This document shows, one piece after another, positions 1-64,000 of a DNA stretch of 64,000 nt. Made by a program: the position numbers and the translations under genes. Origin of the DNA: Candidatus Latescibacterota bacterium (GTDB lineage Bacteria; Latescibacterota; UBA2968; UBA8231); contig CBDAOB010000005.1 in NCBI GenBank assembly GCA_965197905.1, forward strand, positions 1,228,176 to 1,292,175, written 5' to 3'. Positions within the stretch are counted from its first letter, which is position 1. Each line of letters begins with the position of its first letter. The notes beneath the pieces were generated by a model, which ran no database searches, had not been told where the DNA came from, and worked only from the letters and a program-made list of their open reading frames with translations.

Positions 1-719
1 TGGGGCACTATGAATTCGCTCTCGATGCTGGTTCCAGGGATGCTCGAGTCTACAACGCCCGCGGCGAGGCTCTTTTTGCCACCGGCGATTTGGATGGGGC
101 TCTGGAAGATTTCCGTACCGCCGCCCGAACCGATCCAGAGCTCGCTGCTGCCTACACCAACATCGGCCGCGTGCAGTTGGCCCGGGGCCGTGATGTCGAA
201 GCGGCAGCAGCCCTGGAGCGTACCCTGGATTTCGAAACGGACAATCCGCGGGTTTTTGAGCTTCTTGGAAAAGCGTACGCATTGTCGGGCAAAACAGCTG
301 CCGCGGTGGAGGTGTTTGGCCAGGCCATCGCTCTGGATCCTGAGTCACCCGACTCATACACCAACTTGGGTCTGCTGTACAACCAGTCGGGCGACGAACG
401 ACGGGCGGAGGAGATGTATCAAAAGGCGCTGGCTGTGGAGTCCGAACACGTTGCCGCCCTCTACAACCTGGGACCCCTTTCCCTGCAACAAGGTAAACTG
501 ACCGCTGCCATGGAGCTGCTGCGAAAGGTGGTGGCTGCTGACGATCGTCATGAGGACGCTTACATGAATCTTGCCGCTGCCCATATTCAGGTAGGGGACC
601 GGGGTGGGGCGGTCGAGGCGCTCGAGCATTTCCTGGCACTGCACGGAACAGCCGACGAGTTGGGTGGCCGGATCGAGGTACAGCTGCACACCTTGAAATC
701 GGGCATCGAGGCGGAATAG
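1..719 (+). CDS. TPR-repeat protein (5' end lies outside the window)
   Basis: The reading frame is open from base 3 with no stop. Repeated A/L/Y/G-rich 34-residue TPR-like units (e.g. AYTNIGRV..., SYTNLGLLYNQSG, ALYNLG, AYMNLAAAH). Confidence 0.6.
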   Translation, partial: GHYEFALDAGSRDARVYNARGEALFATGDLDGALEDFRTAARTDPELAAAYTNIGRVQLARGRDVEAAAALERTLDFETDNPRVFELLGKAYALSGKTAAAVEVFGQAIALDPESPDSYTNLGLLYNQSGDERRAEEMYQKALAVESEHVAALYNLGPLSLQQGKLTAAMELLRKVVAADDRHEDAYMNLAAAHIQVGDRGGAVEALEHFLALHGTADELGGRIEVQLHTLKSGIEAE

Positions 720-757
720 CCGATTCCTCCTCCCCCAGCATGAGACAAGGAGGGGTT

Positions 758-1234
758 GACATGGATCTACCGAAAGCCATATCGACGCTACTGGAGCCGT
801 TGTTTTCAGAGTACCCGCCCGACCGCGCGATGCAGCAGCTCGTTGTGCGCGAACCGGCGTCGGGTTTCTTGGGTTTGGTCGAGGGGCTTGTGAAAGAATC
901 GGGAAATCAGTTGCCAACCCCATTGTACTCTGCTCTGTGGCTCTACGTGGATGACCTGAACCGCAGCCACACCATTTCCCAGGGCATACAAAGCGCCACA
1001 GGGTCTTTCTGGCACGGGATCATGCACCGCAGGGAGGGCGACTTTTCCAACAGTCACTATTGGTTCAATAAGGTTGGAGAACATCCGGCGATGTCGCGGA
1101 TCGATGGGTACGATGCCCACGATTTCATCGACGCGGTAGAATTGAATAGCGGCAGTCAATCTGCTGAGCTGGTAGCCCGCCAACAGGCTGAGTGGCAGGC
1201 GCTATTTTCGTGGTGCGCTGAGAATCCGGAGTGA
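758..1234 (+). CDS. hypothetical protein
   Basis: ORF with an AGGAGG ribosome-binding site 8 nt upstream of the ATG at 758. I recognise no family; it has a conserved-looking block WHGIMHRREGDFSNSHYWF. Confidence 0.4.
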   Translation, partial: DMDLPKAISTLLEPLFSEYPPDRAMQQLVVREPASGFLGLVEGLVKESGNQLPTPLYSALWLYVDDLNRSHTISQGIQSATGSFWHGIMHRREGDFSNSHYWFNKVGEHPAMSRIDGYDAHDFIDAVELNSGSQSAELVARQQAEWQALFSWCAENPE

Positions 1235-1277
1235 GCAGATGCCGGGTTGCGATGGTTAGCGGGCACCTTCTATATTC

Positions 1278-2597
1278 TTGGATTTCCGCGGAGTGAGCAC
1301 GTTGGCAGAGACTATAGGTGTGGGTCTCATTGGTCTTGGCACGGTTGGCACCGGGGTCGTCCATCTGCTGCTGCAGCGGTCGGAGAGCCACCGCCCGACG
1401 GATGTAGGGTTCTGCATACGCCGTGTAGCCGTACGCGACAGGACGAAATCGCGTGGGGTCGATCTCGACGCGGGGCTGCTGACAGAGGACCCCACGGCGG
1501 TCATTGATGACCCTTCTGTCGATCTCGTCGTCGAACTCTCCGGCGACGCGGAGGCCCGCTCCTGGATAGCACGGGCACTCGATCAGGGTAAGGATACGGT
1601 GACGGCCAACAAGGCCGTTGTTGCCGAATTCGGTGAGGAGCTCTTCGATCGCGCCCAAGCCAGTGGCGCCGATCTCATGTTCGAAGCGAGCGTCGCGGGT
1701 GGCATTCCGATCATTCGCTCGATGCGCTCGGGGTTGGCGGCCAATCGGGTGGAATCGATCCACGGAATCCTCAACGGCACCACCAACTACATTCTCACCC
1801 AAATGACCCGAGGCACCGGAGACTATGGGGAGAGTCTGGAGTTGGCCAAGCAGAACGGCTTTGCAGAATCGGACCCGACCATGGATCTAAACGGCATGGA
1901 TGCGGCGCAAAAACTAGCTATCCTGTGCCGCATTGCGTTTGGCACGAATGCCTCCGGATCCGAGATAGCGCGGTCGGGCATCGAAGGCATCAGCCGCGCC
2001 GATATCGAGTACGCCAGGGAGCTCGGCTACGTAATCAAGCTGCTCGCCATTGGCAAGCGGCGCGACGACCAGATCGAAGCCCGGGTGCATCCAGCCATGA
2101 TTTCGCAGGATTCAGTGCTGGCCAACATCCACGATGAGTACAACGGCATCGAGGTGGTTGGCAGCGCGGTGGGAACTCAGGTGTTCACCGGGAAGGGGGC
2201 TGGGCAGATGCCCACGGCAAGCGCTGTGGTGGCGGATATGATCGAGGTGGCCCAGCGCCGGAGTTCCGGAGCTCGTTCGGGTGTAGGTGATTTGCTTCCA
2301 GGGCGCGGCGCCTTGAGGCTGGCGGACAGCGCGCAGATGGAATCGCGATTCTACCTGCGGCTAGTGGTGGCCGATCGACCCGGAGTGCTCGAGCTTATCG
2401 CCAAGATACTGGCCAGCCAACAAATCAGCATCGCTTCGGTCTTGCAAAAGGAACGCGATCTGCAAGGCGGTGCCGTGCCGCTGATTATCGTGACCCACGA
2501 AGCCAGCGAAGCAGCCATGCAGAACGGTCGGGAGGAGATGAATCGACTGAACGAGGTGCAGGAGGATGTACAGTTGATCCGCATCGAAGCGACATGA
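1278..2597 (+). CDS. hom: homoserine dehydrogenase
   Basis: N-terminal NAD-binding GLIGLGTVGTG motif, the ILNGTTNYIL catalytic-domain motif and a C-terminal ACT-like region. The stop overlaps the next ATG (ATGA). Confidence 0.85.
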   Translation: MDFRGVSTLAETIGVGLIGLGTVGTGVVHLLLQRSESHRPTDVGFCIRRVAVRDRTKSRGVDLDAGLLTEDPTAVIDDPSVDLVVELSGDAEARSWIARALDQGKDTVTANKAVVAEFGEELFDRAQASGADLMFEASVAGGIPIIRSMRSGLAANRVESIHGILNGTTNYILTQMTRGTGDYGESLELAKQNGFAESDPTMDLNGMDAAQKLAILCRIAFGTNASGSEIARSGIEGISRADIEYARELGYVIKLLAIGKRRDDQIEARVHPAMISQDSVLANIHDEYNGIEVVGSAVGTQVFTGKGAGQMPTASAVVADMIEVAQRRSSGARSGVGDLLPGRGALRLADSAQMESRFYLRLVVADRPGVLELIAKILASQQISIASVLQKERDLQGGAVPLIIVTHEASEAAMQNGREEMNRLNEVQEDVQLIRIEAT

Positions 2598-3790
2598 AGT
2601 ACGTAGTTATCGTTCCCGACGGCGCGGCTGATTACCCGGTCGCCGAGATCCAGGGTCGGACGCCCCTGGAGGCGGCCTCCCTGCCGAACACCGATCGCCT
2701 GGCTGCGGAAGGTTCGGGGGGGTTAGTGAAGGTGATCCCCGACGCTCGTCATGCCGGCAGCGACATCGGCAACCTCGAGCTTTTCGGGTACGACAGCTTG
2801 GTCGACTATACGGGCAGGGCTCCGCTCGAAGCTAAAAGCATGGGGATAGAGCTGGAAAAGGACGGGATAGCGTTCAGGTGCAATTTGATCAACCTGCGGG
2901 AGGAGGTTCTTCACGACTACAGTGCAGGGCACATCTCCACGCCCGAAGCAGACGAGCTGATTCAGCTTCTGAACCAGGAGTTGGGGAGCCGCCAGATTCG
3001 ATTCTACACGGGGGTGGGGTACCGCCATTTAATGATCTACGAAGGCGGTCCGGAACACCTGGAGACTCATGCCCCTCACGATATCATGGGCAGGAAGATC
3101 GCCAACAATTTGCCTGCCGGCGGCGGCCAGGAATTGGTAAGGGATCTCATGGACAGAGGTGCAGACATTCTGTCTGGTGCCGCGGTCAATCGGAAACGCG
3201 AGTCAGCCGGAGAGCTGGCGGCGAATGGCATCTGGCTGTGGGGTTCGGGTCGCGCACTGCAGCTGGAGAAGATGCACAGCAAATTCGGCATATCCGGTGC
3301 CGTCATCTCCGCTGTGGATTTGGTACGCGGTATCGGACTTACTGCCGGATTGGAGATCGTGGACGTCCCGGGAATTACCGGTTACACCGATACCAACTAC
3401 AAAGGTAAGAGCCAGTACGCCCTCGAAGCCTTGAGAAAATACGATCTCGTTTATGTGCACGTCGAGGCTCCGGACGAAGCGGGTCACAACGGCGACCTGG
3501 ACGCCAAGATAGGCGCGCTGGAGGATATAGATCGGCACGTCGTTGGGCCTCTGGCTGACGGGGTGGTCCAGCTAGGCGATTGTCGAATCCTGCTGTCGCC
3601 CGATCATCGGACGCCCCTCGAGCTCCGCACACACAGTCGGGAACCAGTACCGTTCCTTCTTTGGGGTACCGGGGTGTCGCCCGACGACATCCGTCGATAC
3701 GATGAAAGAGAAGCGGAGCGGGGGTCACTTCAGGTCGAAGCCGGACACCGCTTGATGGAGTTGTTGGTCCGCGGAGCAACCAATGTCTGA
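2594..3790 (+). CDS. cofactor-independent phosphoglycerate mutase family protein (archaeal-type apgM-like); candidate non-orthologous homoserine kinase
   Basis: The N-terminus MKYVVIVPDGAADYPV is typical of the apgM/metalloenzyme (alkaline-phosphatase-fold) family. It is translationally coupled (ATGA) to hom and lies between hom and lysC. Confidence 0.7.
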   Translation: MKYVVIVPDGAADYPVAEIQGRTPLEAASLPNTDRLAAEGSGGLVKVIPDARHAGSDIGNLELFGYDSLVDYTGRAPLEAKSMGIELEKDGIAFRCNLINLREEVLHDYSAGHISTPEADELIQLLNQELGSRQIRFYTGVGYRHLMIYEGGPEHLETHAPHDIMGRKIANNLPAGGGQELVRDLMDRGADILSGAAVNRKRESAGELAANGIWLWGSGRALQLEKMHSKFGISGAVISAVDLVRGIGLTAGLEIVDVPGITGYTDTNYKGKSQYALEALRKYDLVYVHVEAPDEAGHNGDLDAKIGALEDIDRHVVGPLADGVVQLGDCRILLSPDHRTPLELRTHSREPVPFLLWGTGVSPDDIRRYDEREAERGSLQVEAGHRLMELLVRGATNV

Positions 3791-3816
3791 ACGAGCTACC
3801 AGCCGATGGTGACCGT

Positions 3817-5034
3817 ATGGCGTTGATCGTTCAGAAATACGGCGGCACGTCGGTTGCGACTCCCGAGCTTATCCGCAGAGTGGCGGAACGTATCGTTGCT
3901 CGCAATAAGGCCGGCGACCGCATGGTGGTGGTTGTTTCCGCCATGGGCGACACGACCAACGAGCTCGAAGCGCTGGCGCGAAAGGTGACCCGACGTCCCT
4001 CCGACCGTGAGATGGATATGCTAATGGCGTCCGGAGAGCGGATTTCAATGTCTCTTCTGTCGATGGCGGTAAATGATCTGGGGGTGGAAGCGGTATCTCT
4101 GACCGGCGGCCAAAGCGGAATTATTACCGATACCGCCCATCGGAAAGCGCGGATTCTTGACATCAAGGTCGATCGCATGTTGGCGGAATTGGAAATGGGT
4201 CGGGTGCTGATCGTGGCCGGTTTCCAGGGCGTCACCACCGACGCCGAGGAAACGACCCTGGGCAGGGGAGGTTCGAACCTCACCGCCGTGGCTCTGGCTT
4301 ACGCCCTGGGGGCAGACGTATGTGAGATGAATACCGACGTAGACGGCATCTATACGGCAGATCCCCGAGTCGTCCCTGACGCACGAAAGCTGGATCTCGT
4401 TACTCCGGAGGAGATGCTCGAGATGGCCGGTGCCGGAGCTCGCGTTTTGCAGTCGCGCTCCGTCGAATTCGCCGAAAAGTACGGGGTTACCATCGCTGTC
4501 CGTTCGAGTTTTAACGAAAACCCTGGAACGTTGATAAAGGAGACAAAAGAGATGGAGGAGGTACTGGTGCGGGGTGTCGCGCACGAGCTGGATGCCGCCA
4601 AGATTACGGTTCGGCACGTCACTGACAGGCCGGGAATAGCGGCAAAGCTGTTCGGCTCGCTCGCGCAACGCCACGTCAACGTCGACATGATCATTCAGAA
4701 TACCAGCGAGGCGGGTTCGACAGATGTCTCCTTCACCGTGCAGAACGAGGACCTCGATAAAGCGTTGGACGTGTGTGCCGGCGTCCAGAAGGAACTGGGT
4801 GCCGAAGAGGTGGTTGCCGATTCCGACATCGCCAAGGTGTCCGTGGTTGGAGTGGGGATGAAGAGCCATGCGGGGGTGGCGGCGAGCATGTTCGAAGCGC
4901 TGGCGACGGCAAACATTAACATTCATATGATCAGCACCTCGGAGATCAAAATCTCCGTCGTGGTTCGTGAAGCCGACGCAGAGCCCGCCGTGCGTGTGTT
5001 GCACAACGCTTTTAAATTGGCTGAGGCGAGTTGA
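3817..5034 (+). CDS. lysC: aspartate kinase
   Basis: N-terminus VQKYGGTSV...VVVVSAMGDTTN (amino-acid kinase fold) and C-terminal tandem ACT domains. Confidence 0.85.
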   Translation: MALIVQKYGGTSVATPELIRRVAERIVARNKAGDRMVVVVSAMGDTTNELEALARKVTRRPSDREMDMLMASGERISMSLLSMAVNDLGVEAVSLTGGQSGIITDTAHRKARILDIKVDRMLAELEMGRVLIVAGFQGVTTDAEETTLGRGGSNLTAVALAYALGADVCEMNTDVDGIYTADPRVVPDARKLDLVTPEEMLEMAGAGARVLQSRSVEFAEKYGVTIAVRSSFNENPGTLIKETKEMEEVLVRGVAHELDAAKITVRHVTDRPGIAAKLFGSLAQRHVNVDMIIQNTSEAGSTDVSFTVQNEDLDKALDVCAGVQKELGAEEVVADSDIAKVSVVGVGMKSHAGVAASMFEALATANINIHMISTSEIKISVVVREADAEPAVRVLHNAFKLAEAS

Positions 5035-5049
5035 TATCCGGAGGATCTA

Positions 5050-6081
5050 ATGGCAAGGCAATACAGAGTTGGGATAATGGGAGCCACAGGAGCGGTGGGG
5101 CAAGTAATGCTCGAGATTCTGAAGGAACGGCGTTTCCCACTCTCCGAGTTACGGTTGTTGGCTTCCCATAGATCGGCTGGACAGAGGGTCGAATTTTGCG
5201 GCCAGGAGTTGGTGGTGCAGGAGCTGGCGGTGGACTCGTTCGGAGGCCTCGACCTCGTCTTGGCCTCGGCGGGCGGCAAGCTGTCCAAGGAGTACAATCC
5301 ACACGCCGTGAAGGCGGGGGCTGTGGTGGTGGATAACACCTCCGCGTTTCGGATGGATCCCGACGTGCCGCTGGTGGTGCCCGAAGTCAACGAGGCCGAC
5401 CTCGCCGACCATAATGGCATTATCGCCAACCCTAACTGTTCCACGATTATCATGGTGGTCGCGATCTGGCCTCTTCATACAGTGGTTCCAGTCAGGCGCA
5501 TGGTCGTATCCACCTATCAGGCGGTCAGTGGCGCCGGGGCGCGAGCGATGGACGAGCTCAGCGAGCAATTGCGGCAGGTTTTGGCCGGTGCTCCTGTAGA
5601 GCCGAAGGAATTTTCTCACCAGATCGCGCTGAATCTTTTTTCTCACGATTCGGACATCGGCCCTGAGGGATATTGTGAGGAGGAGATGAAGATGGTGAAG
5701 GAGACCCGCAAGATGTTCCATCGCGATGATCTGAACATCACCGCGACGACCATACGCGTCCCGGTGATGCGGGCTCATTCCGAAGCGATCAATCTGGAAT
5801 TTGAAATGCCGATGGAGGTCGAGGAAGCGCGATCCATCCTCGCTCGAGCACCTGGCGTGAAGATCGTTGATGATCGCGAAAGGAACTATTTCCCTATGCC
5901 GATCGAGGCCTCTGGCCAGGACGAGGTCTTGGTGGGGCGTATCCGGCAGGACATTTCCCAGGCCGACAACATGGGTCTCGATCTATGGGTCAGTGGCGAT
6001 CAACTGCGGAAGGGTGCGGCGCTGAACGCCGTTCAGATAGCTGAGCGGCTGGCGGATATGAAGGTGCTGCGGGCGGCGTAA
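5050..6081 (+). CDS. asd: aspartate-semialdehyde dehydrogenase
   Basis: IMGATGAVGQ NAD(P)-binding motif and the ANPNCSTI active-site cysteine motif; length 343 aa. Confidence 0.9.
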   Translation: MARQYRVGIMGATGAVGQVMLEILKERRFPLSELRLLASHRSAGQRVEFCGQELVVQELAVDSFGGLDLVLASAGGKLSKEYNPHAVKAGAVVVDNTSAFRMDPDVPLVVPEVNEADLADHNGIIANPNCSTIIMVVAIWPLHTVVPVRRMVVSTYQAVSGAGARAMDELSEQLRQVLAGAPVEPKEFSHQIALNLFSHDSDIGPEGYCEEEMKMVKETRKMFHRDDLNITATTIRVPVMRAHSEAINLEFEMPMEVEEARSILARAPGVKIVDDRERNYFPMPIEASGQDEVLVGRIRQDISQADNMGLDLWVSGDQLRKGAALNAVQIAERLADMKVLRAA

Positions 6082-6112
6082 CGGGTCGGCTGGTGAGACG
6101 TGGAAGCTGAAT

Positions 6113-7255
6113 TCAGGGGAGGTCACGCACACACACGTGATCGATAAATCGCTCGTAGAGATCCACCGCCTTGTGCAGCTGTTCTAGTAAAATCCACTCA
6201 TCTGCGGTGTGGGCTTGCGCGATATCGCCAGGACCCAGCACCACCAGTTGTGACATCTTCTTCACGTACGCCATTCCATCCGTTCCGTAAGACACCGTCC
6301 CCGCTTTGCGTTTCCCCGCCATTCTCAGGGCCGTCTGTACCAAGGGCGATTCCAGCGGAGTATAGAGCGGCAACCCGCCGCGGCGGATGCGGCATTTCAG
6401 TCCATTTTTTCGGGCACTGTCGGTGATACGCCGGATTAGCGGTTCGGTATCGACTCCGGGCATGGGACGATAGAGAAGAAAACACTCGCTTCGTGCCGGA
6501 TATATGTTGATGGCGACATTGTGGTCGTTGACGCTGATGTTCAGCTCGGAGTACGGCGGATCGAATTCCGGGTTGTAGTAGCGCTTGGACGTAAGCACCA
6601 TCTTCCGAATCTTCAGGGCGTCACTCAGAAACGGAATCATCTTGAGGTTTGCGTTGACACCTTTGGTGGTGCTGGTATGAGCCGGCTTCCCCTTCGATGT
6701 CACCCAAGCCGAAAGACTGCCCTTGTGCGCGTGGACCACGCGCAGCATCGTCGGCTCGCATATGATTCCGTACCCTTCGGAGGCCTCCTTGAATAACCTC
6801 GAGTGCTGAACCACCTTCTTGGCGCCCGCCGCGTGGCGCTCTTCGTCACCCGTCACGATCAGATACAGCGGCGCCTTGAGATCTGCGGACTTGAAACGGG
6901 CAGCGGCGCAGAGGGTAGCGGCAAGCGGACCTTTCATGTCGCAAGAGCCACGTCCATACATTTTGTCGCCGGAGATCAATGCACGGTAGGGATCGCTGGT
7001 CCAGCCGTCCTCCATCGCTGCCGGAACCGTATCGTCGTGACTCATGAGCGACAGGCCACCGGTGCCGTTGCCCAACTTCGCGATCATCGAAAGCTTCGGC
7101 GTCCCGAAGTCGTCCACATAAGGGATCTCTTCGATCTCGAATCCCAGCTTGCTGGCGATTTCGATAACGTGCCGGGTGACTTCGACATTACTGGTGAGGC
7201 TGGGTGATTTGAATCCGACGAGATCTCGTGCGATTCGAATAACGTCCAGTTTCAC
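6113..7255 (-). CDS. M20 family metallopeptidase (ArgE/DapE-like deacylase)
   Basis: M20 motifs (HDDTVP, GRGSCDMKG, DEE). The start is reassigned to the GTG at 7255 (VKLDVIRI...), preceded by AAGGAGG. It is convergent with asd. Confidence 0.75.
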   Translation of the reverse strand: MKLDVIRIARDLVGFKSPSLTSNVEVTRHVIEIASKLGFEIEEIPYVDDFGTPKLSMIAKLGNGTGGLSLMSHDDTVPAAMEDGWTSDPYRALISGDKMYGRGSCDMKGPLAATLCAAARFKSADLKAPLYLIVTGDEERHAAGAKKVVQHSRLFKEASEGYGIICEPTMLRVVHAHKGSLSAWVTSKGKPAHTSTTKGVNANLKMIPFLSDALKIRKMVLTSKRYYNPEFDPPYSELNISVNDHNVAINIYPARSECFLLYRPMPGVDTEPLIRRITDSARKNGLKCRIRRGGLPLYTPLESPLVQTALRMAGKRKAGTVSYGTDGMAYVKKMSQLVVLGPGDIAQAHTADEWILLEQLHKAVDLYERFIDHVCVRDLP

Positions 7256-7364
7256 ATGTCCTCCTTGCGAGGAAACGGCGAACAGACAGATGCAGAGGTG
7301 GTAAAACGGCGAGGGCCTGCTTCCCCACGGGTAAGCAGGCCCTCGCAAACCTTGGACTTAATTC

Positions 7365-7802
7365 TCAGCCAGTGACGGCACCGTGAAATTCGGTCCAGTC
7401 TTCCAGGTTGTTAAGATTTACGGCGTCGAGGATCGAACCGTCGTCGCTGATGCCGGCGGCCGACAGGATTCCACCTCTGGTTCCGTCATCGTGATTATAC
7501 CCTCTGATGGCGGAATTCGAGGCTTCGATCTCGCTGCTCGGAATGCTGCCACCACGCTGATCGAGGACCCACTTTTCGAACTGGGCGTAGGTAGGCAGGT
7601 TGTCTTTGATGTAGCTGATGGCGCTGTCGCGGTCGACCTTGAGGCCATCCAGCGCCATCTGATCGAATCCCTGTCCACACTCATCGTAGCTACTTTCCAG
7701 TTGGCCTTTGGCGCTCAACAGAACCTTCGACCACAATCGCGGCAGGTGGATAGCACCAAGCGGTCCTGAGAGATCCGAACTGATTAGGGGAATCTGTGCC
7801 AT
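7365..7802 (-). CDS. conserved hypothetical protein (possibly DUF5069-like)
   Basis: 145-aa ORF with good coding look. The family assignment is from memory only. Confidence 0.4.
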   Translation of the reverse strand: MAQIPLISSDLSGPLGAIHLPRLWSKVLLSAKGQLESSYDECGQGFDQMALDGLKVDRDSAISYIKDNLPTYAQFEKWVLDQRGGSIPSSEIEASNSAIRGYNHDDGTRGGILSAAGISDDGSILDAVNLNNLEDWTEFHGAVTG

Positions 7803-7904
7803 GATAGTCCTCCTTTAGGTGGGTTGGGCAGCACTAATCGCGCCGATATTTGATGTAGGGTTCGTACTATAGCTTAGCTAGCGGTGCGTGTCAATCAAAT
7901 CTCG

Positions 7905-9314
7905 TCATGAGCGGTCCGCACGCCTGGAGTGCCCTGCGAGCGAGCCCCAAGGGCCGTGTACTGCCAGGGTCATCCCCGGCCACTGAATGTTCACGAACAA
8001 GGTGGTCGCATCCGGGGAGAAAGTGGCTCCCGCGAACTCCGAATTGTTCATCGCATTGCGCGCAAACTTGTAGATGTTGCCTCCAGGAGTTACCCCAACC
8101 ATGAACTGTTCCTCCGGGCCGTCCTCGCAAAGCAGCAGGTCGCCCCATGGCGATACCGCCAGGTTATCGGCGTTGTCCACCAAAGCGGAATCGTTCGGTT
8201 CGATGAAGAGTTCAAGGGTGCCCGGCTTCTCATCTTCTTCTGGGGAGCCCTCGTGGATGCTGGGTTCGTAGCGCCACACCTGCCCTTTTAGCGTCTTGCC
8301 CCCGCTAGTGCAGATAAAATACATCGCCCCATTACCATAAGCGATTCCTTCGCCCCGCGCGAAGCGGGCGGCCCCGTTGGCGAAACCCTGAAATCGGAGA
8401 TCGTCGTCGGGTGCCTGCACGTTCTCGATGTCGATCCAGCGTACCGGTATTGTTGTGCCGGGCAAGACGTTCTGCGCCTCCCAATTTCTGGTGTCCAGGC
8501 TCTTCGCATCTCGTGTAGCGAGCGCCTGAAGTCTGCCGCCTTCGTGGAGAGCGCCTTGGCGGTGAGGAATAAAACGGTAGAAGAGACCATCGCCGCGATC
8601 CTCGGTTTCGTAGACGATCCCGGTATTCGGATCCACCGCCACCGCTTCATGTACGAATCGGCCCATGGCTTTCAAGGGGTTGGGCGTGGTGACGCCACGC
8701 TCACCTGCGGGAACCTCAAAGTTGAATCCGTGATCCTGCTCGAAGGTCTCTCCCGATCTTTGCGGCGTCTCCTCGCAGCTTATATAACTGTTCCAGGGGG
8801 TTGGGCCGCCGGCGCAATTGCGCACGGTGCCGGCGAGGCTCAGATGGTGATGCTCGAGGCGGCGAGATCGCGTGTTGTAGGTCATGGTTGTGGTCCCGCC
8901 GAGACATGGCAGCGACCGGCGACCACCGTCAAACAGGGCTTCCCAGGGACGGCCAGCCAAGAGTTCGTTGCTGTCGCCGAACGCTCCATTGCCCACCGAT
9001 CCGGGGGTCAGCTCGTGGTTGCAAATCAACATGGTGTTCTCGCCGGCTCCGGCAAAGGCGGCCATTCCATCCTGACCAGCCGGCACCAGCAGGCCGTCGT
9101 CCATCTGGCGCCCGGCTACCGAGACAACGCTGTAATCGAAGCCCGGAAGCAGGTCGACCACACCGATGGGGTCGGGAACAGGATCGGGAAACGGCAGGTT
9201 CGGAACGGCCTGCGTGGCGCTGCAGTAACCCGCTTCAACGAGGTGGCGCAGGCCGAGAAATCCCATCGTCGCAGCAGTGGAGGTTTTGAGAAACTGGCGC
9301 CTCGCAAGACTCAT
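7905..9314 (-). CDS. Tat-secreted PhoX-like phosphatase (DUF839 family)
   Basis: Twin-arginine signal RRQFLKTSTAA at the reassigned start MSLARRQF. A beta-propeller-like core with NCAGGPTPWNSY and ICNHE motifs resembles PhoX/DUF839. Confidence 0.55.
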   Translation of the reverse strand: MSLARRQFLKTSTAATMGFLGLRHLVEAGYCSATQAVPNLPFPDPVPDPIGVVDLLPGFDYSVVSVAGRQMDDGLLVPAGQDGMAAFAGAGENTMLICNHELTPGSVGNGAFGDSNELLAGRPWEALFDGGRRSLPCLGGTTTMTYNTRSRRLEHHHLSLAGTVRNCAGGPTPWNSYISCEETPQRSGETFEQDHGFNFEVPAGERGVTTPNPLKAMGRFVHEAVAVDPNTGIVYETEDRGDGLFYRFIPHRQGALHEGGRLQALATRDAKSLDTRNWEAQNVLPGTTIPVRWIDIENVQAPDDDLRFQGFANGAARFARGEGIAYGNGAMYFICTSGGKTLKGQVWRYEPSIHEGSPEEDEKPGTLELFIEPNDSALVDNADNLAVSPWGDLLLCEDGPEEQFMVGVTPGGNIYKFARNAMNNSEFAGATFSPDATTLFVNIQWPGMTLAVHGPWGSLAGHSRRADRS

Positions 9315-9322
9315 CAGTAGAC

Positions 9323-11419
9323 TTGCCTTTCTGTCGGGATTTAATGTCGACGGTGTTAAATCTAAACACAAAGGTGATGTCCAACCATCGCGGGGATCTG
9401 AGCATGGAGGGTCTGCAAAGCCGTTTTGAAGATGTGGACAACGACGGGGACCGAGAGGTAGTGGTGCAGAATCGATGGATCCGCGTAGAGCTGCGCGTTC
9501 CCCAACATCTCGGATACTCGTTCTACAAGCGGCGCTTCACCTGGGGAGGCAGGCTGCAATCCCTGGTCTACAGACCGACAGGAACCGAATACTTTCTCAC
9601 CCGCATGATAGATTTGGAAGGCATCAACCCTTTCGGCCTTCCCGACGAGTTGTTCCAAAGCTTCGAGTTTGACGACTCAGACGGCGAAAAACGAATCTTG
9701 AAGATGGGCGTGGGCATCTTCCGCTCAAAGGTCGGCGAGGATGGTTTCGAACCGCTGCCGTGGAGCTGGTATCAGGAGGAGGACGGGGATGAGCTGGTTG
9801 TCGCCTTTCGCCAGGACGTACGCGATATAGGTCCTTACAGCTACGTTTACGAAAAACGATACCGGTTTCGTCCGGATGCCGCCTGGTTCGCCATGGATGT
9901 GACCCTCGAGAACCGCGGATCCGGCACCATCGCCACTTCCTGGGACATCCACTCCTTTCATAAAGCCGGAGTGCCACCGAACACGTCCTGGCTGGTTGCG
10001 CCGAAAAACTGCTGGTCCAGCTGCGGTACCAGCCGGGTTCGCACGACCCTCAAGGAAGCGAGTCCCATAATGGCCACTCCGGAGACTCGCGAGATGGTGT
10101 CCGATAGGATCGTTTGGGACACCGACGGAACGCCCTGGTGGTACGCGCTGGGGCCGGGCGACGGAGACGAATTCTATCTGCTGCGGGCGCGCTTCGAACC
10201 GTATTGGGGCATGTTCTGGGCGGGCTACGACGCGTTTACGCCGCAGGGGATCAACAACGTCGAGGTTCCGGCTGGCGATCGCGCCACCTGGGGATTTGAC
10301 GTGACGCTCGGAGTGGGCGGCCGAAACTTTGTTGCCGCCGCCGAGGATTCTGGTGTGACGATTGACCTGGATAGAGGCTCAGCAACGGTCTCCGTCCACG
10401 TGGCCTCCGAGCGCCAGGGAAAGCTGAGCGTTCAAGTGGCCGACCAGAGTGGACGATTACTCGCTCGCGAGCGCAGCGACAGGGCGGCACCGGAACGTCC
10501 GTTGACGTTGGATATAGACCTTCCCGATGAAGAGGACTTCTGCCAATTCGCCGTTACCTATGAAACTCCCTCGAGAATGCCGCTGCAGGTGGAAGAGATC
10601 CTGCCCCTGGGCCCGTCCCGACCCACCTCCCATTTGCCGTTCGACGCCAGTGGTACCCGCGTTTTCGTGGCCGTGAGCCACGAGCTCGATCATCCCGAAG
10701 CGGATGGCCGATACCTGTGGTGTCACGGCACCCAATCTGGTTTCGACGTTGACTGGCAAGGTAGTGGGCAAAGGATCCCGAGCGATATGACAGAGGTAGG
10801 TGTCGTCTGTCTGGTCGGCGACGCCTGGCCACCGACGGCGATCGACCGGCTCGTGCGATGGATTGAGTCTGGAGGGGGTCTGCTGCTGTGCGCCCCGTTT
10901 GGTGATCTTGCCTCCGGGCTTGGGTCGATCCTGCCAATGGTGCCCCTGGCAGCGCAGGACTCCGCGTTGCCCAGCACCCACGTCGTCCAGGGCACCGGGA
11001 TGCCGCGGTACTCCGAAGCGGAATGGCGGGCGACCGAGGTGGGCGGGGAACTTCAGTTCGAGCGCCGGATCCACTGGGGCATCGAAGAGGTTGCCCCGGT
11101 CGTTGGCTTGCAGGCGGGCACCCCGCACCTGGTGGCGCGGAACCTCATGCTGGAACCTGACGCCAAGGTTCGCATCGGCCATTGGCAAGTCTGCCAACCC
11201 GGCCCCGAGTGTATCGTGCCTTTGCGTTACACCGATCCGGCGGGTAGTCCCGCCGTAGGCCTGGGTCAGATTGGTCTAGGCCGGGTAGCGGTGGTGGCGA
11301 GTCGCCCGGCCTGGGGCTCGCACTACCACAAGGTCGTCTGGGATGGATGGGGACAGTACCACCGGGCGTTCTTTGCCGGCCTCATGGGTTGGCTCGCAGG
11401 TGTTTGGGAGGAAACATGA
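9323..11419 (+). CDS. large hypothetical protein (N-terminal mutarotase-like region; C-terminal ThuA/GATase1-like region?)
   Basis: 698-aa ORF. The start is uncertain (alternatives at 9377 and 9404). The C-terminal block VGVVCLVGDAWP...GGGLLLCAPFGD resembles class-I glutamine-amidotransferase-like folds. The stop overlaps the next gene (ATGA). Confidence 0.45.
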   Translation: MPFCRDLMSTVLNLNTKVMSNHRGDLSMEGLQSRFEDVDNDGDREVVVQNRWIRVELRVPQHLGYSFYKRRFTWGGRLQSLVYRPTGTEYFLTRMIDLEGINPFGLPDELFQSFEFDDSDGEKRILKMGVGIFRSKVGEDGFEPLPWSWYQEEDGDELVVAFRQDVRDIGPYSYVYEKRYRFRPDAAWFAMDVTLENRGSGTIATSWDIHSFHKAGVPPNTSWLVAPKNCWSSCGTSRVRTTLKEASPIMATPETREMVSDRIVWDTDGTPWWYALGPGDGDEFYLLRARFEPYWGMFWAGYDAFTPQGINNVEVPAGDRATWGFDVTLGVGGRNFVAAAEDSGVTIDLDRGSATVSVHVASERQGKLSVQVADQSGRLLARERSDRAAPERPLTLDIDLPDEEDFCQFAVTYETPSRMPLQVEEILPLGPSRPTSHLPFDASGTRVFVAVSHELDHPEADGRYLWCHGTQSGFDVDWQGSGQRIPSDMTEVGVVCLVGDAWPPTAIDRLVRWIESGGGLLLCAPFGDLASGLGSILPMVPLAAQDSALPSTHVVQGTGMPRYSEAEWRATEVGGELQFERRIHWGIEEVAPVVGLQAGTPHLVARNLMLEPDAKVRIGHWQVCQPGPECIVPLRYTDPAGSPAVGLGQIGLGRVAVVASRPAWGSHYHKVVWDGWGQYHRAFFAGLMGWLAGVWEET

Positions 11420-12711
11420 TCCGCCGGCGACATGGACTGTTGCTTCTCGCCATGCTTGCGCTTCAGGCTTCCGCCGGCGCGGAGTCCGAGGCGAGATTCG
11501 AATCACTCGGAGACTCGCTGGAAACCCTGCTGACCGACAACCTGATTCCGTTCTGGTATCCGGGCGTCGTCGATCTAGCCCGCGGCGGTTACAGATTGAA
11601 CCACGACAGCAGCGGGCGTTACCTGGGGCCTGCGGCGAAGCAGATCGAGAGTCAGGCGGGGACCTTGTGGTTCTTTGCACGTCTCGCCCGAAGTCCTTTC
11701 GGCACCGAGCAGCATCTTGCCGCCGCCCGGCACGGGTTTGAGTTCCTTCGGGATCGCATGTGGGACCGCGAGTTCGGAGGTTTCTTCTGGGAAATCGATT
11801 CGACGGCCGCGGTTGCCAGCAAACCCCACAAAGAGATCGGGGCGCAAGCCAGGGCACTTAACGCACTGTCCCAGTTCATTATGGCCACCGCCGACTCCAA
11901 CGCGTCGCAGCTTGCCTCAGCGCTGTTCCGGCGTTTGGAACAGCATGGTTACGATCGAATACACGGCGGGTATCGCGAATTCTTCCGACGCGATTGGGGC
12001 GCCATGCCAGACCAGATCAGGTCGTATTCGGGGTTGCGAACTGACGACAGATCGCTGCGGACTCATCTCCAACTCACCGAAGCCTTCGCGGCCTATTATC
12101 AGGTGACGGCGGACGAGCTGGTCCGCGATAGACTGATAGAGTTGATCCTGATACAGATCAACGCCATGGGTGATTCAAGCCTTACCTACGATCAAACCTG
12201 GCGGCCGCGCTCTGATCCTGAGAATCGGGTTCGCTCACCAGGTCATGACCTAGAAGCTATCTGGGTGGTCGCGGAGGCGTGCCGCGCGGCTGGTCTTCCT
12301 GTGTGTCCGTTCGTTCCCCGATTCTCTCGAGAAGTCAGCCACGCGATCGAACGCGGTTTCGATCGAACAGACGGGGGGTTCGTATCATTCGTGCCCGGTC
12401 GGGGCCAAACTGGACACAAGGTTTGGTGGCAACAGGCAGAGGGGTTGGTGGCCACGCTTTACCTCTACAATCTCACCGGCGAAGAGGATTATTTGAACGT
12501 CTTCGTGGGCACCCTTGGCTGGATTCTGAACGCTCAAGCGGATCGCCGACGCGGCGGGTGGCATGCGATAGTGGATCGGGAAGCAGCCCTTGAAGAGAAA
12601 AAGGCGAGTACCCGAAAAACGCCCTTCGAAACCGGCCGAGCCTTGTTTCGAACACTGGAGATCGTCGAGGTCCTAGGCCGGGATGGAACGCCAAGCGGCG
12701 CAAAACGGTGA
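11416..12711 (+). CDS. N-acylglucosamine 2-epimerase (AGE) superfamily protein, secreted
   Basis: The start is reassigned to MIRRRHGLLLLAMLALQASA (a signal peptide). AGE-like motifs LIPFWY, GGY, TLWFFARL and GGFFW are present. Confidence 0.55.
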   Translation: MIRRRHGLLLLAMLALQASAGAESEARFESLGDSLETLLTDNLIPFWYPGVVDLARGGYRLNHDSSGRYLGPAAKQIESQAGTLWFFARLARSPFGTEQHLAAARHGFEFLRDRMWDREFGGFFWEIDSTAAVASKPHKEIGAQARALNALSQFIMATADSNASQLASALFRRLEQHGYDRIHGGYREFFRRDWGAMPDQIRSYSGLRTDDRSLRTHLQLTEAFAAYYQVTADELVRDRLIELILIQINAMGDSSLTYDQTWRPRSDPENRVRSPGHDLEAIWVVAEACRAAGLPVCPFVPRFSREVSHAIERGFDRTDGGFVSFVPGRGQTGHKVWWQQAEGLVATLYLYNLTGEEDYLNVFVGTLGWILNAQADRRRGGWHAIVDREAALEEKKASTRKTPFETGRALFRTLEIVEVLGRDGTPSGAKR

Positions 12712-12772
12712 TTTTCGAGGCAATGTGACCGCATTCAGGCCCCGTGGCAAACCGCGCATAATCAATTTGCGA

Positions 12773-12801
12773 TTGACAGGTCCGGACTTTGTAAGTATTA
12801 A
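12773..12801 (+). promoter_or_regulatory. sigma70-like promoter (TTGACA, 17-bp spacer, TATTAA) in an AT-rich island
   Basis: Read directly: TTGACA at 12773-12778, a 17-nt spacer, TATTAAT at 12796-12802. It sits about 100 nt upstream of the cNMP/REC gene. Confidence 0.4.
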
Positions 12802-12902
12802 TTAATAATACACTAACGACGAAACAACAGACATTCCTGCCGCGGAATTTTCACTTATTCAGAGCTCCCCGCGGTCGGCAAGCGCGACGGAAAGCACCCT
12901 AG

Positions 12903-13865
12903 ATGGCACCGCCAGCCAGCGATAGTCTAATCAAGGTAATAGGCAAGATTCCTCTTCTCAGGGGTCTGTCACCCACCCAGCTACGTTCGATCATCGGAAT
13001 CTGCGAGCATCGAGTTTTGAACGAGGGGGAGCTGCTTTGCAAGGCAGATTCGGCCGCCGACGAGATGTACATCCTGGTCGCAGGCGAATGTGGCCTTGTG
13101 GGAACGGAAAGCGAGATCATCAAGGAGATTGCTCCGGTTTCGACGGTTGGAGATGCGTCGCTACTAACCGGCGTCGGGCACCCAGCTAACATCCGGGTGT
13201 CGAAGCAAAGCCATATCTTCGCCCTGACCAAGTTCCAGCTAGACCGAACGCTGAGGCGCGACCTGGATATGCAGGTCAAAATCTATCGGAACCTGAGCGA
13301 AACTCTGGCTTCCTCTATGGGAAACGAGGAAACCCTGCTCGAGGTGAACAAGAAGGAGAAGGACCGGTACGAGGTGCGTATCGCTTCCCTCGAGCGCCAA
13401 CTCGGGAATCACACCCGCAAGATCGACCTGGTCTTGGAACTGCTCGGGTCGCGTGCGGAGATGTCGAAGGACGAGGTCGATCTATATCTGCAGGAAAGGT
13501 TGAAAGACCTCGTGCCGCGGATTCTCGTGGTGGACGACGAAGCGGATTTTCGGCGATTTGCCAAGGAGGCTCTCGACTCCTTCTCCGTTTTGGAGGCCCA
13601 GAGCGGGAAAGAGGCCCTTCAGATCGTGCGCGAGGAACAGTTCGATCTGGTCATCGCCGACATCCGAATGCCCGAGATGGACGGATACTCGTTGCTGGCC
13701 AATCTGCGTACCTATTCACCGAACCTGCGGGTCGTGGCTGTGTCGGGTTACCTAGGGACCGAGGAAATCAGCGATTATGAATTCAATGGGTTCATCGATA
13801 AACCGATGGGGCCAGAACGTCTTCAGGAGGTGGTCGAAGCAACCCTCAAGCAGAACTACAATTGA
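12903..13865 (+). CDS. cyclic-nucleotide-binding domain / coiled-coil / C-terminal receiver (REC) domain protein
   Basis: The N-terminal 130 aa look like a cNMP-binding (CAP effector) domain. A central charged coiled-coil follows. The C-terminal REC has VVDDE...DLVIADIRMPEMDG with the conserved Asp. Confidence 0.7.
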   Translation: MAPPASDSLIKVIGKIPLLRGLSPTQLRSIIGICEHRVLNEGELLCKADSAADEMYILVAGECGLVGTESEIIKEIAPVSTVGDASLLTGVGHPANIRVSKQSHIFALTKFQLDRTLRRDLDMQVKIYRNLSETLASSMGNEETLLEVNKKEKDRYEVRIASLERQLGNHTRKIDLVLELLGSRAEMSKDEVDLYLQERLKDLVPRILVVDDEADFRRFAKEALDSFSVLEAQSGKEALQIVREEQFDLVIADIRMPEMDGYSLLANLRTYSPNLRVVAVSGYLGTEEISDYEFNGFIDKPMGPERLQEVVEATLKQNYN

Positions 13866-13943
13866 GGAAGGTAAGCGTACCTTCGATCAGGACTCCCAGA
13901 AGCCCCAACCACTGAGCTGTACTCACAGCAACTCGATAGACAG

Positions 13944-15977
13944 ATGAAGTACCTGCTCACCGGAGGAGGTACGGGCGGTCACGTCTACCCGGCCCTGGCG
14001 CTCGCAGACGAGATCGCAGCTCGCCAACCTGCGGCCTCCTTCTTATACGTCGGCTTGGCAAGCAAGCTGGAAGCGTGGGTTGTCCCCAAGCGTGGATTCC
14101 CCATAAAGTTTGTGCGTTCTCGCTCCTGTCCCAGATCCACATCACCCTGGTCCTGGCTCGTCTTTTCTTTGACCCTGGCCGTCGGAATCCTACAGGCCTC
14201 CCTACTACTGCTGCGCTACAGGCCACATCTGATCTTAAGCACGGGTGGCTACGTAAGTGCTCCGATAATGTTTGCGCACGGAATCCTCAAGAACATCGGC
14301 TGTTCACGCAGCAAGGTGTTTATCTTCGAGCCAAACGCCCATCCAGGGATGTTGAACCAGGCCGCCGGCAGGATGGCAGATCGAATTGGGGTCGCCTTTG
14401 AACAGGCGGGTCGATGGTTCGACATGCGGCGGGTCGCAGTCGTCGGCTATCCCGTGCGGCGCGAGGTGTTGGCGTCGGATCGCGCGGTGGCCAGGAAGCG
14501 GTTTGGTATCCCACCGGAAGCGCCCGTCGTACTCGCATTTGGCGGATCGGGCGGGGCGCGGGCAATCAACGAAGCGGTGATCGATTCGCTGCCGCACCTT
14601 CTTTCCCGCCCCGAGCTCCATCTGATACACATCACCGGTCAGTACAAAGGTGCAGACTATGACGCCGTGGCGGAAACGGCGGCGCGACTGGAGACTCTCT
14701 CTCTAGCTCCGAACCGCGCGGACAGATACCACCGTTTCTCCTACATGGAAACGATTCAAGACGCCTATTCTGCCGCCGACCTGGCAATCTGCCGCGGCGG
14801 CATGGGCGCGCTTACCGAGATTGGCGTCTGCGGGTTGCCGTCCGTGATCATCCCATTGCCGTCCGCTGCTGAGGACCACCAGGCGATGAACGCGCGGGAG
14901 ATGGAGAGAGCAAACGCGGCGCAGGTGATCTACGAAGAGGCATCGTGGCGCGAGGGCAAGATTTTCAGTCGTGTCGACGGCAAGCGCCTGGCGGCGAAAG
15001 TCACCGCACTGATAGACGACCGCGAGAAGCGCGTCGCCATGGGCAAGGCTGCTGCTACGCTGCCGCACAAGAACAGCCTCGATCTGATGCTTGCAGAGAT
15101 CGAGAATCTCATTTTGGGGCGCCGGCCAGCACCTCTCACCTTAGAGTTTCCCGTTCGTGCGAAGTCGGTGCCTGAAGACCCCAATGCGCTGTTGCGCTGG
15201 GTGAGTCAGCGTATCGACGAAAGCAATGACGTCAATGGCTTGGATCCGCGGGAATTGGCTTATCTGCGCCATCACGCGGACCGATTGTTGGTTTCCTCGG
15301 CATGGTACGAGACCCCGCTGGGCAGGCGGAATGTGGGGATCAAGCTGGTGGGCTACCTCCAGTATGTCGAGCATGTGCCGCTACTGCTGAGCATTCTGCA
15401 GGATCGAACCAGGGTTGGCCCGCTCAAGCGGCTGTTCGGAGGGGATTTTGTCCACGGTGGGTTCCTGCGGCGCAACGCCATCGAATTCGGGATTCGTAAG
15501 TTGGGTGTAGCGGACGAAACGGTAAAGGACGCGTTGATTCTCGCGTTGCGCGAGGATCCGTATTTTGAGGTGCGGGCTGTGGCGGCCAGAGCGCTGGGAG
15601 AGTTTATGGGCCCGTGCGTCGAGCTGGAAGAGCGCTTGGTCGAGGCGCTGGACGATCCCTATCCCGAAGTGGTCATCGAAGTGATTGGAGCCCTCGGCTC
15701 GATCGCTCGTCACGAGAAGGTCCTCGAGCACTTGCAAAGATTTTATTTGCACGACAGTTGGCAGATTAGACAGCGGGTAGTTGCTGTGCTCGCGCAGCTT
15801 CTCGAGCGCCGCCTCGTAGATCTAGATGAGGTGGCGAAAAGCGCTGATCAAATTCTAATGACGTCCCCTTTCTTCAGTCCCCGTTTTCCCCTCAAACAGC
15901 AGCTGGACTCTCTATTCCAACAGCTTGAACGCGCTTCCGCGAGCCGGGAAAATCAACGGCACACTGCGGAACAGTGA
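13944..15977 (+). CDS. murG: MurG-like GT28 glycosyltransferase fused to a C-terminal PBS-lyase-type HEAT-repeat domain
   Basis: GGGTGGHVYPALALA G-loop at the N-terminus and a GT28 C-terminal half to about residue 390. At least three 'D..EVRAVAARALGE' HEAT-like repeats follow. The stop overlaps the mraY start. Confidence 0.65.
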   Translation: MKYLLTGGGTGGHVYPALALADEIAARQPAASFLYVGLASKLEAWVVPKRGFPIKFVRSRSCPRSTSPWSWLVFSLTLAVGILQASLLLLRYRPHLILSTGGYVSAPIMFAHGILKNIGCSRSKVFIFEPNAHPGMLNQAAGRMADRIGVAFEQAGRWFDMRRVAVVGYPVRREVLASDRAVARKRFGIPPEAPVVLAFGGSGGARAINEAVIDSLPHLLSRPELHLIHITGQYKGADYDAVAETAARLETLSLAPNRADRYHRFSYMETIQDAYSAADLAICRGGMGALTEIGVCGLPSVIIPLPSAAEDHQAMNAREMERANAAQVIYEEASWREGKIFSRVDGKRLAAKVTALIDDREKRVAMGKAAATLPHKNSLDLMLAEIENLILGRRPAPLTLEFPVRAKSVPEDPNALLRWVSQRIDESNDVNGLDPRELAYLRHHADRLLVSSAWYETPLGRRNVGIKLVGYLQYVEHVPLLLSILQDRTRVGPLKRLFGGDFVHGGFLRRNAIEFGIRKLGVADETVKDALILALREDPYFEVRAVAARALGEFMGPCVELEERLVEALDDPYPEVVIEVIGALGSIARHEKVLEHLQRFYLHDSWQIRQRVVAVLAQLLERRLVDLDEVAKSADQILMTSPFFSPRFPLKQQLDSLFQQLERASASRENQRHTAEQ

Positions 15978-17089
15978 CCGCTGTGATCTACTATCTAGGC
16001 ACATACCTATACGACACGGTGGAAGCGCTCTCCTTCCTGCGCTTGCTCAACTCGATCAGTTTTCGAGCGATTGCCGGGGCGATTACGGCGTTGTTGTTTA
16101 CCATTCTGTTTGGCGATCGCATCATCCTCTATTTCTATCGTTCCGGCCAGCGCGACACCCCGCGAAATTACGCCAGCTTCTCTACCGAGGGGGACTCCGC
16201 CAAAACCTACGGCGGTGGACTTATCGTTACCGGCATACTTCTGAGCGTCATTTTGTGGACGAAGGTCCACACTACGTTCGTGCTGCTGTGTATCGGAGCG
16301 GTTCTGTGGTTCGCGGCCTTGGGTCTAATCGACGACAGATTGAAGGTGCGGCATGGCAGCAGCGATCGCGGTCTTTCGGAGGCGGCCAAGCTGGTCCTGC
16401 AGTCAGTCTACGGCCTCGCTTTTGGCCTGATCTATGTAATCGAGGAACTCTCGCCTTTGCCGACGGGCTTGGCAACGCAGTTGTATCTCCCATTCGTCAA
16501 GAATCCAATTGTCGATCTCTCCTGGGGATACGTCCCTTTCGTAATCTTCACAGTGATCGCGATTGCCAACTCGGTCAATATCGCGGACGGAATTGACGGT
16601 CTTGCGGTGGTGCCGGTGGCGTTCGCCATCGCGGTTTTCGGAGTTTTTGCCTACGTTGCGAGCCACGCAGAGATATCGGATTTCCTGATCTTTCCGTTCA
16701 TGCCGGGCGTCGGGGAGGTGGCCATTATCTGTTCTGTCGTGTTCGGGGCCTGTTTGGGATTTCTCTGGTTCAATTCCTACCCCGCCAATGTCATTATGGG
16801 CGATACCGGCTCGATGGCGCTCGGCGGGCTCCTCGGGACAGCCGCGGTTCTTGTCAAACAGGAGTTCCTGTTTCTCATCGTCGGGGGGATCTTTGTGGGG
16901 GAGGCGTTTTCCGTCCTGGTGCAAGAAAAAATCGGCATCAAATGGCTGGGCAGACGATTCTTCCAGCGGGCACCGATTCACCATCATTTCCAGTCTCGTG
17001 GTCTCGCCGATACCAAAATCGTTATTCGGTTCTGGATCATCGCCGGCATCTTGGCGCTGTGCAGCCTGGCAACATTGAAGATTCGATAA
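15974..17089 (+). CDS. mraY: phospho-N-acetylmuramoyl-pentapeptide transferase-like polyprenyl-phosphate glycosyl-1-phosphate transferase (MraY/WecA family)
   Basis: About 10 TM helices, GLIDDRLKV, NSVNIADGIDGLA and VGGIFVGE motifs. It is overlap-coupled to murG. Confidence 0.7.
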   Translation: MTAVIYYLGTYLYDTVEALSFLRLLNSISFRAIAGAITALLFTILFGDRIILYFYRSGQRDTPRNYASFSTEGDSAKTYGGGLIVTGILLSVILWTKVHTTFVLLCIGAVLWFAALGLIDDRLKVRHGSSDRGLSEAAKLVLQSVYGLAFGLIYVIEELSPLPTGLATQLYLPFVKNPIVDLSWGYVPFVIFTVIAIANSVNIADGIDGLAVVPVAFAIAVFGVFAYVASHAEISDFLIFPFMPGVGEVAIICSVVFGACLGFLWFNSYPANVIMGDTGSMALGGLLGTAAVLVKQEFLFLIVGGIFVGEAFSVLVQEKIGIKWLGRRFFQRAPIHHHFQSRGLADTKIVIRFWIIAGILALCSLATLKIR

Positions 17090-17203
17090 ATACGTAGCTC
17101 CCCGCAGAATAGCTCAAGCAGATGCAATTCGACCGGCTCGATGGGTGCGCCCGCCCGTCAGGCCGGTGGCTAGGAAAGCGAATTTGATGTAGGCGGAGCT
17201 AGA

Positions 17204-17680
17204 TCAGAGAACGTTTAATCCGTAGATACACAACAAGACGACCACGATACCCATGGTGACACTGATCCAAATCGGGATCGGAGCCGCCTTGTTTCCGTAA
17301 TGTTCTACGGAATACCGGTTGTACTCCCGGGAGATCAGCATGTAGGCGGAGACAATCGAGCTGATAATCGCCACGATCAGGAATACAATGCCCATCTGTT
17401 CCGGTGCGAAGGTGCGGCTCAGGGTAAGCGCGTAGGAAATCACGTTCACCAGGAGTCCAAATTCGCGCGACACTAATCCGTAGATGACAATGCCGAGACT
17501 GAAGGAACTAATGGTGAGAGTGGCAAGACCACTCAGAATGGGTAGCTGGAAGAATGCGATCAGGACCAGACTGCCGATCAGAAGGTGAACCCACATCCCG
17601 GCGTAGGCATAGAAAAACGCCGGTCGCTCCAAAGAGGCTTGACCGACGAGATATTGGGAAAAGGTCGGGCGTTTGGTCAC
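17204..17680 (-). CDS. small polytopic membrane protein, hypothetical
   Basis: 158 aa with 4-5 hydrophobic helices, downstream of the PilZ gene on the same strand. Confidence 0.45.
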   Translation of the reverse strand: MTKRPTFSQYLVGQASLERPAFFYAYAGMWVHLLIGSLVLIAFFQLPILSGLATLTISSFSLGIVIYGLVSREFGLLVNVISYALTLSRTFAPEQMGIVFLIVAIISSIVSAYMLISREYNRYSVEHYGNKAAPIPIWISVTMGIVVVLLCIYGLNVL

Positions 17681-17784
17681 AAGCTCAACGTGTGTAGCAG
17701 GGCGCAGCAGGGGCGGGGAGGCCCTAAGATACTACATCGTCTCTGCGGCCGTCAAGCACTCGATCGAGTCGAGGCTACTCGACT

Positions 17785-18594
17785 CTAAGCGGCGTTGGCC
17801 AGAGGACACTCCGAAGTTTCCAACCCTTTGCCGATGGTGTCGCGTTCCAGGAAGCGCACCAGGTTATAGCAGCTTTCTTGTGGTTCGTTGAAGGAGACGG
17901 CGAGGGCGTACACCGGGCCGCGTCCATCGGTTGTCTGCAACCGACAGTTGACGATGCGGGCTTCTATCGCCTCCAAACCGTAGCGAATATCACGTTCTGC
18001 TCCGTTAGAGAGGTTGGTACCTGCCATCGACGGTCGGGTGAATCGACCACGTTTGGCCGTTCTGCGACGGACCGCCTGCTCCACGTACTCTTCAGGTGCG
18101 GACAGGGTGAGGCGCAACGATTTCGATGCCGGGATCTGGCGCACGAACACCTGAGCGCCACCGCCACTGAGGTTGGTGACCACGGCCGGTTTCGAAAGTG
18201 TCACTCCCGGTCTCGCGGTTTCCTCCCACTCCGCCAACGCTTTAAGGGTTACAGCAACTCGATAGGAGCCGCGACGCTGGTGCCCGTCAATGGTTCGAGG
18301 TAGCTTCAGCAGCAACACGGGCACTCGATCATGCAATCGCCGGCGTCCGAATATTTCGCTGGAGAAGGAGTAGTCCTTAGGGCTCTTTGGCAACGCCCGG
18401 ACGGTGACCGAGGCGCCCCGAGGGGGACTCAAATCGGCGGGGGCGTCAACGCACAAATACCCGTCGGAGCTCAGATCCTGAATGCGCCCCAGGTGCTGCG
18501 AGGCGGAGATTTCCGGATCGTCAAAAGAGAGCAGGAAACGTTCGCCAATCTTTAGGCCATCCGGAAGCCGGTGGCCATTCTGTGTCTTAGCCAT
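17785..18594 (-). CDS. PilZ-domain c-di-GMP-binding protein (YcgR-like two-domain architecture)
   Basis: RRxxxR (QRRGSYR) and N.SGGG (NLSGGGAQVF) PilZ signature pair. The start is reassigned to MAKTQ, with AAGGAGA 8 nt upstream. Confidence 0.6.
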   Translation of the reverse strand: MAKTQNGHRLPDGLKIGERFLLSFDDPEISASQHLGRIQDLSSDGYLCVDAPADLSPPRGASVTVRALPKSPKDYSFSSEIFGRRRLHDRVPVLLLKLPRTIDGHQRRGSYRVAVTLKALAEWEETARPGVTLSKPAVVTNLSGGGAQVFVRQIPASKSLRLTLSAPEEYVEQAVRRRTAKRGRFTRPSMAGTNLSNGAERDIRYGLEAIEARIVNCRLQTTDGRGPVYALAVSFNEPQESCYNLVRFLERDTIGKGLETSECPLANAA

Positions 18595-18614
18595 GAGTGA
18601 ATCTCCTTGACAAA

Positions 18615-18641
18615 AGTGATCACGTATCAAAGTGATCGTAT
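18615..18641. promoter_or_regulatory. direct repeat AGTGATCACGTAT / AGTGATCGTAT containing the palindrome GTGATCAC; candidate operator
   Basis: Read directly from the sequence, immediately upstream of the PilZ gene RBS on the minus strand. Confidence 0.3.
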
Positions 18642-18674
18642 TACAAGAAATCGGCGGGTGCAGTCAAATCTTTA

Positions 18675-18691
18675 GTAGTATTTCATACTAC
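18675..18691. promoter_or_regulatory. inverted repeat GTAGTAT-ttc-ATACTAC in the PilZ/recG divergent intergenic region
   Basis: Perfect 7-3-7 palindrome read directly. An adjacent TTGCAA, 18 nt, TAAAAT promoter-like element lies at 18706-18735, upstream of recG. Confidence 0.3.
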
Positions 18692-18755
18692 ATGGTAAGA
18701 ATTTTTTGCAAGCTGCATCTGGCCCCGCCTAAAATGTAACAAGTGAAGTAAGAAC

Positions 18756-20828
18756 ATGGTCTTAGAAGTTAACAGGAGACTCGACGAGGCGGTCTCAACG
18801 GTCAAAGGGGTAGGGGTAAGGAGGGCGAAGGTATTGGCCGAAACGGGTATCTATTCCGTCAGGGATCTGCTCTACTACGTTCCGCGACGGTACTTGGATC
18901 GCAGCGTCGTGCTGCCGATTGCACAACTGCGAACGGACCGTGAGGTCACCATCATCGGGCGAGTTGCCTTGGTTCAATCGTCGTATGGTCCAGGGACTCG
19001 GCTGACACTTACCGTTGAAGACGAGAGCGGTTCGATCGAGTGTATTTGGTTTGCAGGTAGCAAATACCTGGCCAAGAATTTCGAGGAAGGTGACCATCTG
19101 GCACTCAGCGGCCAGGTCCGAATCTATAAAGGGCGGCAGCAATTCACCCATCCGGACTACGAATTCGTCAGCCTTTCCGGGGAGCAGAGCTTTCTCCACA
19201 CCTCTGGAATCGTGCCGCTCTACAGTACCAGCGCGGATCTCAAGGAACGCGGATTGCGAACCCGCACCTTCAGGCGGGTTATGGCTCAGGCGCTGGATCA
19301 GTATGGCGAGGCCGTGGTGGACACGTTAGATCCAGACGACCGCGCGGAGTTGGGGTTGCTGGATCTGAAAACGAGTCTGCGGTCGGTGCACTTTCCGAGC
19401 GATGCAGAATCGGCACAGCAGGCGCGCCAGCGCCTTGCGTTTGAAGAGCTGTACCAGCAACAGCTGCTGCTGGCGCGGGCCAGAGCCCGGCGCCGCGCCT
19501 CCCGCGACGGGATCTCTCTCGGTCTCAGGGACCTGGTCGACCGCTTCCTGGAGCAACTCCCGTTCTCGCCTACTGAAGCGCAGCGCGCGGCAGCGGAGGA
19601 GATCCTGAGCGACATGGAGGATTCCTACCAAATGTGCCGCCTGCTGCAGGGCGACGTGGGATCGGGAAAGACGCTGGTCGCGCTCTGCGCCATTCTGCAG
19701 GCTGTTGGCAGTGGTTTTCAGGCAGCACTGATGGCGCCCACCGAGATTCTCGCCACGCAGCATTACCATACGATAGTACAGCAGCTCAATCCGCTCGGAG
19801 TAAACGCCCTTCTCTTGGTGGGCAAGCAACGACCGGCTCTCCGTCTGGAGCTGCTCAACTCGATCGAAACGGGCGCTGCGGACATCGTGGTCGGAACCCA
19901 CGCGCTCATTCAAGAAAGCGTTAGGTTCCCGAAGCTCGGCCTGGTGGTGATCGATGAGCAGCACCGATTCGGCGTGGTCCAACGCGATCTCCTGGCGAAC
20001 AAGAAAAAACAGGCGAACCTTCTATATTTGACGGCTACACCGATTCCCCGCACCCTGGCCCTGGCACTTTACGGAGACACCGATATGTCAATTCTGAATC
20101 AACTACCGCCCGGGAGGAAACCGGTCAGGACGGCGGCGCGATCGGAGACAAGCCGCGAAGCTATTCTCCGATTCGTGGCCGAGCAACTGGATTGCGGAAG
20201 GCAGGCGTATCTGGTGTATCCGTCCATCGAGGACTCCGAAAAGTTGGGATTAAGGTCCGCTTCCCGGGCGTTCGAGGAGCTTTCCACTGGGGCTCTCGCA
20301 GGTTATCGGCTCGGGCTGCTTCACGGCCAGATGTCAGAGGATGAGAAAAACTCGACGATGAAGGGGTTCGTCGAGGGCAGCACCCAGGCGCTGATCAGTA
20401 CTACCGTTGTCGAGGTGGGCGTCGACGTCGCGAACGCGACGGTCATGGTGATCGAGAACGCCGAAAGGTTCGGTTTGGCACAGCTGCATCAGCTGCGTGG
20501 GCGCGTTGGGCGTGGTGTGGACGAGTCGTATTGCATACTCATCAACGCTGCCGCTGCGGACGGAGATCGGACCGCCGCGCAGAACAGAATCGATCTATTG
20601 TGCCGGACCAGTGACGGCTTCGAGATCGCCGACGAAGACCTTGCCCTGCGGGGTCCCGGTGAGCTGCTGGGTACCGCACAGGCGGGACAGGCGGCATTTG
20701 CCGTCGCAGACTTGAGCCGGGATGGCGAGCTCCTGAGACAGGCTCGAGAGTTGGCCGGTAGAGTCGTAGGCCAGGACGACCATTGCCGGGAAGTTACGCA
20801 GCAAGTCGAACCAAATTCGGGATTGTAG
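18756..20828 (+). CDS. recG: ATP-dependent DNA helicase RecG
   Basis: N-terminal wedge domain, helicase motifs GDVGSGKT and DEQHRFG, and a 690-aa length. Confidence 0.9.
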   Translation: MVLEVNRRLDEAVSTVKGVGVRRAKVLAETGIYSVRDLLYYVPRRYLDRSVVLPIAQLRTDREVTIIGRVALVQSSYGPGTRLTLTVEDESGSIECIWFAGSKYLAKNFEEGDHLALSGQVRIYKGRQQFTHPDYEFVSLSGEQSFLHTSGIVPLYSTSADLKERGLRTRTFRRVMAQALDQYGEAVVDTLDPDDRAELGLLDLKTSLRSVHFPSDAESAQQARQRLAFEELYQQQLLLARARARRRASRDGISLGLRDLVDRFLEQLPFSPTEAQRAAAEEILSDMEDSYQMCRLLQGDVGSGKTLVALCAILQAVGSGFQAALMAPTEILATQHYHTIVQQLNPLGVNALLLVGKQRPALRLELLNSIETGAADIVVGTHALIQESVRFPKLGLVVIDEQHRFGVVQRDLLANKKKQANLLYLTATPIPRTLALALYGDTDMSILNQLPPGRKPVRTAARSETSREAILRFVAEQLDCGRQAYLVYPSIEDSEKLGLRSASRAFEELSTGALAGYRLGLLHGQMSEDEKNSTMKGFVEGSTQALISTTVVEVGVDVANATVMVIENAERFGLAQLHQLRGRVGRGVDESYCILINAAAADGDRTAAQNRIDLLCRTSDGFEIADEDLALRGPGELLGTAQAGQAAFAVADLSRDGELLRQARELAGRVVGQDDHCREVTQQVEPNSGL

Positions 20829-20840
20829 AGGAGTATAGCC

Positions 20841-21980
20841 ATGGAGGAGGTGCGAGTTGCCACATTCGCCGGTCCAGGGTCCAAACCAACGATCAGAACC
20901 GTAGCCAAACCTGCGGTGCCGGAGAATGCAGCTCTGATAGAAATCGAAGCGTGTGGTGTATGTGGGACAGACCTGCATATCCTGAAAGGTCATTGGCCCG
21001 GCGAGCTGCCGTGGCCCTTCACCCTCGGTCACGAGCTAGCCGGAACCGTGGTTGAGATTGGCAGCAGGCTCACTCACGATTTTATGGGTGCTCCGTTGAG
21101 CGTGGGATGTCGCGCCATGCTGCCGCCATTGATGCCTTGTGGCAGCTGCTACTACTGCGTGCATTTTCCGACTCACGCCAATCGTTGTCTGCAACCGACC
21201 TACTACGGCAGGTACCTGGCGTTCGACAAACCTCCTCATCTGTGGGGTGGTTGGGCGGAGATGGTGTACGTTGACCTCGACCTATTGCCGGCTACCAAAA
21301 TCTACCGCTTGCCCGACGGTATGTCGGCCATGCTTGGATCGCTGTCGGAGCCGCTGACATCATGTATCCGTGCGCTAGGTCGCGCCGCCAGGAGTGGGGG
21401 ATTCTCGGTGGGGGATACGGTAGTAGTGCAGGGGTCAGGCCCCATTGGGGTGCTGATGCTCGTGGCGGCTCGCGAAATGGGGGCGGGAAAGGTCTTCGTG
21501 GTTGGTGCCCCGGAACGCCCGCGACTGGAAATATGCCGTGCCTTCGGAGCGGACGGCACGGTCTGCATCGAAGATTACGGTTCCGCCGCGAGCCGGATAG
21601 AAGCGGTCGGGCAAATGGTCGGAGGATTTGGCGCCGATCTGGTGGTCGATTGCAGCGGGCATCCCTCCGCCGGTCCGGAAGGATTGGAGATGCTTCGCGA
21701 CGGCGGAACCTACGTGGAAATGGGGCAGTTTACCGATGCCGGTTCGATCGAAACCAACTGGCACCGCATCTGCTCAAAGGATGTGACGATCGTGGGGAGT
21801 TGGGCGTTTACCGCAAACGACATTCCGTTGGCGATCGAAATGCTCGATAGAGCAGCCGATCGCTACCCCTGGTCACAACTGCAAACATCCTTCCCGTTCT
21901 CGGAAGAAGGAGTACAGGAAGCTATTGACGCGGCCATGGCGATGCGCTGCGTGAAAGCGACCATACGGCCCAACCGTTGA
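20841..21980 (+). CDS. zinc-dependent alcohol dehydrogenase (MDR family)
   Basis: CGVCGTDLH...GHE catalytic-zinc motif, structural-zinc cysteines and the GSGPIG Rossmann motif. Confidence 0.8.
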   Translation: MEEVRVATFAGPGSKPTIRTVAKPAVPENAALIEIEACGVCGTDLHILKGHWPGELPWPFTLGHELAGTVVEIGSRLTHDFMGAPLSVGCRAMLPPLMPCGSCYYCVHFPTHANRCLQPTYYGRYLAFDKPPHLWGGWAEMVYVDLDLLPATKIYRLPDGMSAMLGSLSEPLTSCIRALGRAARSGGFSVGDTVVVQGSGPIGVLMLVAAREMGAGKVFVVGAPERPRLEICRAFGADGTVCIEDYGSAASRIEAVGQMVGGFGADLVVDCSGHPSAGPEGLEMLRDGGTYVEMGQFTDAGSIETNWHRICSKDVTIVGSWAFTANDIPLAIEMLDRAADRYPWSQLQTSFPFSEEGVQEAIDAAMAMRCVKATIRPNR

Positions 21981-22000
21981 GTGTTTGCCGGCGCCATCAT

Positions 22001-23368
22001 TCAGGAAATGCTCTTCAATCCCGATTCGACGATAACGGCGATCTCGTCCGCTTCTTCCTTGGTCAAAATCAGCGGAGGCGCCACGAAGAATATCGGTTCG
22101 GGGCCGGCTATGGCGTGGCTCATGCGACCCAGAAGCAGCCCCTCCTCCTTCATCTTCTTTTGTACCTGCGCGGTGCGTGGTGCATCCAACATGCCACCCT
22201 CTTCATCCACCAGCTCGATGGCGATCATGAGTCCCTTGCCGCGAACGTCCCCTAGAAACGGTGAGCTAATACTCGACAGACTCTCCATCAGATAGTTGCC
22301 CACCGTTTCGGCGTTCTCCCATAGCCTCTCCCGCAGAAGGATATCGATAGCTGTCACGGCGGCGGTGCAGCAGACGGGATGCCCGCCGTAGGTGGAAATC
22401 TGCGAGAACTCCCGATCTTCTTCAGGAGAGCCGAGGAACGCCTCGAACACCTCCGGGGTAACAACGCAGGCCCCCAGGGGCAGGTAGCCGCTGGTAGCGC
22501 CCTTTGCCAGCGTAATCATGTCGGGCACAACACCCCAGTGTTCGCAGGCAAATAACCTTCCGGTCCGCCCGAAGCCGTTGATGACCTCATCGAAAATAAG
22601 CAGGACTCCATAACGATTGCAGATCGCGCGAAGCTGGGGTAGATATTCGTCGGGAGGAACCAGAACTCCGCCGCCTCCTATGATTGGCTCGGCGATGACG
22701 GCGGCTACCGTTTCCGGTCCCTCGCGGACAATCGCATCTTCTATTTCTGCGACGCAGGCCACACCGCATTTCGGGTACTGCAGGTGAAGCGGACAGCGAT
22801 AACAGTAAGGCGGATCTGTGTGCAGAAACCCGGGCACCAGCGGTTCGAACTTTGTTCGGCGACCCACCTGGCCCGTCGCGGAGAGGGCGCCCATGGTGAA
22901 GCCATGGTACCCCTGGTACCGCGCTATCACCTTAAATCTGTTTTCGCCAGGAAATCGTTGCCGGCAGTACTGTCGGGCGATCTTCAGTGCCGTTTCGTTC
23001 GCCTCGGAGCCGCTAGCGCTGAAAAACGAGTGCTGCAGATCGCCGGGCAGAATATCCGCGAGGCGGGAAGCCAGGTTGGCGGCGGGGGCGGTGACCATCG
23101 CGCTGGAAGCGTACGGAAGCTTCTTCATCTGCTCGTAAACCGCATCGGCGATCTCGGTGCGGCCGTACCCCAGGGTCACGTTCCAGATTCCCGCAATGCC
23201 GTCTATGTAGCTGTTGCCGTCCGCGTCCTGAACTCTAACCCCGTCGCCCGACGTGATCACCATGAGATCGGTCTGCTCAAGGGTCCGATGCTGCAGCATC
23301 GGATGCCACACGTGCTGTTGATCTACAGTGCGAACGGCATCTGCTGAAATCGTCTCTTGTAAGGTCAT
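22001..23368 (-). CDS. class III (omega) aminotransferase
   Basis: PLP fold type I class III features (DEV..GFGRTG, ASRL) and a 455-aa length. Confidence 0.8.
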   Translation of the reverse strand: MTLQETISADAVRTVDQQHVWHPMLQHRTLEQTDLMVITSGDGVRVQDADGNSYIDGIAGIWNVTLGYGRTEIADAVYEQMKKLPYASSAMVTAPAANLASRLADILPGDLQHSFFSASGSEANETALKIARQYCRQRFPGENRFKVIARYQGYHGFTMGALSATGQVGRRTKFEPLVPGFLHTDPPYCYRCPLHLQYPKCGVACVAEIEDAIVREGPETVAAVIAEPIIGGGGVLVPPDEYLPQLRAICNRYGVLLIFDEVINGFGRTGRLFACEHWGVVPDMITLAKGATSGYLPLGACVVTPEVFEAFLGSPEEDREFSQISTYGGHPVCCTAAVTAIDILLRERLWENAETVGNYLMESLSSISSPFLGDVRGKGLMIAIELVDEEGGMLDAPRTAQVQKKMKEEGLLLGRMSHAIAGPEPIFFVAPPLILTKEEADEIAVIVESGLKSIS

Positions 23369-23551
23369 CTCTCGATCCTCTGCTCCTGCTGGGAGTGTTC
23401 GTCGATTGCGCTAATCTACTGTTAGTCTTCGACAGCATCAACGCACCGTAGCAGTCAAGGCGATGTGTTCGCTTGACTTGATGATGTCATTTTGATAACT
23501 ACTCGAATTGCAACGGTTTTCGAGCGCTGTGGAATCGCCAAGGATCCTGCA

Positions 23552-24619
23552 ATGTCCAATCATCTGTTTCCCACGACCGTCATCGGGAGCTTGCCCCGGC
23601 CCGAGTGGCTGCGCCAGGCAATCCTGGACCGCAAATCTGGTGCGCTGACCGAGGACGAGACCACCGCCATCCTCGACCGGGTGATCGACGAGGCGATCCT
23701 GCTGCAGGAACGGTCCGGCCTGGAGGAGATTACGGATGGGGAGTGGCGCAGAGAGAGTTATGTCAAGGTGTTCGCTGAACGTGTACGGGGTTTTGAGAGC
23801 GATCTCAACGTGAGTGATATTCCGTATCCTGCGGTGGTAGCTCCAGTGGAGTACTACCGGCCCATCGCCCTTGAAGAGCTGAGATTTCTCCGCCCCAGAA
23901 CCTCCCGGCGGGTCAAGGTTACCCTACCTGCTCCGTATATCATCGGACGCAGAATGTGGCATCCGGAATATTCCGCCAAAGCATATCCGACGAGAGAGGC
24001 GCTGATGACCGACTGCGTCGGGATACTTCGCGAAGAGATCGAGAAACTGAAAGAGGCGGGCGCCGACACGATCCAGCTCGACGAACCCTGGTTGAGCACG
24101 ATGGTCGATCCGGAATTCCGCAAGAGGGAGGGCGTCAGCGATGAGCAGTGGCAGTACGAAAAAGACCTGTGCGCGGATCTGATCAATCAGACCGTCTCTG
24201 GATTCGACGATCTCAATACCGGAATGCATCTCTGCCACGCCCATTTCGCGCACAAACATGGAACCGAGGGGCCGTATGATCTGATCATGGATTCCCTGGC
24301 CAAGATCAAGGTTGGAACCATATCAATGGAGTATGCCACGCCGGTGGCCGGGGGCATGCACACCTTGAACAGGTTCCCGGAGCGGGTGCGGTTGGGGTTG
24401 GGGTGCATCGACCACTGCAATCGCGATATCGAATCTCCCGAGCAGGTCGTCGCCAGAGTTGAAGAGGCGATGGGCCACGTGGACAAGGAACGCATCACCT
24501 TGCACCCCGATTGCGGGTTCGCCCCCTCGGTTCAGAATCCGATGGATCTGGACGAGGCGTATCTGAAGCTGAGCTCCATGTGTGAGGCTGCCCAGATCCT
24601 GCGTGAAAAACACGCATAG
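23552..24619 (+). CDS. cobalamin-independent methionine-synthase-like (MetE C-terminal/UroD-like) standalone protein
   Basis: TTVIGSLPRPEWL and the overall MetE C-terminal-domain pattern. The start is reassigned to MSNHLF. Confidence 0.55.
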   Translation: MSNHLFPTTVIGSLPRPEWLRQAILDRKSGALTEDETTAILDRVIDEAILLQERSGLEEITDGEWRRESYVKVFAERVRGFESDLNVSDIPYPAVVAPVEYYRPIALEELRFLRPRTSRRVKVTLPAPYIIGRRMWHPEYSAKAYPTREALMTDCVGILREEIEKLKEAGADTIQLDEPWLSTMVDPEFRKREGVSDEQWQYEKDLCADLINQTVSGFDDLNTGMHLCHAHFAHKHGTEGPYDLIMDSLAKIKVGTISMEYATPVAGGMHTLNRFPERVRLGLGCIDHCNRDIESPEQVVARVEEAMGHVDKERITLHPDCGFAPSVQNPMDLDEAYLKLSSMCEAAQILREKHA

Positions 24620-24636
24620 AAATCCAGGGTGAGTAG

Positions 24637-25125
24637 ATGACTGCTAGAAGAATCCAAGTGCGGCTAGAGAAACGGGGGGTTTCCTGCAAGGCGGAGGTCC
24701 TCGAGGACCTGGCGCCAAAGACCTGCAGCCTGCTGTGGGAAGCGCTGCCTCAAGGTGGCGACGCCTTCCACGCCAAGTACGCCAGCAACGAGGTCTACAC
24801 CCTCGTTCCCCCGTTTGCGCCCGAAGAGCCCGGTCTGGAGAATCCCACCATGACGCCGATCGCCGGTGACCTGGTGTATTTCTACTTTGCCCCCGGCTTG
24901 GTCGCGCTTCCAGACGTCAAGGACACCGCGTGCGAAAACGGCGTCGTCGACCTGGCGATCTTCTACGGCCGTGACAATTTCCTGTTTTCTCCGACCATGG
25001 GTCCGACCCCGGGAACCCGGTTTGGCGCGATTACCGAAAACCTTTCCGAGATGATGGACGCGTGTACCAACGTCTGGCGAGAAGGGTTCGCCGGCGAACG
25101 CCTTATCTTCGAACGCAGCGACTAG
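24637..25125 (+). CDS. small conserved hypothetical protein (possibly DUF3830-like)
   Basis: 162-aa ORF with good coding look. The family name is from memory only. Confidence 0.4.
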   Translation: MTARRIQVRLEKRGVSCKAEVLEDLAPKTCSLLWEALPQGGDAFHAKYASNEVYTLVPPFAPEEPGLENPTMTPIAGDLVYFYFAPGLVALPDVKDTACENGVVDLAIFYGRDNFLFSPTMGPTPGTRFGAITENLSEMMDACTNVWREGFAGERLIFERSD

Positions 25126-25202
25126 CACGTTGTGGCGGCTGAGTATCGCTGCGTTGTGCAGCCGTCGCGAATCGATCTCACTGCCCTCCAATACCTGATT
25201 GA

Positions 25203-26330
25203 ATGACTGAATCCCTGGTGTCACCCTCCGAGTTTGTAGGACTAGACGGGGTGACACACCTGTGCACTGGGGGCGAAGCGCCGTGGCTGAAGCGTTTCGA
25301 CACCGTTTACCAACAGTTTTCCACCTGTAAGAGCGCCGGCGCGAAAGGTCGGCGCCAGATATTCGATCGGGTTTCCGCCTGTCGAAACAAGATGGCCGAT
25401 CTGTGGAATGTGCCTGCGGATCGGATCGGGTTCATGCTCTCGGCGGCTGAAGGGATGAACTGGCTGGCGCGGGGTCTCGAACTGCGATCGGGAGATAACA
25501 TCGTTACCACACGCATGGAGTTTCCGTCGGTGGCCTACGCCTGGCGTTCGGCGCGGGAGAGTGGGGTAGAGATACGCATGGTGGCGCATCGGAACTGGGT
25601 CGTGGAGGAAGAGGAATTGATCGCGGCTATCGATTCCAGGACGCGGGTGTTGGCGGTAAGTCAGGTGAGTTTCTATTCCGGTCAGTGTTTGGATATTCTC
25701 CGTCTTTCCGAGGCGACGAGAAGACAAGGTGCTCTGTTGGCGGTGGACGCCACCCATGCTTCGGGTGTCGTGCGGGTACCCGCCGAACTTACCGACCTTT
25801 GTGTGACCAGCTGTTACAAGTGGATGCTGGCGACCCACGGGCTGGCACCCTGCTACTTGAGCACCAGGGCCGAGGAGGTGGCCGAGGCGACGAGCTTCGG
25901 CTGGCACAACCTGGAGGTCTGGGAACGAAACACCTACGACTGCAAGCCAGAGGTGGCCGCCAAGCCGATGCCCGATCTTCTGGAACCGGGCAACCCTGCT
26001 CTAATCGTGATCATGTTTCTCGAGCGAGCCCTCGACCTGATGCGAGATCTGGGCATCGAGCGTATAGAAGGCCATGCCAGGGAGCTGGCGGCGCGTACCA
26101 GTGCAGGCCTCAAGGATTTGGGGCGGGTCGTGATTTCTCCAGAGGAGCAACCCAGGCGGTCTGGGAATACCTGCTTCGTCGATGAACGGGCCGAGCATTT
26201 GGTGGCGCAGCTAGCAGCGCAGCGCATTCTGGTTTGGGGTGAGATGGGACGAGTGCGCATATCAACCCACGTCCACAACAACGCTGACGACGTGGATCGT
26301 TGCCTGCGCGCTCTTCGAGGGCTGGGATAA
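25203..26330 (+). CDS. class V aminotransferase / cysteine-desulfurase-like PLP enzyme
   Basis: Class V fold pattern (DATHASG...SCYKW lysine region) and a 375-aa length. Confidence 0.7.
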   Translation: MTESLVSPSEFVGLDGVTHLCTGGEAPWLKRFDTVYQQFSTCKSAGAKGRRQIFDRVSACRNKMADLWNVPADRIGFMLSAAEGMNWLARGLELRSGDNIVTTRMEFPSVAYAWRSARESGVEIRMVAHRNWVVEEEELIAAIDSRTRVLAVSQVSFYSGQCLDILRLSEATRRQGALLAVDATHASGVVRVPAELTDLCVTSCYKWMLATHGLAPCYLSTRAEEVAEATSFGWHNLEVWERNTYDCKPEVAAKPMPDLLEPGNPALIVIMFLERALDLMRDLGIERIEGHARELAARTSAGLKDLGRVVISPEEQPRRSGNTCFVDERAEHLVAQLAAQRILVWGEMGRVRISTHVHNNADDVDRCLRALRGLG

Positions 26331-28014
26331 TCTCCTTTTGGCTGGCCCGAGCCGCACCAGATGGAGATGGATCTCGTCGCTGCTGCTGGTTGCCGGAGCG
26401 TCTGTCTGGATCCTGTTCGCCCTTTGGGGTGAGGATCTGGTGCGCTCAATCTACGCCGCCGCCGCCCCCGCTGAGTTTCTGAACGGCCTCATAAAGAGAC
26501 AGTCCGTACATCGGGTCGACTACTACCTGAACAGGGGGTGGACGGCGGCGCGGGGCATGGCCTGGTTGATGTGGAGCGCCGCTGCCTTGATAGCGCTCTA
26601 CCAAACTCTGCTGGCTACCGGGTTGTTTCGGCGGCGGAATCCGCCGCTTTTGGTGGCGATCGTGTTCGCGACAATCCTGGTGTGCGAGTCGTACGTTCTC
26701 GGCGTTCCGATTTTTCAGCTACTGCCCCACTGGTTCTGGTCTCTGCGCCTCAAGGAGCTCGGGAACTGGTGGCTTCTTTTCCCGCTCGCAGCGGTCCTGT
26801 GGGGCACCTTGCACCAGATATTTAGTGGGCCGGCAAGAAACAAGCGCAATCTGCTGCTCCTCATCCTGACAGGAACCCTGGTGCAGTACGGGATCGTCGC
26901 GATGGAAGGCAATGCCCTTGACGGCTTGCGGCATCGGTTGCTGGATACCGGGCATGGTGGATTCCCGCGGCTCGCGTCCGATCAGATAAGCCTCCTTCGA
27001 GTCGTCGCCGGTTACGACGACATGCTGGCCGCGGGCCAACTGGCGGATTATCCGTTTGGCACCAAACCACCCGGTGTGCTTGTTTTCTTCGTCCTTTGCG
27101 CACGACTGGCGGATATGCTCCAGTTTTCCGGAACGAACCTGGAGCAGCTATCGACGCTTGCCACGTTGCTGTTTCCCGTCTTTACCTACCTGGCGCTGGT
27201 ACCACTGTTTATGGTTTGCCGGCAGTACGTTGGCACGAAAGAATCCTGGGTGCCCTGCTGCCTATACATTGCGCTTCCCAATCTCGTGCTGATGAATATG
27301 CATCTGGATCAGTTTCTGTTGCCCCAGCTGGGACTCTGGTTCGCTCTGACAATGGTCCTCGCGCACCGACGGGGGAGTGCGCTGGGCGGCGTGTTCAGCG
27401 GGGTCCTGCTTTATGTCTGTCTGTTTGTCTCGTTTTCGTTAATTGCGCTGGTCGCCCTGATTCCCGTCATCCTGATCGTGCGTGGCCCCGGTCGTTCAAA
27501 CGCTACCAGGATGTTGGGCTACCTGATCTTTGGGTTTGTGGCTTCGTATGGCCTGCTTTATGCCATCGCCGACTACAGCGCAGTAGATCGTTTTTTCGCG
27601 GCCATCGGCCGGCATTCACAATGGAAGGTAGAGACCTGGGGTATTCTCACCGTTGTCTATTTCGCCATCCTGAACACGGTGGAGTTCGCACTTTGGTGCG
27701 GCGTGCCGGTTGCTATTCTATGCGGGGCCGAGCTGTATCGTTCGGCTCGGATCATGTGGACCACCAGACAAGTGGCGGAGGAGGGCACCTTAGGTGTTGC
27801 TCTTCTAGCCACTGGAGGGTTCCTGCTTATGTTCGGGAGAACTGTAGGCGAGACCGGCCGACTGTGGATCTTCCTGGCGCCGCTGGTGGCGTTTTGCGCT
27901 GCGGCCACGTTGAACAGATTGATGCCTGATCGCCTTTTGGCGGGGACTGCGGCAACGGTCACATTGCAGATGGCCGTCGTTCTCACCCTCAAGCGACACC
28001 AGGATTTCTTTTGA
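26239..28014 (+). CDS. polytopic membrane protein, GT-C-like glycosyltransferase candidate (start uncertain, probably a non-ATG codon after 26330)
   Basis: More than 12 hydrophobic helices. The ORF overlaps the upstream gene by 90 nt, so the true start is likely downstream. The stop overlaps the next gene (ATGA). Confidence 0.45.
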   Translation: MRWDECAYQPTSTTTLTTWIVACALFEGWDNLLLAGPSRTRWRWISSLLLVAGASVWILFALWGEDLVRSIYAAAAPAEFLNGLIKRQSVHRVDYYLNRGWTAARGMAWLMWSAAALIALYQTLLATGLFRRRNPPLLVAIVFATILVCESYVLGVPIFQLLPHWFWSLRLKELGNWWLLFPLAAVLWGTLHQIFSGPARNKRNLLLLILTGTLVQYGIVAMEGNALDGLRHRLLDTGHGGFPRLASDQISLLRVVAGYDDMLAAGQLADYPFGTKPPGVLVFFVLCARLADMLQFSGTNLEQLSTLATLLFPVFTYLALVPLFMVCRQYVGTKESWVPCCLYIALPNLVLMNMHLDQFLLPQLGLWFALTMVLAHRRGSALGGVFSGVLLYVCLFVSFSLIALVALIPVILIVRGPGRSNATRMLGYLIFGFVASYGLLYAIADYSAVDRFFAAIGRHSQWKVETWGILTVVYFAILNTVEFALWCGVPVAILCGAELYRSARIMWTTRQVAEEGTLGVALLATGGFLLMFGRTVGETGRLWIFLAPLVAFCAAATLNRLMPDRLLAGTAATVTLQMAVVLTLKRHQDFF

Positions 28015-29618
28015 CGGGAGTGATGGAGGACAACATTTCGTTCAAGACCGTAGCCTTGACTACCGGACTGGCCACTGTGGGCGTCGCGTCCCTGTTTCGC
28101 TACGCCGAACTGCAGCACGGTGCTGGCATGCCTCTGGATGACTCATGGATCCACTTGCAATTCGCGCGCAATCTCGTCGAGGGGAACGGCTTCGCCTTCA
28201 ATCCGGGCGAGACGACGGCGGGTTCGACGGCTCCGCTGTGGACCCTCTCGCTTGCCGCACTGATGCTGTTGCCCTGGGACATCCTTGGTTCGGTCAAGGT
28301 GTTCGGCATTCTACTTCATTGGGCGAGTTCCGTGTTGGCCGTTCGCCTGGCTCGCAGCCATGGGTTGGAAGCTCCATGGGCCCTCCTGGTCGGTCTCGTA
28401 GTGGCGACAACCCCCAGGCTCGTCTGGGGAGCGCTTTCGGGGATGGAGATCCCGCTGTACCTGCTGCTGTCGACCGCGGGACTTTGCTTTCACGTTGAGT
28501 GCATCGGTCGTTCGCCGTCGATCTTGGGCACTATGCTGGTGGCATTAGCAGTGCTGGCGCGCCCGGAGTGTCTCATTCTTTTCCCGCTCTGTCTCATCGA
28601 CAGGTGGCGTTTCGATCGTTCCCAGGATCATCGGCGAATGAACCTCAGGCACGGTCTGCTCTACGCCGCCATCATGGCGCCATCGATTGTCTTCAATCTG
28701 CTCGTCTCCGGCAATCCGCTTCCCAACACCTACTACGCCAAGGTGGGTGGTTACGGATTACTGCAGGCGATCGCCGCAGCTGATATGACGCAGGTGGGAA
28801 AAGCGCTGGTTGTCTATCCGTTGATTCAGGCTCGCGAGCTGGGTCGGTTCGCGGTGGAGAACAGTCTTTTCGTGAGCATGGCCTGCCTCCTGGGTTTCCT
28901 GGAGCTGCTGCGTCGCGATCGAACTGAGAACGGGAAGTTGTCATGGATCATCCCGCTCGTCCTCGTGGCGTTTCCGCTGGTCCGCGGGGCAGTCGCCCCG
29001 TTCAAGGGAGCGTTATTTCAGCACGGTAGGTACGCGGCTTTTCTCGTGCCGCTAATCACGGTTGCCGGAGTACTGGGTTTACGGAGCCTGTTCGAGGTTC
29101 TCGCTCACGGCCGCTCCGGCAAGCAACTCCAGCTCCTGCGGCAATGGGCCATTCCCGCCGTCGTAGGTCTACTAGTGCTCGAGCTGGCCGTCGCCAACAT
29201 CAAATACGCCCGCACCTACGCACGCAACGTGGCCAACATCAACGCCACTCACGTGAAAATGGGGCAGTGGCTGGCCAGCAATACGCCAGCGGACGCCGTC
29301 GTTGCCACCCATGACATCGGCGCCGTTGGATTCTTCTCGAATCGGTATCTGTACGATACTACCGGCTTGATAACGCCGACTGTTCTGGACTACCTGCCGA
29401 AAGGACGACCAGCGGACAAGGGCGTCGCCCGCTTTCTGCGCGATAAGAAACCCGACTACCTCGTGCTGATCCCCAGCTGGTACCCGACCTTGACCCGAAG
29501 AATCGGAGGGATTCAAGCGGTATTTTCGATCAATGTCTCCGACAACACGGTGGTCGCCGGGGACCGGTTCGTCGCCTATCGACTACCCTGGTCCTCGCTG
29601 CCCCCGGATGGTCCGTAG
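28011..29618 (+). CDS. polytopic membrane protein, GT-C/PMT-like glycosyltransferase candidate
   Basis: An N-terminal loop DDSWIHLQFARNL after TM1 (a DE/DD-type motif as in ArnT/PMT). Many TM helices and a C-terminal soluble domain. Confidence 0.5.
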   Translation: MTGVMEDNISFKTVALTTGLATVGVASLFRYAELQHGAGMPLDDSWIHLQFARNLVEGNGFAFNPGETTAGSTAPLWTLSLAALMLLPWDILGSVKVFGILLHWASSVLAVRLARSHGLEAPWALLVGLVVATTPRLVWGALSGMEIPLYLLLSTAGLCFHVECIGRSPSILGTMLVALAVLARPECLILFPLCLIDRWRFDRSQDHRRMNLRHGLLYAAIMAPSIVFNLLVSGNPLPNTYYAKVGGYGLLQAIAAADMTQVGKALVVYPLIQARELGRFAVENSLFVSMACLLGFLELLRRDRTENGKLSWIIPLVLVAFPLVRGAVAPFKGALFQHGRYAAFLVPLITVAGVLGLRSLFEVLAHGRSGKQLQLLRQWAIPAVVGLLVLELAVANIKYARTYARNVANINATHVKMGQWLASNTPADAVVATHDIGAVGFFSNRYLYDTTGLITPTVLDYLPKGRPADKGVARFLRDKKPDYLVLIPSWYPTLTRRIGGIQAVFSINVSDNTVVAGDRFVAYRLPWSSLPPDGP

Positions 29619-29704
29619 CATCCCCGCCCATTGTCAGAAAATCGGCCAACTCGTACCTTGTCAGTCTTGTCTGCGTACCACAATCCAATAGCTCGAGAGC
29701 CACA

Positions 29705-30673
29705 ATGAAGGCGATTCGGTTTCACGACAGCGGTGGCCCCGAGGTCCTGCGTTACGAGGAGATCACGGATCCGCAGCCGGCAGCCGCACAGGCATTGATC
29801 ACCGTCGAAGCTTGCGGATTGAACTACATCGATACCTATCACCGGAGCGGCCTCTATCCGGTCGACCTGCCGTGTATTCCTGGAATGGAGGCGGCCGGCG
29901 TTGTAGCAGCGCTAGGCGAAGGAGTCAGCGATTTCGCCGTGGGAGATCGAGTCGCCTACGCTGGAGTTTTGGGCGCCTACGCCGAGAAGGTTGCTGTCGA
30001 CGCGGGGAAGCTGGTGAAACTCCCAGACGGCGTCGATTGCGAAACAGGCGCGGCCTTGATGCTGCAGGGCATGACGGCACACTACCTCACTCACAGCACC
30101 TACCCTCTTGGAAAAGGAGACACGGTTCTGGTGCACGCGGCCGCCGGAGGGGTGGGTCTGCTTTTGACTCAACTCGCGAAGATGCTTGGGGCCCGGGTGT
30201 TCGGCACCGTATCGACGGCAGCCAAAGAAGAGCTTGCCCGTGCCGCCGGTGCCGATGAGGTAATAAGGTACACCGAGAACGATTTTGAGAAGGAAGTCTT
30301 GGCAAACACCGAAGGGCGCGGGGTCAACGTGGTTTACGATGGTGTGGCCCGAGATACCTTCGAGCAGAGTCTCAACGTGCTAAAGCCCCGGGGGTATATG
30401 GTTCTGTTCGGCCAATCCAGTGGTCCGGTGGAACCGTTCGATCCGGCTATTCTAAACATCAAGGGATCCCTCTTCCTTACGCGACCCACGATGGTGAATT
30501 ATGTCCAGACACGGGAGGAGTTGTTGGAGCGGGCGAATGATCTCCTGCAGTGGGTGGTGGACGAGCGACTCGACGTACGCGTAGGCGAGCGATTTCCACT
30601 GGCCGATGCTGCGGAGGCACACAAGGCGCTGCAAGGGCGGCGAACAACGGGAAAGGTATTGTTGTTACCGTGA
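29705..30673 (+). CDS. qor: NADPH:quinone oxidoreductase (zinc-free MDR)
   Basis: Qor pattern: no catalytic zinc ligands, an AAGGVG Rossmann motif and a 322-aa length. Confidence 0.8.
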   Translation: MKAIRFHDSGGPEVLRYEEITDPQPAAAQALITVEACGLNYIDTYHRSGLYPVDLPCIPGMEAAGVVAALGEGVSDFAVGDRVAYAGVLGAYAEKVAVDAGKLVKLPDGVDCETGAALMLQGMTAHYLTHSTYPLGKGDTVLVHAAAGGVGLLLTQLAKMLGARVFGTVSTAAKEELARAAGADEVIRYTENDFEKEVLANTEGRGVNVVYDGVARDTFEQSLNVLKPRGYMVLFGQSSGPVEPFDPAILNIKGSLFLTRPTMVNYVQTREELLERANDLLQWVVDERLDVRVGERFPLADAAEAHKALQGRRTTGKVLLLP

Positions 30674-30731
30674 GCGTAAAGCGGACCCGGTAGCTATCCG
30701 ATGTACCCGGAAGACGCAAAGGAGCAGTAAT

Positions 30732-32089
30732 ATGGTAGAAGGACTCGACGGCCAGGAGAGCGGTGATCTCGAAACCGACGCGCAGCAGCGTGCTACTCAA
30801 GAGCCGGTGGCCGAGCCGGCCGCAGCGGCTGAAGCGATTAAGGCGCCCGAAGTGATTGGGGAGCCCGAAGCTGACGCGCCTGAACCGGAAAGTGAGTTCT
30901 CCAAGCTACTTCGGGAACAGGAATCCGGAGAGGGCGACCGCGTCCTCAAGGGGGGGGAGAAGGTGAGCGGGGTCCTGGTCAAGATCGGTGAGGAAGACAG
31001 CTTCATCGATTTCGGCGGGCGCAGCGAAGGAGTTATCAAGACCGTCGAGCTGAAGGATGAGGACGGATCGGTGCAGTTCTCCGAGGGTGATCCCCTCGAG
31101 GTCTTTGTCGTATCCGAAGGGGAAGAAACCGTATTGACCCGATCCCTGCGCCACGAGGATGTCAGCTCCGATCACCTGCAGCAGGCCTACACGAACGGAA
31201 TCCCCATCGAAGGCAAGGTCGAAGCCGTAAACAAATGGGGTCTTGGAGTCTCCCTGGCCGGCGACATCAGAGCCTTCTGTCCCATATCACAGATAGACAC
31301 GCAATTCGTCAAGGATACCGAGCCGTATCGCGATCAAAGTTTCAGTTTCAAGATCATAGAGTATCGCAATGGGGGCCGGAACATCGTCGTTTCTCGGCGT
31401 GCGTTGTTGGAGGCAGACGAGAAGAGGATATCCGATGAGGTTCGCGCCGGACTCAAGAAAGGTGCTGAGATCGAAGGTACCGTTACCCGCTTGCAGCCGT
31501 TTGGCGCATTTGTGGCATTGGGTGGGGGCGTCGAAGGGCTCATACACGTGTCCGAGATGAGTTTCCAGAGGGTGAAACATCCGTCTGAGGTTTTGCAGGA
31601 AGGGCAGCAGGTCAAAGTGGCGGTTATCGAGCTGAAGAATCTCAGAAGCAAGAAGAAAGAGCGAATCTCCCTGTCCTGAAGGCGCTGGAAGAAGATCCCT
31701 GGGATGAGGTGGTCAAGCAGTTCAAACCGGGTTCAGTGGTAGAAGGCAAGGTCGACGCATTGGAAGAGTTCGGCATCTTCGTCGAACTCGCCCCCAGTGT
31801 ACGCGGTATGGCCCACATTTCGGAACTTTCAGACAAGAGAGTCAATCATCCGAAAGACGTTGTGTCGGTGGGCGACACGGTGCGCGTGGCCATTGTCGAG
31901 ATGGACAACAAACGGCGTAGACTTCGCCTCTCCCTCAAGCAGGCGGAGCGCTTCGAGTCGGCGACCAACCTCAAGGAGTTTCAGCAGCGCCAGGAGAAGG
32001 GCCAGGAAACACAGGGAAGCAATGCGATGCTCGATGCTTTACAACGTGCCAATTTGATCGACAAGCAGGGCTCCCAGTCAGAAAAATGA
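30732..32089 (+). pseudogene. rpsA: 30S ribosomal protein S1 (4 S1 domains, acidic N-terminal tail), interrupted by a -1 frameshift near 31671-31679
   Basis: The 30732 frame ends ...KKKERISLS*. The -1 frame continues LKALEEDPWDEVVKQ..., reconstituting the canonical inter-domain S1 sequence RISLSLKALEEDPW. One C appears missing in a tcc ctg / tcc(c)tg repeat. Confidence 0.7.
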
Positions 32090-33339
32090 GTGGGTCCTTG
32101 AAAAAGCTCTTCGCAGGCGAACCCATCGGTTTTATCGGAGGTTTCGGGGGGGCTTTCGTACCCGAAATTCTAAGGACCACACTCGACGAATTGGAGGCGG
32201 CGTTTCGCGATGCGAGCGCCGACCCATCCTTCTGGCAGGAATTCGTCGAAACGATGCAGACCTACTCTTGCCGCCCGACCCCCGTGACCTATCTGGAGAA
32301 TCTCAGCCGCGAGCTCGGCGGTGCCCAGATCTATTTGAAACGCGAAGACCTGAACCACACCGGAGCGCATAAGCTCAATAACGTAATGGGACAGGGTTTG
32401 TTGGTGAAACGGATGGGTAAGAAGCGGGTCATCGCGGAGACCGGGGCCGGGCAACACGGGGTGGCGACAGCCACCATGGCTGCTCGAATGGGTTTCGAGT
32501 GCACGGTTTACATGGGTTCCGTCGACGTCGAGCGACAGAGGCCGAACGTCTTTTGGATGCAACAGCTGGGTGCCGAGGTGGTCCCGGTGGAGGACGGTGC
32601 CGCAACCTTGAAGGACGCAATCAACGAGGCCATGCGGGATTGGGCCTACTCGATGGGCGACACCCATTACGTCCTGGGAACCGTCTGCGGCGCCCACCCA
32701 TTCCCGCAGATGGTGGCATATTTTCAAAGTATAATTGGCAAAGAGAGCCGCGAGCAGATGTTGGGTCGAACAGGGCGTCTGCCGGACAGGGTCTATGCCT
32801 GCGTTGGTGGGGGGTCCAACGCCACCGGCATATTTCAGGGTTTCCTAGAGGATACGGAGGTGGAACTCGTTGGGGTGGAGGCCGCGGGATTCGGGTTGGA
32901 TAGCGGCCGACACGCCGCGCGGCTCGCTGGGAACGACGGATCCGTGGGGGTGGCTCAGGGGTACAAGACCTACTTTCTTCAGGACGAGGATGGACAGATG
33001 AAACACACCCATTCCGTCGCCGCTGGCCTGGATTACATCGGAGTGAGCCCGATACTTTCCCACCTGTACGAGGTCGGCCGCGTTCGCTTCGAAGCGACCG
33101 ACGACAAGGAAGTGGTCGAGGGGCTGCGCCGGCTGATGCGCGCCGAGGGCATTATCGCAGCGCTGGAGAGTGCACATGCCGTCGCCTTAGCGTTGCACGA
33201 GATCCCCGCTATGAATCGGGACGATGTTGCGTTGGTGAATCTCTCCGGCCGCGGCGACAAAGACATATTCACCATTGCCGACGCAATGAACGACGAGGGA
33301 TGGAATCAGTTTCTGAAAAATCGGGCAGCCAAGCTCTGA
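32086..33339 (+). CDS. trpB: tryptophan synthase beta chain
   Basis: HTGAHKLNN PLP-lysine motif and GAGQHG. The start overlaps the S1 stop (ATGA). Confidence 0.9.
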   Translation: MSGSLKKLFAGEPIGFIGGFGGAFVPEILRTTLDELEAAFRDASADPSFWQEFVETMQTYSCRPTPVTYLENLSRELGGAQIYLKREDLNHTGAHKLNNVMGQGLLVKRMGKKRVIAETGAGQHGVATATMAARMGFECTVYMGSVDVERQRPNVFWMQQLGAEVVPVEDGAATLKDAINEAMRDWAYSMGDTHYVLGTVCGAHPFPQMVAYFQSIIGKESREQMLGRTGRLPDRVYACVGGGSNATGIFQGFLEDTEVELVGVEAAGFGLDSGRHAARLAGNDGSVGVAQGYKTYFLQDEDGQMKHTHSVAAGLDYIGVSPILSHLYEVGRVRFEATDDKEVVEGLRRLMRAEGIIAALESAHAVALALHEIPAMNRDDVALVNLSGRGDKDIFTIADAMNDEGWNQFLKNRAAKL

Positions 33340-34112
33340 ATCTGGAAGGGGAGATCCGCCAAAGACTGGGAGAGCGAAAGATATTGCTCATGACCCACCT
33401 GATTGTGGGTTATCCATCCCTGGAGGCGAACTGGGAGATGCTGGAGGTGATGGCGGAGGTTGGGGTTGATATGGTGGAACTGCAGCTCCCGTTCAGCGAA
33501 CCGATCGCCGATGGTCCGACCTTTGCCCGCGCCAACCAGATAGCGCTCGAACGGGGCATGCGAACGAACGCTTATTTCGATTTTTTTCGCCGGGCAGCCG
33601 GGCGTTTCGATTTCCCCCATCTCATGATGGGTTACTACAACGTGGCCTTTCGCATGGGACACGAAAACTTTTGCCAACGGCTCAGCGACAGCGGTGGTTG
33701 GGGATATATACTTCCGGATCTGCCGTTCGAGCAGTACGGAGATCTGTTCGATTGCAGCCGGGCACATGCGATTGCGCCCATTCTGTTGATGACGCCGACA
33801 AATACCCCCGAAAGACTCGCCCAGATAGGCAGCCGCTCGGCTGGATTCGTCTACGTGGTGGCTCGCAAAGGAGTGACGGGCCGCAGGACCGAGTTGGATG
33901 CCCAGCTGGACGACTTCCTCGAACAGTGCAGAGCAAACACCTCCTTGCCGCTCGCTCTCGGTTTTGGTTTGCAGAGCGGCGACGATCTTCGAGGCCTGCA
34001 GGACAGGGTTGAAATGGGCATCGTTGGCTCCGTTTTGCTAGATCGTTGGGATGCCGAGGGTCTCGAAGGGTACCGCAAGCTTCTCACCGAGTTGGGGGCC
34101 GCCCGAAATTAG
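33300..34112 (+). CDS. trpA: tryptophan synthase alpha chain
   Basis: The VELQLPFSEPIADGPT motif aligns with the TrpA active-site loop. The start is uncertain by a few codons. Confidence 0.85.
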   Translation: MESVSEKSGSQALNLEGEIRQRLGERKILLMTHLIVGYPSLEANWEMLEVMAEVGVDMVELQLPFSEPIADGPTFARANQIALERGMRTNAYFDFFRRAAGRFDFPHLMMGYYNVAFRMGHENFCQRLSDSGGWGYILPDLPFEQYGDLFDCSRAHAIAPILLMTPTNTPERLAQIGSRSAGFVYVVARKGVTGRRTELDAQLDDFLEQCRANTSLPLALGFGLQSGDDLRGLQDRVEMGIVGSVLLDRWDAEGLEGYRKLLTELGAARN

Positions 34113-34140
34113 CGGGGTACCGCGGCGTGCGGGTTGTTCC

Positions 34141-35031
34141 TCAACCGGGTCCTGTACTCTGGCGTAGCAGCTGTTCCAGATAGTGCCGGTAGTCGCAATC
34201 GGGAATCTTTTCCGTTAACGACTGGAGGGCCGCTTCGTCGATGAACTCCTGTTTGTACGCGATTTCTTCCAGACAAGCTATCTTCAGTCCCTGACGTTTC
34301 TCTATTGCTTCGATGAACGAATTGGCCTCCTGCAGGCTTGACGGAGTGCCGGTGTCCAGCCATGCCGTCCCGCGGCCTAGGCGTTCGACTCTTAGGCGAC
34401 TCGATTCCAGATAAGCGCGGTTGACGTCGGTGATTTCCAGCTCGCCGCGAGCCGACGGATTCAAGGCGCGGCAAACTCGGCACACCTCCTGGTCGTACAC
34501 GTAGAGTCCCGGCACCGCATAGTTCGACTTGGGCGTTGCCGGTTTTTCTTCGATGCCCACCACGTTTGATTGTTGATCAAACTCGATGACGCCGAAATCC
34601 TGCGGGTTGCTGACGTAATAACCGAAAATGAGAGCGCCGTCCGAGAAACTTTTCAGGGCTTCGGAAAACCCTCCCTCGCGGTAGAAATAGTCGCCGTAGA
34701 AGACATTGTCTCCCAGAATCAGCGTGATGGCGTCGCCGGCGATAAACTCTTCGGCAAGAAGAAAGGCCTGGGCGATACCTTCGGGACGCGGCTGAACCTC
34801 GTAACAAACCCGCAAGCCCAAATCGCTGCCATCGCCGATGAACTCCCGCAACACGGGTACATCCTTGGGTGTCGAGATGATACAGATATCCCTTATCCCG
34901 CCCAACATCAACGTCGAAAACGGATAGCAGATCATCGGCTTGTCGTACACCGGAACCAGTTGCTTACACACAATTCGGGTCAGCGGGTATAGTCGGGAGC
35001 CAGTGCCGCCCGCCAATACGATGCCTTTCAT
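34141..35031 (-). CDS. rfbA: glucose-1-phosphate thymidylyltransferase
   Basis: The N-terminus MKGIVLAGGTGSRLYPLT and the overall RmlA pattern. Confidence 0.85.
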   Translation of the reverse strand: MKGIVLAGGTGSRLYPLTRIVCKQLVPVYDKPMICYPFSTLMLGGIRDICIISTPKDVPVLREFIGDGSDLGLRVCYEVQPRPEGIAQAFLLAEEFIAGDAITLILGDNVFYGDYFYREGGFSEALKSFSDGALIFGYYVSNPQDFGVIEFDQQSNVVGIEEKPATPKSNYAVPGLYVYDQEVCRVCRALNPSARGELEITDVNRAYLESSRLRVERLGRGTAWLDTGTPSSLQEANSFIEAIEKRQGLKIACLEEIAYKQEFIDEAALQSLTEKIPDCDYRHYLEQLLRQSTGPG

Positions 35032-37910
35032 ATCGAGTTCCCTTTTCCAGTTTCCGTAGGTGGAAAGGTGAGTTGGACCTTCTTTTTGAACAAGGTTGTG
35101 GTCTGCAGGTTCAGATGTTCATCGCCGTCGTATCTGACGAGAAACCAGGTATCCTGCCGGTCGGGCAGGGAGAAGTTGATGTCCATCGCGTGTTCATTGT
35201 CGGGTATGGATATCCACCAGGGGGATTGAAACCGCTCGGCCAGAGGACGCACGTAGTCCGGGTCGTCAATACCGCTGAATTCGAGCCGATTCTGCTCAAA
35301 CCAGAGGTCGACCAGTTGCCGTCCTCGGTACTTGCTGGGCACGGACGGATCGACCGTGTATACTGCCAACGCGATGGGTCGAGGGGAACGCTCGAGAATG
35401 CCCGGCAGCAAGGGACCATTGAACGTGAAGACGACGCGGTAGAAGCCCGGTTCCAGCCGCGGGTAAAACACACCGGCTGCAATGGGGCCGTCGGAGGTTT
35501 TCTCATCATGCTCGAAGACCTTGATAAGCTCCGGACTTCCTGTATCAAACATGGGAAGCTGTCGCAGGGAGAACTGCTCCAACCCGATTTCGCCGAATCC
35601 AGAGTACTCCACGTAGAAACGCCCAAGACTGATGCGCCCCACGTAGAACGCCTGAGACACACCCGGGCTCGGTGATGGGACAATCGGCTTACTCAAATGG
35701 ATTCTCGACCTGCTAACGGCTGGCACGTTGGTGTACAACAAGGACACGAGGTGACCTGTGACACGCGGAATTGGACTCTTGGAGAATAGGTCGGGCGTGT
35801 CGAAGCTGTAATATCCGGGGTCCAGCAACGGACCATCGAGATTGACAAGCAGGCCAAGCGCGTCTCTGCCTTCGCGGGGCAGGAAAGTCCCGTCGGGTTC
35901 CCGTGTGCCGACCATTTGGTTCGTCAGGTCGAGCTCGAACGAACTGGCGACGGGGATGATTCGTGGTTCGCCGTGAGCCGGGTTGTCATAGGTGAGCCCA
36001 ACCGCCGAATCGGCAATCCTCTGCGTCGGAATGGCAGTGCTCCAAAGTTTCGGTGCGAGCAATGCCAGCAGAACTAGGGCTGGCTGATACCTGCCAAGAA
36101 ACCTGGCGCCGGCCAGGACGAGAATACCACAAAGTACGATCTCGCTCACCGCGACCGAATCGCGGTCAGGCGTAAAATGAACCTGCCATGGATAGTACTG
36201 ATTTACGGATCGGTATTCGTGATTGACCCCGTTGTATCCTCCTTCAGGGAATTCCACCGTCGTCGTTACGGTGTCCAAGCTAACGGTCCACGCCATCGCC
36301 AGCAGGAACAACCCTAGGGCGGTTTGTCTTTTGGAGCCGAAGGACCAGGCTAGTCCCAGAACCAACACCGGCAGCGCTGTTATCAGGAAACGACCCGGGT
36401 ATCCAAATCCGAAGGTCCAATCCGGATGGGCGCCGTTGACCGCCGCGGTGCAGATGTAAAGGGCGCAGCAGACAAGGGCCAAACGACTTCGTGTCCGTGC
36501 GAGCAAGGTCAAACCCACAAGGCTGTACAGGAATACGGGCGCAGCGTTCAGCAGGCCGTGGGTGCTGAGCAACCAGTGCCCGGGTAGCGAGGTGAACCAA
36601 ACGGCCGGATTTAACGACCCTTCCGACCAGGCATTCCCCGGACGGAAGGGTCCTAGCCAATCGTTGCTGAAGGTGTAGTTGAAGCGAATGTGGACGGCGG
36701 TCATGACCAAACTGACCGCCAACACCGACACGATGTTGCGCTTATTTTCGACGCTGAACCAGCATTGAAGCAGGAGCAAGGCGAGCAAAAGAGCCGTCAG
36801 GGGCAGGTATCGGGGATGCAGAAATGGCAGGACCCACGCCAGGAGTGCCAGCAACCCAAGCCACGCAATTTCCCAGCGGCCCACAGATTGGTAAACGCCT
36901 TCGGAACGTTGCCAGTGAGGCATACATGACAGAGTGATAAGTGCGATCAGAAGGGCTGGCATTTCGGGGTAGAGTTGGTTGCTGTAGAGAAAAAAAGGGG
37001 CGGTAGTCGCCAACAAAAAGACAGCTATGAGGGCCGCGGCGACAGAAATGCCGACGCGACACAACCAGACAAAAGCCGCGGCTGAAGTTGCGGCTGCCAA
37101 AAGGCACATGAACAACGCGCAGGCCAAACGCGGGTTTGACCACAACTCGAGGCCGAGCCAGTAGGCCGGAACAAGCAGCACCGAAAGCCCGATGGGATGA
37201 ACCGAATGGACCTTTCCCGTCGGCGAGGCAGGAGCTTTGGCGAGACCGAAGTCCGTTATGTGGAACTCGTCGGTGGTGGAACTATCCAGGTTGTTCGCCA
37301 GATCCATGTCGCCATCCCGAATCAAACTCTGAGTCACGCGCAGATACTGGCCTTCGTCGCCATGGATCATGGTGACCTGACAGAAGTACAAGGTGTAGAT
37401 TCCATAACCTACCGAGCACAGCAGGAAAATCGTGATGGCAAGATACCTGACGGGTGACCGGTTCCAATCCGTTCCGATGGCAAGGTTGGGATAAACCATA
37501 TAACAGAGGCACAAGCCCCAGGTGGCGTGGGGACTCCACAACAACGTCAGATACGGAAATAGCTGGCAAAGCGGATTCCAAAGGGAAACCAGTCTGACGA
37601 CCGAAAGGGCTCCGGCCAACCACGCAAGGTGCAGGAATCGGTCGTCGGTTTGGAGGCGAAGTTCAGCGTTGGCACGTAGATGGGCGAGGAGCAGTCCGGC
37701 CACGGCCGTGATCAGAGGTGCCAGCGACCACCGAATCTCCAGATGGGAATATTCTACGATGGTGGACAGCGAGCCGGTGGAGGCAGCGACATGGACCGAG
37801 ATCCAGCAGATCGCAAACCACACCAGAAGCAGGAAGGAGGCGATCACCGAGGCGGCCGAGGGCGGAGGTAGGTGAGAGAGCCGGCAGAAAATCGATGAAG
37901 CAACGACCAT
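35028..37910 (-). CDS. very large (960 aa) polytopic membrane protein with a GT-C-like N-terminal half and a large C-terminal extracytoplasmic domain
   Basis: About 20 hydrophobic helices. An early loop TMIHGDEGQY (DE motif). A roughly 400-aa soluble C-terminus. The stop overlaps the rfbA start. Confidence 0.5.
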   Translation of the reverse strand: MVVASSIFCRLSHLPPPSAASVIASFLLLVWFAICWISVHVAASTGSLSTIVEYSHLEIRWSLAPLITAVAGLLLAHLRANAELRLQTDDRFLHLAWLAGALSVVRLVSLWNPLCQLFPYLTLLWSPHATWGLCLCYMVYPNLAIGTDWNRSPVRYLAITIFLLCSVGYGIYTLYFCQVTMIHGDEGQYLRVTQSLIRDGDMDLANNLDSSTTDEFHITDFGLAKAPASPTGKVHSVHPIGLSVLLVPAYWLGLELWSNPRLACALFMCLLAAATSAAAFVWLCRVGISVAAALIAVFLLATTAPFFLYSNQLYPEMPALLIALITLSCMPHWQRSEGVYQSVGRWEIAWLGLLALLAWVLPFLHPRYLPLTALLLALLLLQCWFSVENKRNIVSVLAVSLVMTAVHIRFNYTFSNDWLGPFRPGNAWSEGSLNPAVWFTSLPGHWLLSTHGLLNAAPVFLYSLVGLTLLARTRSRLALVCCALYICTAAVNGAHPDWTFGFGYPGRFLITALPVLVLGLAWSFGSKRQTALGLFLLAMAWTVSLDTVTTTVEFPEGGYNGVNHEYRSVNQYYPWQVHFTPDRDSVAVSEIVLCGILVLAGARFLGRYQPALVLLALLAPKLWSTAIPTQRIADSAVGLTYDNPAHGEPRIIPVASSFELDLTNQMVGTREPDGTFLPREGRDALGLLVNLDGPLLDPGYYSFDTPDLFSKSPIPRVTGHLVSLLYTNVPAVSRSRIHLSKPIVPSPSPGVSQAFYVGRISLGRFYVEYSGFGEIGLEQFSLRQLPMFDTGSPELIKVFEHDEKTSDGPIAAGVFYPRLEPGFYRVVFTFNGPLLPGILERSPRPIALAVYTVDPSVPSKYRGRQLVDLWFEQNRLEFSGIDDPDYVRPLAERFQSPWWISIPDNEHAMDINFSLPDRQDTWFLVRYDGDEHLNLQTTTLFKKKVQLTFPPTETGKGNSI

Positions 37911-38000
37911 TAGGAGGCTCAGTACCGCGTTTTGAGAAAGGGGGAGTGTCTATGGCGTCGGCAGGACCAGGGAGGAGGCCGAAAGAGTTCGGCCACGCTC

Positions 38001-38750
38001 CTAGTCCATTAAGATGCCGCCATTTACGTCGATGATTTCGCCAGTGATATGGGCGGAATCTTCACAGGCCAGGAAGAGCGCGCAGTTCGCGACGTCCTGC
38101 GCGGTCCCCTTCTTGCCCAGGGGGATCTGCTCGCTCAATTTCGCGTGTAGCGGATTGTCGGTCATGTTCGTATCGATTATGCCCGGGGCAATGCCGTTGG
38201 CACGTACACCATACGGTGCGAGGCCTCGGGCGAGAGCCATGGTCATAGCGAGCACCCCCGCCTTGGCGGCCCCGTACGGGGGGCCCGAAGCAAGACCGCC
38301 CGTTTTTCCAGCCAGCGAGGTCAGGTTGATTATGGCGCCTTTGCCCCGCTTTTTGAGGATTGGATAGGCGGCCTGGCTGCACAGAAAAGTTCCCTTTAGG
38401 TTTACGGAGATAGTCCGGTCCCAAAGGTCCTCGTCGCAATCTTCAAAAGTGCATAGCTCCAGTATGCCGGCGTTGTTCACCAGAATATCCAAGTCACCCA
38501 ATTCATCCAGTACTTTCGAGAAGCCGGTCGTTACTGAGCTCTTGGACGATACATCCATTTCGATACCCAACGATCTGGTAGCCAAGCTTTTCGCTGCCTC
38601 TGCCGCGGCTTCGGCGCGGATGTCGGCTACGACAACATGCGCACCTTCCAGGGCAAACGTGGTGGCAATGGCGTAGCCGATGCCTCTGCTGCCCCCGGTA
38701 ATTAGCGCAACTTGCCCTTTGAGTTTGTCGGCCATGTGAAGATCTAGCAT
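38001..38750 (-). CDS. SDR family oxidoreductase (3-oxoacyl-ACP reductase-like)
   Basis: TGGSRGIG cofactor motif, NNAG and a YxxxK catalytic region. The start is reassigned to MLDLH/MADKL. Confidence 0.75.
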   Translation of the reverse strand: MLDLHMADKLKGQVALITGGSRGIGYAIATTFALEGAHVVVADIRAEAAAEAAKSLATRSLGIEMDVSSKSSVTTGFSKVLDELGDLDILVNNAGILELCTFEDCDEDLWDRTISVNLKGTFLCSQAAYPILKKRGKGAIINLTSLAGKTGGLASGPPYGAAKAGVLAMTMALARGLAPYGVRANGIAPGIIDTNMTDNPLHAKLSEQIPLGKKGTAQDVANCALFLACEDSAHITGEIIDVNGGILMD

Positions 38751-38945
38751 GGAAGCGGCGTAGGCGCAGCCGGTGATTACACCCACTCGCAAATGGGCGC
38801 GGTTATGTCGAGTTCGCTTCGACTAAGGTAATAGCCCCCCAACGGGGTGGCCAGAAAAATGTAGTTGGCCGTCACGACCACTGGTGCATAATAGCTTCGT
38901 CGCTGAGACCACTTGAATAGCTGACCGAAACCGAAAGATAGAAGG

Positions 38946-40715
38946 ATGGCTGCATACATCCAGTCCAAAAAGCTACTGCCTTTCTGGTGGCGAGGAAGAC
39001 CGGGCTATAGTCTGGCGCCCATCAGACCGCAAGAGTTCGGTGGTCGACTCGCGAAGACGGCGGCTGCGACCATCCTCATTACGGTCGTCGGCTGTGTTCT
39101 GCCTGCGATCAAGGAGGAGATGGATTGGAGTTCGTCGGCCCCAGAGGCGTTGCGGGCGCAACTGACGAACCGGAAACAGCAAAAGGCGAATTCCGGCGTT
39201 GGCCGCGATCGAATCGCGGACGATGAGCTTTCCGGGTTCTATCTTCGGCGCTCTGACCGGATGGCCTGGAGCGGACCACGTGGCCCCCTCGCGCAGGCGG
39301 ACGAACTGGTGGAAGCGCTTGCCAAGCTTTCCATTGATGGCCTCAATCCGGAAGAGTACGGATTGAGCACGCTGGCGGCAGCGATGGTTGCTGTACGACA
39401 TTCGGCAGGAATCTCAATAGAGCGACTTCGTCGTCTCGCACAGCTCGATATAGAGCTGACTACGGCTTTCCTGCGGAGCGCCCGACATCTGCTCGCGGGG
39501 CGTGTGGCTAGGCGCGACGTGGACGTTGACTGGCGGGTCAGCTCACCGACCGGCGATCTGGCGGGATTGCTGGAAATGGCATTGGCGACAAATCAGGTAG
39601 AATCGTCGCTGTTGGGGCTGCGGCCACGGCGGTTGGAGTACGCACGGCTGCAGGATCTACGGCGACGTTACCTGGAACTCGAAGCGGCCGGCGGGTGGCC
39701 CAAGGTTCCCGCAACAGTGACTTCGGGTAGGATGGATAAGAAGATGGCTGCCATTTTCGGCCAGCGACTGTTCTTGTCCGGAGACAAGCCTGAGTATGTC
39801 GAGGAGTCGAAAGTCTCCAACGAACAGCTGCGGGGGTACCTACGTGGGTTTCAAAAGCGTCACGGTCTCCAGGTTTCGGGGTCGATCGATTCGTCCACCT
39901 TCGTGACTCTGAATGTCTCGGTTCAGCAACGTATCGCCCAACTTGAAGTAAACCTGGAGCGCTGGAGGTGGTTGCCCCACACGCTAGGCAGTCGTTACAT
40001 CCTGGTGCGCATCGCCGATTTCGCGTTGGACGTCGTCGAGGACGAGGACGTGGAAATGACGATGCGGGTGATTGTTGGCAAGCCATATACCCGAACCCCG
40101 GTCTTTAGCAGTGCCTTAACCCGATTGGTGTTCAATCCATACTGGCACATACCGCGCAGCATCGCCGCCAACGAAATCCTGCCACTGGTTGAGCGTGATT
40201 CCGACTACCTCGAACGCAACGGTATCCACGCTCTGCCCGTGGTCGGTCCGCCTGACAAACAAACCAACCCATTGGAGATCGACCTCGATGCGGTTCGCAA
40301 GGGCACGAGCATGCTTGTGCAGAGTCCGGGATACACAAATCCACTCGGGCGCGTAAAGTTCATGCTCCCCAACCCATATAGCATCTATCTGCACGACACG
40401 CCGGCTGCCGAGCTTTTCGATCGACGGTCCCGGGATTTTAGTCACGGATGTATACGACTCGAACACAGCACGGATCTCGCTGCCTATCTCTTAAAGGATC
40501 ACGGAGACTGGCCCCGATCGGAGATTGACCGAGTGCTGGCCTCGGGAGAGAACGTGCAGGTGGACCTCGCCAGGAGCGTTCCTGTTTTTCTACTCTACTG
40601 GACCGCCTGGGTTGACGATGAAGGGCGAGCTCAGTTTCGCGAGGATATCTACCAAAGCGATACGGAGCTGAACCGGGCTCTGGTCGAGGCGGGTGTATCG
40701 ACTTTCCAATTGTAG
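38946..40715 (+). CDS. YcbB/LdtD-like murein L,D-transpeptidase with a peptidoglycan-binding domain
   Basis: PG_binding_1-like LRGFQKRHGLQVSG and a YkuD catalytic motif SIYLHDTP...HGCIRL. Confidence 0.75.
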   Translation: MAAYIQSKKLLPFWWRGRPGYSLAPIRPQEFGGRLAKTAAATILITVVGCVLPAIKEEMDWSSSAPEALRAQLTNRKQQKANSGVGRDRIADDELSGFYLRRSDRMAWSGPRGPLAQADELVEALAKLSIDGLNPEEYGLSTLAAAMVAVRHSAGISIERLRRLAQLDIELTTAFLRSARHLLAGRVARRDVDVDWRVSSPTGDLAGLLEMALATNQVESSLLGLRPRRLEYARLQDLRRRYLELEAAGGWPKVPATVTSGRMDKKMAAIFGQRLFLSGDKPEYVEESKVSNEQLRGYLRGFQKRHGLQVSGSIDSSTFVTLNVSVQQRIAQLEVNLERWRWLPHTLGSRYILVRIADFALDVVEDEDVEMTMRVIVGKPYTRTPVFSSALTRLVFNPYWHIPRSIAANEILPLVERDSDYLERNGIHALPVVGPPDKQTNPLEIDLDAVRKGTSMLVQSPGYTNPLGRVKFMLPNPYSIYLHDTPAAELFDRRSRDFSHGCIRLEHSTDLAAYLLKDHGDWPRSEIDRVLASGENVQVDLARSVPVFLLYWTAWVDDEGRAQFREDIYQSDTELNRALVEAGVSTFQL

Positions 40716-40812
40716 TCCAAAGGTTCCGAGGGCCCGGCTGGGTGCGATGGTCGAAGCCAAAACCCACGCATATTTGCTTTTTCGGGGTTGGTTTATTTAT
40801 TAGTCCCGACCT

Positions 40813-41193
40813 ATGACCCCACTTGTTCTCTCCTTATGGTTCGCTTGGTTGGTTGCGTGCGTGACCGAAGATGCCGCCCAACAAACACCCGAGAACAACA
40901 CAGAAAACCAAATCGCGCTTGGTGGCGAGCTATTCGCGAAGAACGGCTGCGCGGTTTGTCACGGCCGAGACGGACGGGGTGACGGTCACGCCGCCAAGAG
41001 CCTGAACCCCAGCCCACGCGATTTTCGTGAACTCTCGGCATATCAACAGGGGGGTACGCAACGGGAAATCGCGGCAACAGTGAAAAACGGTATCGGTCGG
41101 CGCAACAGCGCGATGCCGGCCTACCCGCACTTGAGCGAGGCGGACGCCAACGCCTTGGGGGCGTTCGTGGTTTTTCTTCAGAGACAGCCATAG
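40813..41193 (+). CDS. class I c-type cytochrome, lipoprotein
   Basis: CAVCHG heme-binding motif and a lipobox LVAC in the signal peptide. Confidence 0.7.
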   Translation: MTPLVLSLWFAWLVACVTEDAAQQTPENNTENQIALGGELFAKNGCAVCHGRDGRGDGHAAKSLNPSPRDFRELSAYQQGGTQREIAATVKNGIGRRNSAMPAYPHLSEADANALGAFVVFLQRQP

Positions 41194-41225
41194 CCAATAT
41201 GCAGAAATAGAAAGGAATCTCAGAG

Positions 41226-43576
41226 ATGTCGAAGACCGTGACAGCGTTATTGTTGTCGATTCTCGTGTTCGCCGGCCGCAGTGCGGCGGGAGAAACCATC
41301 GATGGAACCGTGCACGATGCGCGGGGTGCAGTATTAGCTGGAGCAAATGTGCAAATACGGGGGACCGGTCGCGGTGAGGCCACCGATGCCGACGGCAGGT
41401 TTCGCATTGCAGGTTTGGAGGCCACCAAAGTGCAAGTGGTGGTCAGCCTGATCGGGTACGGCTCCCAAACCCAATCGGTCGATCTCCGGTCGGGGTCCAA
41501 GCGGATTGATTTCGTGCTGACGCTCGAACCGATAGAGATGAATCCCCTTGTGATCTCCGCGAGCGCTATCGGAGAAGAGGTGAGGACTGCTCCAAACAAA
41601 GTGAATATCATCGATCGGCGGGAGATCGAGCGTTCAACGGGATATACGATCCAGGATGTACTGCAACACTCGGAAGGTCTCTATGTGTCGCGGTGTCGCG
41701 GGGCCAAGGGCTCTTGGTCGACTTCCAAACTGTCGTTGTTCGTGGCATGACGGCAGGCACCTTTGGCCGCAATTCAGCGGTGCTGACCACCTTGAACGGG
41801 CACTCCCTCAACGGCACTCTGGGTTCCTGGGCGAACATCGGTGATCTCGATGCTTTACCTGCAAGCATTATTCAAAAAACTGAAGTGATCAAGGGACCGT
41901 ACGCCTCGATCTACGGCTCGGGCGCGACCGGAGGCGTCATCAATATTACGACCCGCAAACATTTTGATCGTGCCATGGGAGGTGATGTTCAATACAAGGT
42001 CGGTCCCTACGGGTTTCGTTCCATTGCCCCCGCGTTCTTCGGTCAGACGGATCGTTTAACCTATTCCGCCTGGGGTGAGTTCATGCACGGCAGCGAACGG
42101 CTCGGGCGCCGGCGGAAGACGTGGAATCTCGCCAACGGCTATCTCGACGAGGGCAGAATCGAGCAGTCGAAATACGGGTTCATGATCGGGTACGATTTGA
42201 ACGCCGCCGACAGGGTTGATCTGTTGGGCAGTCGACTGGAAAAGTTCAACAACTACGATGGACGGCCGATCAACCGCGAGGAGATCGACAGCGACTTTCT
42301 GCATTTGACCTTTACGCGAAAAATCAACGATACGTATACGCTTACGGTTCTGGGCAACTGGCTGCGCAATACCTACGATCTGGTCGCCGACAACAATCCC
42401 GCACATCCCGACTCCGCCGCGTGGATAACACGTACGCAACCGTTTCCCAACAGGGAAATCGGGGTCAAAACCGTTGTCAGCGGCAAGCTTGGCCCCCACC
42501 ATTTCAATACGGGAGTCGAGTGGCGACGGAATCGGAGTAGCCGCACGTCCTGGTGGGGCGACCGGGAATTCCTTGAGTTCGACGTTAACGGCACCCAAGA
42601 GATCTATTCGCTGTTCGTGGAGGACAAGCTGCGCTTCGGCAGGCTCGAGTTGACTCCCGGGTTTCGATTGGAACAGTGGCAAGACAACGCGTTATACTCG
42701 GAGCAGGAGACGCCCGACAACGCACCCAATTTCCCCGGACCCGCGCCCGCCTACCTCAACGGTCGTGTCCATACAGGTTACGCTTCCGGTACCAGCGAGA
42801 AAGAGGCGTTCAGTCCGAAGGTTGGAATGGCATACCTGCATTCAGACCGTCTCAAGATCAGGGCCTCCGCCGGCAGTACTTTTCGGGCGCCGCGGATAAC
42901 CGAGACCTACAGTCCCGACTATCAGACCCTGGACTTTCTGAAGTTTCGGGCCAACCCGGGTCTCGACGAGGAAACCATCATCTCTTACGAAGCAGGATTC
43001 GATTGGTCCACTTTGAACCAGCGCCTCGATCTGTCGGCTACGGCGTTCCGCATCGATGCAAGAGATCGTATCGAGTTTACCTTGACTGGGAGTTTTACGG
43101 CCGAGGATCCGTTCGTGATCGTACACCGAAATCTCGATACGGAAATCATCGGAATTGAAGGAGAGGTGGGATTCGCCGTCGGACAGAATCTCGCCGTCGG
43201 TGCGAATTTTTCGTTTGTAGATGCCGAGTACACCAGCGGCTCGTCCGCCTTTAAGAACGAACCAACGCCTTACGTTCCGGATCATACATTAAACGTCAAT
43301 GTTGATTACGCTCTGATCCACGGATTGGATCTACGCCTGTCGGTGCAACGCATAGGTGAGATAACAGACGGCCTTTTCCCCGGAGGTATCGACGGCTACG
43401 AGATCTTCAATCTCAAGGCGCGCTACGAAATCGCCGGAGCCGGCAGAGATCGATATTTCATCGATGCCGGCCTTACCAACCTGTTGGATGAGGACTATCA
43501 GGTACCTAGCAACGGAGTGTGGGATTACAGGCCGCTGGGCCGAGGGTTGCACCTGACCGCAGGATACGGGTTCTAG
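41226..43576 (+). pseudogene. TonB-dependent receptor (SusC-like, with N-terminal CarbopepD_reg domain) disrupted by an 8-bp tandem duplication
   Basis: GTGTCGCG is duplicated perfectly in tandem at 41685-41700 and shifts the frame inside the plug domain. Deleting one copy restores ...GLYVSRGQGLLVDFQTVVVRGM.... The C-terminus ends ...LHLTAGYGF (terminal aromatic residue). Confidence 0.7.
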
Positions 43577-43640
43577 CCGCCAGCTAATCCCGACGTGCCG
43601 CGCGTCTGCTACGGTTGATCAACATCTATGCCGTTCACTG

Positions 43641-43687
43641 GGGCTGCATCACACCTTTCGCCGGTTGGTGCAGCCCTCCGTTTTTTT
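43641..43687 (+). terminator. rho-independent terminator (GGGCTGCA / TGCAGCCC stem followed by TTTTTTT)
   Basis: Read directly from the sequence, downstream of the TonB receptor stop. Confidence 0.55.
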
Positions 43688-43701
43688 CCCATGCCAAAGA
43701 G

Positions 43702-45401
43702 ATATGCCGATGGTGATCATAGTCACGATTATGGTTGTAACGCTGGTGGGATATTCCGTCTCTTCAGCAGCGGTAGTACTGCGGGTCGGGACTACCACCG
43801 AGATGGCACCCCTCTCCCCTGTGGACACGAACGGCCTATGGTACAGCACCGGTTACATGGGTTTTTTGTTCATGCCCCTCATCACCTATCGAGGTCCCGA
43901 CGCTCGTTTTGGCCCCTGCCTGGCCCAGTCATGGGAGGTAGCCGCCGACAACCATTCGATTCAGTTCCGCCTGCATTCCGGAGCGCGGTGGCACGATGGC
44001 CCTCCGGTTACTGCTGAGGACGTTGCTTTTACGCTGGACTACGTCAAGGAGCATGAGCTCATCGGTCAGCTCTGGCGCTTTCTGGATCATTCGGAAGTAA
44101 TAGATACACTCACGGTTGCCGTACACTTCACTGAACCAGTGGCATTCTATCAATCCATGTTCTTTCCGTGGCCGAAGATCCTGCCAAAACACATCTGGAA
44201 CGATATATCAGAGCCGGATCTGTTCCAAGGAACGCAAGCCATGATCGGAAGTGGCCCGTTCGAGTTTGATCGATACGATGCCTACGCGCGGGTGGCGTCA
44301 CTGCGAAGAGTGCCTGAATTTTTCGGTGGTGATACGGCGGTTGAGCAGATAGATATACGGTACTACGGCTCCAATGAGGCTCTCGTGCTCGCTCTTAGAC
44401 TGGGGGATATCGACGTTGTGGTGGGAGCTACCAGCCACATTCCCAACGCGTACGTGGCGGCTGTCGAAGGGGAGGCGGCTATTGGGCTCGTCGAGATCGA
44501 GGACTCGGGTGTACCGCTGACTTTGGTATTTCACGCGACGAGACATCCCACCCGCCTCCCACTATTCCGCCAGGCCGTCGCTGCAGCGATCGATTACGGA
44601 GCATTTATTCCGACCGTCATGCGCGGTCGCGGTCGTATTCCCGAGCGTGGATTCGTGCCTCCGGCCGCCTGGACCTACGGCGGGCCCTTTCCCCTCCATG
44701 TCCACGACCCAGAGCGTGCTGTGGCTTTGCTCGATTCCATCGGATTCAAGGATGTGGACGGCGACGGTCTGCGGGAGGACGAAAATGGGGACGACTTCAC
44801 ACTGGCGCTGATTCCCGAAACATGGCAATCTCACGGAGAGGAATTGCGCGCTACGGAGCTACTTGTGTACCAGCTCAAGTCCGTGGGCATTCCAGCCCAA
44901 CTGACCAAGTATCTGGTGGAAGAGGAGTACGAGATTCTCTGGGAACGACGGGACTACCAGGCATATGTGGGACATGCGACCCATGCCAGCGTGCGAGATG
45001 GTGGGCATGTGTATTTTGCCAACTATCAGGATTACTCCTATGGCACTTTTGAAGATTCGGTCTATTTCGAGATTCTGGATCGCATCACCCACGCTCAGAA
45101 CGCGGATGAATATCTGCTAGCCGTCAGACAAGCCCAGGCATTCAACAGCAGCGAGTTGCCCGGATTGCCTTTGACGTGGGGTTCGAAAATATTCGCTTTT
45201 CGAAAAGACAGGTTCAGCGGTTGGCAGGGGATGAGCGGGTACGGATTTCCCAACTACGATTCATGGTTTTCGTTACAACCTCGACCCGCGGCGGCTGCCA
45301 AACCTACCGACTCGATGTCTGCGGGGTTCTGGACGAAATTCGGCCTTGCCGTCCTGTTTCTGGCCGCAGCGTCCTGGATTTGGAAACGTCGCAGGCTCTA
45401 A
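43702..45401 (+). CDS. ABC transporter substrate-binding protein (family 5, oligopeptide/nickel type) with a C-terminal TM anchor
   Basis: SBP_bac_5-like core. The start is placed after the terminator (MPMVIIV...). The C-terminus FWTKFGLAVLFLAAASWIWKRRRL is hydrophobic and ends in basic residues. Confidence 0.7.
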
Positions 45402-45425
45402 CCCCGATCAACGCCAAGGTCTTTT

Positions 45426-46376
45426 TTGAGCGATCACGTCTTCAAGAAGAGCGCCCGGTATTCCTTGAGCCTGCTGGTTGTGCTCCTACTGAATTTCGCC
45501 TTACCCCGTGCGATGCCTGGAGATCCGGTAATGCACCTCATGGGCGCGGAGGATTATTACCGGTTTCCCGAGATGGCAGAGCAGGTTCGGGCGAAGCACG
45601 GCTTGGATCGACCCCTGGTTGAACAGGCCTGGACCTATTTCGCCGGTATCCTGCGAGGTGATCTGGGCGTGTCATTCCGCTATCGAAGCAATGTCGGCGA
45701 GCTTCTGCTGCGCGGCATAAAGTGGACGGCGTGTTTGGTGTTGCCGTCCCTCGCAGTGGGATCGCTGCTGGCAGCCTTACTCGGGGGTGTCGCTGGTTGG
45801 TGTCAGGGACGACCGTGGGAGCGGCTGCTAACCATGAGTATCATGCTATTCAGATCGGTTCCCGAATACGGAATCGCTATGATTGCCTTGCTCCTCCTGG
45901 CCTATCACCTTGCCCTGTTCCCCCTCGCCGGCATAGCCCAGATCGGCGGCCTGGAGATCCTGCGCCACGCTCTGCTGCCCTGGATCATCCTCAGTCTCCT
46001 CTATACCGGTCAGTATTACCTGGTGCTGCGGAACGCCATCGCCGCTACACGAGCAAAACCTTTCATCGTTAGCGCTCGAGCCCGTGGACTTACCAGCTGG
46101 GTGGTCCTGAGGCGCCACGCTTTTCGCGAAGCTCTGTTGCCATTCCTGTCCCTATTGGGTTTGGGACTCGGTTTCTCCGTGTCCGGGGTGTTGCTGGTGG
46201 AGATCGTATTTTCTTGGCCCGGAATGGGAACCTTGATTCTGAGCGCCGTCAACAGCCGCGACTATCCTCTCCTGCAGGGTTGCTTTCTGCTATTGACTAT
46301 CAGTGTCCTTTTGGTCAACTACCTCACTGATCTCGCGTACGGATTTTGCGATCCGAGATTGAGGATCGGCTCTTGA
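45426..46376 (+). CDS. ABC transporter permease (OppB/DppB-like)
   Basis: 6 TM helices and an EAA-like loop. Confidence 0.8.
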   Translation: MSDHVFKKSARYSLSLLVVLLLNFALPRAMPGDPVMHLMGAEDYYRFPEMAEQVRAKHGLDRPLVEQAWTYFAGILRGDLGVSFRYRSNVGELLLRGIKWTACLVLPSLAVGSLLAALLGGVAGWCQGRPWERLLTMSIMLFRSVPEYGIAMIALLLLAYHLALFPLAGIAQIGGLEILRHALLPWIILSLLYTGQYYLVLRNAIAATRAKPFIVSARARGLTSWVVLRRHAFREALLPFLSLLGLGLGFSVSGVLLVEIVFSWPGMGTLILSAVNSRDYPLLQGCFLLLTISVLLVNYLTDLAYGFCDPRLRIGS

Positions 46377-47179
46377 ACAGCTTCGTCGCTCGCCCCGAGT
46401 GTCTGATTGGCTGCGGATTCCTGATGGCGCTTGCAGCGGCGGGCGCGCTGGCAGGCTTTCTGGCCCCTTACGATCCGTGGGCGGCTAGCGGACCTCCGTT
46501 TGCATCTCCCAACTGGCCGCATCTGCTGGGTACGAATGATCTCGGCCAGGATCTCCTGAGCGAGGTAATCTTCGGCATTCGACTTTCTCTATCGGTGGGT
46601 TTGATTGGCGCCGCTGTGGCGACCTTCATTGGGGCGCTTGTCGGGCTAGCGGCGGGGTATTATCGGGGTTGGATCGACGAGGCATTGATGGGGTTGACCG
46701 ACACGATCATGTTGATTCCGGCACTCCCGTTGATCATCCTGCTGGTTGCCTATTCCGGACCCAGCTTCTGGTGGTTTGTCGCGGTTATAGGTTTGGTTTG
46801 GTGGACCGGCACGGCGCGGGCCGTACGCGCCCGAGTGTTGCAGGTGCGGGAAATGCCTTTCGTCGAAGCCTCGACCGCGTTGGGAGCCCGCAGATGGCGC
46901 ACCATGCTGGTTCACGTCTTGCCGAACGTTGGCCCAGTTTTGCTGGCACGTTTCACCATGGCTGTGCCTGAAGCGATTCTCACAGAGGCCGGCCTTAGCT
47001 TTCTGGGACTCGGAGACCCGTCGGTAAAGAGCCTGGGATTAACCTTGAATCACGCTTTTACAAACGGGGGATTGATCAACGGACAATGGTGGTGGTACCT
47101 GTTTCCGATCATGGCCATATCCACGATAGTGTTGAGCGTATCTCTGCTTGGAGTCGGTTCCCAATCAAATCCCAAATAG
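46346..47179 (+). CDS. ABC transporter permease (OppC/DppC-like)
   Basis: 6 TM helices. It overlaps the upstream permease. Confidence 0.8.
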   Translation: MRSEIEDRLLNSFVARPECLIGCGFLMALAAAGALAGFLAPYDPWAASGPPFASPNWPHLLGTNDLGQDLLSEVIFGIRLSLSVGLIGAAVATFIGALVGLAAGYYRGWIDEALMGLTDTIMLIPALPLIILLVAYSGPSFWWFVAVIGLVWWTGTARAVRARVLQVREMPFVEASTALGARRWRTMLVHVLPNVGPVLLARFTMAVPEAILTEAGLSFLGLGDPSVKSLGLTLNHAFTNGGLINGQWWWYLFPIMAISTIVLSVSLLGVGSQSNPK

Positions 47180-47195
47180 TGCCGAAGGCAGCGCA

Positions 47196-48416
47196 CTATC
47201 CCAACAGCTTCGATTTTCGCGTGACTCTGTTCCAGTTTTTCTTCTCTCGCCGACGCTGCAGCAGATACTTCACTCGTGGAAAGCGCGGCGCAGGGGGCTC
47301 GAACTGGAGCCGGATCCACTCCACCGGAGGCACCGCAATACGAATCAGGTAGAGCAGTTTTTTCGTAATCGGGGCGCCGCCGAAGAGATAATAGCGAGCC
47401 GCATCGAACGGTCGGATAAACGACTTCAAGTCGAAGAACTCCCGTTTCCGCCAAATCCGTTGGAATAGCCATGACCGGGAGCGGGTAGGGGCCAACGGTT
47501 CCAGCTCCGACAAGGTGCGCTCGGGATAGATCAATTGTGTTATCCAGAGCATCGAGTGATAGAAGGAATCTTGTAGCCGTCGTGACTTGGCTTTACCGCA
47601 AAGCAGGTCCCAGTCCATGCGCGGCCCCCATTGTCGATAGAAGGCGTTGATATCATAGTACCAGAGCATACGGCCGAATCCGTGCAGATTGGCGTGAGTG
47701 GCGAGATACAGTAGCATCTCCTCCGGACAGAGACTGCAAATCGTGCGGCCCCGTACGGTCCACTCGTGCGATTCGTCCCACGAGGACTCGCGCCCGTCTG
47801 GCACTCCGTAGTTATACAACCGGAAATGAATCTCGACGGGAGTAAGATCGTCTCTGGTGAATCGCAACTGCTCCATGTACTGGGAATACTCGACCATTCC
47901 TGCCGGCGTCAGATCTTTGGGGACCGGCGTATCCTGATGAAACCCGGCCTTCTCGAGAATCTCTCGACACGCCAGATGGTCCGCCTCGCGTATCAGCAGA
48001 TCGAGATCGTAGGAGGCGCGCGGGGCTCCAGGCGGATGCAGACTCTGCAGAATCGGTCCTTTCAACGCCATGGTCTCGATGTAGTCCGAATTCAACAGAT
48101 CTTGGCAGTGTAGAAGGGTATCGACCTGCTGGCCTTGGAGACGTTTCATTTCGGCGGCCCCATCTTGCAACGTCGACCGCGACGAGGGCGGGATTTGGTC
48201 CAGCAGGGAACAGGCGGAGAGATGGTGATGCAGCAGAGCCAACATCCGGTGGTAGTCGGCTTTGCTCAGGATGCGATTCCAGTCGGGCTGGTCCGTAACC
48301 AAACGGGCAAATCGCTGTGCCCATTCTTCCTCCAGTTTTTCTCGGCACGCAAGGACGAGGATGAGATCCTCCGGCGTGAGCCGATGATGCGTCTTATTAG
48401 TTTGATGTGAATCCAT
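47196..48416 (-). CDS. uncharacterised nucleotidyltransferase (PF14907-like, NTP_transf_5)
   Basis: The overall pattern resembles PF14907. The start is probably MDSHQ. An in-frame upstream extension would reach 48518. Confidence 0.5.
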   Translation of the reverse strand: MDSHQTNKTHHRLTPEDLILVLACREKLEEEWAQRFARLVTDQPDWNRILSKADYHRMLALLHHHLSACSLLDQIPPSSRSTLQDGAAEMKRLQGQQVDTLLHCQDLLNSDYIETMALKGPILQSLHPPGAPRASYDLDLLIREADHLACREILEKAGFHQDTPVPKDLTPAGMVEYSQYMEQLRFTRDDLTPVEIHFRLYNYGVPDGRESSWDESHEWTVRGRTICSLCPEEMLLYLATHANLHGFGRMLWYYDINAFYRQWGPRMDWDLLCGKAKSRRLQDSFYHSMLWITQLIYPERTLSELEPLAPTRSRSWLFQRIWRKREFFDLKSFIRPFDAARYYLFGGAPITKKLLYLIRIAVPPVEWIRLQFEPPAPRFPRVKYLLQRRREKKNWNRVTRKSKLLG

Positions 48417-49635
48417 GGGTGATGCTAATCGGACCGCAATGCTTGTGGCCAGCCAGGCCTTCTTCAATGGCGTCCTGGCCGTCGAGGTCATACTTCTAGG
48501 CCGTTGGTTTGATAGCACCCTTTTGGGGTTCTATTTCTTCAGCCTTTCTTTGGGCAGCATCCTCGAGGTGTTCGTTCATTGGGGCGCCCAGCACTATGTG
48601 AATCGAGAGGCTGCGTCAGACCTCACTGCCAAGCAGCACCTTCCACTCTTCTTGAGATTTTCGTGCGCCGCCCAGATACTCATCGCGGCGGTCCTGATGA
48701 CGAACTTCGGTTGGCCTCAGGCACTGATCGCTGCGGGGTTGATGATGCGCTCGGGTGCCTTCCTCGTCGGAGCCATTTTCGTCGGTCGGCGCCGGGTTGT
48801 GATCCCGATTCTGGGCCGGGTATCTTCGCAGCTTTTGCTCCTTCTATGTCTGCTGACGATCGTGCGGAGCGGTCCCTCTCTGGAATCCCTTTCCTTGGTC
48901 GAAGCCGGCGTAGGATTTCTGCACCTGCTGGCAATGTTGCTGTTGTTACCGAAAATCGGGTACACGATTCGCGAAGGCGACACTTGGGGCGCCATGGTCA
49001 GCAAGGGAGGCATGTTGGCCAGGGCGGTCTGGCCTTTCACTCTTCTGTTCTTCCTCGGCCAGCTGATCTATCGAGGCGATGCCGTCTTGCTGGCATATCT
49101 CGTCGAGATCGACTCCGTGGCCAAATTGATGCTGGCGTTCAAGTGGATCGAAGGCATGTTCTTCGTTGCCGCCGTCGTCTCCAGCGCCACCATACCGTTG
49201 TTGGTCGAATCGGCCTCTGCTCGGATCCGGGAACTGGTTCTCAAGATCGGCCTTATGCTGTGCGCGGGGTTATCGCTTTTGGCTCTTGGTATGCTGTGGA
49301 TCGGCATTCCCTTCCTGGAGTACGCGTTAGGACAGACGTTCTTCCACTCGCGTCCGTTCTTTCGCCTATTGGTTTGGTGCATCCCACTCCAAGGATTGGG
49401 GTTTTTCTTTGCCACAACCTTGGTTGCTTTGAATCGAGAGCGACCGCTCTTAGTGCTAAGCGGAATAACGATCTTGATCGGGTTTGTGTCGAAATGCCTC
49501 GCAACTTGGCTCTGGGACATCTGGGGATTCGCCTTCGCGATTCTCGGCCACCTCGCCCTCTATCTGGCTGGCACCGGAATGCTTCTTTTCCGTGAGCGCG
49601 GGAAAGATAGGGTTGCAGCAACAGTGAGGCAATGA
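48415..49635 (+). CDS. Wzx-like (MOP superfamily) polysaccharide/oligosaccharide flippase candidate
   Basis: About 12 TM helices and a 406-aa length. It is head-to-head with the nucleotidyltransferase gene. Confidence 0.5.
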   Translation: MGDANRTAMLVASQAFFNGVLAVEVILLGRWFDSTLLGFYFFSLSLGSILEVFVHWGAQHYVNREAASDLTAKQHLPLFLRFSCAAQILIAAVLMTNFGWPQALIAAGLMMRSGAFLVGAIFVGRRRVVIPILGRVSSQLLLLLCLLTIVRSGPSLESLSLVEAGVGFLHLLAMLLLLPKIGYTIREGDTWGAMVSKGGMLARAVWPFTLLFFLGQLIYRGDAVLLAYLVEIDSVAKLMLAFKWIEGMFFVAAVVSSATIPLLVESASARIRELVLKIGLMLCAGLSLLALGMLWIGIPFLEYALGQTFFHSRPFFRLLVWCIPLQGLGFFFATTLVALNRERPLLVLSGITILIGFVSKCLATWLWDIWGFAFAILGHLALYLAGTGMLLFRERGKDRVAATVRQ

Positions 49636-51597
49636 ATGTTGGCAACCGATCCAGACCGTCGCACGTATGTGGCAACCGGTGTCGCCGCAGCAGGGTCCAC
49701 AACGCTCCATCTCCTTGCCAATGTTTTTCCGGAGCATCTGTGGGGCGCACACCACCTGAAATTCCTCTTTCCCGAAGCCGTTATCCCATTCTACCTGTCC
49801 CCTTTGGTTATACTGGTTCCGTCCGTGAATCGGCAATTTCGTCGCATCGTCGGCGCAGTGCTCGGTGCCTGCGGGTCAACAGCTCTTCGGTACGCGATCG
49901 CACTCTGCGTATCCGCGCTGATCTTCTCCGCGTTTCCTCTTGACCACCGTCTCTTTGGCGACAATCTAGCAAGGCTAGGTGAAGTAGCAGGGCTGACCGA
50001 GATAGACCATCGCCCCCATGAGTACGACACTATGTTACGCCGGTTCGTTCACCGCGAGCTTGGCGAATTGCTGGGTTGGGGTGTGGATCGAACCTATGCG
50101 ACGATCTCCATTCTCTTCGGGGTCGCGTACGTCGGCGGATCCCTGGCCCTCTCTCGGCTTTTGGGTCGTAGCTCTGCGGGCGCTGCACTTTTGTTTTGCG
50201 GACTCCTATCGCCCGGGTATATGCTGCTCTTCTTCGGTTATGCGGAGGCTTACAGTTCTGTAATTTCAGCTACCCTGTTCTTTCTCTTGACCACGCTCGC
50301 ATTTATGGAAGGCAGGTGCTCCATCTTGTTACCAGTGCTGACACTGGCCGCAGTAGGTCTCCTGCACATCATGGGACTCTTCGTTGCGCCAGGGTTGGTT
50401 TACGCGGCGGTGAAACGATACGAGGTGGATCGCTTTTTCCCTCTGATCCTCCGCCGTCACTTCGCCCCGGCGCTTTGCTTTGTCAGTCTGCTGCTGGGTT
50501 TGTGGTCCTTTCATCTGATACGGCCTTCTTCCATGCTCCCGCTGTTCGACCGGGTCGACCATCTACCGTACGGAATCCTTTCGTTGGCGCATCTTCTCGA
50601 TATGGTAAATGAGCAGATGCTGGTTGCCTTACCCGGGTGGATCGGACTGCTGCTGGCGCTGGTACAGCCTCGGGGAGAAGCGGATCAACGGCTGCAATTG
50701 TTGGGCGTTGCCGCCGTCGTCAGCTTGGGGATGTGGTTGACGGTCAACCCGGCTCTGGGCAGTCTCGATTGGGATCTGCTCGCTATATCGGCATTGCCTT
50801 GGGTTCTTTTCGGTCTGTACGCCATGATCGTCCGATTCCCTTCAGAGGGCTCTCTGGGTTACGCCGCAGCAGTGGTTGTCGGATTGAGTCTAACACACAC
50901 GATTCCGTGGATCACACTTCAACGTTGGGGGGACAAAGCGGTTTTGGCGGTCGAGGCGATGGTAGTCAACGACGCCCACACCTTTGGTTGGCGCAGCGGA
51001 ATTCTCGGAGTGAGCATGATATCTGAGGGTTTCCATGGAGCCGGACGGCGCCAGCTCGAACGGGCGGAGCGGCGTTCGAGCGACGAAGCACCGGTGGTCC
51101 TGCGGACGCTGGCGCAGATCTATCTCGAGGAAGGCCGATTCGACGAGGTCAACTCGCTGCTGCGGAGAACCCTATTGCTCGTGCCTGACAAGGCCACGCT
51201 GAAGATCTTGCGCGTCTATCGCAAACGCGCGCCCAACGGATTGCTGGCAAGCATCGAGTTGCTGGAGTACGTCATCAGCATCCACCCCCATCCAACCTAT
51301 TTCGGAATACTGGCCGAGTTTTATCGTGCGGCAAATCGTCGCGAGGATCTGTTTCGCCTTATGGATAAGCTGGACCGTACTATTTCTCGATCGGAGCTGT
51401 TGGCAACAACGGATCCAAACAATGGTGAGAATCTGATGAATCTCGGGGCTCTCTATCTTCGGCGCGGCCGCATGCGCGAGGCGGAGACCGCCTTCGACAA
51501 CGCCGAGGCTACACCATTGGGCGCCAAGCAACGGACTTCATTGAGAGAGTTGCGGGCTATACTGGAAACAGTAAAGTCTCGGGGTTCACAAGAATGA
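49636..51597 (+). CDS. polytopic membrane protein with a C-terminal TPR-like soluble domain
   Basis: Many TM helices over about 480 aa, then an alpha-helical repeat region. The start abuts the flippase stop. Confidence 0.45.
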   Translation: MLATDPDRRTYVATGVAAAGSTTLHLLANVFPEHLWGAHHLKFLFPEAVIPFYLSPLVILVPSVNRQFRRIVGAVLGACGSTALRYAIALCVSALIFSAFPLDHRLFGDNLARLGEVAGLTEIDHRPHEYDTMLRRFVHRELGELLGWGVDRTYATISILFGVAYVGGSLALSRLLGRSSAGAALLFCGLLSPGYMLLFFGYAEAYSSVISATLFFLLTTLAFMEGRCSILLPVLTLAAVGLLHIMGLFVAPGLVYAAVKRYEVDRFFPLILRRHFAPALCFVSLLLGLWSFHLIRPSSMLPLFDRVDHLPYGILSLAHLLDMVNEQMLVALPGWIGLLLALVQPRGEADQRLQLLGVAAVVSLGMWLTVNPALGSLDWDLLAISALPWVLFGLYAMIVRFPSEGSLGYAAAVVVGLSLTHTIPWITLQRWGDKAVLAVEAMVVNDAHTFGWRSGILGVSMISEGFHGAGRRQLERAERRSSDEAPVVLRTLAQIYLEEGRFDEVNSLLRRTLLLVPDKATLKILRVYRKRAPNGLLASIELLEYVISIHPHPTYFGILAEFYRAANRREDLFRLMDKLDRTISRSELLATTDPNNGENLMNLGALYLRRGRMREAETAFDNAEATPLGAKQRTSLRELRAILETVKSRGSQE

Positions 51598-52610
51598 TGG
51601 CGACGATAGAACGTCCTCCCGATCGTTTGCTGGCTCCTTCCTTCTGGACGAGTCTGTTCGGACGCGACATCAGCAGCTGCCGGGCCGAACTTATCGAGAG
51701 GGGAATGAGTCCCAGCACCGTGTTCCGAATGCACTTTGAACGGGGGGATCCAAGTTTTCCTACGCTTATTCTCAAGGTCTCCAGAGCCCCCTGGCCCTCC
51801 AGTGACCCGACCGGGTTTGGCAGGGAAGCGTTCGTTTATGAACGTTTCATTGGAAGAACGTCCACGGTGGGCCCCGAGCTGATCCATTGCGAGGCCGATG
51901 GCGACGGCACTGTGATCGTGCTCTCCGATCTGGAGATCGATCATGAGTTCAAGAGATCAGACCATCTCTGGAGCCAGACGGAGATCGTGCCGGTTCTCGA
52001 AACATTCGCTCGCTTGCATCTGCAAGCGGAGGAGATCGGCCATGCGGATGGTGGCCCCCTGGTTGCGGCTCCGAACCTTCGCTGGGGGCAGGCCGTCATT
52101 CTGGAGGCGGCGCGAAGCGTAATGCCTCACGTTACAGAAATCCCCTCAAGATTTCTTTCGGAGTGTGAATTCCTGCTCGGCAGGCTGGATCCGAACAGCT
52201 GGCAGCAGCGACCCTCGACGTTGCTTCATAGCGATTTTAATGCCTCAAATGTGGCTTTCTCGAACCGCTCCGGAGAAGCGCGGCTGATCGATTGGCATAT
52301 CGCGGCTTGGGGTATGCCATCATTCGAGATCGGGTCGCTATTTTACCAGCCGCACTGCAACCACGTGAAGTTGAGCCGGTCTCAAACCCTGCGGCAGTAT
52401 CTCCATGCCCGTTACGAGCTGGACGGAGTAAGATTCGACGAACAGGAGGAGTGGAACTGTTTCCGCTTCGCCCTGGCGTACGACGGACTCAGTTACCTTC
52501 CCCCGGTAGCCCGGAGTCTGAAGGAGGCAGGATCCCTGTCCGGCTGGTGGTTGAACATGTTGCAGAATATTGTTGAGAATCTGAATTGGGCGGCGCGAGA
52601 ATACCGGTAG
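51594..52610 (+). CDS. aminoglycoside-phosphotransferase / choline-kinase-fold (APH-like) kinase
   Basis: The catalytic loop HSDFNASNV and LIDWHIAAWG match the APH-like HxDxxxxN and DxE motifs. ATGA overlap with the upstream gene. Confidence 0.6.
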   Translation: MMATIERPPDRLLAPSFWTSLFGRDISSCRAELIERGMSPSTVFRMHFERGDPSFPTLILKVSRAPWPSSDPTGFGREAFVYERFIGRTSTVGPELIHCEADGDGTVIVLSDLEIDHEFKRSDHLWSQTEIVPVLETFARLHLQAEEIGHADGGPLVAAPNLRWGQAVILEAARSVMPHVTEIPSRFLSECEFLLGRLDPNSWQQRPSTLLHSDFNASNVAFSNRSGEARLIDWHIAAWGMPSFEIGSLFYQPHCNHVKLSRSQTLRQYLHARYELDGVRFDEQEEWNCFRFALAYDGLSYLPPVARSLKEAGSLSGWWLNMLQNIVENLNWAAREYR

Positions 52611-52620
52611 AAATGCGGAA

Positions 52621-53646
52621 TTGATGGAATACGAGGAATTCGCCGCCGACCTGGAAGATTTCTGGGGGCGCCGGAAGAATGAGCCGACCCACCGGCGGGA
52701 GACGGTCTTATTCGGTCGCAACACTTGCATCCATGCCAATGAGGCGGCCGTGCTCGAGGCCGTCGATTTCTCGGCCCGGCTGTTCTCCCGCGTCGCCACG
52801 TTGTGCGACCGGTCCTTCGAGGTGCGGATCGTCGTAAGCCCGGCACCCCAACCGCCGCAGCCGGTGGACGAGAGCCTGGTTAACCAGTTGCACTACGTGG
52901 GACAGGGCGACTGGCTGCACATCCGCGCTGCCGCATGGGGCAGCGCCCACGTTGCTTTGAACCGTGGAGAAGCCCACTTGATACTGACCCCCGAGCTAGC
53001 GTGTCGGCCCGACCTGGTCAGCTCGTACCTTTTGAACACGGTGCTGCTGAACCTCGCCATCGCCGATGGGGTAGGCATGTTGCACGCCTCGTGCCTCATG
53101 CGGAACGGACGGGCGCTATTGCTGATGGCGCCACACAACACCGGTAAATCAACGACCGCCCTCGAACTCGTGCGCGCCGGCTATCGCCTTCTTACCGACA
53201 GCATGGTCTTCTTTCAGCTGGTCGATGGCAGGCCGCTACTCATGGGCATGCCGGTGGGCCGGATTAAACTGAGGCGAAATGTTCTCAGCCGTTTCCCGGA
53301 GTTCGAAGCTTCGTTGAAGGCGGAGCAGGTACGCTCTGAAACCAAATACGTGGCCGAACTGACCGAGCGTTCACAAACAGAAAAAGAAGCGGTTTCCGCG
53401 GCTGCGATCGCACTTTGCCTGCTGCGGCGAAGCGAGCTCGAGTCGAGCCATTACGTCGTCGTGGATCGGTCGGAGATCATGCAGGCTATCGTAAAAAACA
53501 GCTTGTACTTCGACAGCTCCATGGTGTGGCGTCGAAATCTCGATCAGCTGGAGCAGTTGGTTGAAATTGCAGATTGGTACAGCCTGGCGGTGGGAACGAG
53601 CCCCGCGGGAATCGTAGAAGCTGTTAACTCGATCCTGAACGACTAG
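52621..53646 (+). CDS. HPr kinase/phosphorylase C-terminal-domain-like protein with a degenerate P-loop
   Basis: LLMAPHNTGKSTTALELVRAGYRLLTDS aligns with the HprK [25 protein letters not shown] region. Confidence 0.55.
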   Translation: MMEYEEFAADLEDFWGRRKNEPTHRRETVLFGRNTCIHANEAAVLEAVDFSARLFSRVATLCDRSFEVRIVVSPAPQPPQPVDESLVNQLHYVGQGDWLHIRAAAWGSAHVALNRGEAHLILTPELACRPDLVSSYLLNTVLLNLAIADGVGMLHASCLMRNGRALLLMAPHNTGKSTTALELVRAGYRLLTDSMVFFQLVDGRPLLMGMPVGRIKLRRNVLSRFPEFEASLKAEQVRSETKYVAELTERSQTEKEAVSAAAIALCLLRRSELESSHYVVVDRSEIMQAIVKNSLYFDSSMVWRRNLDQLEQLVEIADWYSLAVGTSPAGIVEAVNSILND

Positions 53647-54863
53647 CCGATGTGCTGAGGAATCTCTATTTCCTCCCCCGTCATCTCGAAGATCTGGTGT
53701 TGGTACACCGTGCGTACGATAGTGCTTTCCAGCGCGGGTGGCAGGTCGACAAAACGCAATTGCATGGTCCGGCCATGCGGGTCTGACGTGTCCCGAAGTA
53801 CCTGGCAGACAATTCCCCCCAGTGGGAAAGCTCCTTCGAAGTCGGGATCGATCAACACCCGGAAGCCTGCAGTCGTCGTATCCTCCGTCCTGACACTGAG
53901 TCCACCGGCACCCAAGTCCATCACTTCCACCTGAATGGCGGGTAGCTCTCGGGGGTCGAAAACCGCTTCATGCGCTTCCCCATCGTCGGCGTCAGAGCTG
54001 TCTTCCGGGAGCTCGACGACTACGTCCTCCTCCCCGGACGTATCGACGCTATCGAGCAACGCGATGGCCGCCTCGGTCCCCTTTGGCCCCGCATCTTCAG
54101 GCAGCACTCTGAGCAGCATCGGGAAGTGGACCGGTATGCGAAAAAATCCGCGCTGCTGCATGCGCTCCAGGTCGTGCACATGCTTGAGCAGAATCGTCTG
54201 CGAGACCTCGTCGACGGAGATTATTTCGGTCGTGAAACGATATTCCGTGTCCTGCTCTCTCCAAAACCGGGCGGACAGGTGGCTCCCCTGAGTCACCGCG
54301 CGGAATTCCCGCTGGTCTTCCCGCAACATCAAGGTGGCGGAGAGCCCGCGCTCGTCCCGGCTTACCACAAGCCAAGGAGAAAAGGTTTCCGTGTCGCCTG
54401 CTTCCGGCTGCACCATCAGGGTGACTCCGGGCTCCAGTTGCCGCGTGGTGCGCATCGGTTGGGCGGCATCGAGGGAATCGAACCCCAGCATCTCTCGCAT
54501 CTCGGCGATGTTCTTCAACACGGGGTCTTCCGGATTGCGATCGGCCACGCGAGCTGCGTATCGGCCCACGTGTCGATCGAAGCTATACACGGAATTCAAA
54601 AGCATCGATGGGTCGCTGAGCGAATGTTTGCGGCCCAACTTTGCGAGAAATCGCAACTGTTTCGGCTTCAGACCTCGATCCTTGCCCGAACTCCAGAACC
54701 GTTTGTGAATCGCCTGCTGATGGCGCCGCCGTTTGACAAAGTACCCCACCGCCATCGCCAACAGACCGGCACAGAGCAATGTAAACAGGACTTTTACTAC
54801 CGGTGACGGCTCCTCAATCCGTGGCCGCAGCAGGGGCAGAATCTCGCGCAATCCTTCGTTCAC
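53643..54863 (-). CDS. membrane-anchored PilZ-domain protein
   Basis: An N-terminal TM helix. RGFFR (RxxxR) and a DLGAGGLS (DxSxGG-like) motif pair. Convergent 4-nt overlap with the HprK-like gene. Confidence 0.5.
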   Translation of the reverse strand: MNEGLREILPLLRPRIEEPSPVVKVLFTLLCAGLLAMAVGYFVKRRRHQQAIHKRFWSSGKDRGLKPKQLRFLAKLGRKHSLSDPSMLLNSVYSFDRHVGRYAARVADRNPEDPVLKNIAEMREMLGFDSLDAAQPMRTTRQLEPGVTLMVQPEAGDTETFSPWLVVSRDERGLSATLMLREDQREFRAVTQGSHLSARFWREQDTEYRFTTEIISVDEVSQTILLKHVHDLERMQQRGFFRIPVHFPMLLRVLPEDAGPKGTEAAIALLDSVDTSGEEDVVVELPEDSSDADDGEAHEAVFDPRELPAIQVEVMDLGAGGLSVRTEDTTTAGFRVLIDPDFEGAFPLGGIVCQVLRDTSDPHGRTMQLRFVDLPPALESTIVRTVYQHQIFEMTGEEIEIPQHIG

Positions 54864-54928
54864 GATTCGTCCTTCTCCATTTCGGTCTTAGATACGAAAG
54901 ACCACCTTGCAAGTCAATTGAGAAATGC

Positions 54929-54957
54929 TTGTAAGTTGCTGTCAGAATTGCTATTAA
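54929..54957 (+). promoter_or_regulatory. sigma70-like promoter (TTGTAA, 17-nt spacer, TATTAA) upstream of the response regulator
   Basis: Read directly from the sequence. Followed by TAGCTAGGCGGTT. Confidence 0.3.
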
Positions 54958-55014
54958 TACTAGCTAGGCGGTTGGCGTTCCTCTTGCCCGAAAACTCACC
55001 CCAGGTTATGCCCC

Positions 55015-55647
55015 ATGGCCACTTTACTGATCATTGAAGACGACATGGTGTTTCAACGGGCGTTGAAACGCGCCCTCGAACCAGCCGGACACAAGGTGTC
55101 GACGGCCGACACCGGGCACAGCGGTCTGGCGATGCTGCAGGAGTATATGCCCGACGTTGTTCTGCTTGATTTGATTCTAGGGGATGGGGACCTGGATGGT
55201 CTCGAGGTCCTGGCGTGGACGCGGGCACTGAACTCGGAGCTCCCCATCATCATCATGACCGGTCATGCCTGCGTGGAGACCGCGGTGGAAGCGATGAAAC
55301 TTGGAGCCAGTGACTACGTTCAGAAACCGTTGAATTTCGACGAGGTGCTGCTCTTGATCGATCGGAGCCTCGAGGTGGTCAATCTGCGGCGAGAGTTGGA
55401 TCGGCTCCGCAGCGCGCAGGTGGCACCGATAGGGGAGTCCCTAGCCCATATCGTCGAAGAGCACCCCGAAGGCGATGTCTACGACGGTGTCCTTCGACAA
55501 CTACTGATGGAAGCGCTGCAAAGAGCCGGTGGCAACAAGGCCCGGGCCTGCCGGTGGCTCGGATTGAGCAAGTCGCGTCTGGACTACCGTCTGCGTCAGT
55601 ACGGCATCAACGCCACCGAGATTCGCAAGGCAGGGCGTAGTGGCTGA
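55015..55647 (+). CDS. response regulator: REC domain plus Fis-type HTH, no sigma54 AAA+ module
   Basis: LIIEDD...LLDLILGDGDG receiver domain and the C-terminal GGNKARACRWLGLSKSRLDYRLRQYGI HTH_8. Confidence 0.75.
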   Translation: MATLLIIEDDMVFQRALKRALEPAGHKVSTADTGHSGLAMLQEYMPDVVLLDLILGDGDLDGLEVLAWTRALNSELPIIIMTGHACVETAVEAMKLGASDYVQKPLNFDEVLLLIDRSLEVVNLRRELDRLRSAQVAPIGESLAHIVEEHPEGDVYDGVLRQLLMEALQRAGGNKARACRWLGLSKSRLDYRLRQYGINATEIRKAGRSG

Positions 55648-55885
55648 AACGCTCCCAACTGGAGATGAACCCCTGGAGGAGAATGCGGCGCTGTTGCAAC
55701 GGTTTGTTCACGATCTCAACAATATCCTGGCGGCGGCATTGGTCAACGCAGATCTGCTGCAAAATCGGCTTGCGCCAGAAAGTCCTCTAATGGAGATCGT
55801 GGAGGATCTGAACCTTTCCTTGGAACAGGCGCGGACGTTGATACAAGAGATCAGAGCGGCAGCGCCAAACCTCAAAGGGCGCTAG
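55640..55885 (+). CDS. 81-aa DHp (HisKA-like) domain-only protein; likely a remnant of a sensor histidine kinase
   Basis: H-box FVHDLNNIL. No HATPase_c domain. It overlaps the response-regulator stop, and its 3' end overlaps the convergent rbsK gene. Confidence 0.4.
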   Translation: MAETLPTGDEPLEENAALLQRFVHDLNNILAAALVNADLLQNRLAPESPLMEIVEDLNLSLEQARTLIQEIRAAAPNLKGR

Positions 55886-56738
55886 TGGTGTCGTCCACTT
55901 CCTCGGCGCTGGGGATTGAATCCATGGCGCCCGATCTCGAAACGCATATGGCCGCCGCAGACGTTGCCCTCTCAATTGAAAACCTTGCGTCCGCGCCTCG
56001 AGCGCGTTCTGCGAGGTAATATCCTATGAAGGTATCTCCGGCCGCCGTGGTGTCGATTGCCTTTACCTTCGGCGCGTCAATCCGAAAGCCTTCCGAGCGA
56101 TAGCGATACTCGGCTCCCTGAGCGCCCAAGGTTAACAGTACCTCGGCAGCGGGCAGCTTTTCCGCCACCCGTTGGGCTAATTGATCGATGCTGATGTTGC
56201 CGACGAGACCGGCGGCTTCGGTCTGGTTGAGAATCAAGCCGCTCAATTTGTGCAAGGGATATTTTAGCAGGTCGGGGTCGAACGGAGCCGGGTTGAGATA
56301 GATGCTCAACTCTCTGGTTTTGGCCTCATTTATTAAATAAGATACTTCGTTTATCTCATTCTGTAACAGTAGAGTATCTCCACTATGAAAGTTGGTCAAG
56401 CTGTCGGCGATATATTCCCGGGATAGATCAGTGTTGGCCCCCGCATGCAACAAGATCGAGTTCTCTCCCTCGTGGTCCACCTGGATGATAGCGTGTCCCG
56501 TCGGATGATTGGAAGTGGCTATATATCGGGTTTCAGCGCCAAATGCGGCGAGTTTTTCAATCAGCCAGCGGCCATCGGGGCCCACCATGCCACCGTGGGC
56601 GACCTCGGCGCCAGCCAGCGCGAGGGCGGCGGTCTGGTTCGCCCCTTTGCCGCCGGCGAAGACCTGATAAGAGCGGCTGGAGATGGTTTCGCCAGGCCGT
56701 GAAATATGCGCTACGTTGTAGACGTGGTCTATGTTGAT
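55872..56738 (-). CDS. rbsK: ribokinase (PfkB family)
   Basis: GGKGANQ and DTTAAGDTF motifs. The start is reassigned to the GTG giving VILNFGSINIDH. Confidence 0.75.
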   Translation of the reverse strand: MNIDHVYNVAHISRPGETISSRSYQVFAGGKGANQTAALALAGAEVAHGGMVGPDGRWLIEKLAAFGAETRYIATSNHPTGHAIIQVDHEGENSILLHAGANTDLSREYIADSLTNFHSGDTLLLQNEINEVSYLINEAKTRELSIYLNPAPFDPDLLKYPLHKLSGLILNQTEAAGLVGNISIDQLAQRVAEKLPAAEVLLTLGAQGAEYRYRSEGFRIDAPKVKAIDTTAAGDTFIGYYLAERARGADARFSIERATSAAAICVSRSGAMDSIPSAEEVDDTTSAL

Positions 56739-56755
56739 GGAGCCGAAATTGAGAA

Positions 56756-57499
56756 TCACCTCAAGGCTTCTTTGAGCTCCGACTGCGCGTGGGTGGTGAG
56801 AAACCGCATGTCGCTGGCCAGATCGATGAACCGAAAACCTTCCGCGAGCCGCGATCTGGCGCCCGCGGCATCCTGCACCGGCAAGCCGCTCGGTGTGCCC
56901 GCTTTCTGGCACCCTTCGCGAAAACGTTGCAGTGCCTCTTCGTGGTCGGAGTGCCCTGCTTCGACGCCCATGGAAAAGGCCAGGTCTGTCGGACCCAGAA
57001 AGCCGATGTCGACACCCTCGACGCATGCGATCGTTTCGGCATTGTTGATGCCCTCCATATCCTCGATCTGGGGAATACAGAGAACAGCGTCGTTTGCCGT
57101 CGTGCGGTAATCCGGAGAGATCAGGTTGCAGCGGCCCGAGCCAACCGACCGGCTACCCCTGGGAGGATATCGCATGGCTTTGGACAGTTTCTCGGCCTGC
57201 TCGGGCGTGCTGACGTGAGGGAAGACGATTCCGTGGGCGCCAGCGTCGAGAAGGCGCGCCACGGTGACGGGGTCGTGGTCCCAGGCGCGCACCAGGGGTA
57301 TCGATCCCCGCGCCTCGATGGCGCGGAAGGTCTGCGTGATCAGATCCAGATCGAAGGGGGAGTGTTCGGCATCCACGGCGATCCATGGAAATCCGATCGA
57401 CGCCAGAACCTCGGCGGCCAAAGGTGAGGCGAGATTGAGCCAGCTTCCCACCGATGCCTCTCCGCGCGAAAGGGTTTCCCGTACGGGATTTTCCATCAA
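56756..57499 (-). CDS. HpcH/HpaI family 2-keto-3-deoxy-sugar-acid aldolase
   Basis: TIM-barrel aldolase pattern (WLNLASP...AVDAEHSP, RAWDHDP). Confidence 0.75.
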   Translation of the reverse strand: MMENPVRETLSRGEASVGSWLNLASPLAAEVLASIGFPWIAVDAEHSPFDLDLITQTFRAIEARGSIPLVRAWDHDPVTVARLLDAGAHGIVFPHVSTPEQAEKLSKAMRYPPRGSRSVGSGRCNLISPDYRTTANDAVLCIPQIEDMEGINNAETIACVEGVDIGFLGPTDLAFSMGVEAGHSDHEEALQRFREGCQKAGTPSGLPVQDAAGARSRLAEGFRFIDLASDMRFLTTHAQSELKEALR

Positions 57500-57567
57500 A
57501 TATTCCTCAGGTCTAACTTAATAGTGATACAAATACAAATTCCGTAATATGTTGCGATACAACAAGC

Positions 57568-57587
57568 TGATAGCTACTTGATAGCTA
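57568..57587. promoter_or_regulatory. tandem 9-bp repeat TGATAGCTA-ct-TGATAGCTA with palindromic TAGCTA cores, in an AT-rich intergenic region
   Basis: Read directly. It lies between the ispG stop and the aldolase start on the minus strand. It may be an operator, or a weak terminator hairpin. Confidence 0.3.
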
Positions 57588-58698
57588 TCAGACTATCTAC
57601 TTCTGCCTTCAGGCGGGGAAGCACTTCGTCGTATGGAAACTGGCCGACCAGGTGGGTTCCCCGCTTCAGGTTTACGAAGTTGGGGGCGCACCACAGCCCG
57701 AGATCGGCATCGTCGGTTTCTCCAGGTCCATTGACCCGGCACCCCATCACCGCAATGGTAATGGAGTGCCGCTTCGCATATTCTGTCGTTTCGCGGACCT
57801 GTTGCGCCAGCTCTATGAACGCCTCGTTTTCGACCCGGGAGCAGGAGGGACAGGAAATGATATTGAGTCCATCCGGCAAAGACTTGGGAACCGATCGAAA
57901 ACGACCGGTTTCGATGTCAGTGAGAATGTCTCGTCCGACGCGGATCTCCTCTCCCTTCTCCTCGAAAGGCAGGGTCAGGGATACTCGCAGGGTGTCGCCG
58001 ATTCCTCTGGGTATCAGCTGCTCGAAAGCGATGCGGGTCTTGATCACCCCGTCCGGAGGCATGCCCGCTTCGGTCACGCCAAGGTGCAAGGGAACATCTG
58101 GTCGTGCCGAAGCGAATCGGTCGTTCGCCTCGATGACCTTGTTCGGGTCGGAGTCTTTGAGGGATACGCAGTAACGAAAGAACCCGAGATCGTCCAGCAG
58201 CTGGCAATGTTCCAGAGCCGAAGCGAGCATGGGACCGATGGAATCACCCTGGGGAAATTTGGCTTTGTGTTCGGGGTCTACGGAGCCGCAGTTGACTCCG
58301 ATGCGAACGGCGCAGTCATTTTCCTGGGCTACGTCGGCGAGATAGGCGACCTTTTCCGCAACCGGAAGGTTCCGTTCGTGGTGGTAAAGGTGTCCCGGAT
58401 TGTAACGAATTTTCTGGACGTACGGGGCTACCTGCTTGGCGAGTCGATAGTTCTCCTGCAAGTCGACGCTGAGTGGGGTCGTCGCCTGCTCGCTGATCTC
58501 GGCCAGCGCTTCCACATCTTTACGGCTGTCTACGGCGATGCGAATCAGGTCGGCGCCAGCCGCCTCCAACAGTTCCACCTGGCGCACGGTCGCGGGGATG
58601 TCCTGAGTGCGGGTAGCCGCCATGCTCTGCACGGCGACCGGGTGATTCGCGCCGATCGGCGTACTGCCTATCCAGACCTCTCGGGTAGGGTTCCTCAT
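57574..58698 (-). CDS. ispG: 4-hydroxy-3-methylbut-2-enyl diphosphate synthase
   Basis: N-terminal TIM-barrel pattern and the C-terminal [4Fe-4S] cysteine motif ISCPSC. Confidence 0.9.
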
Positions 58699-58856
58699 AC
58701 GTCACATTTCGTCGGGGATGGCGGATGATTGCTACATTGTACGGGCGTTGAAAATTGTTGTCAAAACAGGTCGCTATTCGGCCAGCAAACGACTCTCTTG
58801 CCGCGGATGACCCAGTTTCGATTCAGCGGCTGTGTTGATCGCCGCCATACCGGTCT

Positions 58857-59996
58857 ATGAAGAAACGAGAATTGCCGAAATCCGAGCCGTATTTGACCGA
58901 GGAGGAGATCGAGACTCTGGTGGCCGACTTCGAGGGGATTTTGCGGTCTAAGACTCTTACCAGGGGGCCGTTTATAGATCGATTCGAGATGGAATTCGCC
59001 ACACTTGCGGGTGTCTCACATGCAGTCGGCATGAGTTCCGGCACGGCTCCACTTGAGGTTGCCATGCGGTTTTGGAACGTGGCAGGCGGCGAGGTGATCG
59101 TGCCCACGAACACCTTTGCCGCGTCGGCAAACGCGGTCCTTCTGGCGGGTGGGACGCCGGTGTTAGCCGACATAACCTGCGAGACTTTGACCAGTGATCT
59201 GGACGCGATCGAAGACCACGTTTCTGACATCACTAGGGGAATCATCGCCGTCCACATCTCGGGGTTTATTCAACCGGATCTTCACGAGGTGCGACGATTC
59301 TGCGATCAGCGGGGTCTCTTCCTGTTGGAAGATGCGGCTCACGCCCATGGAGCCAGCCTGGATGGCCAATCGGCCGGGTCCCTGGGCCACGCCGGCAGCT
59401 TTTCGTTTTTTCCTACCAAACCGATGACCAGTGGAGAGGGGGGGATGTTGACGACGGATGATTCGGAGTTGGCGGGGTTTGCAGAAAGTTTTCGCTGCCA
59501 CGGGATCGACGATGCGGGGAAACGCCTCGAGCGTCTGGGAGCAAACTACCGGTTGCCGGAGCTAAGTGCGGCCCTGGGGCTGCGTCAGCTCGAGCGACTG
59601 GAAGAAAAAATGACATATCGTAAATCGCTGGTAAACAGCTATATAAGTCAATTGAAATCAGTTCCGGACGTAGGAATTTTTCGAGAACCGAAAAACCAGG
59701 TTCACAGTTACTATAAATTCCCGATACTACTCCCGGACTGTTGGGATCGAGAATTCTGCCTGTCCTCGTTGGAGCGGGATTTTGGCATCCGTTGTGGCAC
59801 CATTTACTGGCCGCCCTGCCATCTGGAACCCTTTTACCGGCGGCGTTTCGGCTACGGTCCTGGGAGTTTCCCGACCGCCGAAGAAGTGCTGCCGCGAACC
59901 CTGACCCTGCCGCTTTATAACGGCATGGCACTGGCGGATGTGGAGTATATTTGCGGCGCGGTCAAGGAGGTGGCACGTCGCTACGAAAACGGTTGA
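58857..59996 (+). CDS. DegT/DnrJ/EryC1/StrS family PLP-dependent sugar aminotransferase
   Basis: The overall family pattern, including the GAGDAF-like region and the PLP-lysine region. Confidence 0.8.
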   Translation: MKKRELPKSEPYLTEEEIETLVADFEGILRSKTLTRGPFIDRFEMEFATLAGVSHAVGMSSGTAPLEVAMRFWNVAGGEVIVPTNTFAASANAVLLAGGTPVLADITCETLTSDLDAIEDHVSDITRGIIAVHISGFIQPDLHEVRRFCDQRGLFLLEDAAHAHGASLDGQSAGSLGHAGSFSFFPTKPMTSGEGGMLTTDDSELAGFAESFRCHGIDDAGKRLERLGANYRLPELSAALGLRQLERLEEKMTYRKSLVNSYISQLKSVPDVGIFREPKNQVHSYYKFPILLPDCWDREFCLSSLERDFGIRCGTIYWPPCHLEPFYRRRFGYGPGSFPTAEEVLPRTLTLPLYNGMALADVEYICGAVKEVARRYENG

Positions 59997-60033
59997 CTTT
60001 CTGGCGTCGTTAAGTAAGTTAACGTTTACTATC

Positions 60034-60639
60034 ATGCCTGCTGAAAGGAGAACCCGCAAGAACAAGCGCGAAGCGCTGGTGGGGGCCGCTATCCGGCTGG
60101 TCGCTCAAAAAGGGACCAAAGCCGCTTCCGTTCGGCAGATAGCCGAAGCTGCGGGGGTATCTGAAGCTGCGGTTTATCGACATTTCTCCAGCAAGGAGGA
60201 TCTTTTTTTTCAGGTTTACTGCCAGATCGTCGACGATATGGCGGTCTCCAAGGAAGATATCCTCGGAAGCGGCGAGCCGATGCACCTGCGAATCGGGGGA
60301 TGGGTCCGGGTTACCTACGACTTCTTTGACAAATTCCCCGATGCGTTCACCTTCGTGCTCCTGACTCCGCACAACTTCGAAGAGCGGGATGGGGTTGAGA
60401 TTACCACGAGGCAAGGAGCCATGCTCATGGCCATGCTCGACCGCGACATGAAGGAGGGTCTGTTACCATCTTTTCAACTCGATCTGGCCATGGCGATGTT
60501 TACCGGAGTAATGCTCAACGTGCCGCGGCTGATCAACGAGGGTGCCCTTGCCGCTCCCGCCTCCCAGTATGCAGATCGCGTAGTAGAGGCGATATTCAAC
60601 ATGTTTCGGATCAAAGAATCGACTCGCGCGGAAGCTTGA
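60034..60639 (+). CDS. TetR family transcriptional regulator
   Basis: N-terminal HTH ...SVRQIAEAAGVSEAAVYRHF. The start is reassigned to MPAERR. Confidence 0.7.
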   Translation: MPAERRTRKNKREALVGAAIRLVAQKGTKAASVRQIAEAAGVSEAAVYRHFSSKEDLFFQVYCQIVDDMAVSKEDILGSGEPMHLRIGGWVRVTYDFFDKFPDAFTFVLLTPHNFEERDGVEITTRQGAMLMAMLDRDMKEGLLPSFQLDLAMAMFTGVMLNVPRLINEGALAAPASQYADRVVEAIFNMFRIKESTRAEA

Positions 60640-60640
60640 G

Positions 60641-61276
60641 ATGTCGGAACGAAAGAGAATTCTGGTTCTAGCGCCCCACACGGACGATGGCGAGTTCGGC
60701 TGCGGAGGAACGATTAGTCGATTCGTCGAAGAGGGGGATGACGTGTATTACGCTGCATTCTCCACCGCCGAGAAGTCTGTCCCACCTGAATTTCCACCCA
60801 ATATTCTGGAGCGCGAGGTCAGATTGGGTACCTGCGTTCTGGGTATACGCCCGGAAAATCTTCTCGTTTACAAATACGAGGTACGCTGCCTGCCGCACGC
60901 CAGGCAAGAGATTCTTGAAGAGCTAGTGCGGCTGAAAGCGGAGATAAACCCCGATACGATTTTTCTTCCGAGCAGTCAGGATCTTCACCAGGACCACCAA
61001 ACCGTTTACACCGAAGGGCTGCGCGCCTTCAAGATGTCGACGGTTCTCGGATATGAACTGCCTTGGAACAACCTCAGTTTCGACTATCGGCATTTCGTCG
61101 TGCTGCAGCAACGCCACGTGGAGACCAAGATCGAAGCGCTGCGGTGTTACCAGTCGCAAGCCCATCGTCCCTACAGCGAAGAGGATTTTATCTGGGGATG
61201 GGCGCGCACGCGGGGAGTACAGATAGCAGCTGAATACGCAGAAGCGTTCGACGTGCTCAGGTGGGTGCTGCCGTGA
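60641..61276 (+). CDS. PIG-L/LmbE family N-acetyl-sugar deacetylase
   Basis: The N-terminal motif ILVLAPHTDDGEFGCGGT (PHxDDE). Confidence 0.7.
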   Translation: MSERKRILVLAPHTDDGEFGCGGTISRFVEEGDDVYYAAFSTAEKSVPPEFPPNILEREVRLGTCVLGIRPENLLVYKYEVRCLPHARQEILEELVRLKAEINPDTIFLPSSQDLHQDHQTVYTEGLRAFKMSTVLGYELPWNNLSFDYRHFVVLQQRHVETKIEALRCYQSQAHRPYSEEDFIWGWARTRGVQIAAEYAEAFDVLRWVLP

Positions 61277-61962
61277 GTCGCGTGTTGGCCGCTCACCAGC
61301 CCAACTATCTTGCCTGGCTAGGTCTTTTCCACAAGGTGGGCAACGCCGACGTCTGGGTGGTTGCCGATGATGTGCAGTTTGCCAAACATGGCTTGACCAA
61401 TCGCAATCGCGTTCGAACAACAACTGGATGGCAGTGGCTTACGGTGCCGGTTCTCACCAGGGGTAAGGGTTTGCAATCCATCGGGCAAGTCGAGATCGAC
61501 AATGCCCGGAATTGGCGCGACAAACATCTCAAGTCGTTGCGATGGAACTACGGCAAGGCACCCTATTTCGCACGCTACGAGGAGGTCCTGGCACGGTACT
61601 ACGAAACCGATTGGCGACATCTGGTGGATCTGAACATGGAATTCTGCCGCTTCGTCCTGGGGGAGCTGCAGATAGAGATCGAGCTTCGCAAGACATCGGA
61701 ATTCGAGGTTCGGGAGGATCGAACTCTTAGGTTGCTCGATTTGGCAACAGCGCTGGACTGCGGGGTCTATCTGGCCGGAGCGGGATCGTCCCGACAATAC
61801 CTCGATCCAGCCGCTTTCGAGCAGGCAGGTATCGAGTGTCGATTCAGCACGTTTCGCCACCCGGTCTACCCCCAATGTTTTCCGGGATTCGAACCGTCCA
61901 TGTCGACCCTGGACCTGCTGCTGAACTGCGGTCCCACGAGCCGGGAGGTGCTGTTTGGCTGA
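61261..61962 (+). CDS. WbqC-like family protein
   Basis: Overall similarity to WbqC-type proteins found in O-antigen clusters. Overlap-coupled to the neighbouring genes. Confidence 0.5.
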   Translation: MGAAVSRVLAAHQPNYLAWLGLFHKVGNADVWVVADDVQFAKHGLTNRNRVRTTTGWQWLTVPVLTRGKGLQSIGQVEIDNARNWRDKHLKSLRWNYGKAPYFARYEEVLARYYETDWRHLVDLNMEFCRFVLGELQIEIELRKTSEFEVREDRTLRLLDLATALDCGVYLAGAGSSRQYLDPAAFEQAGIECRFSTFRHPVYPQCFPGFEPSMSTLDLLLNCGPTSREVLFG

Positions 61963-63097
61963 CAAGGTGTTGATGTTGACGAACGTGCACAGCCCCCTGG
62001 ATCAGCGCATCTATCATAAGGAAGCAAAAACCCTGGCTGCGGCCGGGTACAAGATAACCATTGTGGGTCCGGGAGACGCCGTGCTCCAGGAATGCGATGA
62101 AGGTATCGAGGTCAAGGTCATTCCCGTTCCTCGAACCCCGTGGGACCGTTTGACCAACCTGTGGCGACTGTTCGAGATTGCACGGAGCTCCGATGTGGGT
62201 CTGGTTCACTTCCACGATCCGGAGCTGCTTCCCGTCGCGTTTTTGCTCTCGCTTATGGGCAAGAAGGTCATCTACGACGTCCACGAGCATTTTCACATGG
62301 TTGCCCTGACGCGATCGTGGATACCTGCCGCGGTGAGAAGGCCGCTGGCGTTTGCTGTGGAACACGGCGAACGGTATCTCGGCCGCTACATGAACGCAGT
62401 AGTGGGAGTGGTAGATGAGCAGGGCAACCGCTTTGGCCGGCGCCCCTTCGTCGCGGTCAAGAACTATCCGCGGCTGGAGTGTTTTGATGCCCCCCAGAGC
62501 GCGAGGGGGATATCCTGCGATTTGCTGCACGTGGGCTCCCTGTCGCGAGAACGTGGGGCCCTGCTGTTGCCCCGCATACTCAAGACCCTCAAAGGGACCC
62601 ATCCGACATTCTCTATGCTCAACGTCGGTGGGTTCCATTCCCCGTCCGATGAGCAGCGATTCCATGAGGATCTGGAAAGCTTCGATCTATGCACGAACGT
62701 GCGCTGTCTGCAGCGCCACGTGCCGTACTCCAAGTTGGGCCATCTCATCGCATCGGGCAGAGTGGGATTGGTTCCGGGGATCGTCTGCCCAAAAAATCTA
62801 AAACCGTTTGTGCCCACGAAACTTTTCGAATATTTGGCGTGCGGTGTACCGGTAGTGGCGAGTGATCTGCCCTCCATAAGGGCGCTGCACAATCAGGGTA
62901 GCTGGGGCATCCTGGTGGATCCGGACGATCCGCGGGCCCACGCCGACGCAATCGGCTATCTGCTCGACCATCCGGGCGAAGCCGCCGAGATGGGGAAGAG
63001 GGGCCGGGCGTTGGTTGAGGAGCGGTTCCAGTGGGGCCGCCAGGGCAGCAAGCTACTTTCACTCTACGATCTCGTTCTCAAAGGTGGAGCCGTATGA
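61955..63097 (+). CDS. GT4 family glycosyltransferase
   Basis: GT-B fold with a C-terminal E(X7)E-like region (FEYLACGVPVVASD). Confidence 0.75.
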   Translation: MADKVLMLTNVHSPLDQRIYHKEAKTLAAAGYKITIVGPGDAVLQECDEGIEVKVIPVPRTPWDRLTNLWRLFEIARSSDVGLVHFHDPELLPVAFLLSLMGKKVIYDVHEHFHMVALTRSWIPAAVRRPLAFAVEHGERYLGRYMNAVVGVVDEQGNRFGRRPFVAVKNYPRLECFDAPQSARGISCDLLHVGSLSRERGALLLPRILKTLKGTHPTFSMLNVGGFHSPSDEQRFHEDLESFDLCTNVRCLQRHVPYSKLGHLIASGRVGLVPGIVCPKNLKPFVPTKLFEYLACGVPVVASDLPSIRALHNQGSWGILVDPDDPRAHADAIGYLLDHPGEAAEMGKRGRALVEERFQWGRQGSKLLSLYDLVLKGGAV

Positions 63098-63924
63098 AGG
63101 GTTTGGTCCATTTCATCTCAGCATGCTCGATCTGCCTGGTGTCATCGCATACGCCGAGTTTCGCCGGCGCCTGGAGCCAGCAGAAGGGGCATTATTATGC
63201 CAAGTTTTCGGGTATCTACTACACCTCCGACGAGCGCTACAACGATATGGGCCGGCGCGACGAATTGGGACAGGATGACGATGAATTCAGGTCGACCCAA
63301 GGGTTCCTCTACGTCGAGTACGGAGTAGCCGACAGACTGACCACGGTGGCTCAGTTTCAAGGGGGTAGGTTGGTCAACGAAAACGCGCTGATCCGGCAGA
63401 CGACCGTGGGCACCGGCGATGTAGATCTGGGTCTCAAGTACCAGTGGATCGACGCTCCGGTCGTACTGGCACCATTCGTCACGGCAAAGATACCGGGCGG
63501 CTACGACCAGAAATACGAGCCGCCTCTAGGCACCGGAGATGCCGATCTCGAATTCAGGGTGCTGGCTGCAAAGTCGTTCCACCCGTGGCCGCTGTATATG
63601 GGAGCCGAGGTTGGTTACAGGCTGCGCGGCGGCCCGTTCTCGAATCAGGTTCCGTATCTGGTGGAGGTTGGTTCGCAGTTCCGCGAAGGCATGTTCGCCA
63701 AGATCTATGTCAACGGAACCCAAACCCGTTCGAAGACGGAGAACCTGGGGTTGGTCGGCGCGGGCGTTCAGGTATCGGAAGGAGACTTCGCGAAGTTGGG
63801 ACTGAATCTCGCATTCCAAACGGTGGGATCGATCTGGGTAGACGTGCTTTGGGAGTCCGTGTTCGACGGGAACAACGTCGGAGCCGGTGCGACGTGGGGT
63901 CTGGGAATTTCAACGATACAATAG
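63094..63924 (+). CDS. secreted beta-barrel outer-membrane protein, hypothetical
   Basis: A signal peptide at the reassigned start MKGLVHFISACSICLV. Alternating amphipathic beta-strand pattern. ATGA overlap with the GT4 gene. Confidence 0.4.
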   Translation: MKGLVHFISACSICLVSSHTPSFAGAWSQQKGHYYAKFSGIYYTSDERYNDMGRRDELGQDDDEFRSTQGFLYVEYGVADRLTTVAQFQGGRLVNENALIRQTTVGTGDVDLGLKYQWIDAPVVLAPFVTAKIPGGYDQKYEPPLGTGDADLEFRVLAAKSFHPWPLYMGAEVGYRLRGGPFSNQVPYLVEVGSQFREGMFAKIYVNGTQTRSKTENLGLVGAGVQVSEGDFAKLGLNLAFQTVGSIWVDVLWESVFDGNNVGAGATWGLGISTIQ

Positions 63925-63939
63925 TGACGGAGGTTCGAT

Positions 63940-64000
63940 CATGAAACGATTGGCGCGGCGCGATTTTATGAAGACGGGAGGTGTGGCGGTTATTTCCAGT
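63940..64000 (+). CDS. Tat-signal protein (3' end lies outside the window)
   Basis: MKRLARRDFMKTGGVAVIS twin-arginine motif. Confidence 0.35.

What the first reader, a model, noticed from the sequence alone, without database searches (positions are those of the whole stretch)
12903..17089. cNMP-binding/receiver hybrid regulator upstream of a MurG::HEAT-repeat fusion coupled to an MraY-like transferase
The cNMP-domain plus coiled-coil plus C-terminal REC architecture has no output domain. This suggests a protein that integrates a cyclic-nucleotide signal with a phosphorelay. It has a strong promoter and a 100-nt leader. Immediately downstream, a MurG-type GT28 carries a roughly 290-aa PBS-lyase HEAT-repeat extension, and it is overlap-coupled to an MraY/WecA-family transferase. 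No dcw neighbours (murD, ftsW, murC) are present. A MurG-HEAT fusion is an unusual architecture. The pair could be a second, regulated lipid-linked disaccharide synthesis module, or a scaffolded lipid II synthase.
Basis: partly seen in the sequence, partly recalled or inferred. Interest (0 to 1): 0.55.

Follow-up and report, generated by a model that had tools for sequence, protein, structure and literature searches.

The report
MurG–HEAT/MraY cell-wall precursor cassette
Two enzymes that build the membrane-bound peptidoglycan precursor (MraY and MurG) are encoded here as a coupled pair outside the usual cell-wall gene cluster, and MurG carries a conserved helical-repeat domain that, across at least four bacterial phyla, always sits just in front of mraY and is sometimes also fused to the precursor flippase MurJ, so it looks like an undescribed adaptor holding these enzymes together.

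Summary
The window encodes a cNMP-like/coiled-coil/receiver protein (12903-13865), a MurG with a ~290-aa HEAT-type extension (13944-15977), and a bona fide MraY (15974-17089) joined to murG by a GTGA start/stop overlap. No dcw gene occurs anywhere in the 64 kb.

The organism is a Latescibacterota (WS3) bacterium. The fusion is not a one-off. Hundreds of ~670-aa orthologues exist, and more distant versions occur in cultured Desulfacinum infernum and Thermodesulforhabdus norvegica, in Electryoneota and in Planctomycetota. The same module also occurs as MurJ-MurG-HEAT, as MurG-MurJ-HEAT and as a stand-alone ~295-aa protein.

In every context examined mraY follows immediately (73 of 73 metagenome loci with downstream sequence, plus about 35 other loci). 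dcw genes are never nearby. The module carries a family-specific invariant signature.

The upstream cNMP/REC gene is not part of the conserved unit. It is absent from most relatives, internally deleted in the closest one, and has lost the cyclic-nucleotide-binding arginine.

Best reading: this is the MraY/MurG pair in a dcw-independent cassette, with the solenoid acting as an MraY-associated adaptor. I could not test whether a second murG/mraY exists elsewhere in the genome.

The parts
12763..12816 (+). Conserved promoter-like block (TTGACA 12773-12778, 17-nt spacer, TATTAA 12796-12801), followed by a ~100-nt leader. It may serve the whole cNMP/REC-murG-mraY transcription unit.
   Evidence: Sequence read. 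83% identical in L002 and retained in L001, even though the downstream cNMP/REC gene is deleted or decayed there. Not called by the strict consensus scan. No Rfam element in the leader.
12903..13865 (+). cNMP-binding-like domain, coiled-coil linker and C-terminal receiver (REC) domain, with no output domain. A lineage-specific accessory neighbour.
   Evidence: Pfam hits. REC residues D211, D212, D253, S281 and K300 are conserved, but the PBC is degenerate (HPAN instead of PRSA). Adjacent to murG::HEAT only in some lineages. Deleted in L001.
13944..15095 (+). MurG catalytic part (GT28, GT-B fold), residues 1-384 of the 677-aa protein.
   Evidence: Pfam PF03033 and PF04101. TIGR01133 scores 213.6 bits (cutoff 250.25). 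Aligns to P. aeruginosa and E. coli MurG with GGTGGH, GGSGGA, LTE and EDHQAxNA conserved. Foldseek top hits are MurG 1f0k, 1nlm and 3s2u, TM 0.72-0.85.
15096..15179 (+). Linker (residues 385-412) containing the conserved LEFP...DPN motif. Predicted coil.
   Evidence: Alignment A1. AlphaFold secondary structure and lower pLDDT in this stretch.
15180..15977 (+). C-terminal alpha-solenoid (HEAT-type) module, residues 413-677, with the family-specific signature W454...RN463xGVK467, R496..GGD501..GF507xRRN511, DPY540xE542xR, E575, R609, R622 and F648.
   Evidence: HEAT_2. About 14 helices, pLDDT 82.5. Foldseek and profile hits to alphaRep, PP2A-A and CpcE cover only the central repeats. 20 residues are invariant across 15 proteins from all architectures and phyla.
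15974..17089 (+). MraY (phospho-MurNAc-pentapeptide translocase, lipid I synthase), translationally coupled to murG::HEAT by a GTGA overlap.
   Evidence: TIGR00445 scores 270 bits, above the 192 cutoff. Full-length alignment to solved MraY structures at E 1e-71, with the DD, NxxNxxDGxDGL and PIHHH motifs present. Overlap shown. 72-97% identical across Latescibacterota loci.
17204..17680 (-). 158-aa multi-pass membrane protein of unknown family, convergent with mraY. A conserved neighbour within Latescibacterota only.
   Evidence: No Pfam or NCBIfam hit. Syntenic in 19 of 21 Latescibacterota loci. Absent from cassettes of other phyla.
17785..18630 (-). PilZN+PilZ (YcgR-like) putative c-di-GMP receptor. 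A conserved neighbour within Latescibacterota only.
   Evidence: Pfam PilZ and PilZNR. Synteny.

Best explanation
The pair encodes the lipid I synthase MraY and the lipid II synthase MurG of this Latescibacterota bacterium. They form a translationally coupled two-gene cassette that lies outside any dcw cluster. This cassette is conserved across at least four phyla.

Its hallmark is a family-specific HEAT-type alpha-solenoid of about 230-270 residues, whose constant genomic partner is mraY. The module can be a separate protein, the C-terminus of MurG (as here), or the C-terminus of MurJ-MurG or MurG-MurJ fusions.

The most likely mechanism is inferred, not shown. The solenoid is a cytoplasmic adaptor that docks on MraY. 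It thereby holds MurG, and in some lineages the flippase MurJ, next to MraY. Lipid I would then be converted to lipid II and handed to the flippase within one complex. This would replace the co-ordination that dcw-cluster organisation or the divisome provides in other bacteria.

The upstream cNMP-like/REC protein is a dispensable, lineage-specific neighbour. At most it is co-transcribed from the same promoter.
For: Enzyme identity:
- MraY passes the NCBIfam equivalog cutoff (270 vs 192 bits). It aligns end to end with solved MraYs, with catalytic motifs intact.
- MurG retains the G-loops and the UDP-GlcNAc-binding motifs, and its model superposes on solved MurG.

Cassette conservation:
- murG::HEAT followed by mraY is seen in 20 of 21 Latescibacterota genome loci (L021 is cut inside murG).
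- It is seen in Desulfacinum infernum with a 4-bp overlap and in Thermodesulforhabdus norvegica.
- It is seen in a Planctomycetota MAG as MurG-MurJ-HEAT followed by MraY, and as MurJ-MurG-HEAT followed by MraY.
- It is seen unfused as murJ, murG::HEAT, mraY with 4-bp overlaps.
- In the metagenome survey, MraY follows the module in 73 of 73 loci that have downstream sequence.
- A stand-alone HEAT ORF directly upstream of mraY, with no MurG, occurs in L046 and L048. It forms its own ~295-aa family. This makes MraY the invariant partner.

Constraint on the module:
- Within the family the extension is as conserved as the catalytic half.
- 20 residues are invariant across all architectures.
- The full-length model has pTM 0.84, implying a defined inter-domain arrangement.

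No dcw genes lie within +-8-10 kb of any cassette (with a positive control on canonical loci).

The organism makes peptidoglycan: an L,D-transpeptidase is encoded at 38946-40715.

MraY is the slowest-evolving gene of the neighbourhood (72-97% identity, against 51-83% for RecG).
Against: - No physical interaction was tested or modelled, because no multimer prediction was available. Adjacency and fusion are indirect evidence.
- I could not scan any carrier genome for a second, canonical murG/mraY. 'Housekeeping and sole copy' is therefore inferred.
- MurG scores below the TIGR01133 equivalog cutoff (213.6 vs 250.25 bits).
- HEAT solenoids are generic binders. The partner could be something other than MraY, such as MurF, MreB or a regulator.
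- The 80 metagenome loci are the best-scoring subset of 349 and include near-duplicates.
Confidence: 0.6

Rival explanations
1. The cassette is a second, conditionally used lipid-linked disaccharide module that exists alongside a canonical dcw mraY/murG. It is controlled by the upstream cNMP/REC protein, which integrates a cyclic-nucleotide signal with a phosphorelay.
For: The cassette is outside any dcw cluster. cNMP/REC followed by murG::HEAT followed by mraY is conserved in one marine sub-lineage at about 48% identity. No terminator separates the REC gene from murG. Alternative MurG paralogues do exist elsewhere, for example MurG2 in PMC8092295.
Against: The regulator is absent from most carrier loci. 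It is internally deleted in the closest relative, and a homologue is located elsewhere in another lineage. Its PBC lacks the cNMP-binding Arg. MraY is equivalog-grade and very strongly conserved. The cassette is repeatedly fused or coupled to the normally essential flippase MurJ. The cassette occurs in Planctomycetota, where dcw clusters are eroded and murG, mraY and murJ are dispersed single genes.
Confidence: 0.12
2. The enzymes are the housekeeping MraY and MurG, but the solenoid does not dock on MraY. Instead it recruits another partner (the cytoplasmic Mur ligases such as MurF, an MreB/FtsA-type cytoskeleton, or a PG synthase complex), or it acts as a ligand-sensing regulatory domain of MurG.
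For: HEAT/alphaRep-type solenoids are generic protein-binding scaffolds. In E. coli, MurG is reported to interact with Mur ligases (PMC10214165). The invariant Arg, Asn, Asp and His-rich loop motifs could form a small-molecule or peptide-binding site.
Against: The only invariant genomic partner of the module is mraY, including in lineages where the module is a separate ORF with no murG nearby. No Mur ligase or cytoskeletal gene is ever adjacent.
Confidence: 0.22
3. The pair makes a non-peptidoglycan lipid-linked glycan, in the manner of WecA/WbpL with a GT28-like transferase, and is only superficially MraY/MurG-like.
For: MurG is below its equivalog cutoff. The cassette lacks dcw context.
Against: MraY is above the TIGR00445 cutoff. 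It matches solved MraYs at E 1e-71 over the full length and has the MraY-specific motifs. The best structural matches of the GT are MurG itself. Fusion and coupling with the lipid II flippase MurJ.
Confidence: 0.04

Closest known systems
Canonical MurG (E. coli / P. aeruginosa; PDB 1F0K, 1NLM, 3S2U) and MraY (A. aeolicus 4J72, E. coli 8G01) encoded in the dcw cluster
   Same: Same folds and catalytic motifs. These are consecutive membrane-associated steps (lipid I, then lipid II).
   Different: Here the gene order is murG then mraY, overlap-coupled, with no murD/ftsW between them and no dcw genes nearby. MurG carries a ~290-aa conserved C-terminal solenoid that is absent from all characterised MurGs.
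Natural Mur chimeras (MurE-MurF, MurC-Ddl, MurC-MurB, MurG-MurC, MurD-FtsW, MraY-MurG; PMC10214165)
   Same: Gene fusions within the peptidoglycan precursor pathway, interpreted as evidence for multi-enzyme complexes.
   Different: The fusion partner here is not another pathway enzyme but a dedicated helical-repeat module. MurG-HEAT, MurJ-MurG-HEAT and MurG-MurJ-HEAT are not among the chimera types listed in that survey.
MurG2 of Kitasatospora/Streptomyces (PMC8092295)
   Same: A MurG-type lipid II synthase encoded outside the dcw cluster.
   Different: MurG2 is an additional paralogue alongside a dcw murG. It has no HEAT module and is not coupled to mraY. Here nothing indicates a second copy, though this was not tested genome-wide.
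PBS-lyase/HEAT-like repeat proteins (CpcE/F, NblB, YibA; alphaRep designs)
   Same: The central repeats of the module match HEAT_2 and these structures.
   Different: There is no functional relationship: NblB scores 26 bits against a cutoff of 300. The N-terminal part of the module, with the W..RNxGVK and GGDF..GFxRRN motifs, has no counterpart in them.
CAP/Crp-type cNMP-binding domain fused to CheY-like receiver (stand-alone response regulators without output domain)
   Same: The domain composition of the upstream protein. The REC phospho-acceptor pocket is intact.
   Different: The phosphate-binding cassette lacks the conserved Arg, so cAMP/cGMP binding is doubtful. The gene is dispensable in close relatives.

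Membership tests
MraY (TIGR00445, phospho-N-acetylmuramoyl-pentapeptide transferase) | Score above the curated equivalog cutoff | tested here: met
   270 bits against a cutoff of 192.05
MraY (TIGR00445, phospho-N-acetylmuramoyl-pentapeptide transferase) | Catalytic Asp pair, NxxNxxDGxDGL and HHH motifs; full-length 10-TM architecture | tested here: met
   LIDDRLK, NSVNIADGIDGLA and PIHHHF align with solved MraYs over residues 5-371 at E 1.4e-71
MraY (TIGR00445, phospho-N-acetylmuramoyl-pentapeptide transferase) | Lipid I synthase activity | not testable with these tools
   Requires biochemistry or complementation
MurG (GT28; TIGR01133) | Score above the curated equivalog cutoff | tested here: not met
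   213.6 bits against a cutoff of 250.25. Both Pfam GT28 halves are well above their cutoffs.
MurG (GT28; TIGR01133) | GT-B fold with G-loop 1 (GGTGGH), G-loop 2 (GGS) and the UDP-GlcNAc-binding helix (TxxE, HQxxNA) | tested here: met
   Motifs are conserved in alignments to 3S2U and 1F0K and invariant in the family. Foldseek TM 0.72-0.85 to MurG structures.
MurG (GT28; TIGR01133) | Location in the dcw cluster between ftsW and murC | tested here: not met
   No dcw genes in the 64-kb window or near any of more than 100 cassette loci
MurG (GT28; TIGR01133) | Only MurG of the genome (housekeeping role) | not tested
HEAT repeat / PBS-lyase HEAT-like | Pfam HEAT_2 above gathering score and an alpha-solenoid fold | tested here: met
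   50.8 bits against 27.7. The model has about 14 helices. Foldseek and profile hits to alphaRep, PP2A-A and CpcE.
HEAT repeat / PBS-lyase HEAT-like | Membership of a phycobilin-lyase/NblB functional family | tested here: not met
   NblB scores 26.2 bits against a cutoff of 300
cNMP-binding (CAP/Crp effector domain, PF00027) | Domain score above the Pfam gathering threshold | tested here: met
   38.2 bits against 27.5
cNMP-binding (CAP/Crp effector domain, PF00027) | Phosphate-binding cassette with GE...(P)R[ST]A arginine | tested here: not met
   The window has VGDASLLTGVGHPANIRV. Distant homologues keep VGEMGVITGQPRSATVEA.
Response regulator receiver (PF00072) | Acidic pocket DD, phospho-acceptor Asp, Ser/Thr and Lys | tested here: met
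   D211, D212, D253, S281 and K300 are invariant or nearly invariant in A2. Pfam E 3.4e-23.
MurG2-type alternative lipid II synthase | Exists in addition to a dcw-encoded murG | not tested
   No whole-genome search was possible

The most novel reading that the evidence does not exclude
The HEAT-type solenoid is an obligate, previously unrecognised third component of a MraY-MurG(-MurJ) 'lipid II synthasome'. It physically bridges lipid I synthesis, lipid II synthesis and flipping. Whole lineages in at least four phyla (Latescibacterota, Electryoneota, Thermodesulfobacteriota, Planctomycetota) would then have moved their only mraY/murG out of the dcw cluster into this self-contained cassette.
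Probability: 0.35. Interest if true: 0.8.

Novelty: new variant of a known kind. Interest (0 to 1): 0.6.

Why it matters
Whether MraY, MurG and the flippase MurJ work as one physical complex is a long-standing question in cell-wall biology. It has mostly been addressed by indirect interaction data in E. coli.

Natural MurJ-MurG and MurG-MurJ fusions, and a conserved adaptor-like module that is always encoded immediately upstream of mraY, make the question directly testable. Two carriers are cultured thermophiles (Desulfacinum infernum and Thermodesulforhabdus norvegica), whose proteins should suit co-purification and cryo-EM.

There is also an annotation consequence. These MurGs fall below the NCBI equivalog cutoff and are named only 'glycosyltransferase', so automated reconstructions may wrongly report MurG as missing in these phyla. 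The cassette also adds a case of dcw-cluster break-up outside the PVC group.

Tried and rejected
- **Whole-genome check for a second mraY/murG.** Not possible. The single genome-contig scan went on finding relatives, and context look-ups give only +-10 kb.
- **Literature.** No paper on MurG-HEAT or on MurG-MurJ fusion. The Latescibacteria genome paper does not discuss peptidoglycan genes. The dcw survey by Megrian et al. is not in the library.
- **Riboswitch or known RNA in the leader.** None at E<=1.
- **Intrinsic terminator between the REC gene and murG, or after mraY.** None convincing.
- **PBS-lyase function for the extension.** Rejected: NblB scores 26 bits against 300, and only generic HEAT fold matches were found.
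- **Inter-domain contacts.** Model coordinates are not exposed, so I could not say where the solenoid packs on MurG.
- **TM158, PilZ and RecG as functional partners.** Their synteny is confined to Latescibacterota and includes the unrelated recG, so it is better explained by shallow conserved gene order.
- **Cassette MraY as a divergent paralogue.** Cross-phylum identity among cassette MraYs (43-48%) is only modestly above identity to Bacteroidota dcw MraYs (33-35%). This is not decisive either way.

Full report
**1. What is in the sequence**

ORF 12903-13865 (320 aa) has a cNMP_binding domain at residues 37-119 and a receiver domain at 207-311. A helical linker joins them and there is no output domain.

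ORF 13944-15977 (677 aa) has both halves of GT28 (MurG) followed by a HEAT_2 hit at 529-616 (E 2e-13, above the gathering score).

ORF 15974-17089 (371 aa) is a GT4-family polyprenyl-phosphate transferase. It scores 270 bits on the NCBIfam MraY equivalog model, whose cutoff is 192.

The murG stop and the GTG start of mraY overlap as GTGA. A 78-nt gap without a terminator separates the REC gene from murG.

Pfam scans of essentially all long ORFs of the 64-kb window found no dcw gene. tblastn with Mur ligases, FtsW, FtsA, FtsZ and MurB was also negative. The window does encode an L,D-transpeptidase at 38946-40715, so the organism makes peptidoglycan.

**2. Enzyme identity**

MraY aligns over its whole length with solved MraY structures at E 1e-71. 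The Asp-Asp, NxxNxxDGxDGL and PIHHH motifs are present.

The N-terminal 384 residues of the fusion align with P. aeruginosa and E. coli MurG, with GGTGGH, GGSGGA, LTE and EDHQAxNA conserved. The AlphaFold model has pLDDT 87.1 and pTM 0.84. Solved MurGs are its best structural matches, with TM 0.72-0.85.

MurG falls somewhat below its NCBIfam equivalog cutoff (213.6 vs 250.25 bits). This explains why NCBI names these proteins only 'glycosyltransferase'.

**3. Organism and family**

Genome hits identify the lineage as Latescibacterota (WS3, Handelsmanbacteria-type MAGs). The closest is chromosome OZ244235.1 at 89% identity.

The fusion has hundreds of ~670-aa orthologues at 54% identity or more, all with the same architecture.

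In 21 Latescibacterota genome loci the order murG::HEAT, mraY, a 158-aa membrane protein (opposite strand), a PilZ protein (opposite strand), recG is largely conserved. MraY is the most conserved gene at 72-97% identity.

**4. The upstream cNMP/REC gene is not part of the conserved unit**

Most loci have unrelated genes upstream of murG::HEAT.

In the closest relative (L001) the gene carries two internal deletions, corresponding to window 12976-13601 and 13773-13939. The promoter-like block is retained.

L002, L011 and L020 hold only remnants. A 251-aa cNMP-only version sits on a 526-kb contig.

About 50 full-length homologues exist. In one marine sub-lineage the gene is still adjacent to the cassette. 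In another lineage a homologue lies at an unrelated locus.

Alignment shows that the REC phospho-acceptor pocket is intact. In the murG-linked subfamily, however, the phosphate-binding cassette has lost the PRSA arginine that distant members keep. A cyclic-nucleotide input is therefore doubtful, and the protein is dispensable.

**5. The C-terminal module is the interesting part**

Within the family it is as conserved as the catalytic half.

Searched alone against 1.84 billion representatives, it hits 163 clusters at E<=1e-10. Pfam scans of these hits show several architectures:
- more distant MurG-HEAT proteins of 650-780 aa
- triple fusions MurJ-MurG-HEAT (1219 aa)
- triple fusions MurG-MurJ-HEAT (about 1300 aa)
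- HEAT-only proteins

Named carriers include:
- cultured Desulfacinum infernum (WP_084076270.1)
- cultured Thermodesulforhabdus norvegica (WP_093395533.1), Thermodesulfobacteriota
- Ca. Hatepunaea meridiana, Electryoneota
- a Planctomycetota MAG
- Latescibacteria MAGs

**6. mraY always follows the module**

This holds in D. infernum (4-bp overlap), T. norvegica, the Planctomycetota MurG-MurJ-HEAT, MurJ-MurG-HEAT, two further distant MurG-HEAT loci, a split MurG / HEAT / MraY locus, and an unfused murJ, murG::HEAT, mraY operon with 4-bp overlaps.

A metagenome scan with a profile of the module found 349 relatives. Among the best 80 loci:
- MraY follows the module in 73 of 73 loci that have downstream sequence.
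- MurJ lies directly upstream in 14.
- A MurG domain is present in 75. Two loci lack it despite ample upstream sequence, and three are too short upstream to judge.
- No Mur ligase, FtsW, FtsA, FtsZ or MurB lies within +-8 kb in any locus.

The same queries detect these genes in canonical clusters of three other phyla, which serves as a positive control.

The two loci that lack a MurG domain despite ample upstream sequence (L046, L048) encode the module as a stand-alone ORF immediately before mraY. This stand-alone form is a family of about 290-297-aa proteins, including one from a Latescibacteria MAG. MraY, not MurG, is therefore the invariant partner of the module.

**7. Nature of the module**

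Modelled alone it is an all-helical solenoid of about 14 helices (pLDDT 82.5). It resembles designed alphaRep binders, PP2A-A, CpcE/F and YibA. These matches cover only the central repeats.

Aligning 15 proteins from all architectures gives 20 invariant residues: W454, N463, K467, G470, R496, G499, D501, G506, F507, R509, R510, N511, D538, Y540, E542, E575, R609, R622 and F648, plus L449. The signature is W..RNxGVKxxG, R..GGD[FY]..GF[IV]RRN and DPY[FY]ExR. It is far more specific than generic HEAT repeats and has no solved or curated counterpart.

The topology is consistent. Both termini of MurJ are cytoplasmic (established knowledge of MurJ topology), so the module is cytoplasmic in every fusion order.

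**8. Interpretation**

Shown:
- The enzymes are MraY-type and MurG-type.
- They form a translationally coupled, dcw-independent cassette conserved across phyla.
- A constrained solenoid module is always encoded immediately upstream of mraY and is variably fused to MurG and MurJ.

Inferred:
- The module is an adaptor that docks on MraY and tethers MurG, and in some lineages MurJ, so that lipid I, lipid II synthesis and flipping are coupled.
- These are the only mraY and murG copies of the carriers.

The second inference is favoured by equivalog-grade, slowly evolving MraY. It is also favoured by coupling to the normally essential MurJ, and by the presence of the cassette in Planctomycetota, where dcw clusters are eroded. 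It was not tested, because no whole genome could be searched.

**9. Comparison with what is known**

The survey of natural Mur chimeras lists MurE-MurF, MurC-Ddl, MurC-MurB, MurG-MurC, MurD-FtsW and MraY-MurG. It lists no fusion to a repeat module or to MurJ.

MurG2 of actinomycetes is a dcw-external MurG, but it is an extra paralogue without these features. Full-text searches found nothing on MurG-HEAT or MurG-MurJ.

I therefore rate this as a new variant of a known kind. The enzymes are familiar, while the accessory module and the cassette organisation appear undescribed.

**10. Verdict**

Interest is 0.6. The window's gene pair is itself one ordinary member of a large family. The family-level pattern, however, gives a concrete and testable handle on the proposed MraY-MurG-MurJ complex.

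Noticed in passing
window 17204-17680 (-) and 17785-18630 (-): A 158-aa multi-pass membrane protein with no family hit and a PilZN+PilZ (YcgR-like, putative c-di-GMP receptor) protein are syntenic with the cassette in nearly all Latescibacterota loci. They are not found next to cassettes of other phyla.
   Followed up: partly
window 12903-13865; L001 5452-6001; L002, L011, L020: The cNMP/REC gene shows repeated independent decay: two deletions in L001, short remnants in L002, L011 and L020, and a 251-aa cNMP-only version (P0123) on a 526-kb contig. The promoter-like block upstream is retained in L001 and L002.
   Followed up: yes
L032 10001-12169 (Desulfacinum infernum): The Desulfacinum MurG-HEAT has an extra N-terminal hydrophobic helix (MDILLISLLGVLAVLLAAGVL...). 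This suggests a membrane anchor that the window protein lacks.
   Followed up: no
L037 1-3292: MurG (404 aa, cut by the contig end), a separate 335-aa HEAT ORF overlapping it by 34 nt, then MraY. This is either a genuine split of the fusion or a frameshift in the assembly.
   Followed up: no
L046 4950-9786; L035 12939-13604; window 38946-40715: YkuD-type L,D-transpeptidase genes recur near the cassette: two lie directly upstream of the stand-alone HEAT-MraY pair in L046. The window's copy carries a 'Scaffold' domain.
   Followed up: no
window 9323-11419, 26239-28014, 28011-29618, 35028-37910: Large ORFs (698, 591, 535 and 960 aa) without any Pfam hit. The 698-aa one is conserved in L001 and L002, and its start overlaps the end of the divergent PhoX gene.
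   Followed up: no
window 58857-63924: A sugar-modification cluster: DegT-type aminotransferase, TetR regulator, PIG-L deacetylase and GT4/GT1 glycosyltransferase. It is unrelated to the cassette.
   Followed up: no
window 11347-12711: A GlcNAc 2-epimerase-family (AGE) protein with a signal-like N-terminus lies upstream. It recurs upstream of the cassette in several Latescibacterota loci at 42-46% identity.
   Followed up: partly

Follow-up and report, generated by a model that had tools for sequence, protein, structure and literature searches.

The question that this locus raises is whether a kinase related to HPr kinase, encoded beside a nucleotidyltransferase-fold enzyme, marks a RiPP cluster with a lost core or a pathway of another kind. 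Homologues of HPr kinase and 'NTP transferases' act as tailoring enzymes of lasso peptides (PMC8498205; PMC6993621), and the link to this literature made in the first-pass annotation, which described the genes as resembling a RiPP accessory set, is real. We analyzed the window, which is the whole 64-kb stretch of DNA from a Candidatus Latescibacterota bacterium. All six ORFs of that annotation were found at their coordinates with the gene content it had given. Its boundaries were too narrow, leaving out an SBP_bac_5 gene and two permease genes directly upstream (43665-47179). The real unit is a contiguous, self-contained eight-gene cassette (43665-53646) that encodes an SBP_bac_5 solute-binding protein (SBP), two Opp-type permeases, an APH kinase, a PF14907 protein, a MOP transporter, an HprK-related kinase and a GT-C enzyme. 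We found no published description of such a cassette.

About 160 related loci were compared, 80 of them genome loci retrieved with the HprK-like protein and 79 metagenome loci found independently, starting from the APH protein, by its signature FEIGSLFYQP. The genome loci are nearly all from Chloroflexota, the others being one Zixibacteria locus, two 'Actinomycetota' bins and a Latescibacterota chromosome (89% identity). The eight families occur together in Chloroflexota, Zixibacteria and the Latescibacterota lineage of the window, independently of gene order. Outside the Latescibacterota, 19 loci have the SBP, APH, both permeases, PF14907 and HprK together, arranged in three or more gene orders. 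The predicted co-localisation of the HprK-like and PF14907 genes is strongly supported: of 38 well-flanked loci, in which the HprK-like homologue has 7 kb or more of sequence to each side, 35 contain a PF14907 homologue, and the median gap between the two genes is 1.3 kb. The metagenome loci give the same picture: an SBP lies upstream of APH in 50/50, a permease or HprK downstream in 57/58, PF14907 or HprK in 18 of the 19 with more than 3 kb downstream of APH, and HprK in all five with more than 6.5 kb. When the ORFs of 29 long loci were clustered all against all, only the eight cassette families recurred (MOP in 21 loci and the GT-C 'post' protein in 18), and the next commonest family was seen in 4/29. 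Conservation within the lineage carries no weight here, because the housekeeping flanks are also syntenic among Latescibacterota; the APH gene is missing from one such relative (L087).

The cassette enzymes have intact catalytic motifs. The HprK-related P-loop kinase (52621..53646, plus strand, with a possible alternative ATG start at 52624) had been placed in the HprK family, an assignment that falls short of both the Pfam and the NCBIfam cut-off: PF07475 gives 21.8 bits (E=1.5e-4) against 33.3, and the best named family, TIGR04352 (HprK-related kinase A), gives 45.6 bits (E=4.5e-12, residues 153-325) against 200. The match to solved HprK structures in the PDB (E=0.004) is confined to the P-loop region. 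Judged from its sequence, the protein is an HprK-superfamily paralogue that is related to HPr kinase at the superfamily level only. To call its P-loop degenerate was an overstatement, since GKST is kept in 79/80 homologues and the window version, APHNTGKST, has lost the first Gly alone. The protein also has a conserved N-terminal domain with an LEDFWGRR motif, and it groups in a clade of cassette-type homologues. Among its homologues a newer tag, PF27840 'ScmC', is found, and this tag, together with the TIGR04352 score, makes the TIGR04352 and SynChlorMet ScmC (TIGR04249 / PF27840) systems a close likeness. The cassette differs from them in having no PqqD partner and no radical-SAM/SPASM genes, and its kinase belongs to a distinct small family of 64 clusters (50% identity, E<=1e-30).

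The assignment of the divergent gene (47196..48518, minus strand, likely start 48416 or 48320) to PF14907 (NTP_transf_5) stands, as it scores 129 bits where 31 are required (E=2.3e-37). It carries the G...DxD motif, reading G...DLDL, which is conserved in 63/73 family members; no solved relative was found. The APH/EcKL-fold small-molecule kinase (51594..52610, plus strand) likewise passes the Pfam cut-off as had been proposed (PF01636, 31.1 against 23.2 bits). Its HxDxxxxN motif is present in 19/19 family members, and the family profile matches PsiK, APH and the kinase domain of ACAD11. The window protein bears the FEIGSLFYQP signature and belongs with the APHs that are embedded in transporter operons.

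One possible option is that the cassette is a lasso-like tailoring and export set, which either acts on an imported peptide or has its precursor, RRE, protease and cyclase genes at another site in the genome. In such a pathway the HprK-like kinase would phosphorylate a peptide Ser, the PF14907 enzyme would add a sugar on the phosphate and the MOP protein would export the product. The known lasso tailoring pair (PadeK/PsmK with PsmN, in paeninodin and pseudomycoidin) likewise sets an HprK-superfamily P-loop kinase beside a nucleotidyltransferase-fold DxD enzyme. PsmN is presumably a PF14907 member. The chemistry of the pair, Ser-O-phosphorylation followed by addition of a hexose on the phosphate, is established (PMC8498205; PMC6993621). 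Seven of the 38 well-flanked Chloroflexota loci have PqqD-, Transglut_core3- and Asn_synthase-like genes near the HprK-like homologue; two loci (L074 and L078) have a 609-aa ABC half-transporter, as in lasso clusters, instead of the MOP gene; and the nearest relative of one Chloroflexota cassette SBP is the oligopeptide binder AppA. However, these core-like genes score below the cut-offs of the NCBIfam lasso models (PqqD 35.5 against 80, B2 29.8 against 33, cyclase 239 against 525), which weakens the RiPP framing. The Asn_synthase-like protein is of the glutamine-hydrolysing AsnB type with an XrtA/PEP-CTERM EPS amidotransferase as best match, and the PqqD gene adjoins, divergently, a different, ScmC-like paralogue of the kinase. 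The absence of a RiPP core from the window is confirmed: PqqD, B2 and AsnS HMMs found nothing among all ORFs of at least 40 aa in the 64 kb (best E 0.16-1.3). In the 29 cassette loci, the 10 kb to each side of the HprK-like or APH gene likewise contain no homologue of the three, and neither a conserved small ORF nor room for one was found in the cassette. The cassette thus differs from the lasso pair in lacking precursor, RRE (PqqD), B2 protease and cyclase, in having an SBP-dependent importer, an APH kinase, a MOP transporter and a GT-C enzyme as partners, and in a kinase that scores below the family cut-offs. We know of no part played by GT-C enzymes in RiPP maturation. With no PqqD, B2 or cyclase in the window or within 10 kb at the cassette loci, the RiPP reading is unlikely.

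Another question is what the uptake genes bring in. The SBP (43665..45401, plus strand; PF00496, E=4e-55) has a hydrophobic N-terminal signal or anchor (MPMVIIVTIMVVTLVGYSVSSAA) and is followed by permease 1 (45426..46376, plus strand; PF00528, E=3e-35) and permease 2 (46346..47179, plus strand; PF00528, E=3e-27), both BPD_transp_1 proteins, in the canonical order of Opp/Dpp importers. Unlike those importers, the cassette lacks both ATPase genes: no window ORF combines Walker A with LSGGQ, no ATPase gene follows permease 2, and no cassette locus has a cognate one. In addition, most cassettes insert the kinase gene between the SBP and the permeases. Based on this ATPase-less uptake system, the substrate is probably imported. 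A TonB-dependent receptor (41226..43576, plus strand; CarboxypepD_reg, Plug and barrel domains by Pfam) is a lineage-specific outer-membrane entry step before the cassette. In the window it is frameshifted into two ORFs (41226-41750 and 41693-43576), which divide the Plug domain at profile positions 44/45, whilst it is intact in the relative L002 (780 aa). The receptor gene lies directly upstream of the SBP in L001-L003, L087 and L088 and is absent from the Chloroflexota cassettes. The cassette SBP HMM matches the window SBP (E=1.3e-41), and its closest solved relatives are the Thermotoga mannoside binders 4pfu (E=5e-32) and 1vr5 and the chitin-oligosaccharide binder 1zty. The window SBP shares just 25-28% identity with the cassette SBPs, and the nearest binders differ (oligosaccharide binders for the window SBP, an oligopeptide binder for a Chloroflexota cassette SBP), so that neither orthology of these proteins nor a shared substrate is established.

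The mannoside and chito-oligosaccharide binders nearest to the window SBP, the receptor with its CarboxypepD_reg domain and the kinase gene embedded in the transporter operon would also fit cytoplasmic salvage or catabolism. In such a route an oligosaccharide or glycopeptide would be taken up, phosphorylated and then activated in the manner of NahK or AmgK/MurU, and the MOP and GT-C genes would be loosely associated with it. There are known sugar ABC operons that have no ATPase of their own and use a shared one from another locus. However, MOP and GT-C travel with the cassette in most of the long loci, and family clustering of the 29 long loci revealed no conserved glycoside hydrolase, phosphorylase or isomerase. 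To our knowledge, PF14907 does not have the fold of a sugar-1-phosphate nucleotidyltransferase. Salvage is therefore also an improbable account of the cassette.

Two further membrane proteins belong to the cassette. The first (48439..49635, plus strand) is a 12-helix transporter of the MOP superfamily (Wzx, MATE or MurJ fold), so the fold of the 'Wzx-like flippase' stands while its PF01943 assignment is below threshold; it has no Pfam match, and fills the slot of PF01943 Polysacc_synt proteins in other cassettes. The second (49636..51597, plus strand), described as a polytopic TPR membrane protein, does have a C-terminal TPR domain and is a GT-C-fold membrane glycosyltransferase in the slot of PMT_2-like proteins. 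Both match their cassette counterparts by fold and position only (profile-profile P = 0.03 for MOP and 0.007 for GT-C). A GT-C membrane domain with a flippase-family partner recalls periplasmic systems such as ArnT, PMT/TMTC and GtrABC, and the joined TPR domain recalls the TMTC type. The cassette differs in that PMT_2 (Pfam) is undetected in the window protein and in that no polyprenyl-phosphate sugar synthase (GT2) is encoded in it. The transporter could alternatively be a MATE-type exporter that expels an imported toxin after O-phosphorylation by the APH and HprK-like kinases and nucleotidylation by PF14907. Such detoxification is very unlikely: neither the NCBIfam resistance models nor the PADLOC models give a match, it would be counter-productive for a cell to take up a toxin with a dedicated high-affinity system, and the conserved GT-C enzyme would stay unexplained.

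The gene arrangement bears on the extent of the unit. The MOP gene ends directly before the start of the GT-C gene, which in turn shares 4 nt (ATGA) with APH, and 10 nt separate APH from the HprK-like gene; permease 2 and PF14907 are convergent and therefore lie in different transcription units. That this is chance adjacency of an ordinary Opp-type uptake operon to an unrelated glycan operon, with the six-gene unit of the first-pass annotation being the real one, would agree with these separate units, with an SBP of a different structural subgroup and with synteny of the whole neighbourhood in Latescibacterota relatives, but has hardly any likelihood given that other phyla interleave the same families within a single operon with APH between SBP and permeases, that the window APH is of the transporter-embedded subfamily, that window and cassettes alike lack the ATPase, and that both permeases are closer to cassette permeases than to canonical DppC and OppC. 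Permease 1 shares 35-39% identity with its counterpart, the first permease, in Chloroflexota and Zixibacteria cassettes, and permease 2 is 39-45% identical to cassette permeases (155-192 bits, against 102-112 bits to solved DppC/OppC).

In the diderm Latescibacterota copy, the receptor precedes the cassette and a PilZ-like membrane protein comes after it (53643..54863, minus strand), its gene convergent with the HprK-like gene with overlapping stops. The gene had been annotated correctly as one for a membrane protein. It has a single membrane pass, and its C-terminal PilZ domain scores just under threshold (20.3 bits against 22.5). All family members keep RxxxR; the second motif is DLGAGG in the window and the canonical DLSAGG or NISAGG in relatives, with an acidic insert of ~75 aa between the two. 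The gene occurs in L001, L087 and L088, and the cassette loci of Chloroflexota and of metagenomes gave no homologue; beyond the Latescibacterota-type lineage, the five genes with PilZ are not seen again as a set. The protein is a lineage-specific neighbour that, going by this sub-threshold domain confined to Latescibacterota-type relatives, may possibly provide a c-di-GMP input.

In general terms, the earlier suggestion that an uncharacterised system phospho-modifies something destined for the envelope is upheld, and we tentatively prefer an undescribed cell-surface decoration pathway to a RiPP cluster with a lost core. For the mechanism we infer that a solute from outside the cell, either oligosaccharide or peptide, would enter through the TonB-dependent receptor in diderms and then through the SBP and permeases. 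The APH-fold kinase, whose gene lies inside the transporter operon in most cassettes, would phosphorylate it in the cytoplasm. The HprK-related kinase and the PF14907 enzyme could then join it to a carrier through a phosphate bridge, as a phosphodiester or phosphoglycosyl conjugate, for which the chemistry of the same enzyme pair on the C-terminal Ser of lasso peptides may serve as precedent. The MOP protein would carry the product over the inner membrane, and the GT-C/TPR enzyme would transfer or glycosylate it on an envelope acceptor. Against this reading stand the low identity of the window SBP to cassette SBPs, the limits of the MOP and GT-C matches, the missing APH gene in L087 and the gene content of the cassette. 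It encodes no polyprenyl-phosphate glycosyltransferase or phosphoglycosyltransferase that could load a lipid carrier, no usual-fold sugar-1-phosphate nucleotidyltransferase and no ABC ATPase.

In the pneumococcal and Haemophilus lic pathway with TacF/TacL, choline is scavenged and displayed on teichoic acid or LOS by a similar set of proteins. An importer and a kinase of the ChoK/APH fold come first, a transferase with the nucleotidyltransferase fold forms a phosphodiester, and a MOP flippase and a polytopic membrane transferase complete the set. No membership of the cassette in that pathway was found at the sequence level; it lacks a LicC-type cytidylyltransferase and any LicD (PF04991) match, its importer is of the ABC/SBP type and not LicB, and it has the HprK-like kinase in addition. 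The decoration pathway proposed here would nevertheless follow the same overall logic of 'scavenge, activate, display' as pneumococcal choline decoration (LicB/LicA/LicC/LicD/TacF/TacL).

The eight gene families SBP_bac_5, APH, BPD_transp_1, BPD_transp_1, PF14907, Polysacc_synt (MOP), HprK-like and PMT_2 (GT-C) form a recurrent operon, and all eight are contiguous in the window. This was seen in 80 genome loci that were fetched with 10-kb flanks from homologues of the HprK-like protein and mapped by seed and family HMMs, with the key families confirmed by Pfam. The set is carried by 19 loci outside Latescibacterota, a count that also takes in reordered loci and loci with the SBP, APH, permease, PF14907 and HprK-like genes only; a Zixibacteria MAG (L040) and two bins labelled Actinomycetota are among them. 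The gene order takes at least three forms (the L013 type, that of loci L072 and L085, and that of L074 and L078 with an inverted transporter block). A reciprocal test that started from the APH protein retrieved 79 metagenome loci and led to the same cassette: the SBP gene lies upstream in 50/50 of these loci, a permease or HprK-like gene lies directly downstream in 57/58, PF14907 or HprK-like is found in 18 of the 19 loci with more than 3 kb downstream and HprK-like in all five with more than 6.5 kb. L094, L139, L159 and L160 share the window's arrangement, with the HprK-like gene right after APH. All-against-all ORF clustering of 29 long loci showed that just the eight families recur, with the next commonest in 4/29, so the cassette is self-contained within variable surroundings. 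It is highly probable that this is a conserved functional cassette which includes the transporter genes. The first-pass annotation had placed six ORFs correctly, from the PF14907 gene to the PilZ-like gene, but had left out the SBP gene (43665-45401) and the two permease genes (45426-47179) immediately upstream of PF14907; the tight gene junctions that it described are found, except that a 10-nt gap precedes the HprK-like gene. Scanned for promoters and terminators, the region at 43-55 kb gave no more matches than shuffled sequence.

The window permeases are 36-45% identical to the cassette permeases (155-202 bits) and match solved DppC/OppC with 102-112 bits only. The SBP and both permeases of an Opp/Dpp-type ABC importer are present, but its nucleotide-binding subunits are missing. 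Walker A and LSGGQ do not occur together in any ORF of the window nor beside the permeases of cassette loci, and an OppD/F-type ATPase is absent from the window and from the permease neighbourhood of every cassette locus; the ATPase may be supplied from another site in the genome. Most cassettes have a kinase gene in between the SBP and permease genes. An Opp-type importer that is consistently without ATPases and has an operon-embedded kinase is unusual for that transporter family. Among solved structures the window SBP is closest to mannoside and chitin-oligosaccharide binders and one Chloroflexota cassette SBP is closest to the oligopeptide binder AppA, and because these hints conflict we name no substrate.

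The cassette includes confirmed PF14907 and PF01636 members and proteins of the MOP and GT-C fold superfamilies, while the cut-offs of PF07475, TIGR04352, PF01943 and, narrowly, PF07238 are failed by cassette proteins or their neighbour. Catalytic motifs are conserved in the three soluble enzymes (APH, HprK-like and PF14907). Two family calls made earlier were borne out by profile searches. The ORF at 47196-48518 (minus strand) matches PF14907 with E=2.3e-37 and 129.3 bits against a cut-off of 31.2, spanning profile positions 2-244 of 249, and its G...DxD metal-binding motif is present as GPILQSLHPPGAPRASYDLDL. The ORF at 51594-52610 (plus strand) matches PF01636 with 31.1 bits against a cut-off of 23.2; its Brenner motif HxDxxxxN reads HSDFNASN, the downstream metal-binding Asp lies in ...LIDW..., and H212, D214, N219 and D233 are invariant across the family alignment. 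By its profile, this kinase is akin to enzymes that act on small molecules, such as PsiK, APH and the ACAD11 kinase domain.

The ORF at 52621-53646 (plus strand) had been called HPr-kinase-C-like with a degenerate P-loop. Kinship to HPr kinase stands at the superfamily level, but the profile cut-offs are missed: PF07475 gives 21.8 bits against 33.3, TIGR00679 gives 21.2 bits against 240, and TIGR04352 ('HprK-related kinase A') gives E=4.5e-12, yet 45.6 bits against 200. The PqqD-family partner of TIGR04352-type kinases was looked for and no PqqD-like ORF occurs within the window. The family profile matches solved HprK in the P-loop region only (E=0.004), where APHNTGKSTTALELVRAGYRLLTDS of the Walker A region is aligned to a 23-residue stretch of 1jb1. 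In the P-loop, APHNTGKST, the first glycines are replaced relative to GxSGxGKS; since GKST is retained in 79/80 homologues, the label 'degenerate' is too strong. The closest homologue (89% identity) is encoded on the Candidatus Latescibacterota chromosome OZ244235.1. The family is small, with 64 clusters at 50% identity and E<=1e-30 among 1.8 billion representatives, and its homologues are nearly all from Chloroflexota (Anaerolineae). The TTG start of this ORF is probably wrong, because the exact-sequence lookup of the HprK-like protein gave nothing, although 100% matches exist for the GT-C and MOP proteins.

The two membrane proteins are more difficult to place. The product of 48439-49635 (plus strand), annotated at first as a Wzx-like flippase, is predicted to have the 12-TM fold of the MOP superfamily, but PF01943 is not matched, nor is any Pfam family even at E<=10, and one relative shows just a 'faint' MatE match. 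The product of 49636-51597 (plus strand) belongs by its predicted fold to the GT-C membrane superfamily; its loop residues H39, H40, H104, R113, E116, D131 and R135 are invariant within its own family alignment only. Single-sequence and HMM searches gave no link between these two proteins and their cassette counterparts, and profile-profile comparison is weak (P=0.03 for MOP, P=0.007 for GT-C), so they may be equated with the cassette PF01943 and PMT_2 proteins by predicted fold and position only. In both Actinomycetota-labelled bins an ORF of 609 aa (L074, 6892-8721; L078, 6874-8703) with Walker A and LSGGQ lies upstream of PF14907, in the slot held by MOP elsewhere. Its ATPase motifs point to a putative ABC half-transporter, which suggests that the export or flipping step could be done by either transporter class. 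The window also has a 960-aa ORF without Pfam match (35028-37910, minus strand) that may be a second GT-C-type enzyme, as the HMM of the PMT_2-like cassette GT-C matches it with E=1.7e-7. A sugar-1-phosphate NTP_transferase gene (PF00483; 34141-35031, minus strand) comes immediately after it in the direction of transcription.

The upstream TonB-dependent receptor, the downstream PilZ-like gene and the flanking housekeeping genes are kept only in Latescibacterota-type relatives. As the entire neighbourhood is syntenic in these (L001-L003, L087 and L088), the conservation of the receptor and the PilZ-like gene carries little weight. The Latescibacterota lineage varies the membrane components of the cassette: L088 carries a TPR protein of 1092 aa and, after it, a second GT-C/TPR paralogue, and in L087 the HprK-like protein is longer (408 aa) and the APH gene is missing. 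The receptor (41226-43576) is split by a frameshift, either as a pseudogene or by assembly error, into one ORF with CarboxypepD_reg and Plug positions 2-44 (41226-41750, plus strand) and another with Plug positions 45-107 and the barrel (41693-43576, plus strand). Similar splits are found in related long-read MAGs, in PF14907 and MOP (L002) and in GT-C (L003). The PilZ assignment of 53643-54863 (minus strand) is tentative: RxxxR is invariant in a four-member alignment and the second motif is canonical in relatives, but the PF07238 score of 20.3 bits is just under the cut-off of 22.5. This second motif (D/NxSxxG) is DLGAGG in the window (Ser to Gly) and DLSAGG or NISAGG in relatives, and an unusual acidic insert of ~75 residues separates the two motifs. 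Further downstream (55015-55885, plus strand) a 210-aa response regulator with REC and Fis-type HTH is followed by an 81-aa ORF that has the HisKA phospho-acceptor domain alone (24.2 bits, below cut-off), without the ATPase domain; this ORF may be what is left of a histidine kinase, or else a small phosphotransfer protein. A glycan-biosynthesis block (58857-63097, plus strand; DegT aminotransferase, TetR, PIG-L deacetylase, WbqC and GT4 glycosyltransferase) is found 4 kb downstream and is shared in synteny by all Latescibacterota-type relatives, but is not kept with the cassette in other phyla. The glycan on which the cassette acts might come from this block. Elsewhere in the window, two consecutive large ORFs of 591 and 535 aa (26239-29618, plus strand) are without Pfam match.

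The most likely logic for the cassette, which we put forward tentatively, is 'scavenge, activate, display'. A solute would enter through the receptor, the SBP and the permeases and would be phosphorylated in the cytoplasm by the APH-fold kinase; the HprK-like kinase and PF14907 would then form a phosphate-bridged conjugate, which the MOP protein would translocate and the GT-C/TPR enzyme would transfer at the outer face. This model is weakened because the SBP hints conflict, the carrier-loading enzyme and the ATPase are missing, and MOP and GT-C match in fold and position only; ORF clustering of the 29 long loci gave no lipid-carrier-loading enzyme among the cassette families. That the cassette is an undescribed pathway, running from an ATPase-less importer through two-kinase/PF14907 phospho-linking and MOP flipping to GT-C envelope installation, is a doubtful reading.

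Another, unlikely option is that of a RiPP tailoring set, whose core is encoded elsewhere or whose substrate is an imported peptide. In lasso-peptide maturation, homologues of HPr kinase put a phosphate on the C-terminal Ser of the precursor, and attachment of one or two hexoses to this phosphate requires the uncharacterised NTP transferase PsmN, via its DxD motif (PMC8498205; PMC6993621), in line with the tailoring role named by the first-pass annotation. This PsmK/PsmN work is a precedent for the chemistry, not evidence for a RiPP at the window locus. The lasso core features that were tested (cyclase, B2 protease, PqqD-like RRE and precursor) are not found in the window. HMMs for PqqD, B2 protease and Asn-synthetase-like proteins, built from Chloroflexota loci with 9-11 related sequences each, had no match among the window ORFs (best E 0.16-1.3), in agreement with the earlier remark that no RiPP core is present; these genes are likewise absent from the 10 kb around every cassette, and no conserved small ORF was found as precursor candidate. 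Small-ORF candidates around the Chloroflexota PqqD-like genes were rejected, as all of them were shadows of coding genes on the antisense strand or in another frame.

Within Chloroflexota the HprK-like family has two other contexts, one with FGE-sulfatase-like, DUF5693 and second PF14907 genes, and one with ScmC-like, PqqD, Transglut_core3, Asn_synthase and EEP phosphoesterase genes. In a rough NJ tree the window protein groups with the cassette/DUF5693 clade, outside the EEP/PqqD clade. In L004/L012, L018, L059, L060, L068, L080 and L086, relatives of the HprK-like gene sit in large loci where ScmC-like, PqqD, Transglut_core3, AsnB-type amidotransferase and EEP phosphoesterase genes are combined with those for PMT and GT2 enzymes, for DUF5693 and for an FGE-sulfatase-like protein, which makes a 'lasso-like' set inside an envelope-polysaccharide locus. 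The Chloroflexota proteins miss the NCBIfam lasso cut-offs (PqqD, 35.5 against 80 bits; B2, 29.8 against 33; cyclase, 239 against 525). The Asn synthetase among them scores above the cut-off of the glutamine-hydrolysing AsnB model, with an XrtA/PEP-CTERM EPS amidotransferase as best NCBIfam match, and their PqqD gene adjoins, divergently, a different HprK-like paralogue (ScmC-like). For genome mining the cassette is a caution that HprK-like and PF14907 gene pairs are unreliable as RiPP-cluster markers.

That an imported glycan is salvaged or catabolised in the cytoplasm has the same low likelihood as RiPP tailoring. Detoxification, by drug-modifying enzymes together with MATE efflux, is less likely again, as neither the NCBIfam resistance models nor PADLOC give a match. 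A chance adjacency of two operons in the window is very improbable, and phage defence was rejected, with PADLOC giving no match.

Returning to the envelope pathway, its nearest likeness in chemistry is the lasso pair PsmK/PsmN and in logic only the pneumococcal lic/TacF/TacL choline pathway. The cassette is a member of neither; LicC cytidylyltransferase and LicD (PF04991) have no Pfam or NCBIfam match on any cassette protein. Full-text searches of the literature gave no account of the cassette. Its component families are all known, and their context appears to be envelope glycoconjugate modification built on the HprK-related/PF14907 pair. If this pathway is real, the pair would have its first role outside RiPPs, and Chloroflexota, Zixibacteria and Latescibacterota would have a new route to surface glycoconjugates bridged by phosphate. 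Both PF14907 and the HprK-related kinases are large families with scant biochemistry; PF14907 is without a solved structure, and two lasso-peptide clusters are the only source of functional data. With its eight fixed partners, a compact cross-phylum cassette offers a defined genetic setting for assigning their function, and it points to phosphate-linked envelope decoration in these poorly studied phyla, the Chloroflexota concerned being filamentous bacteria of wastewater and soil.
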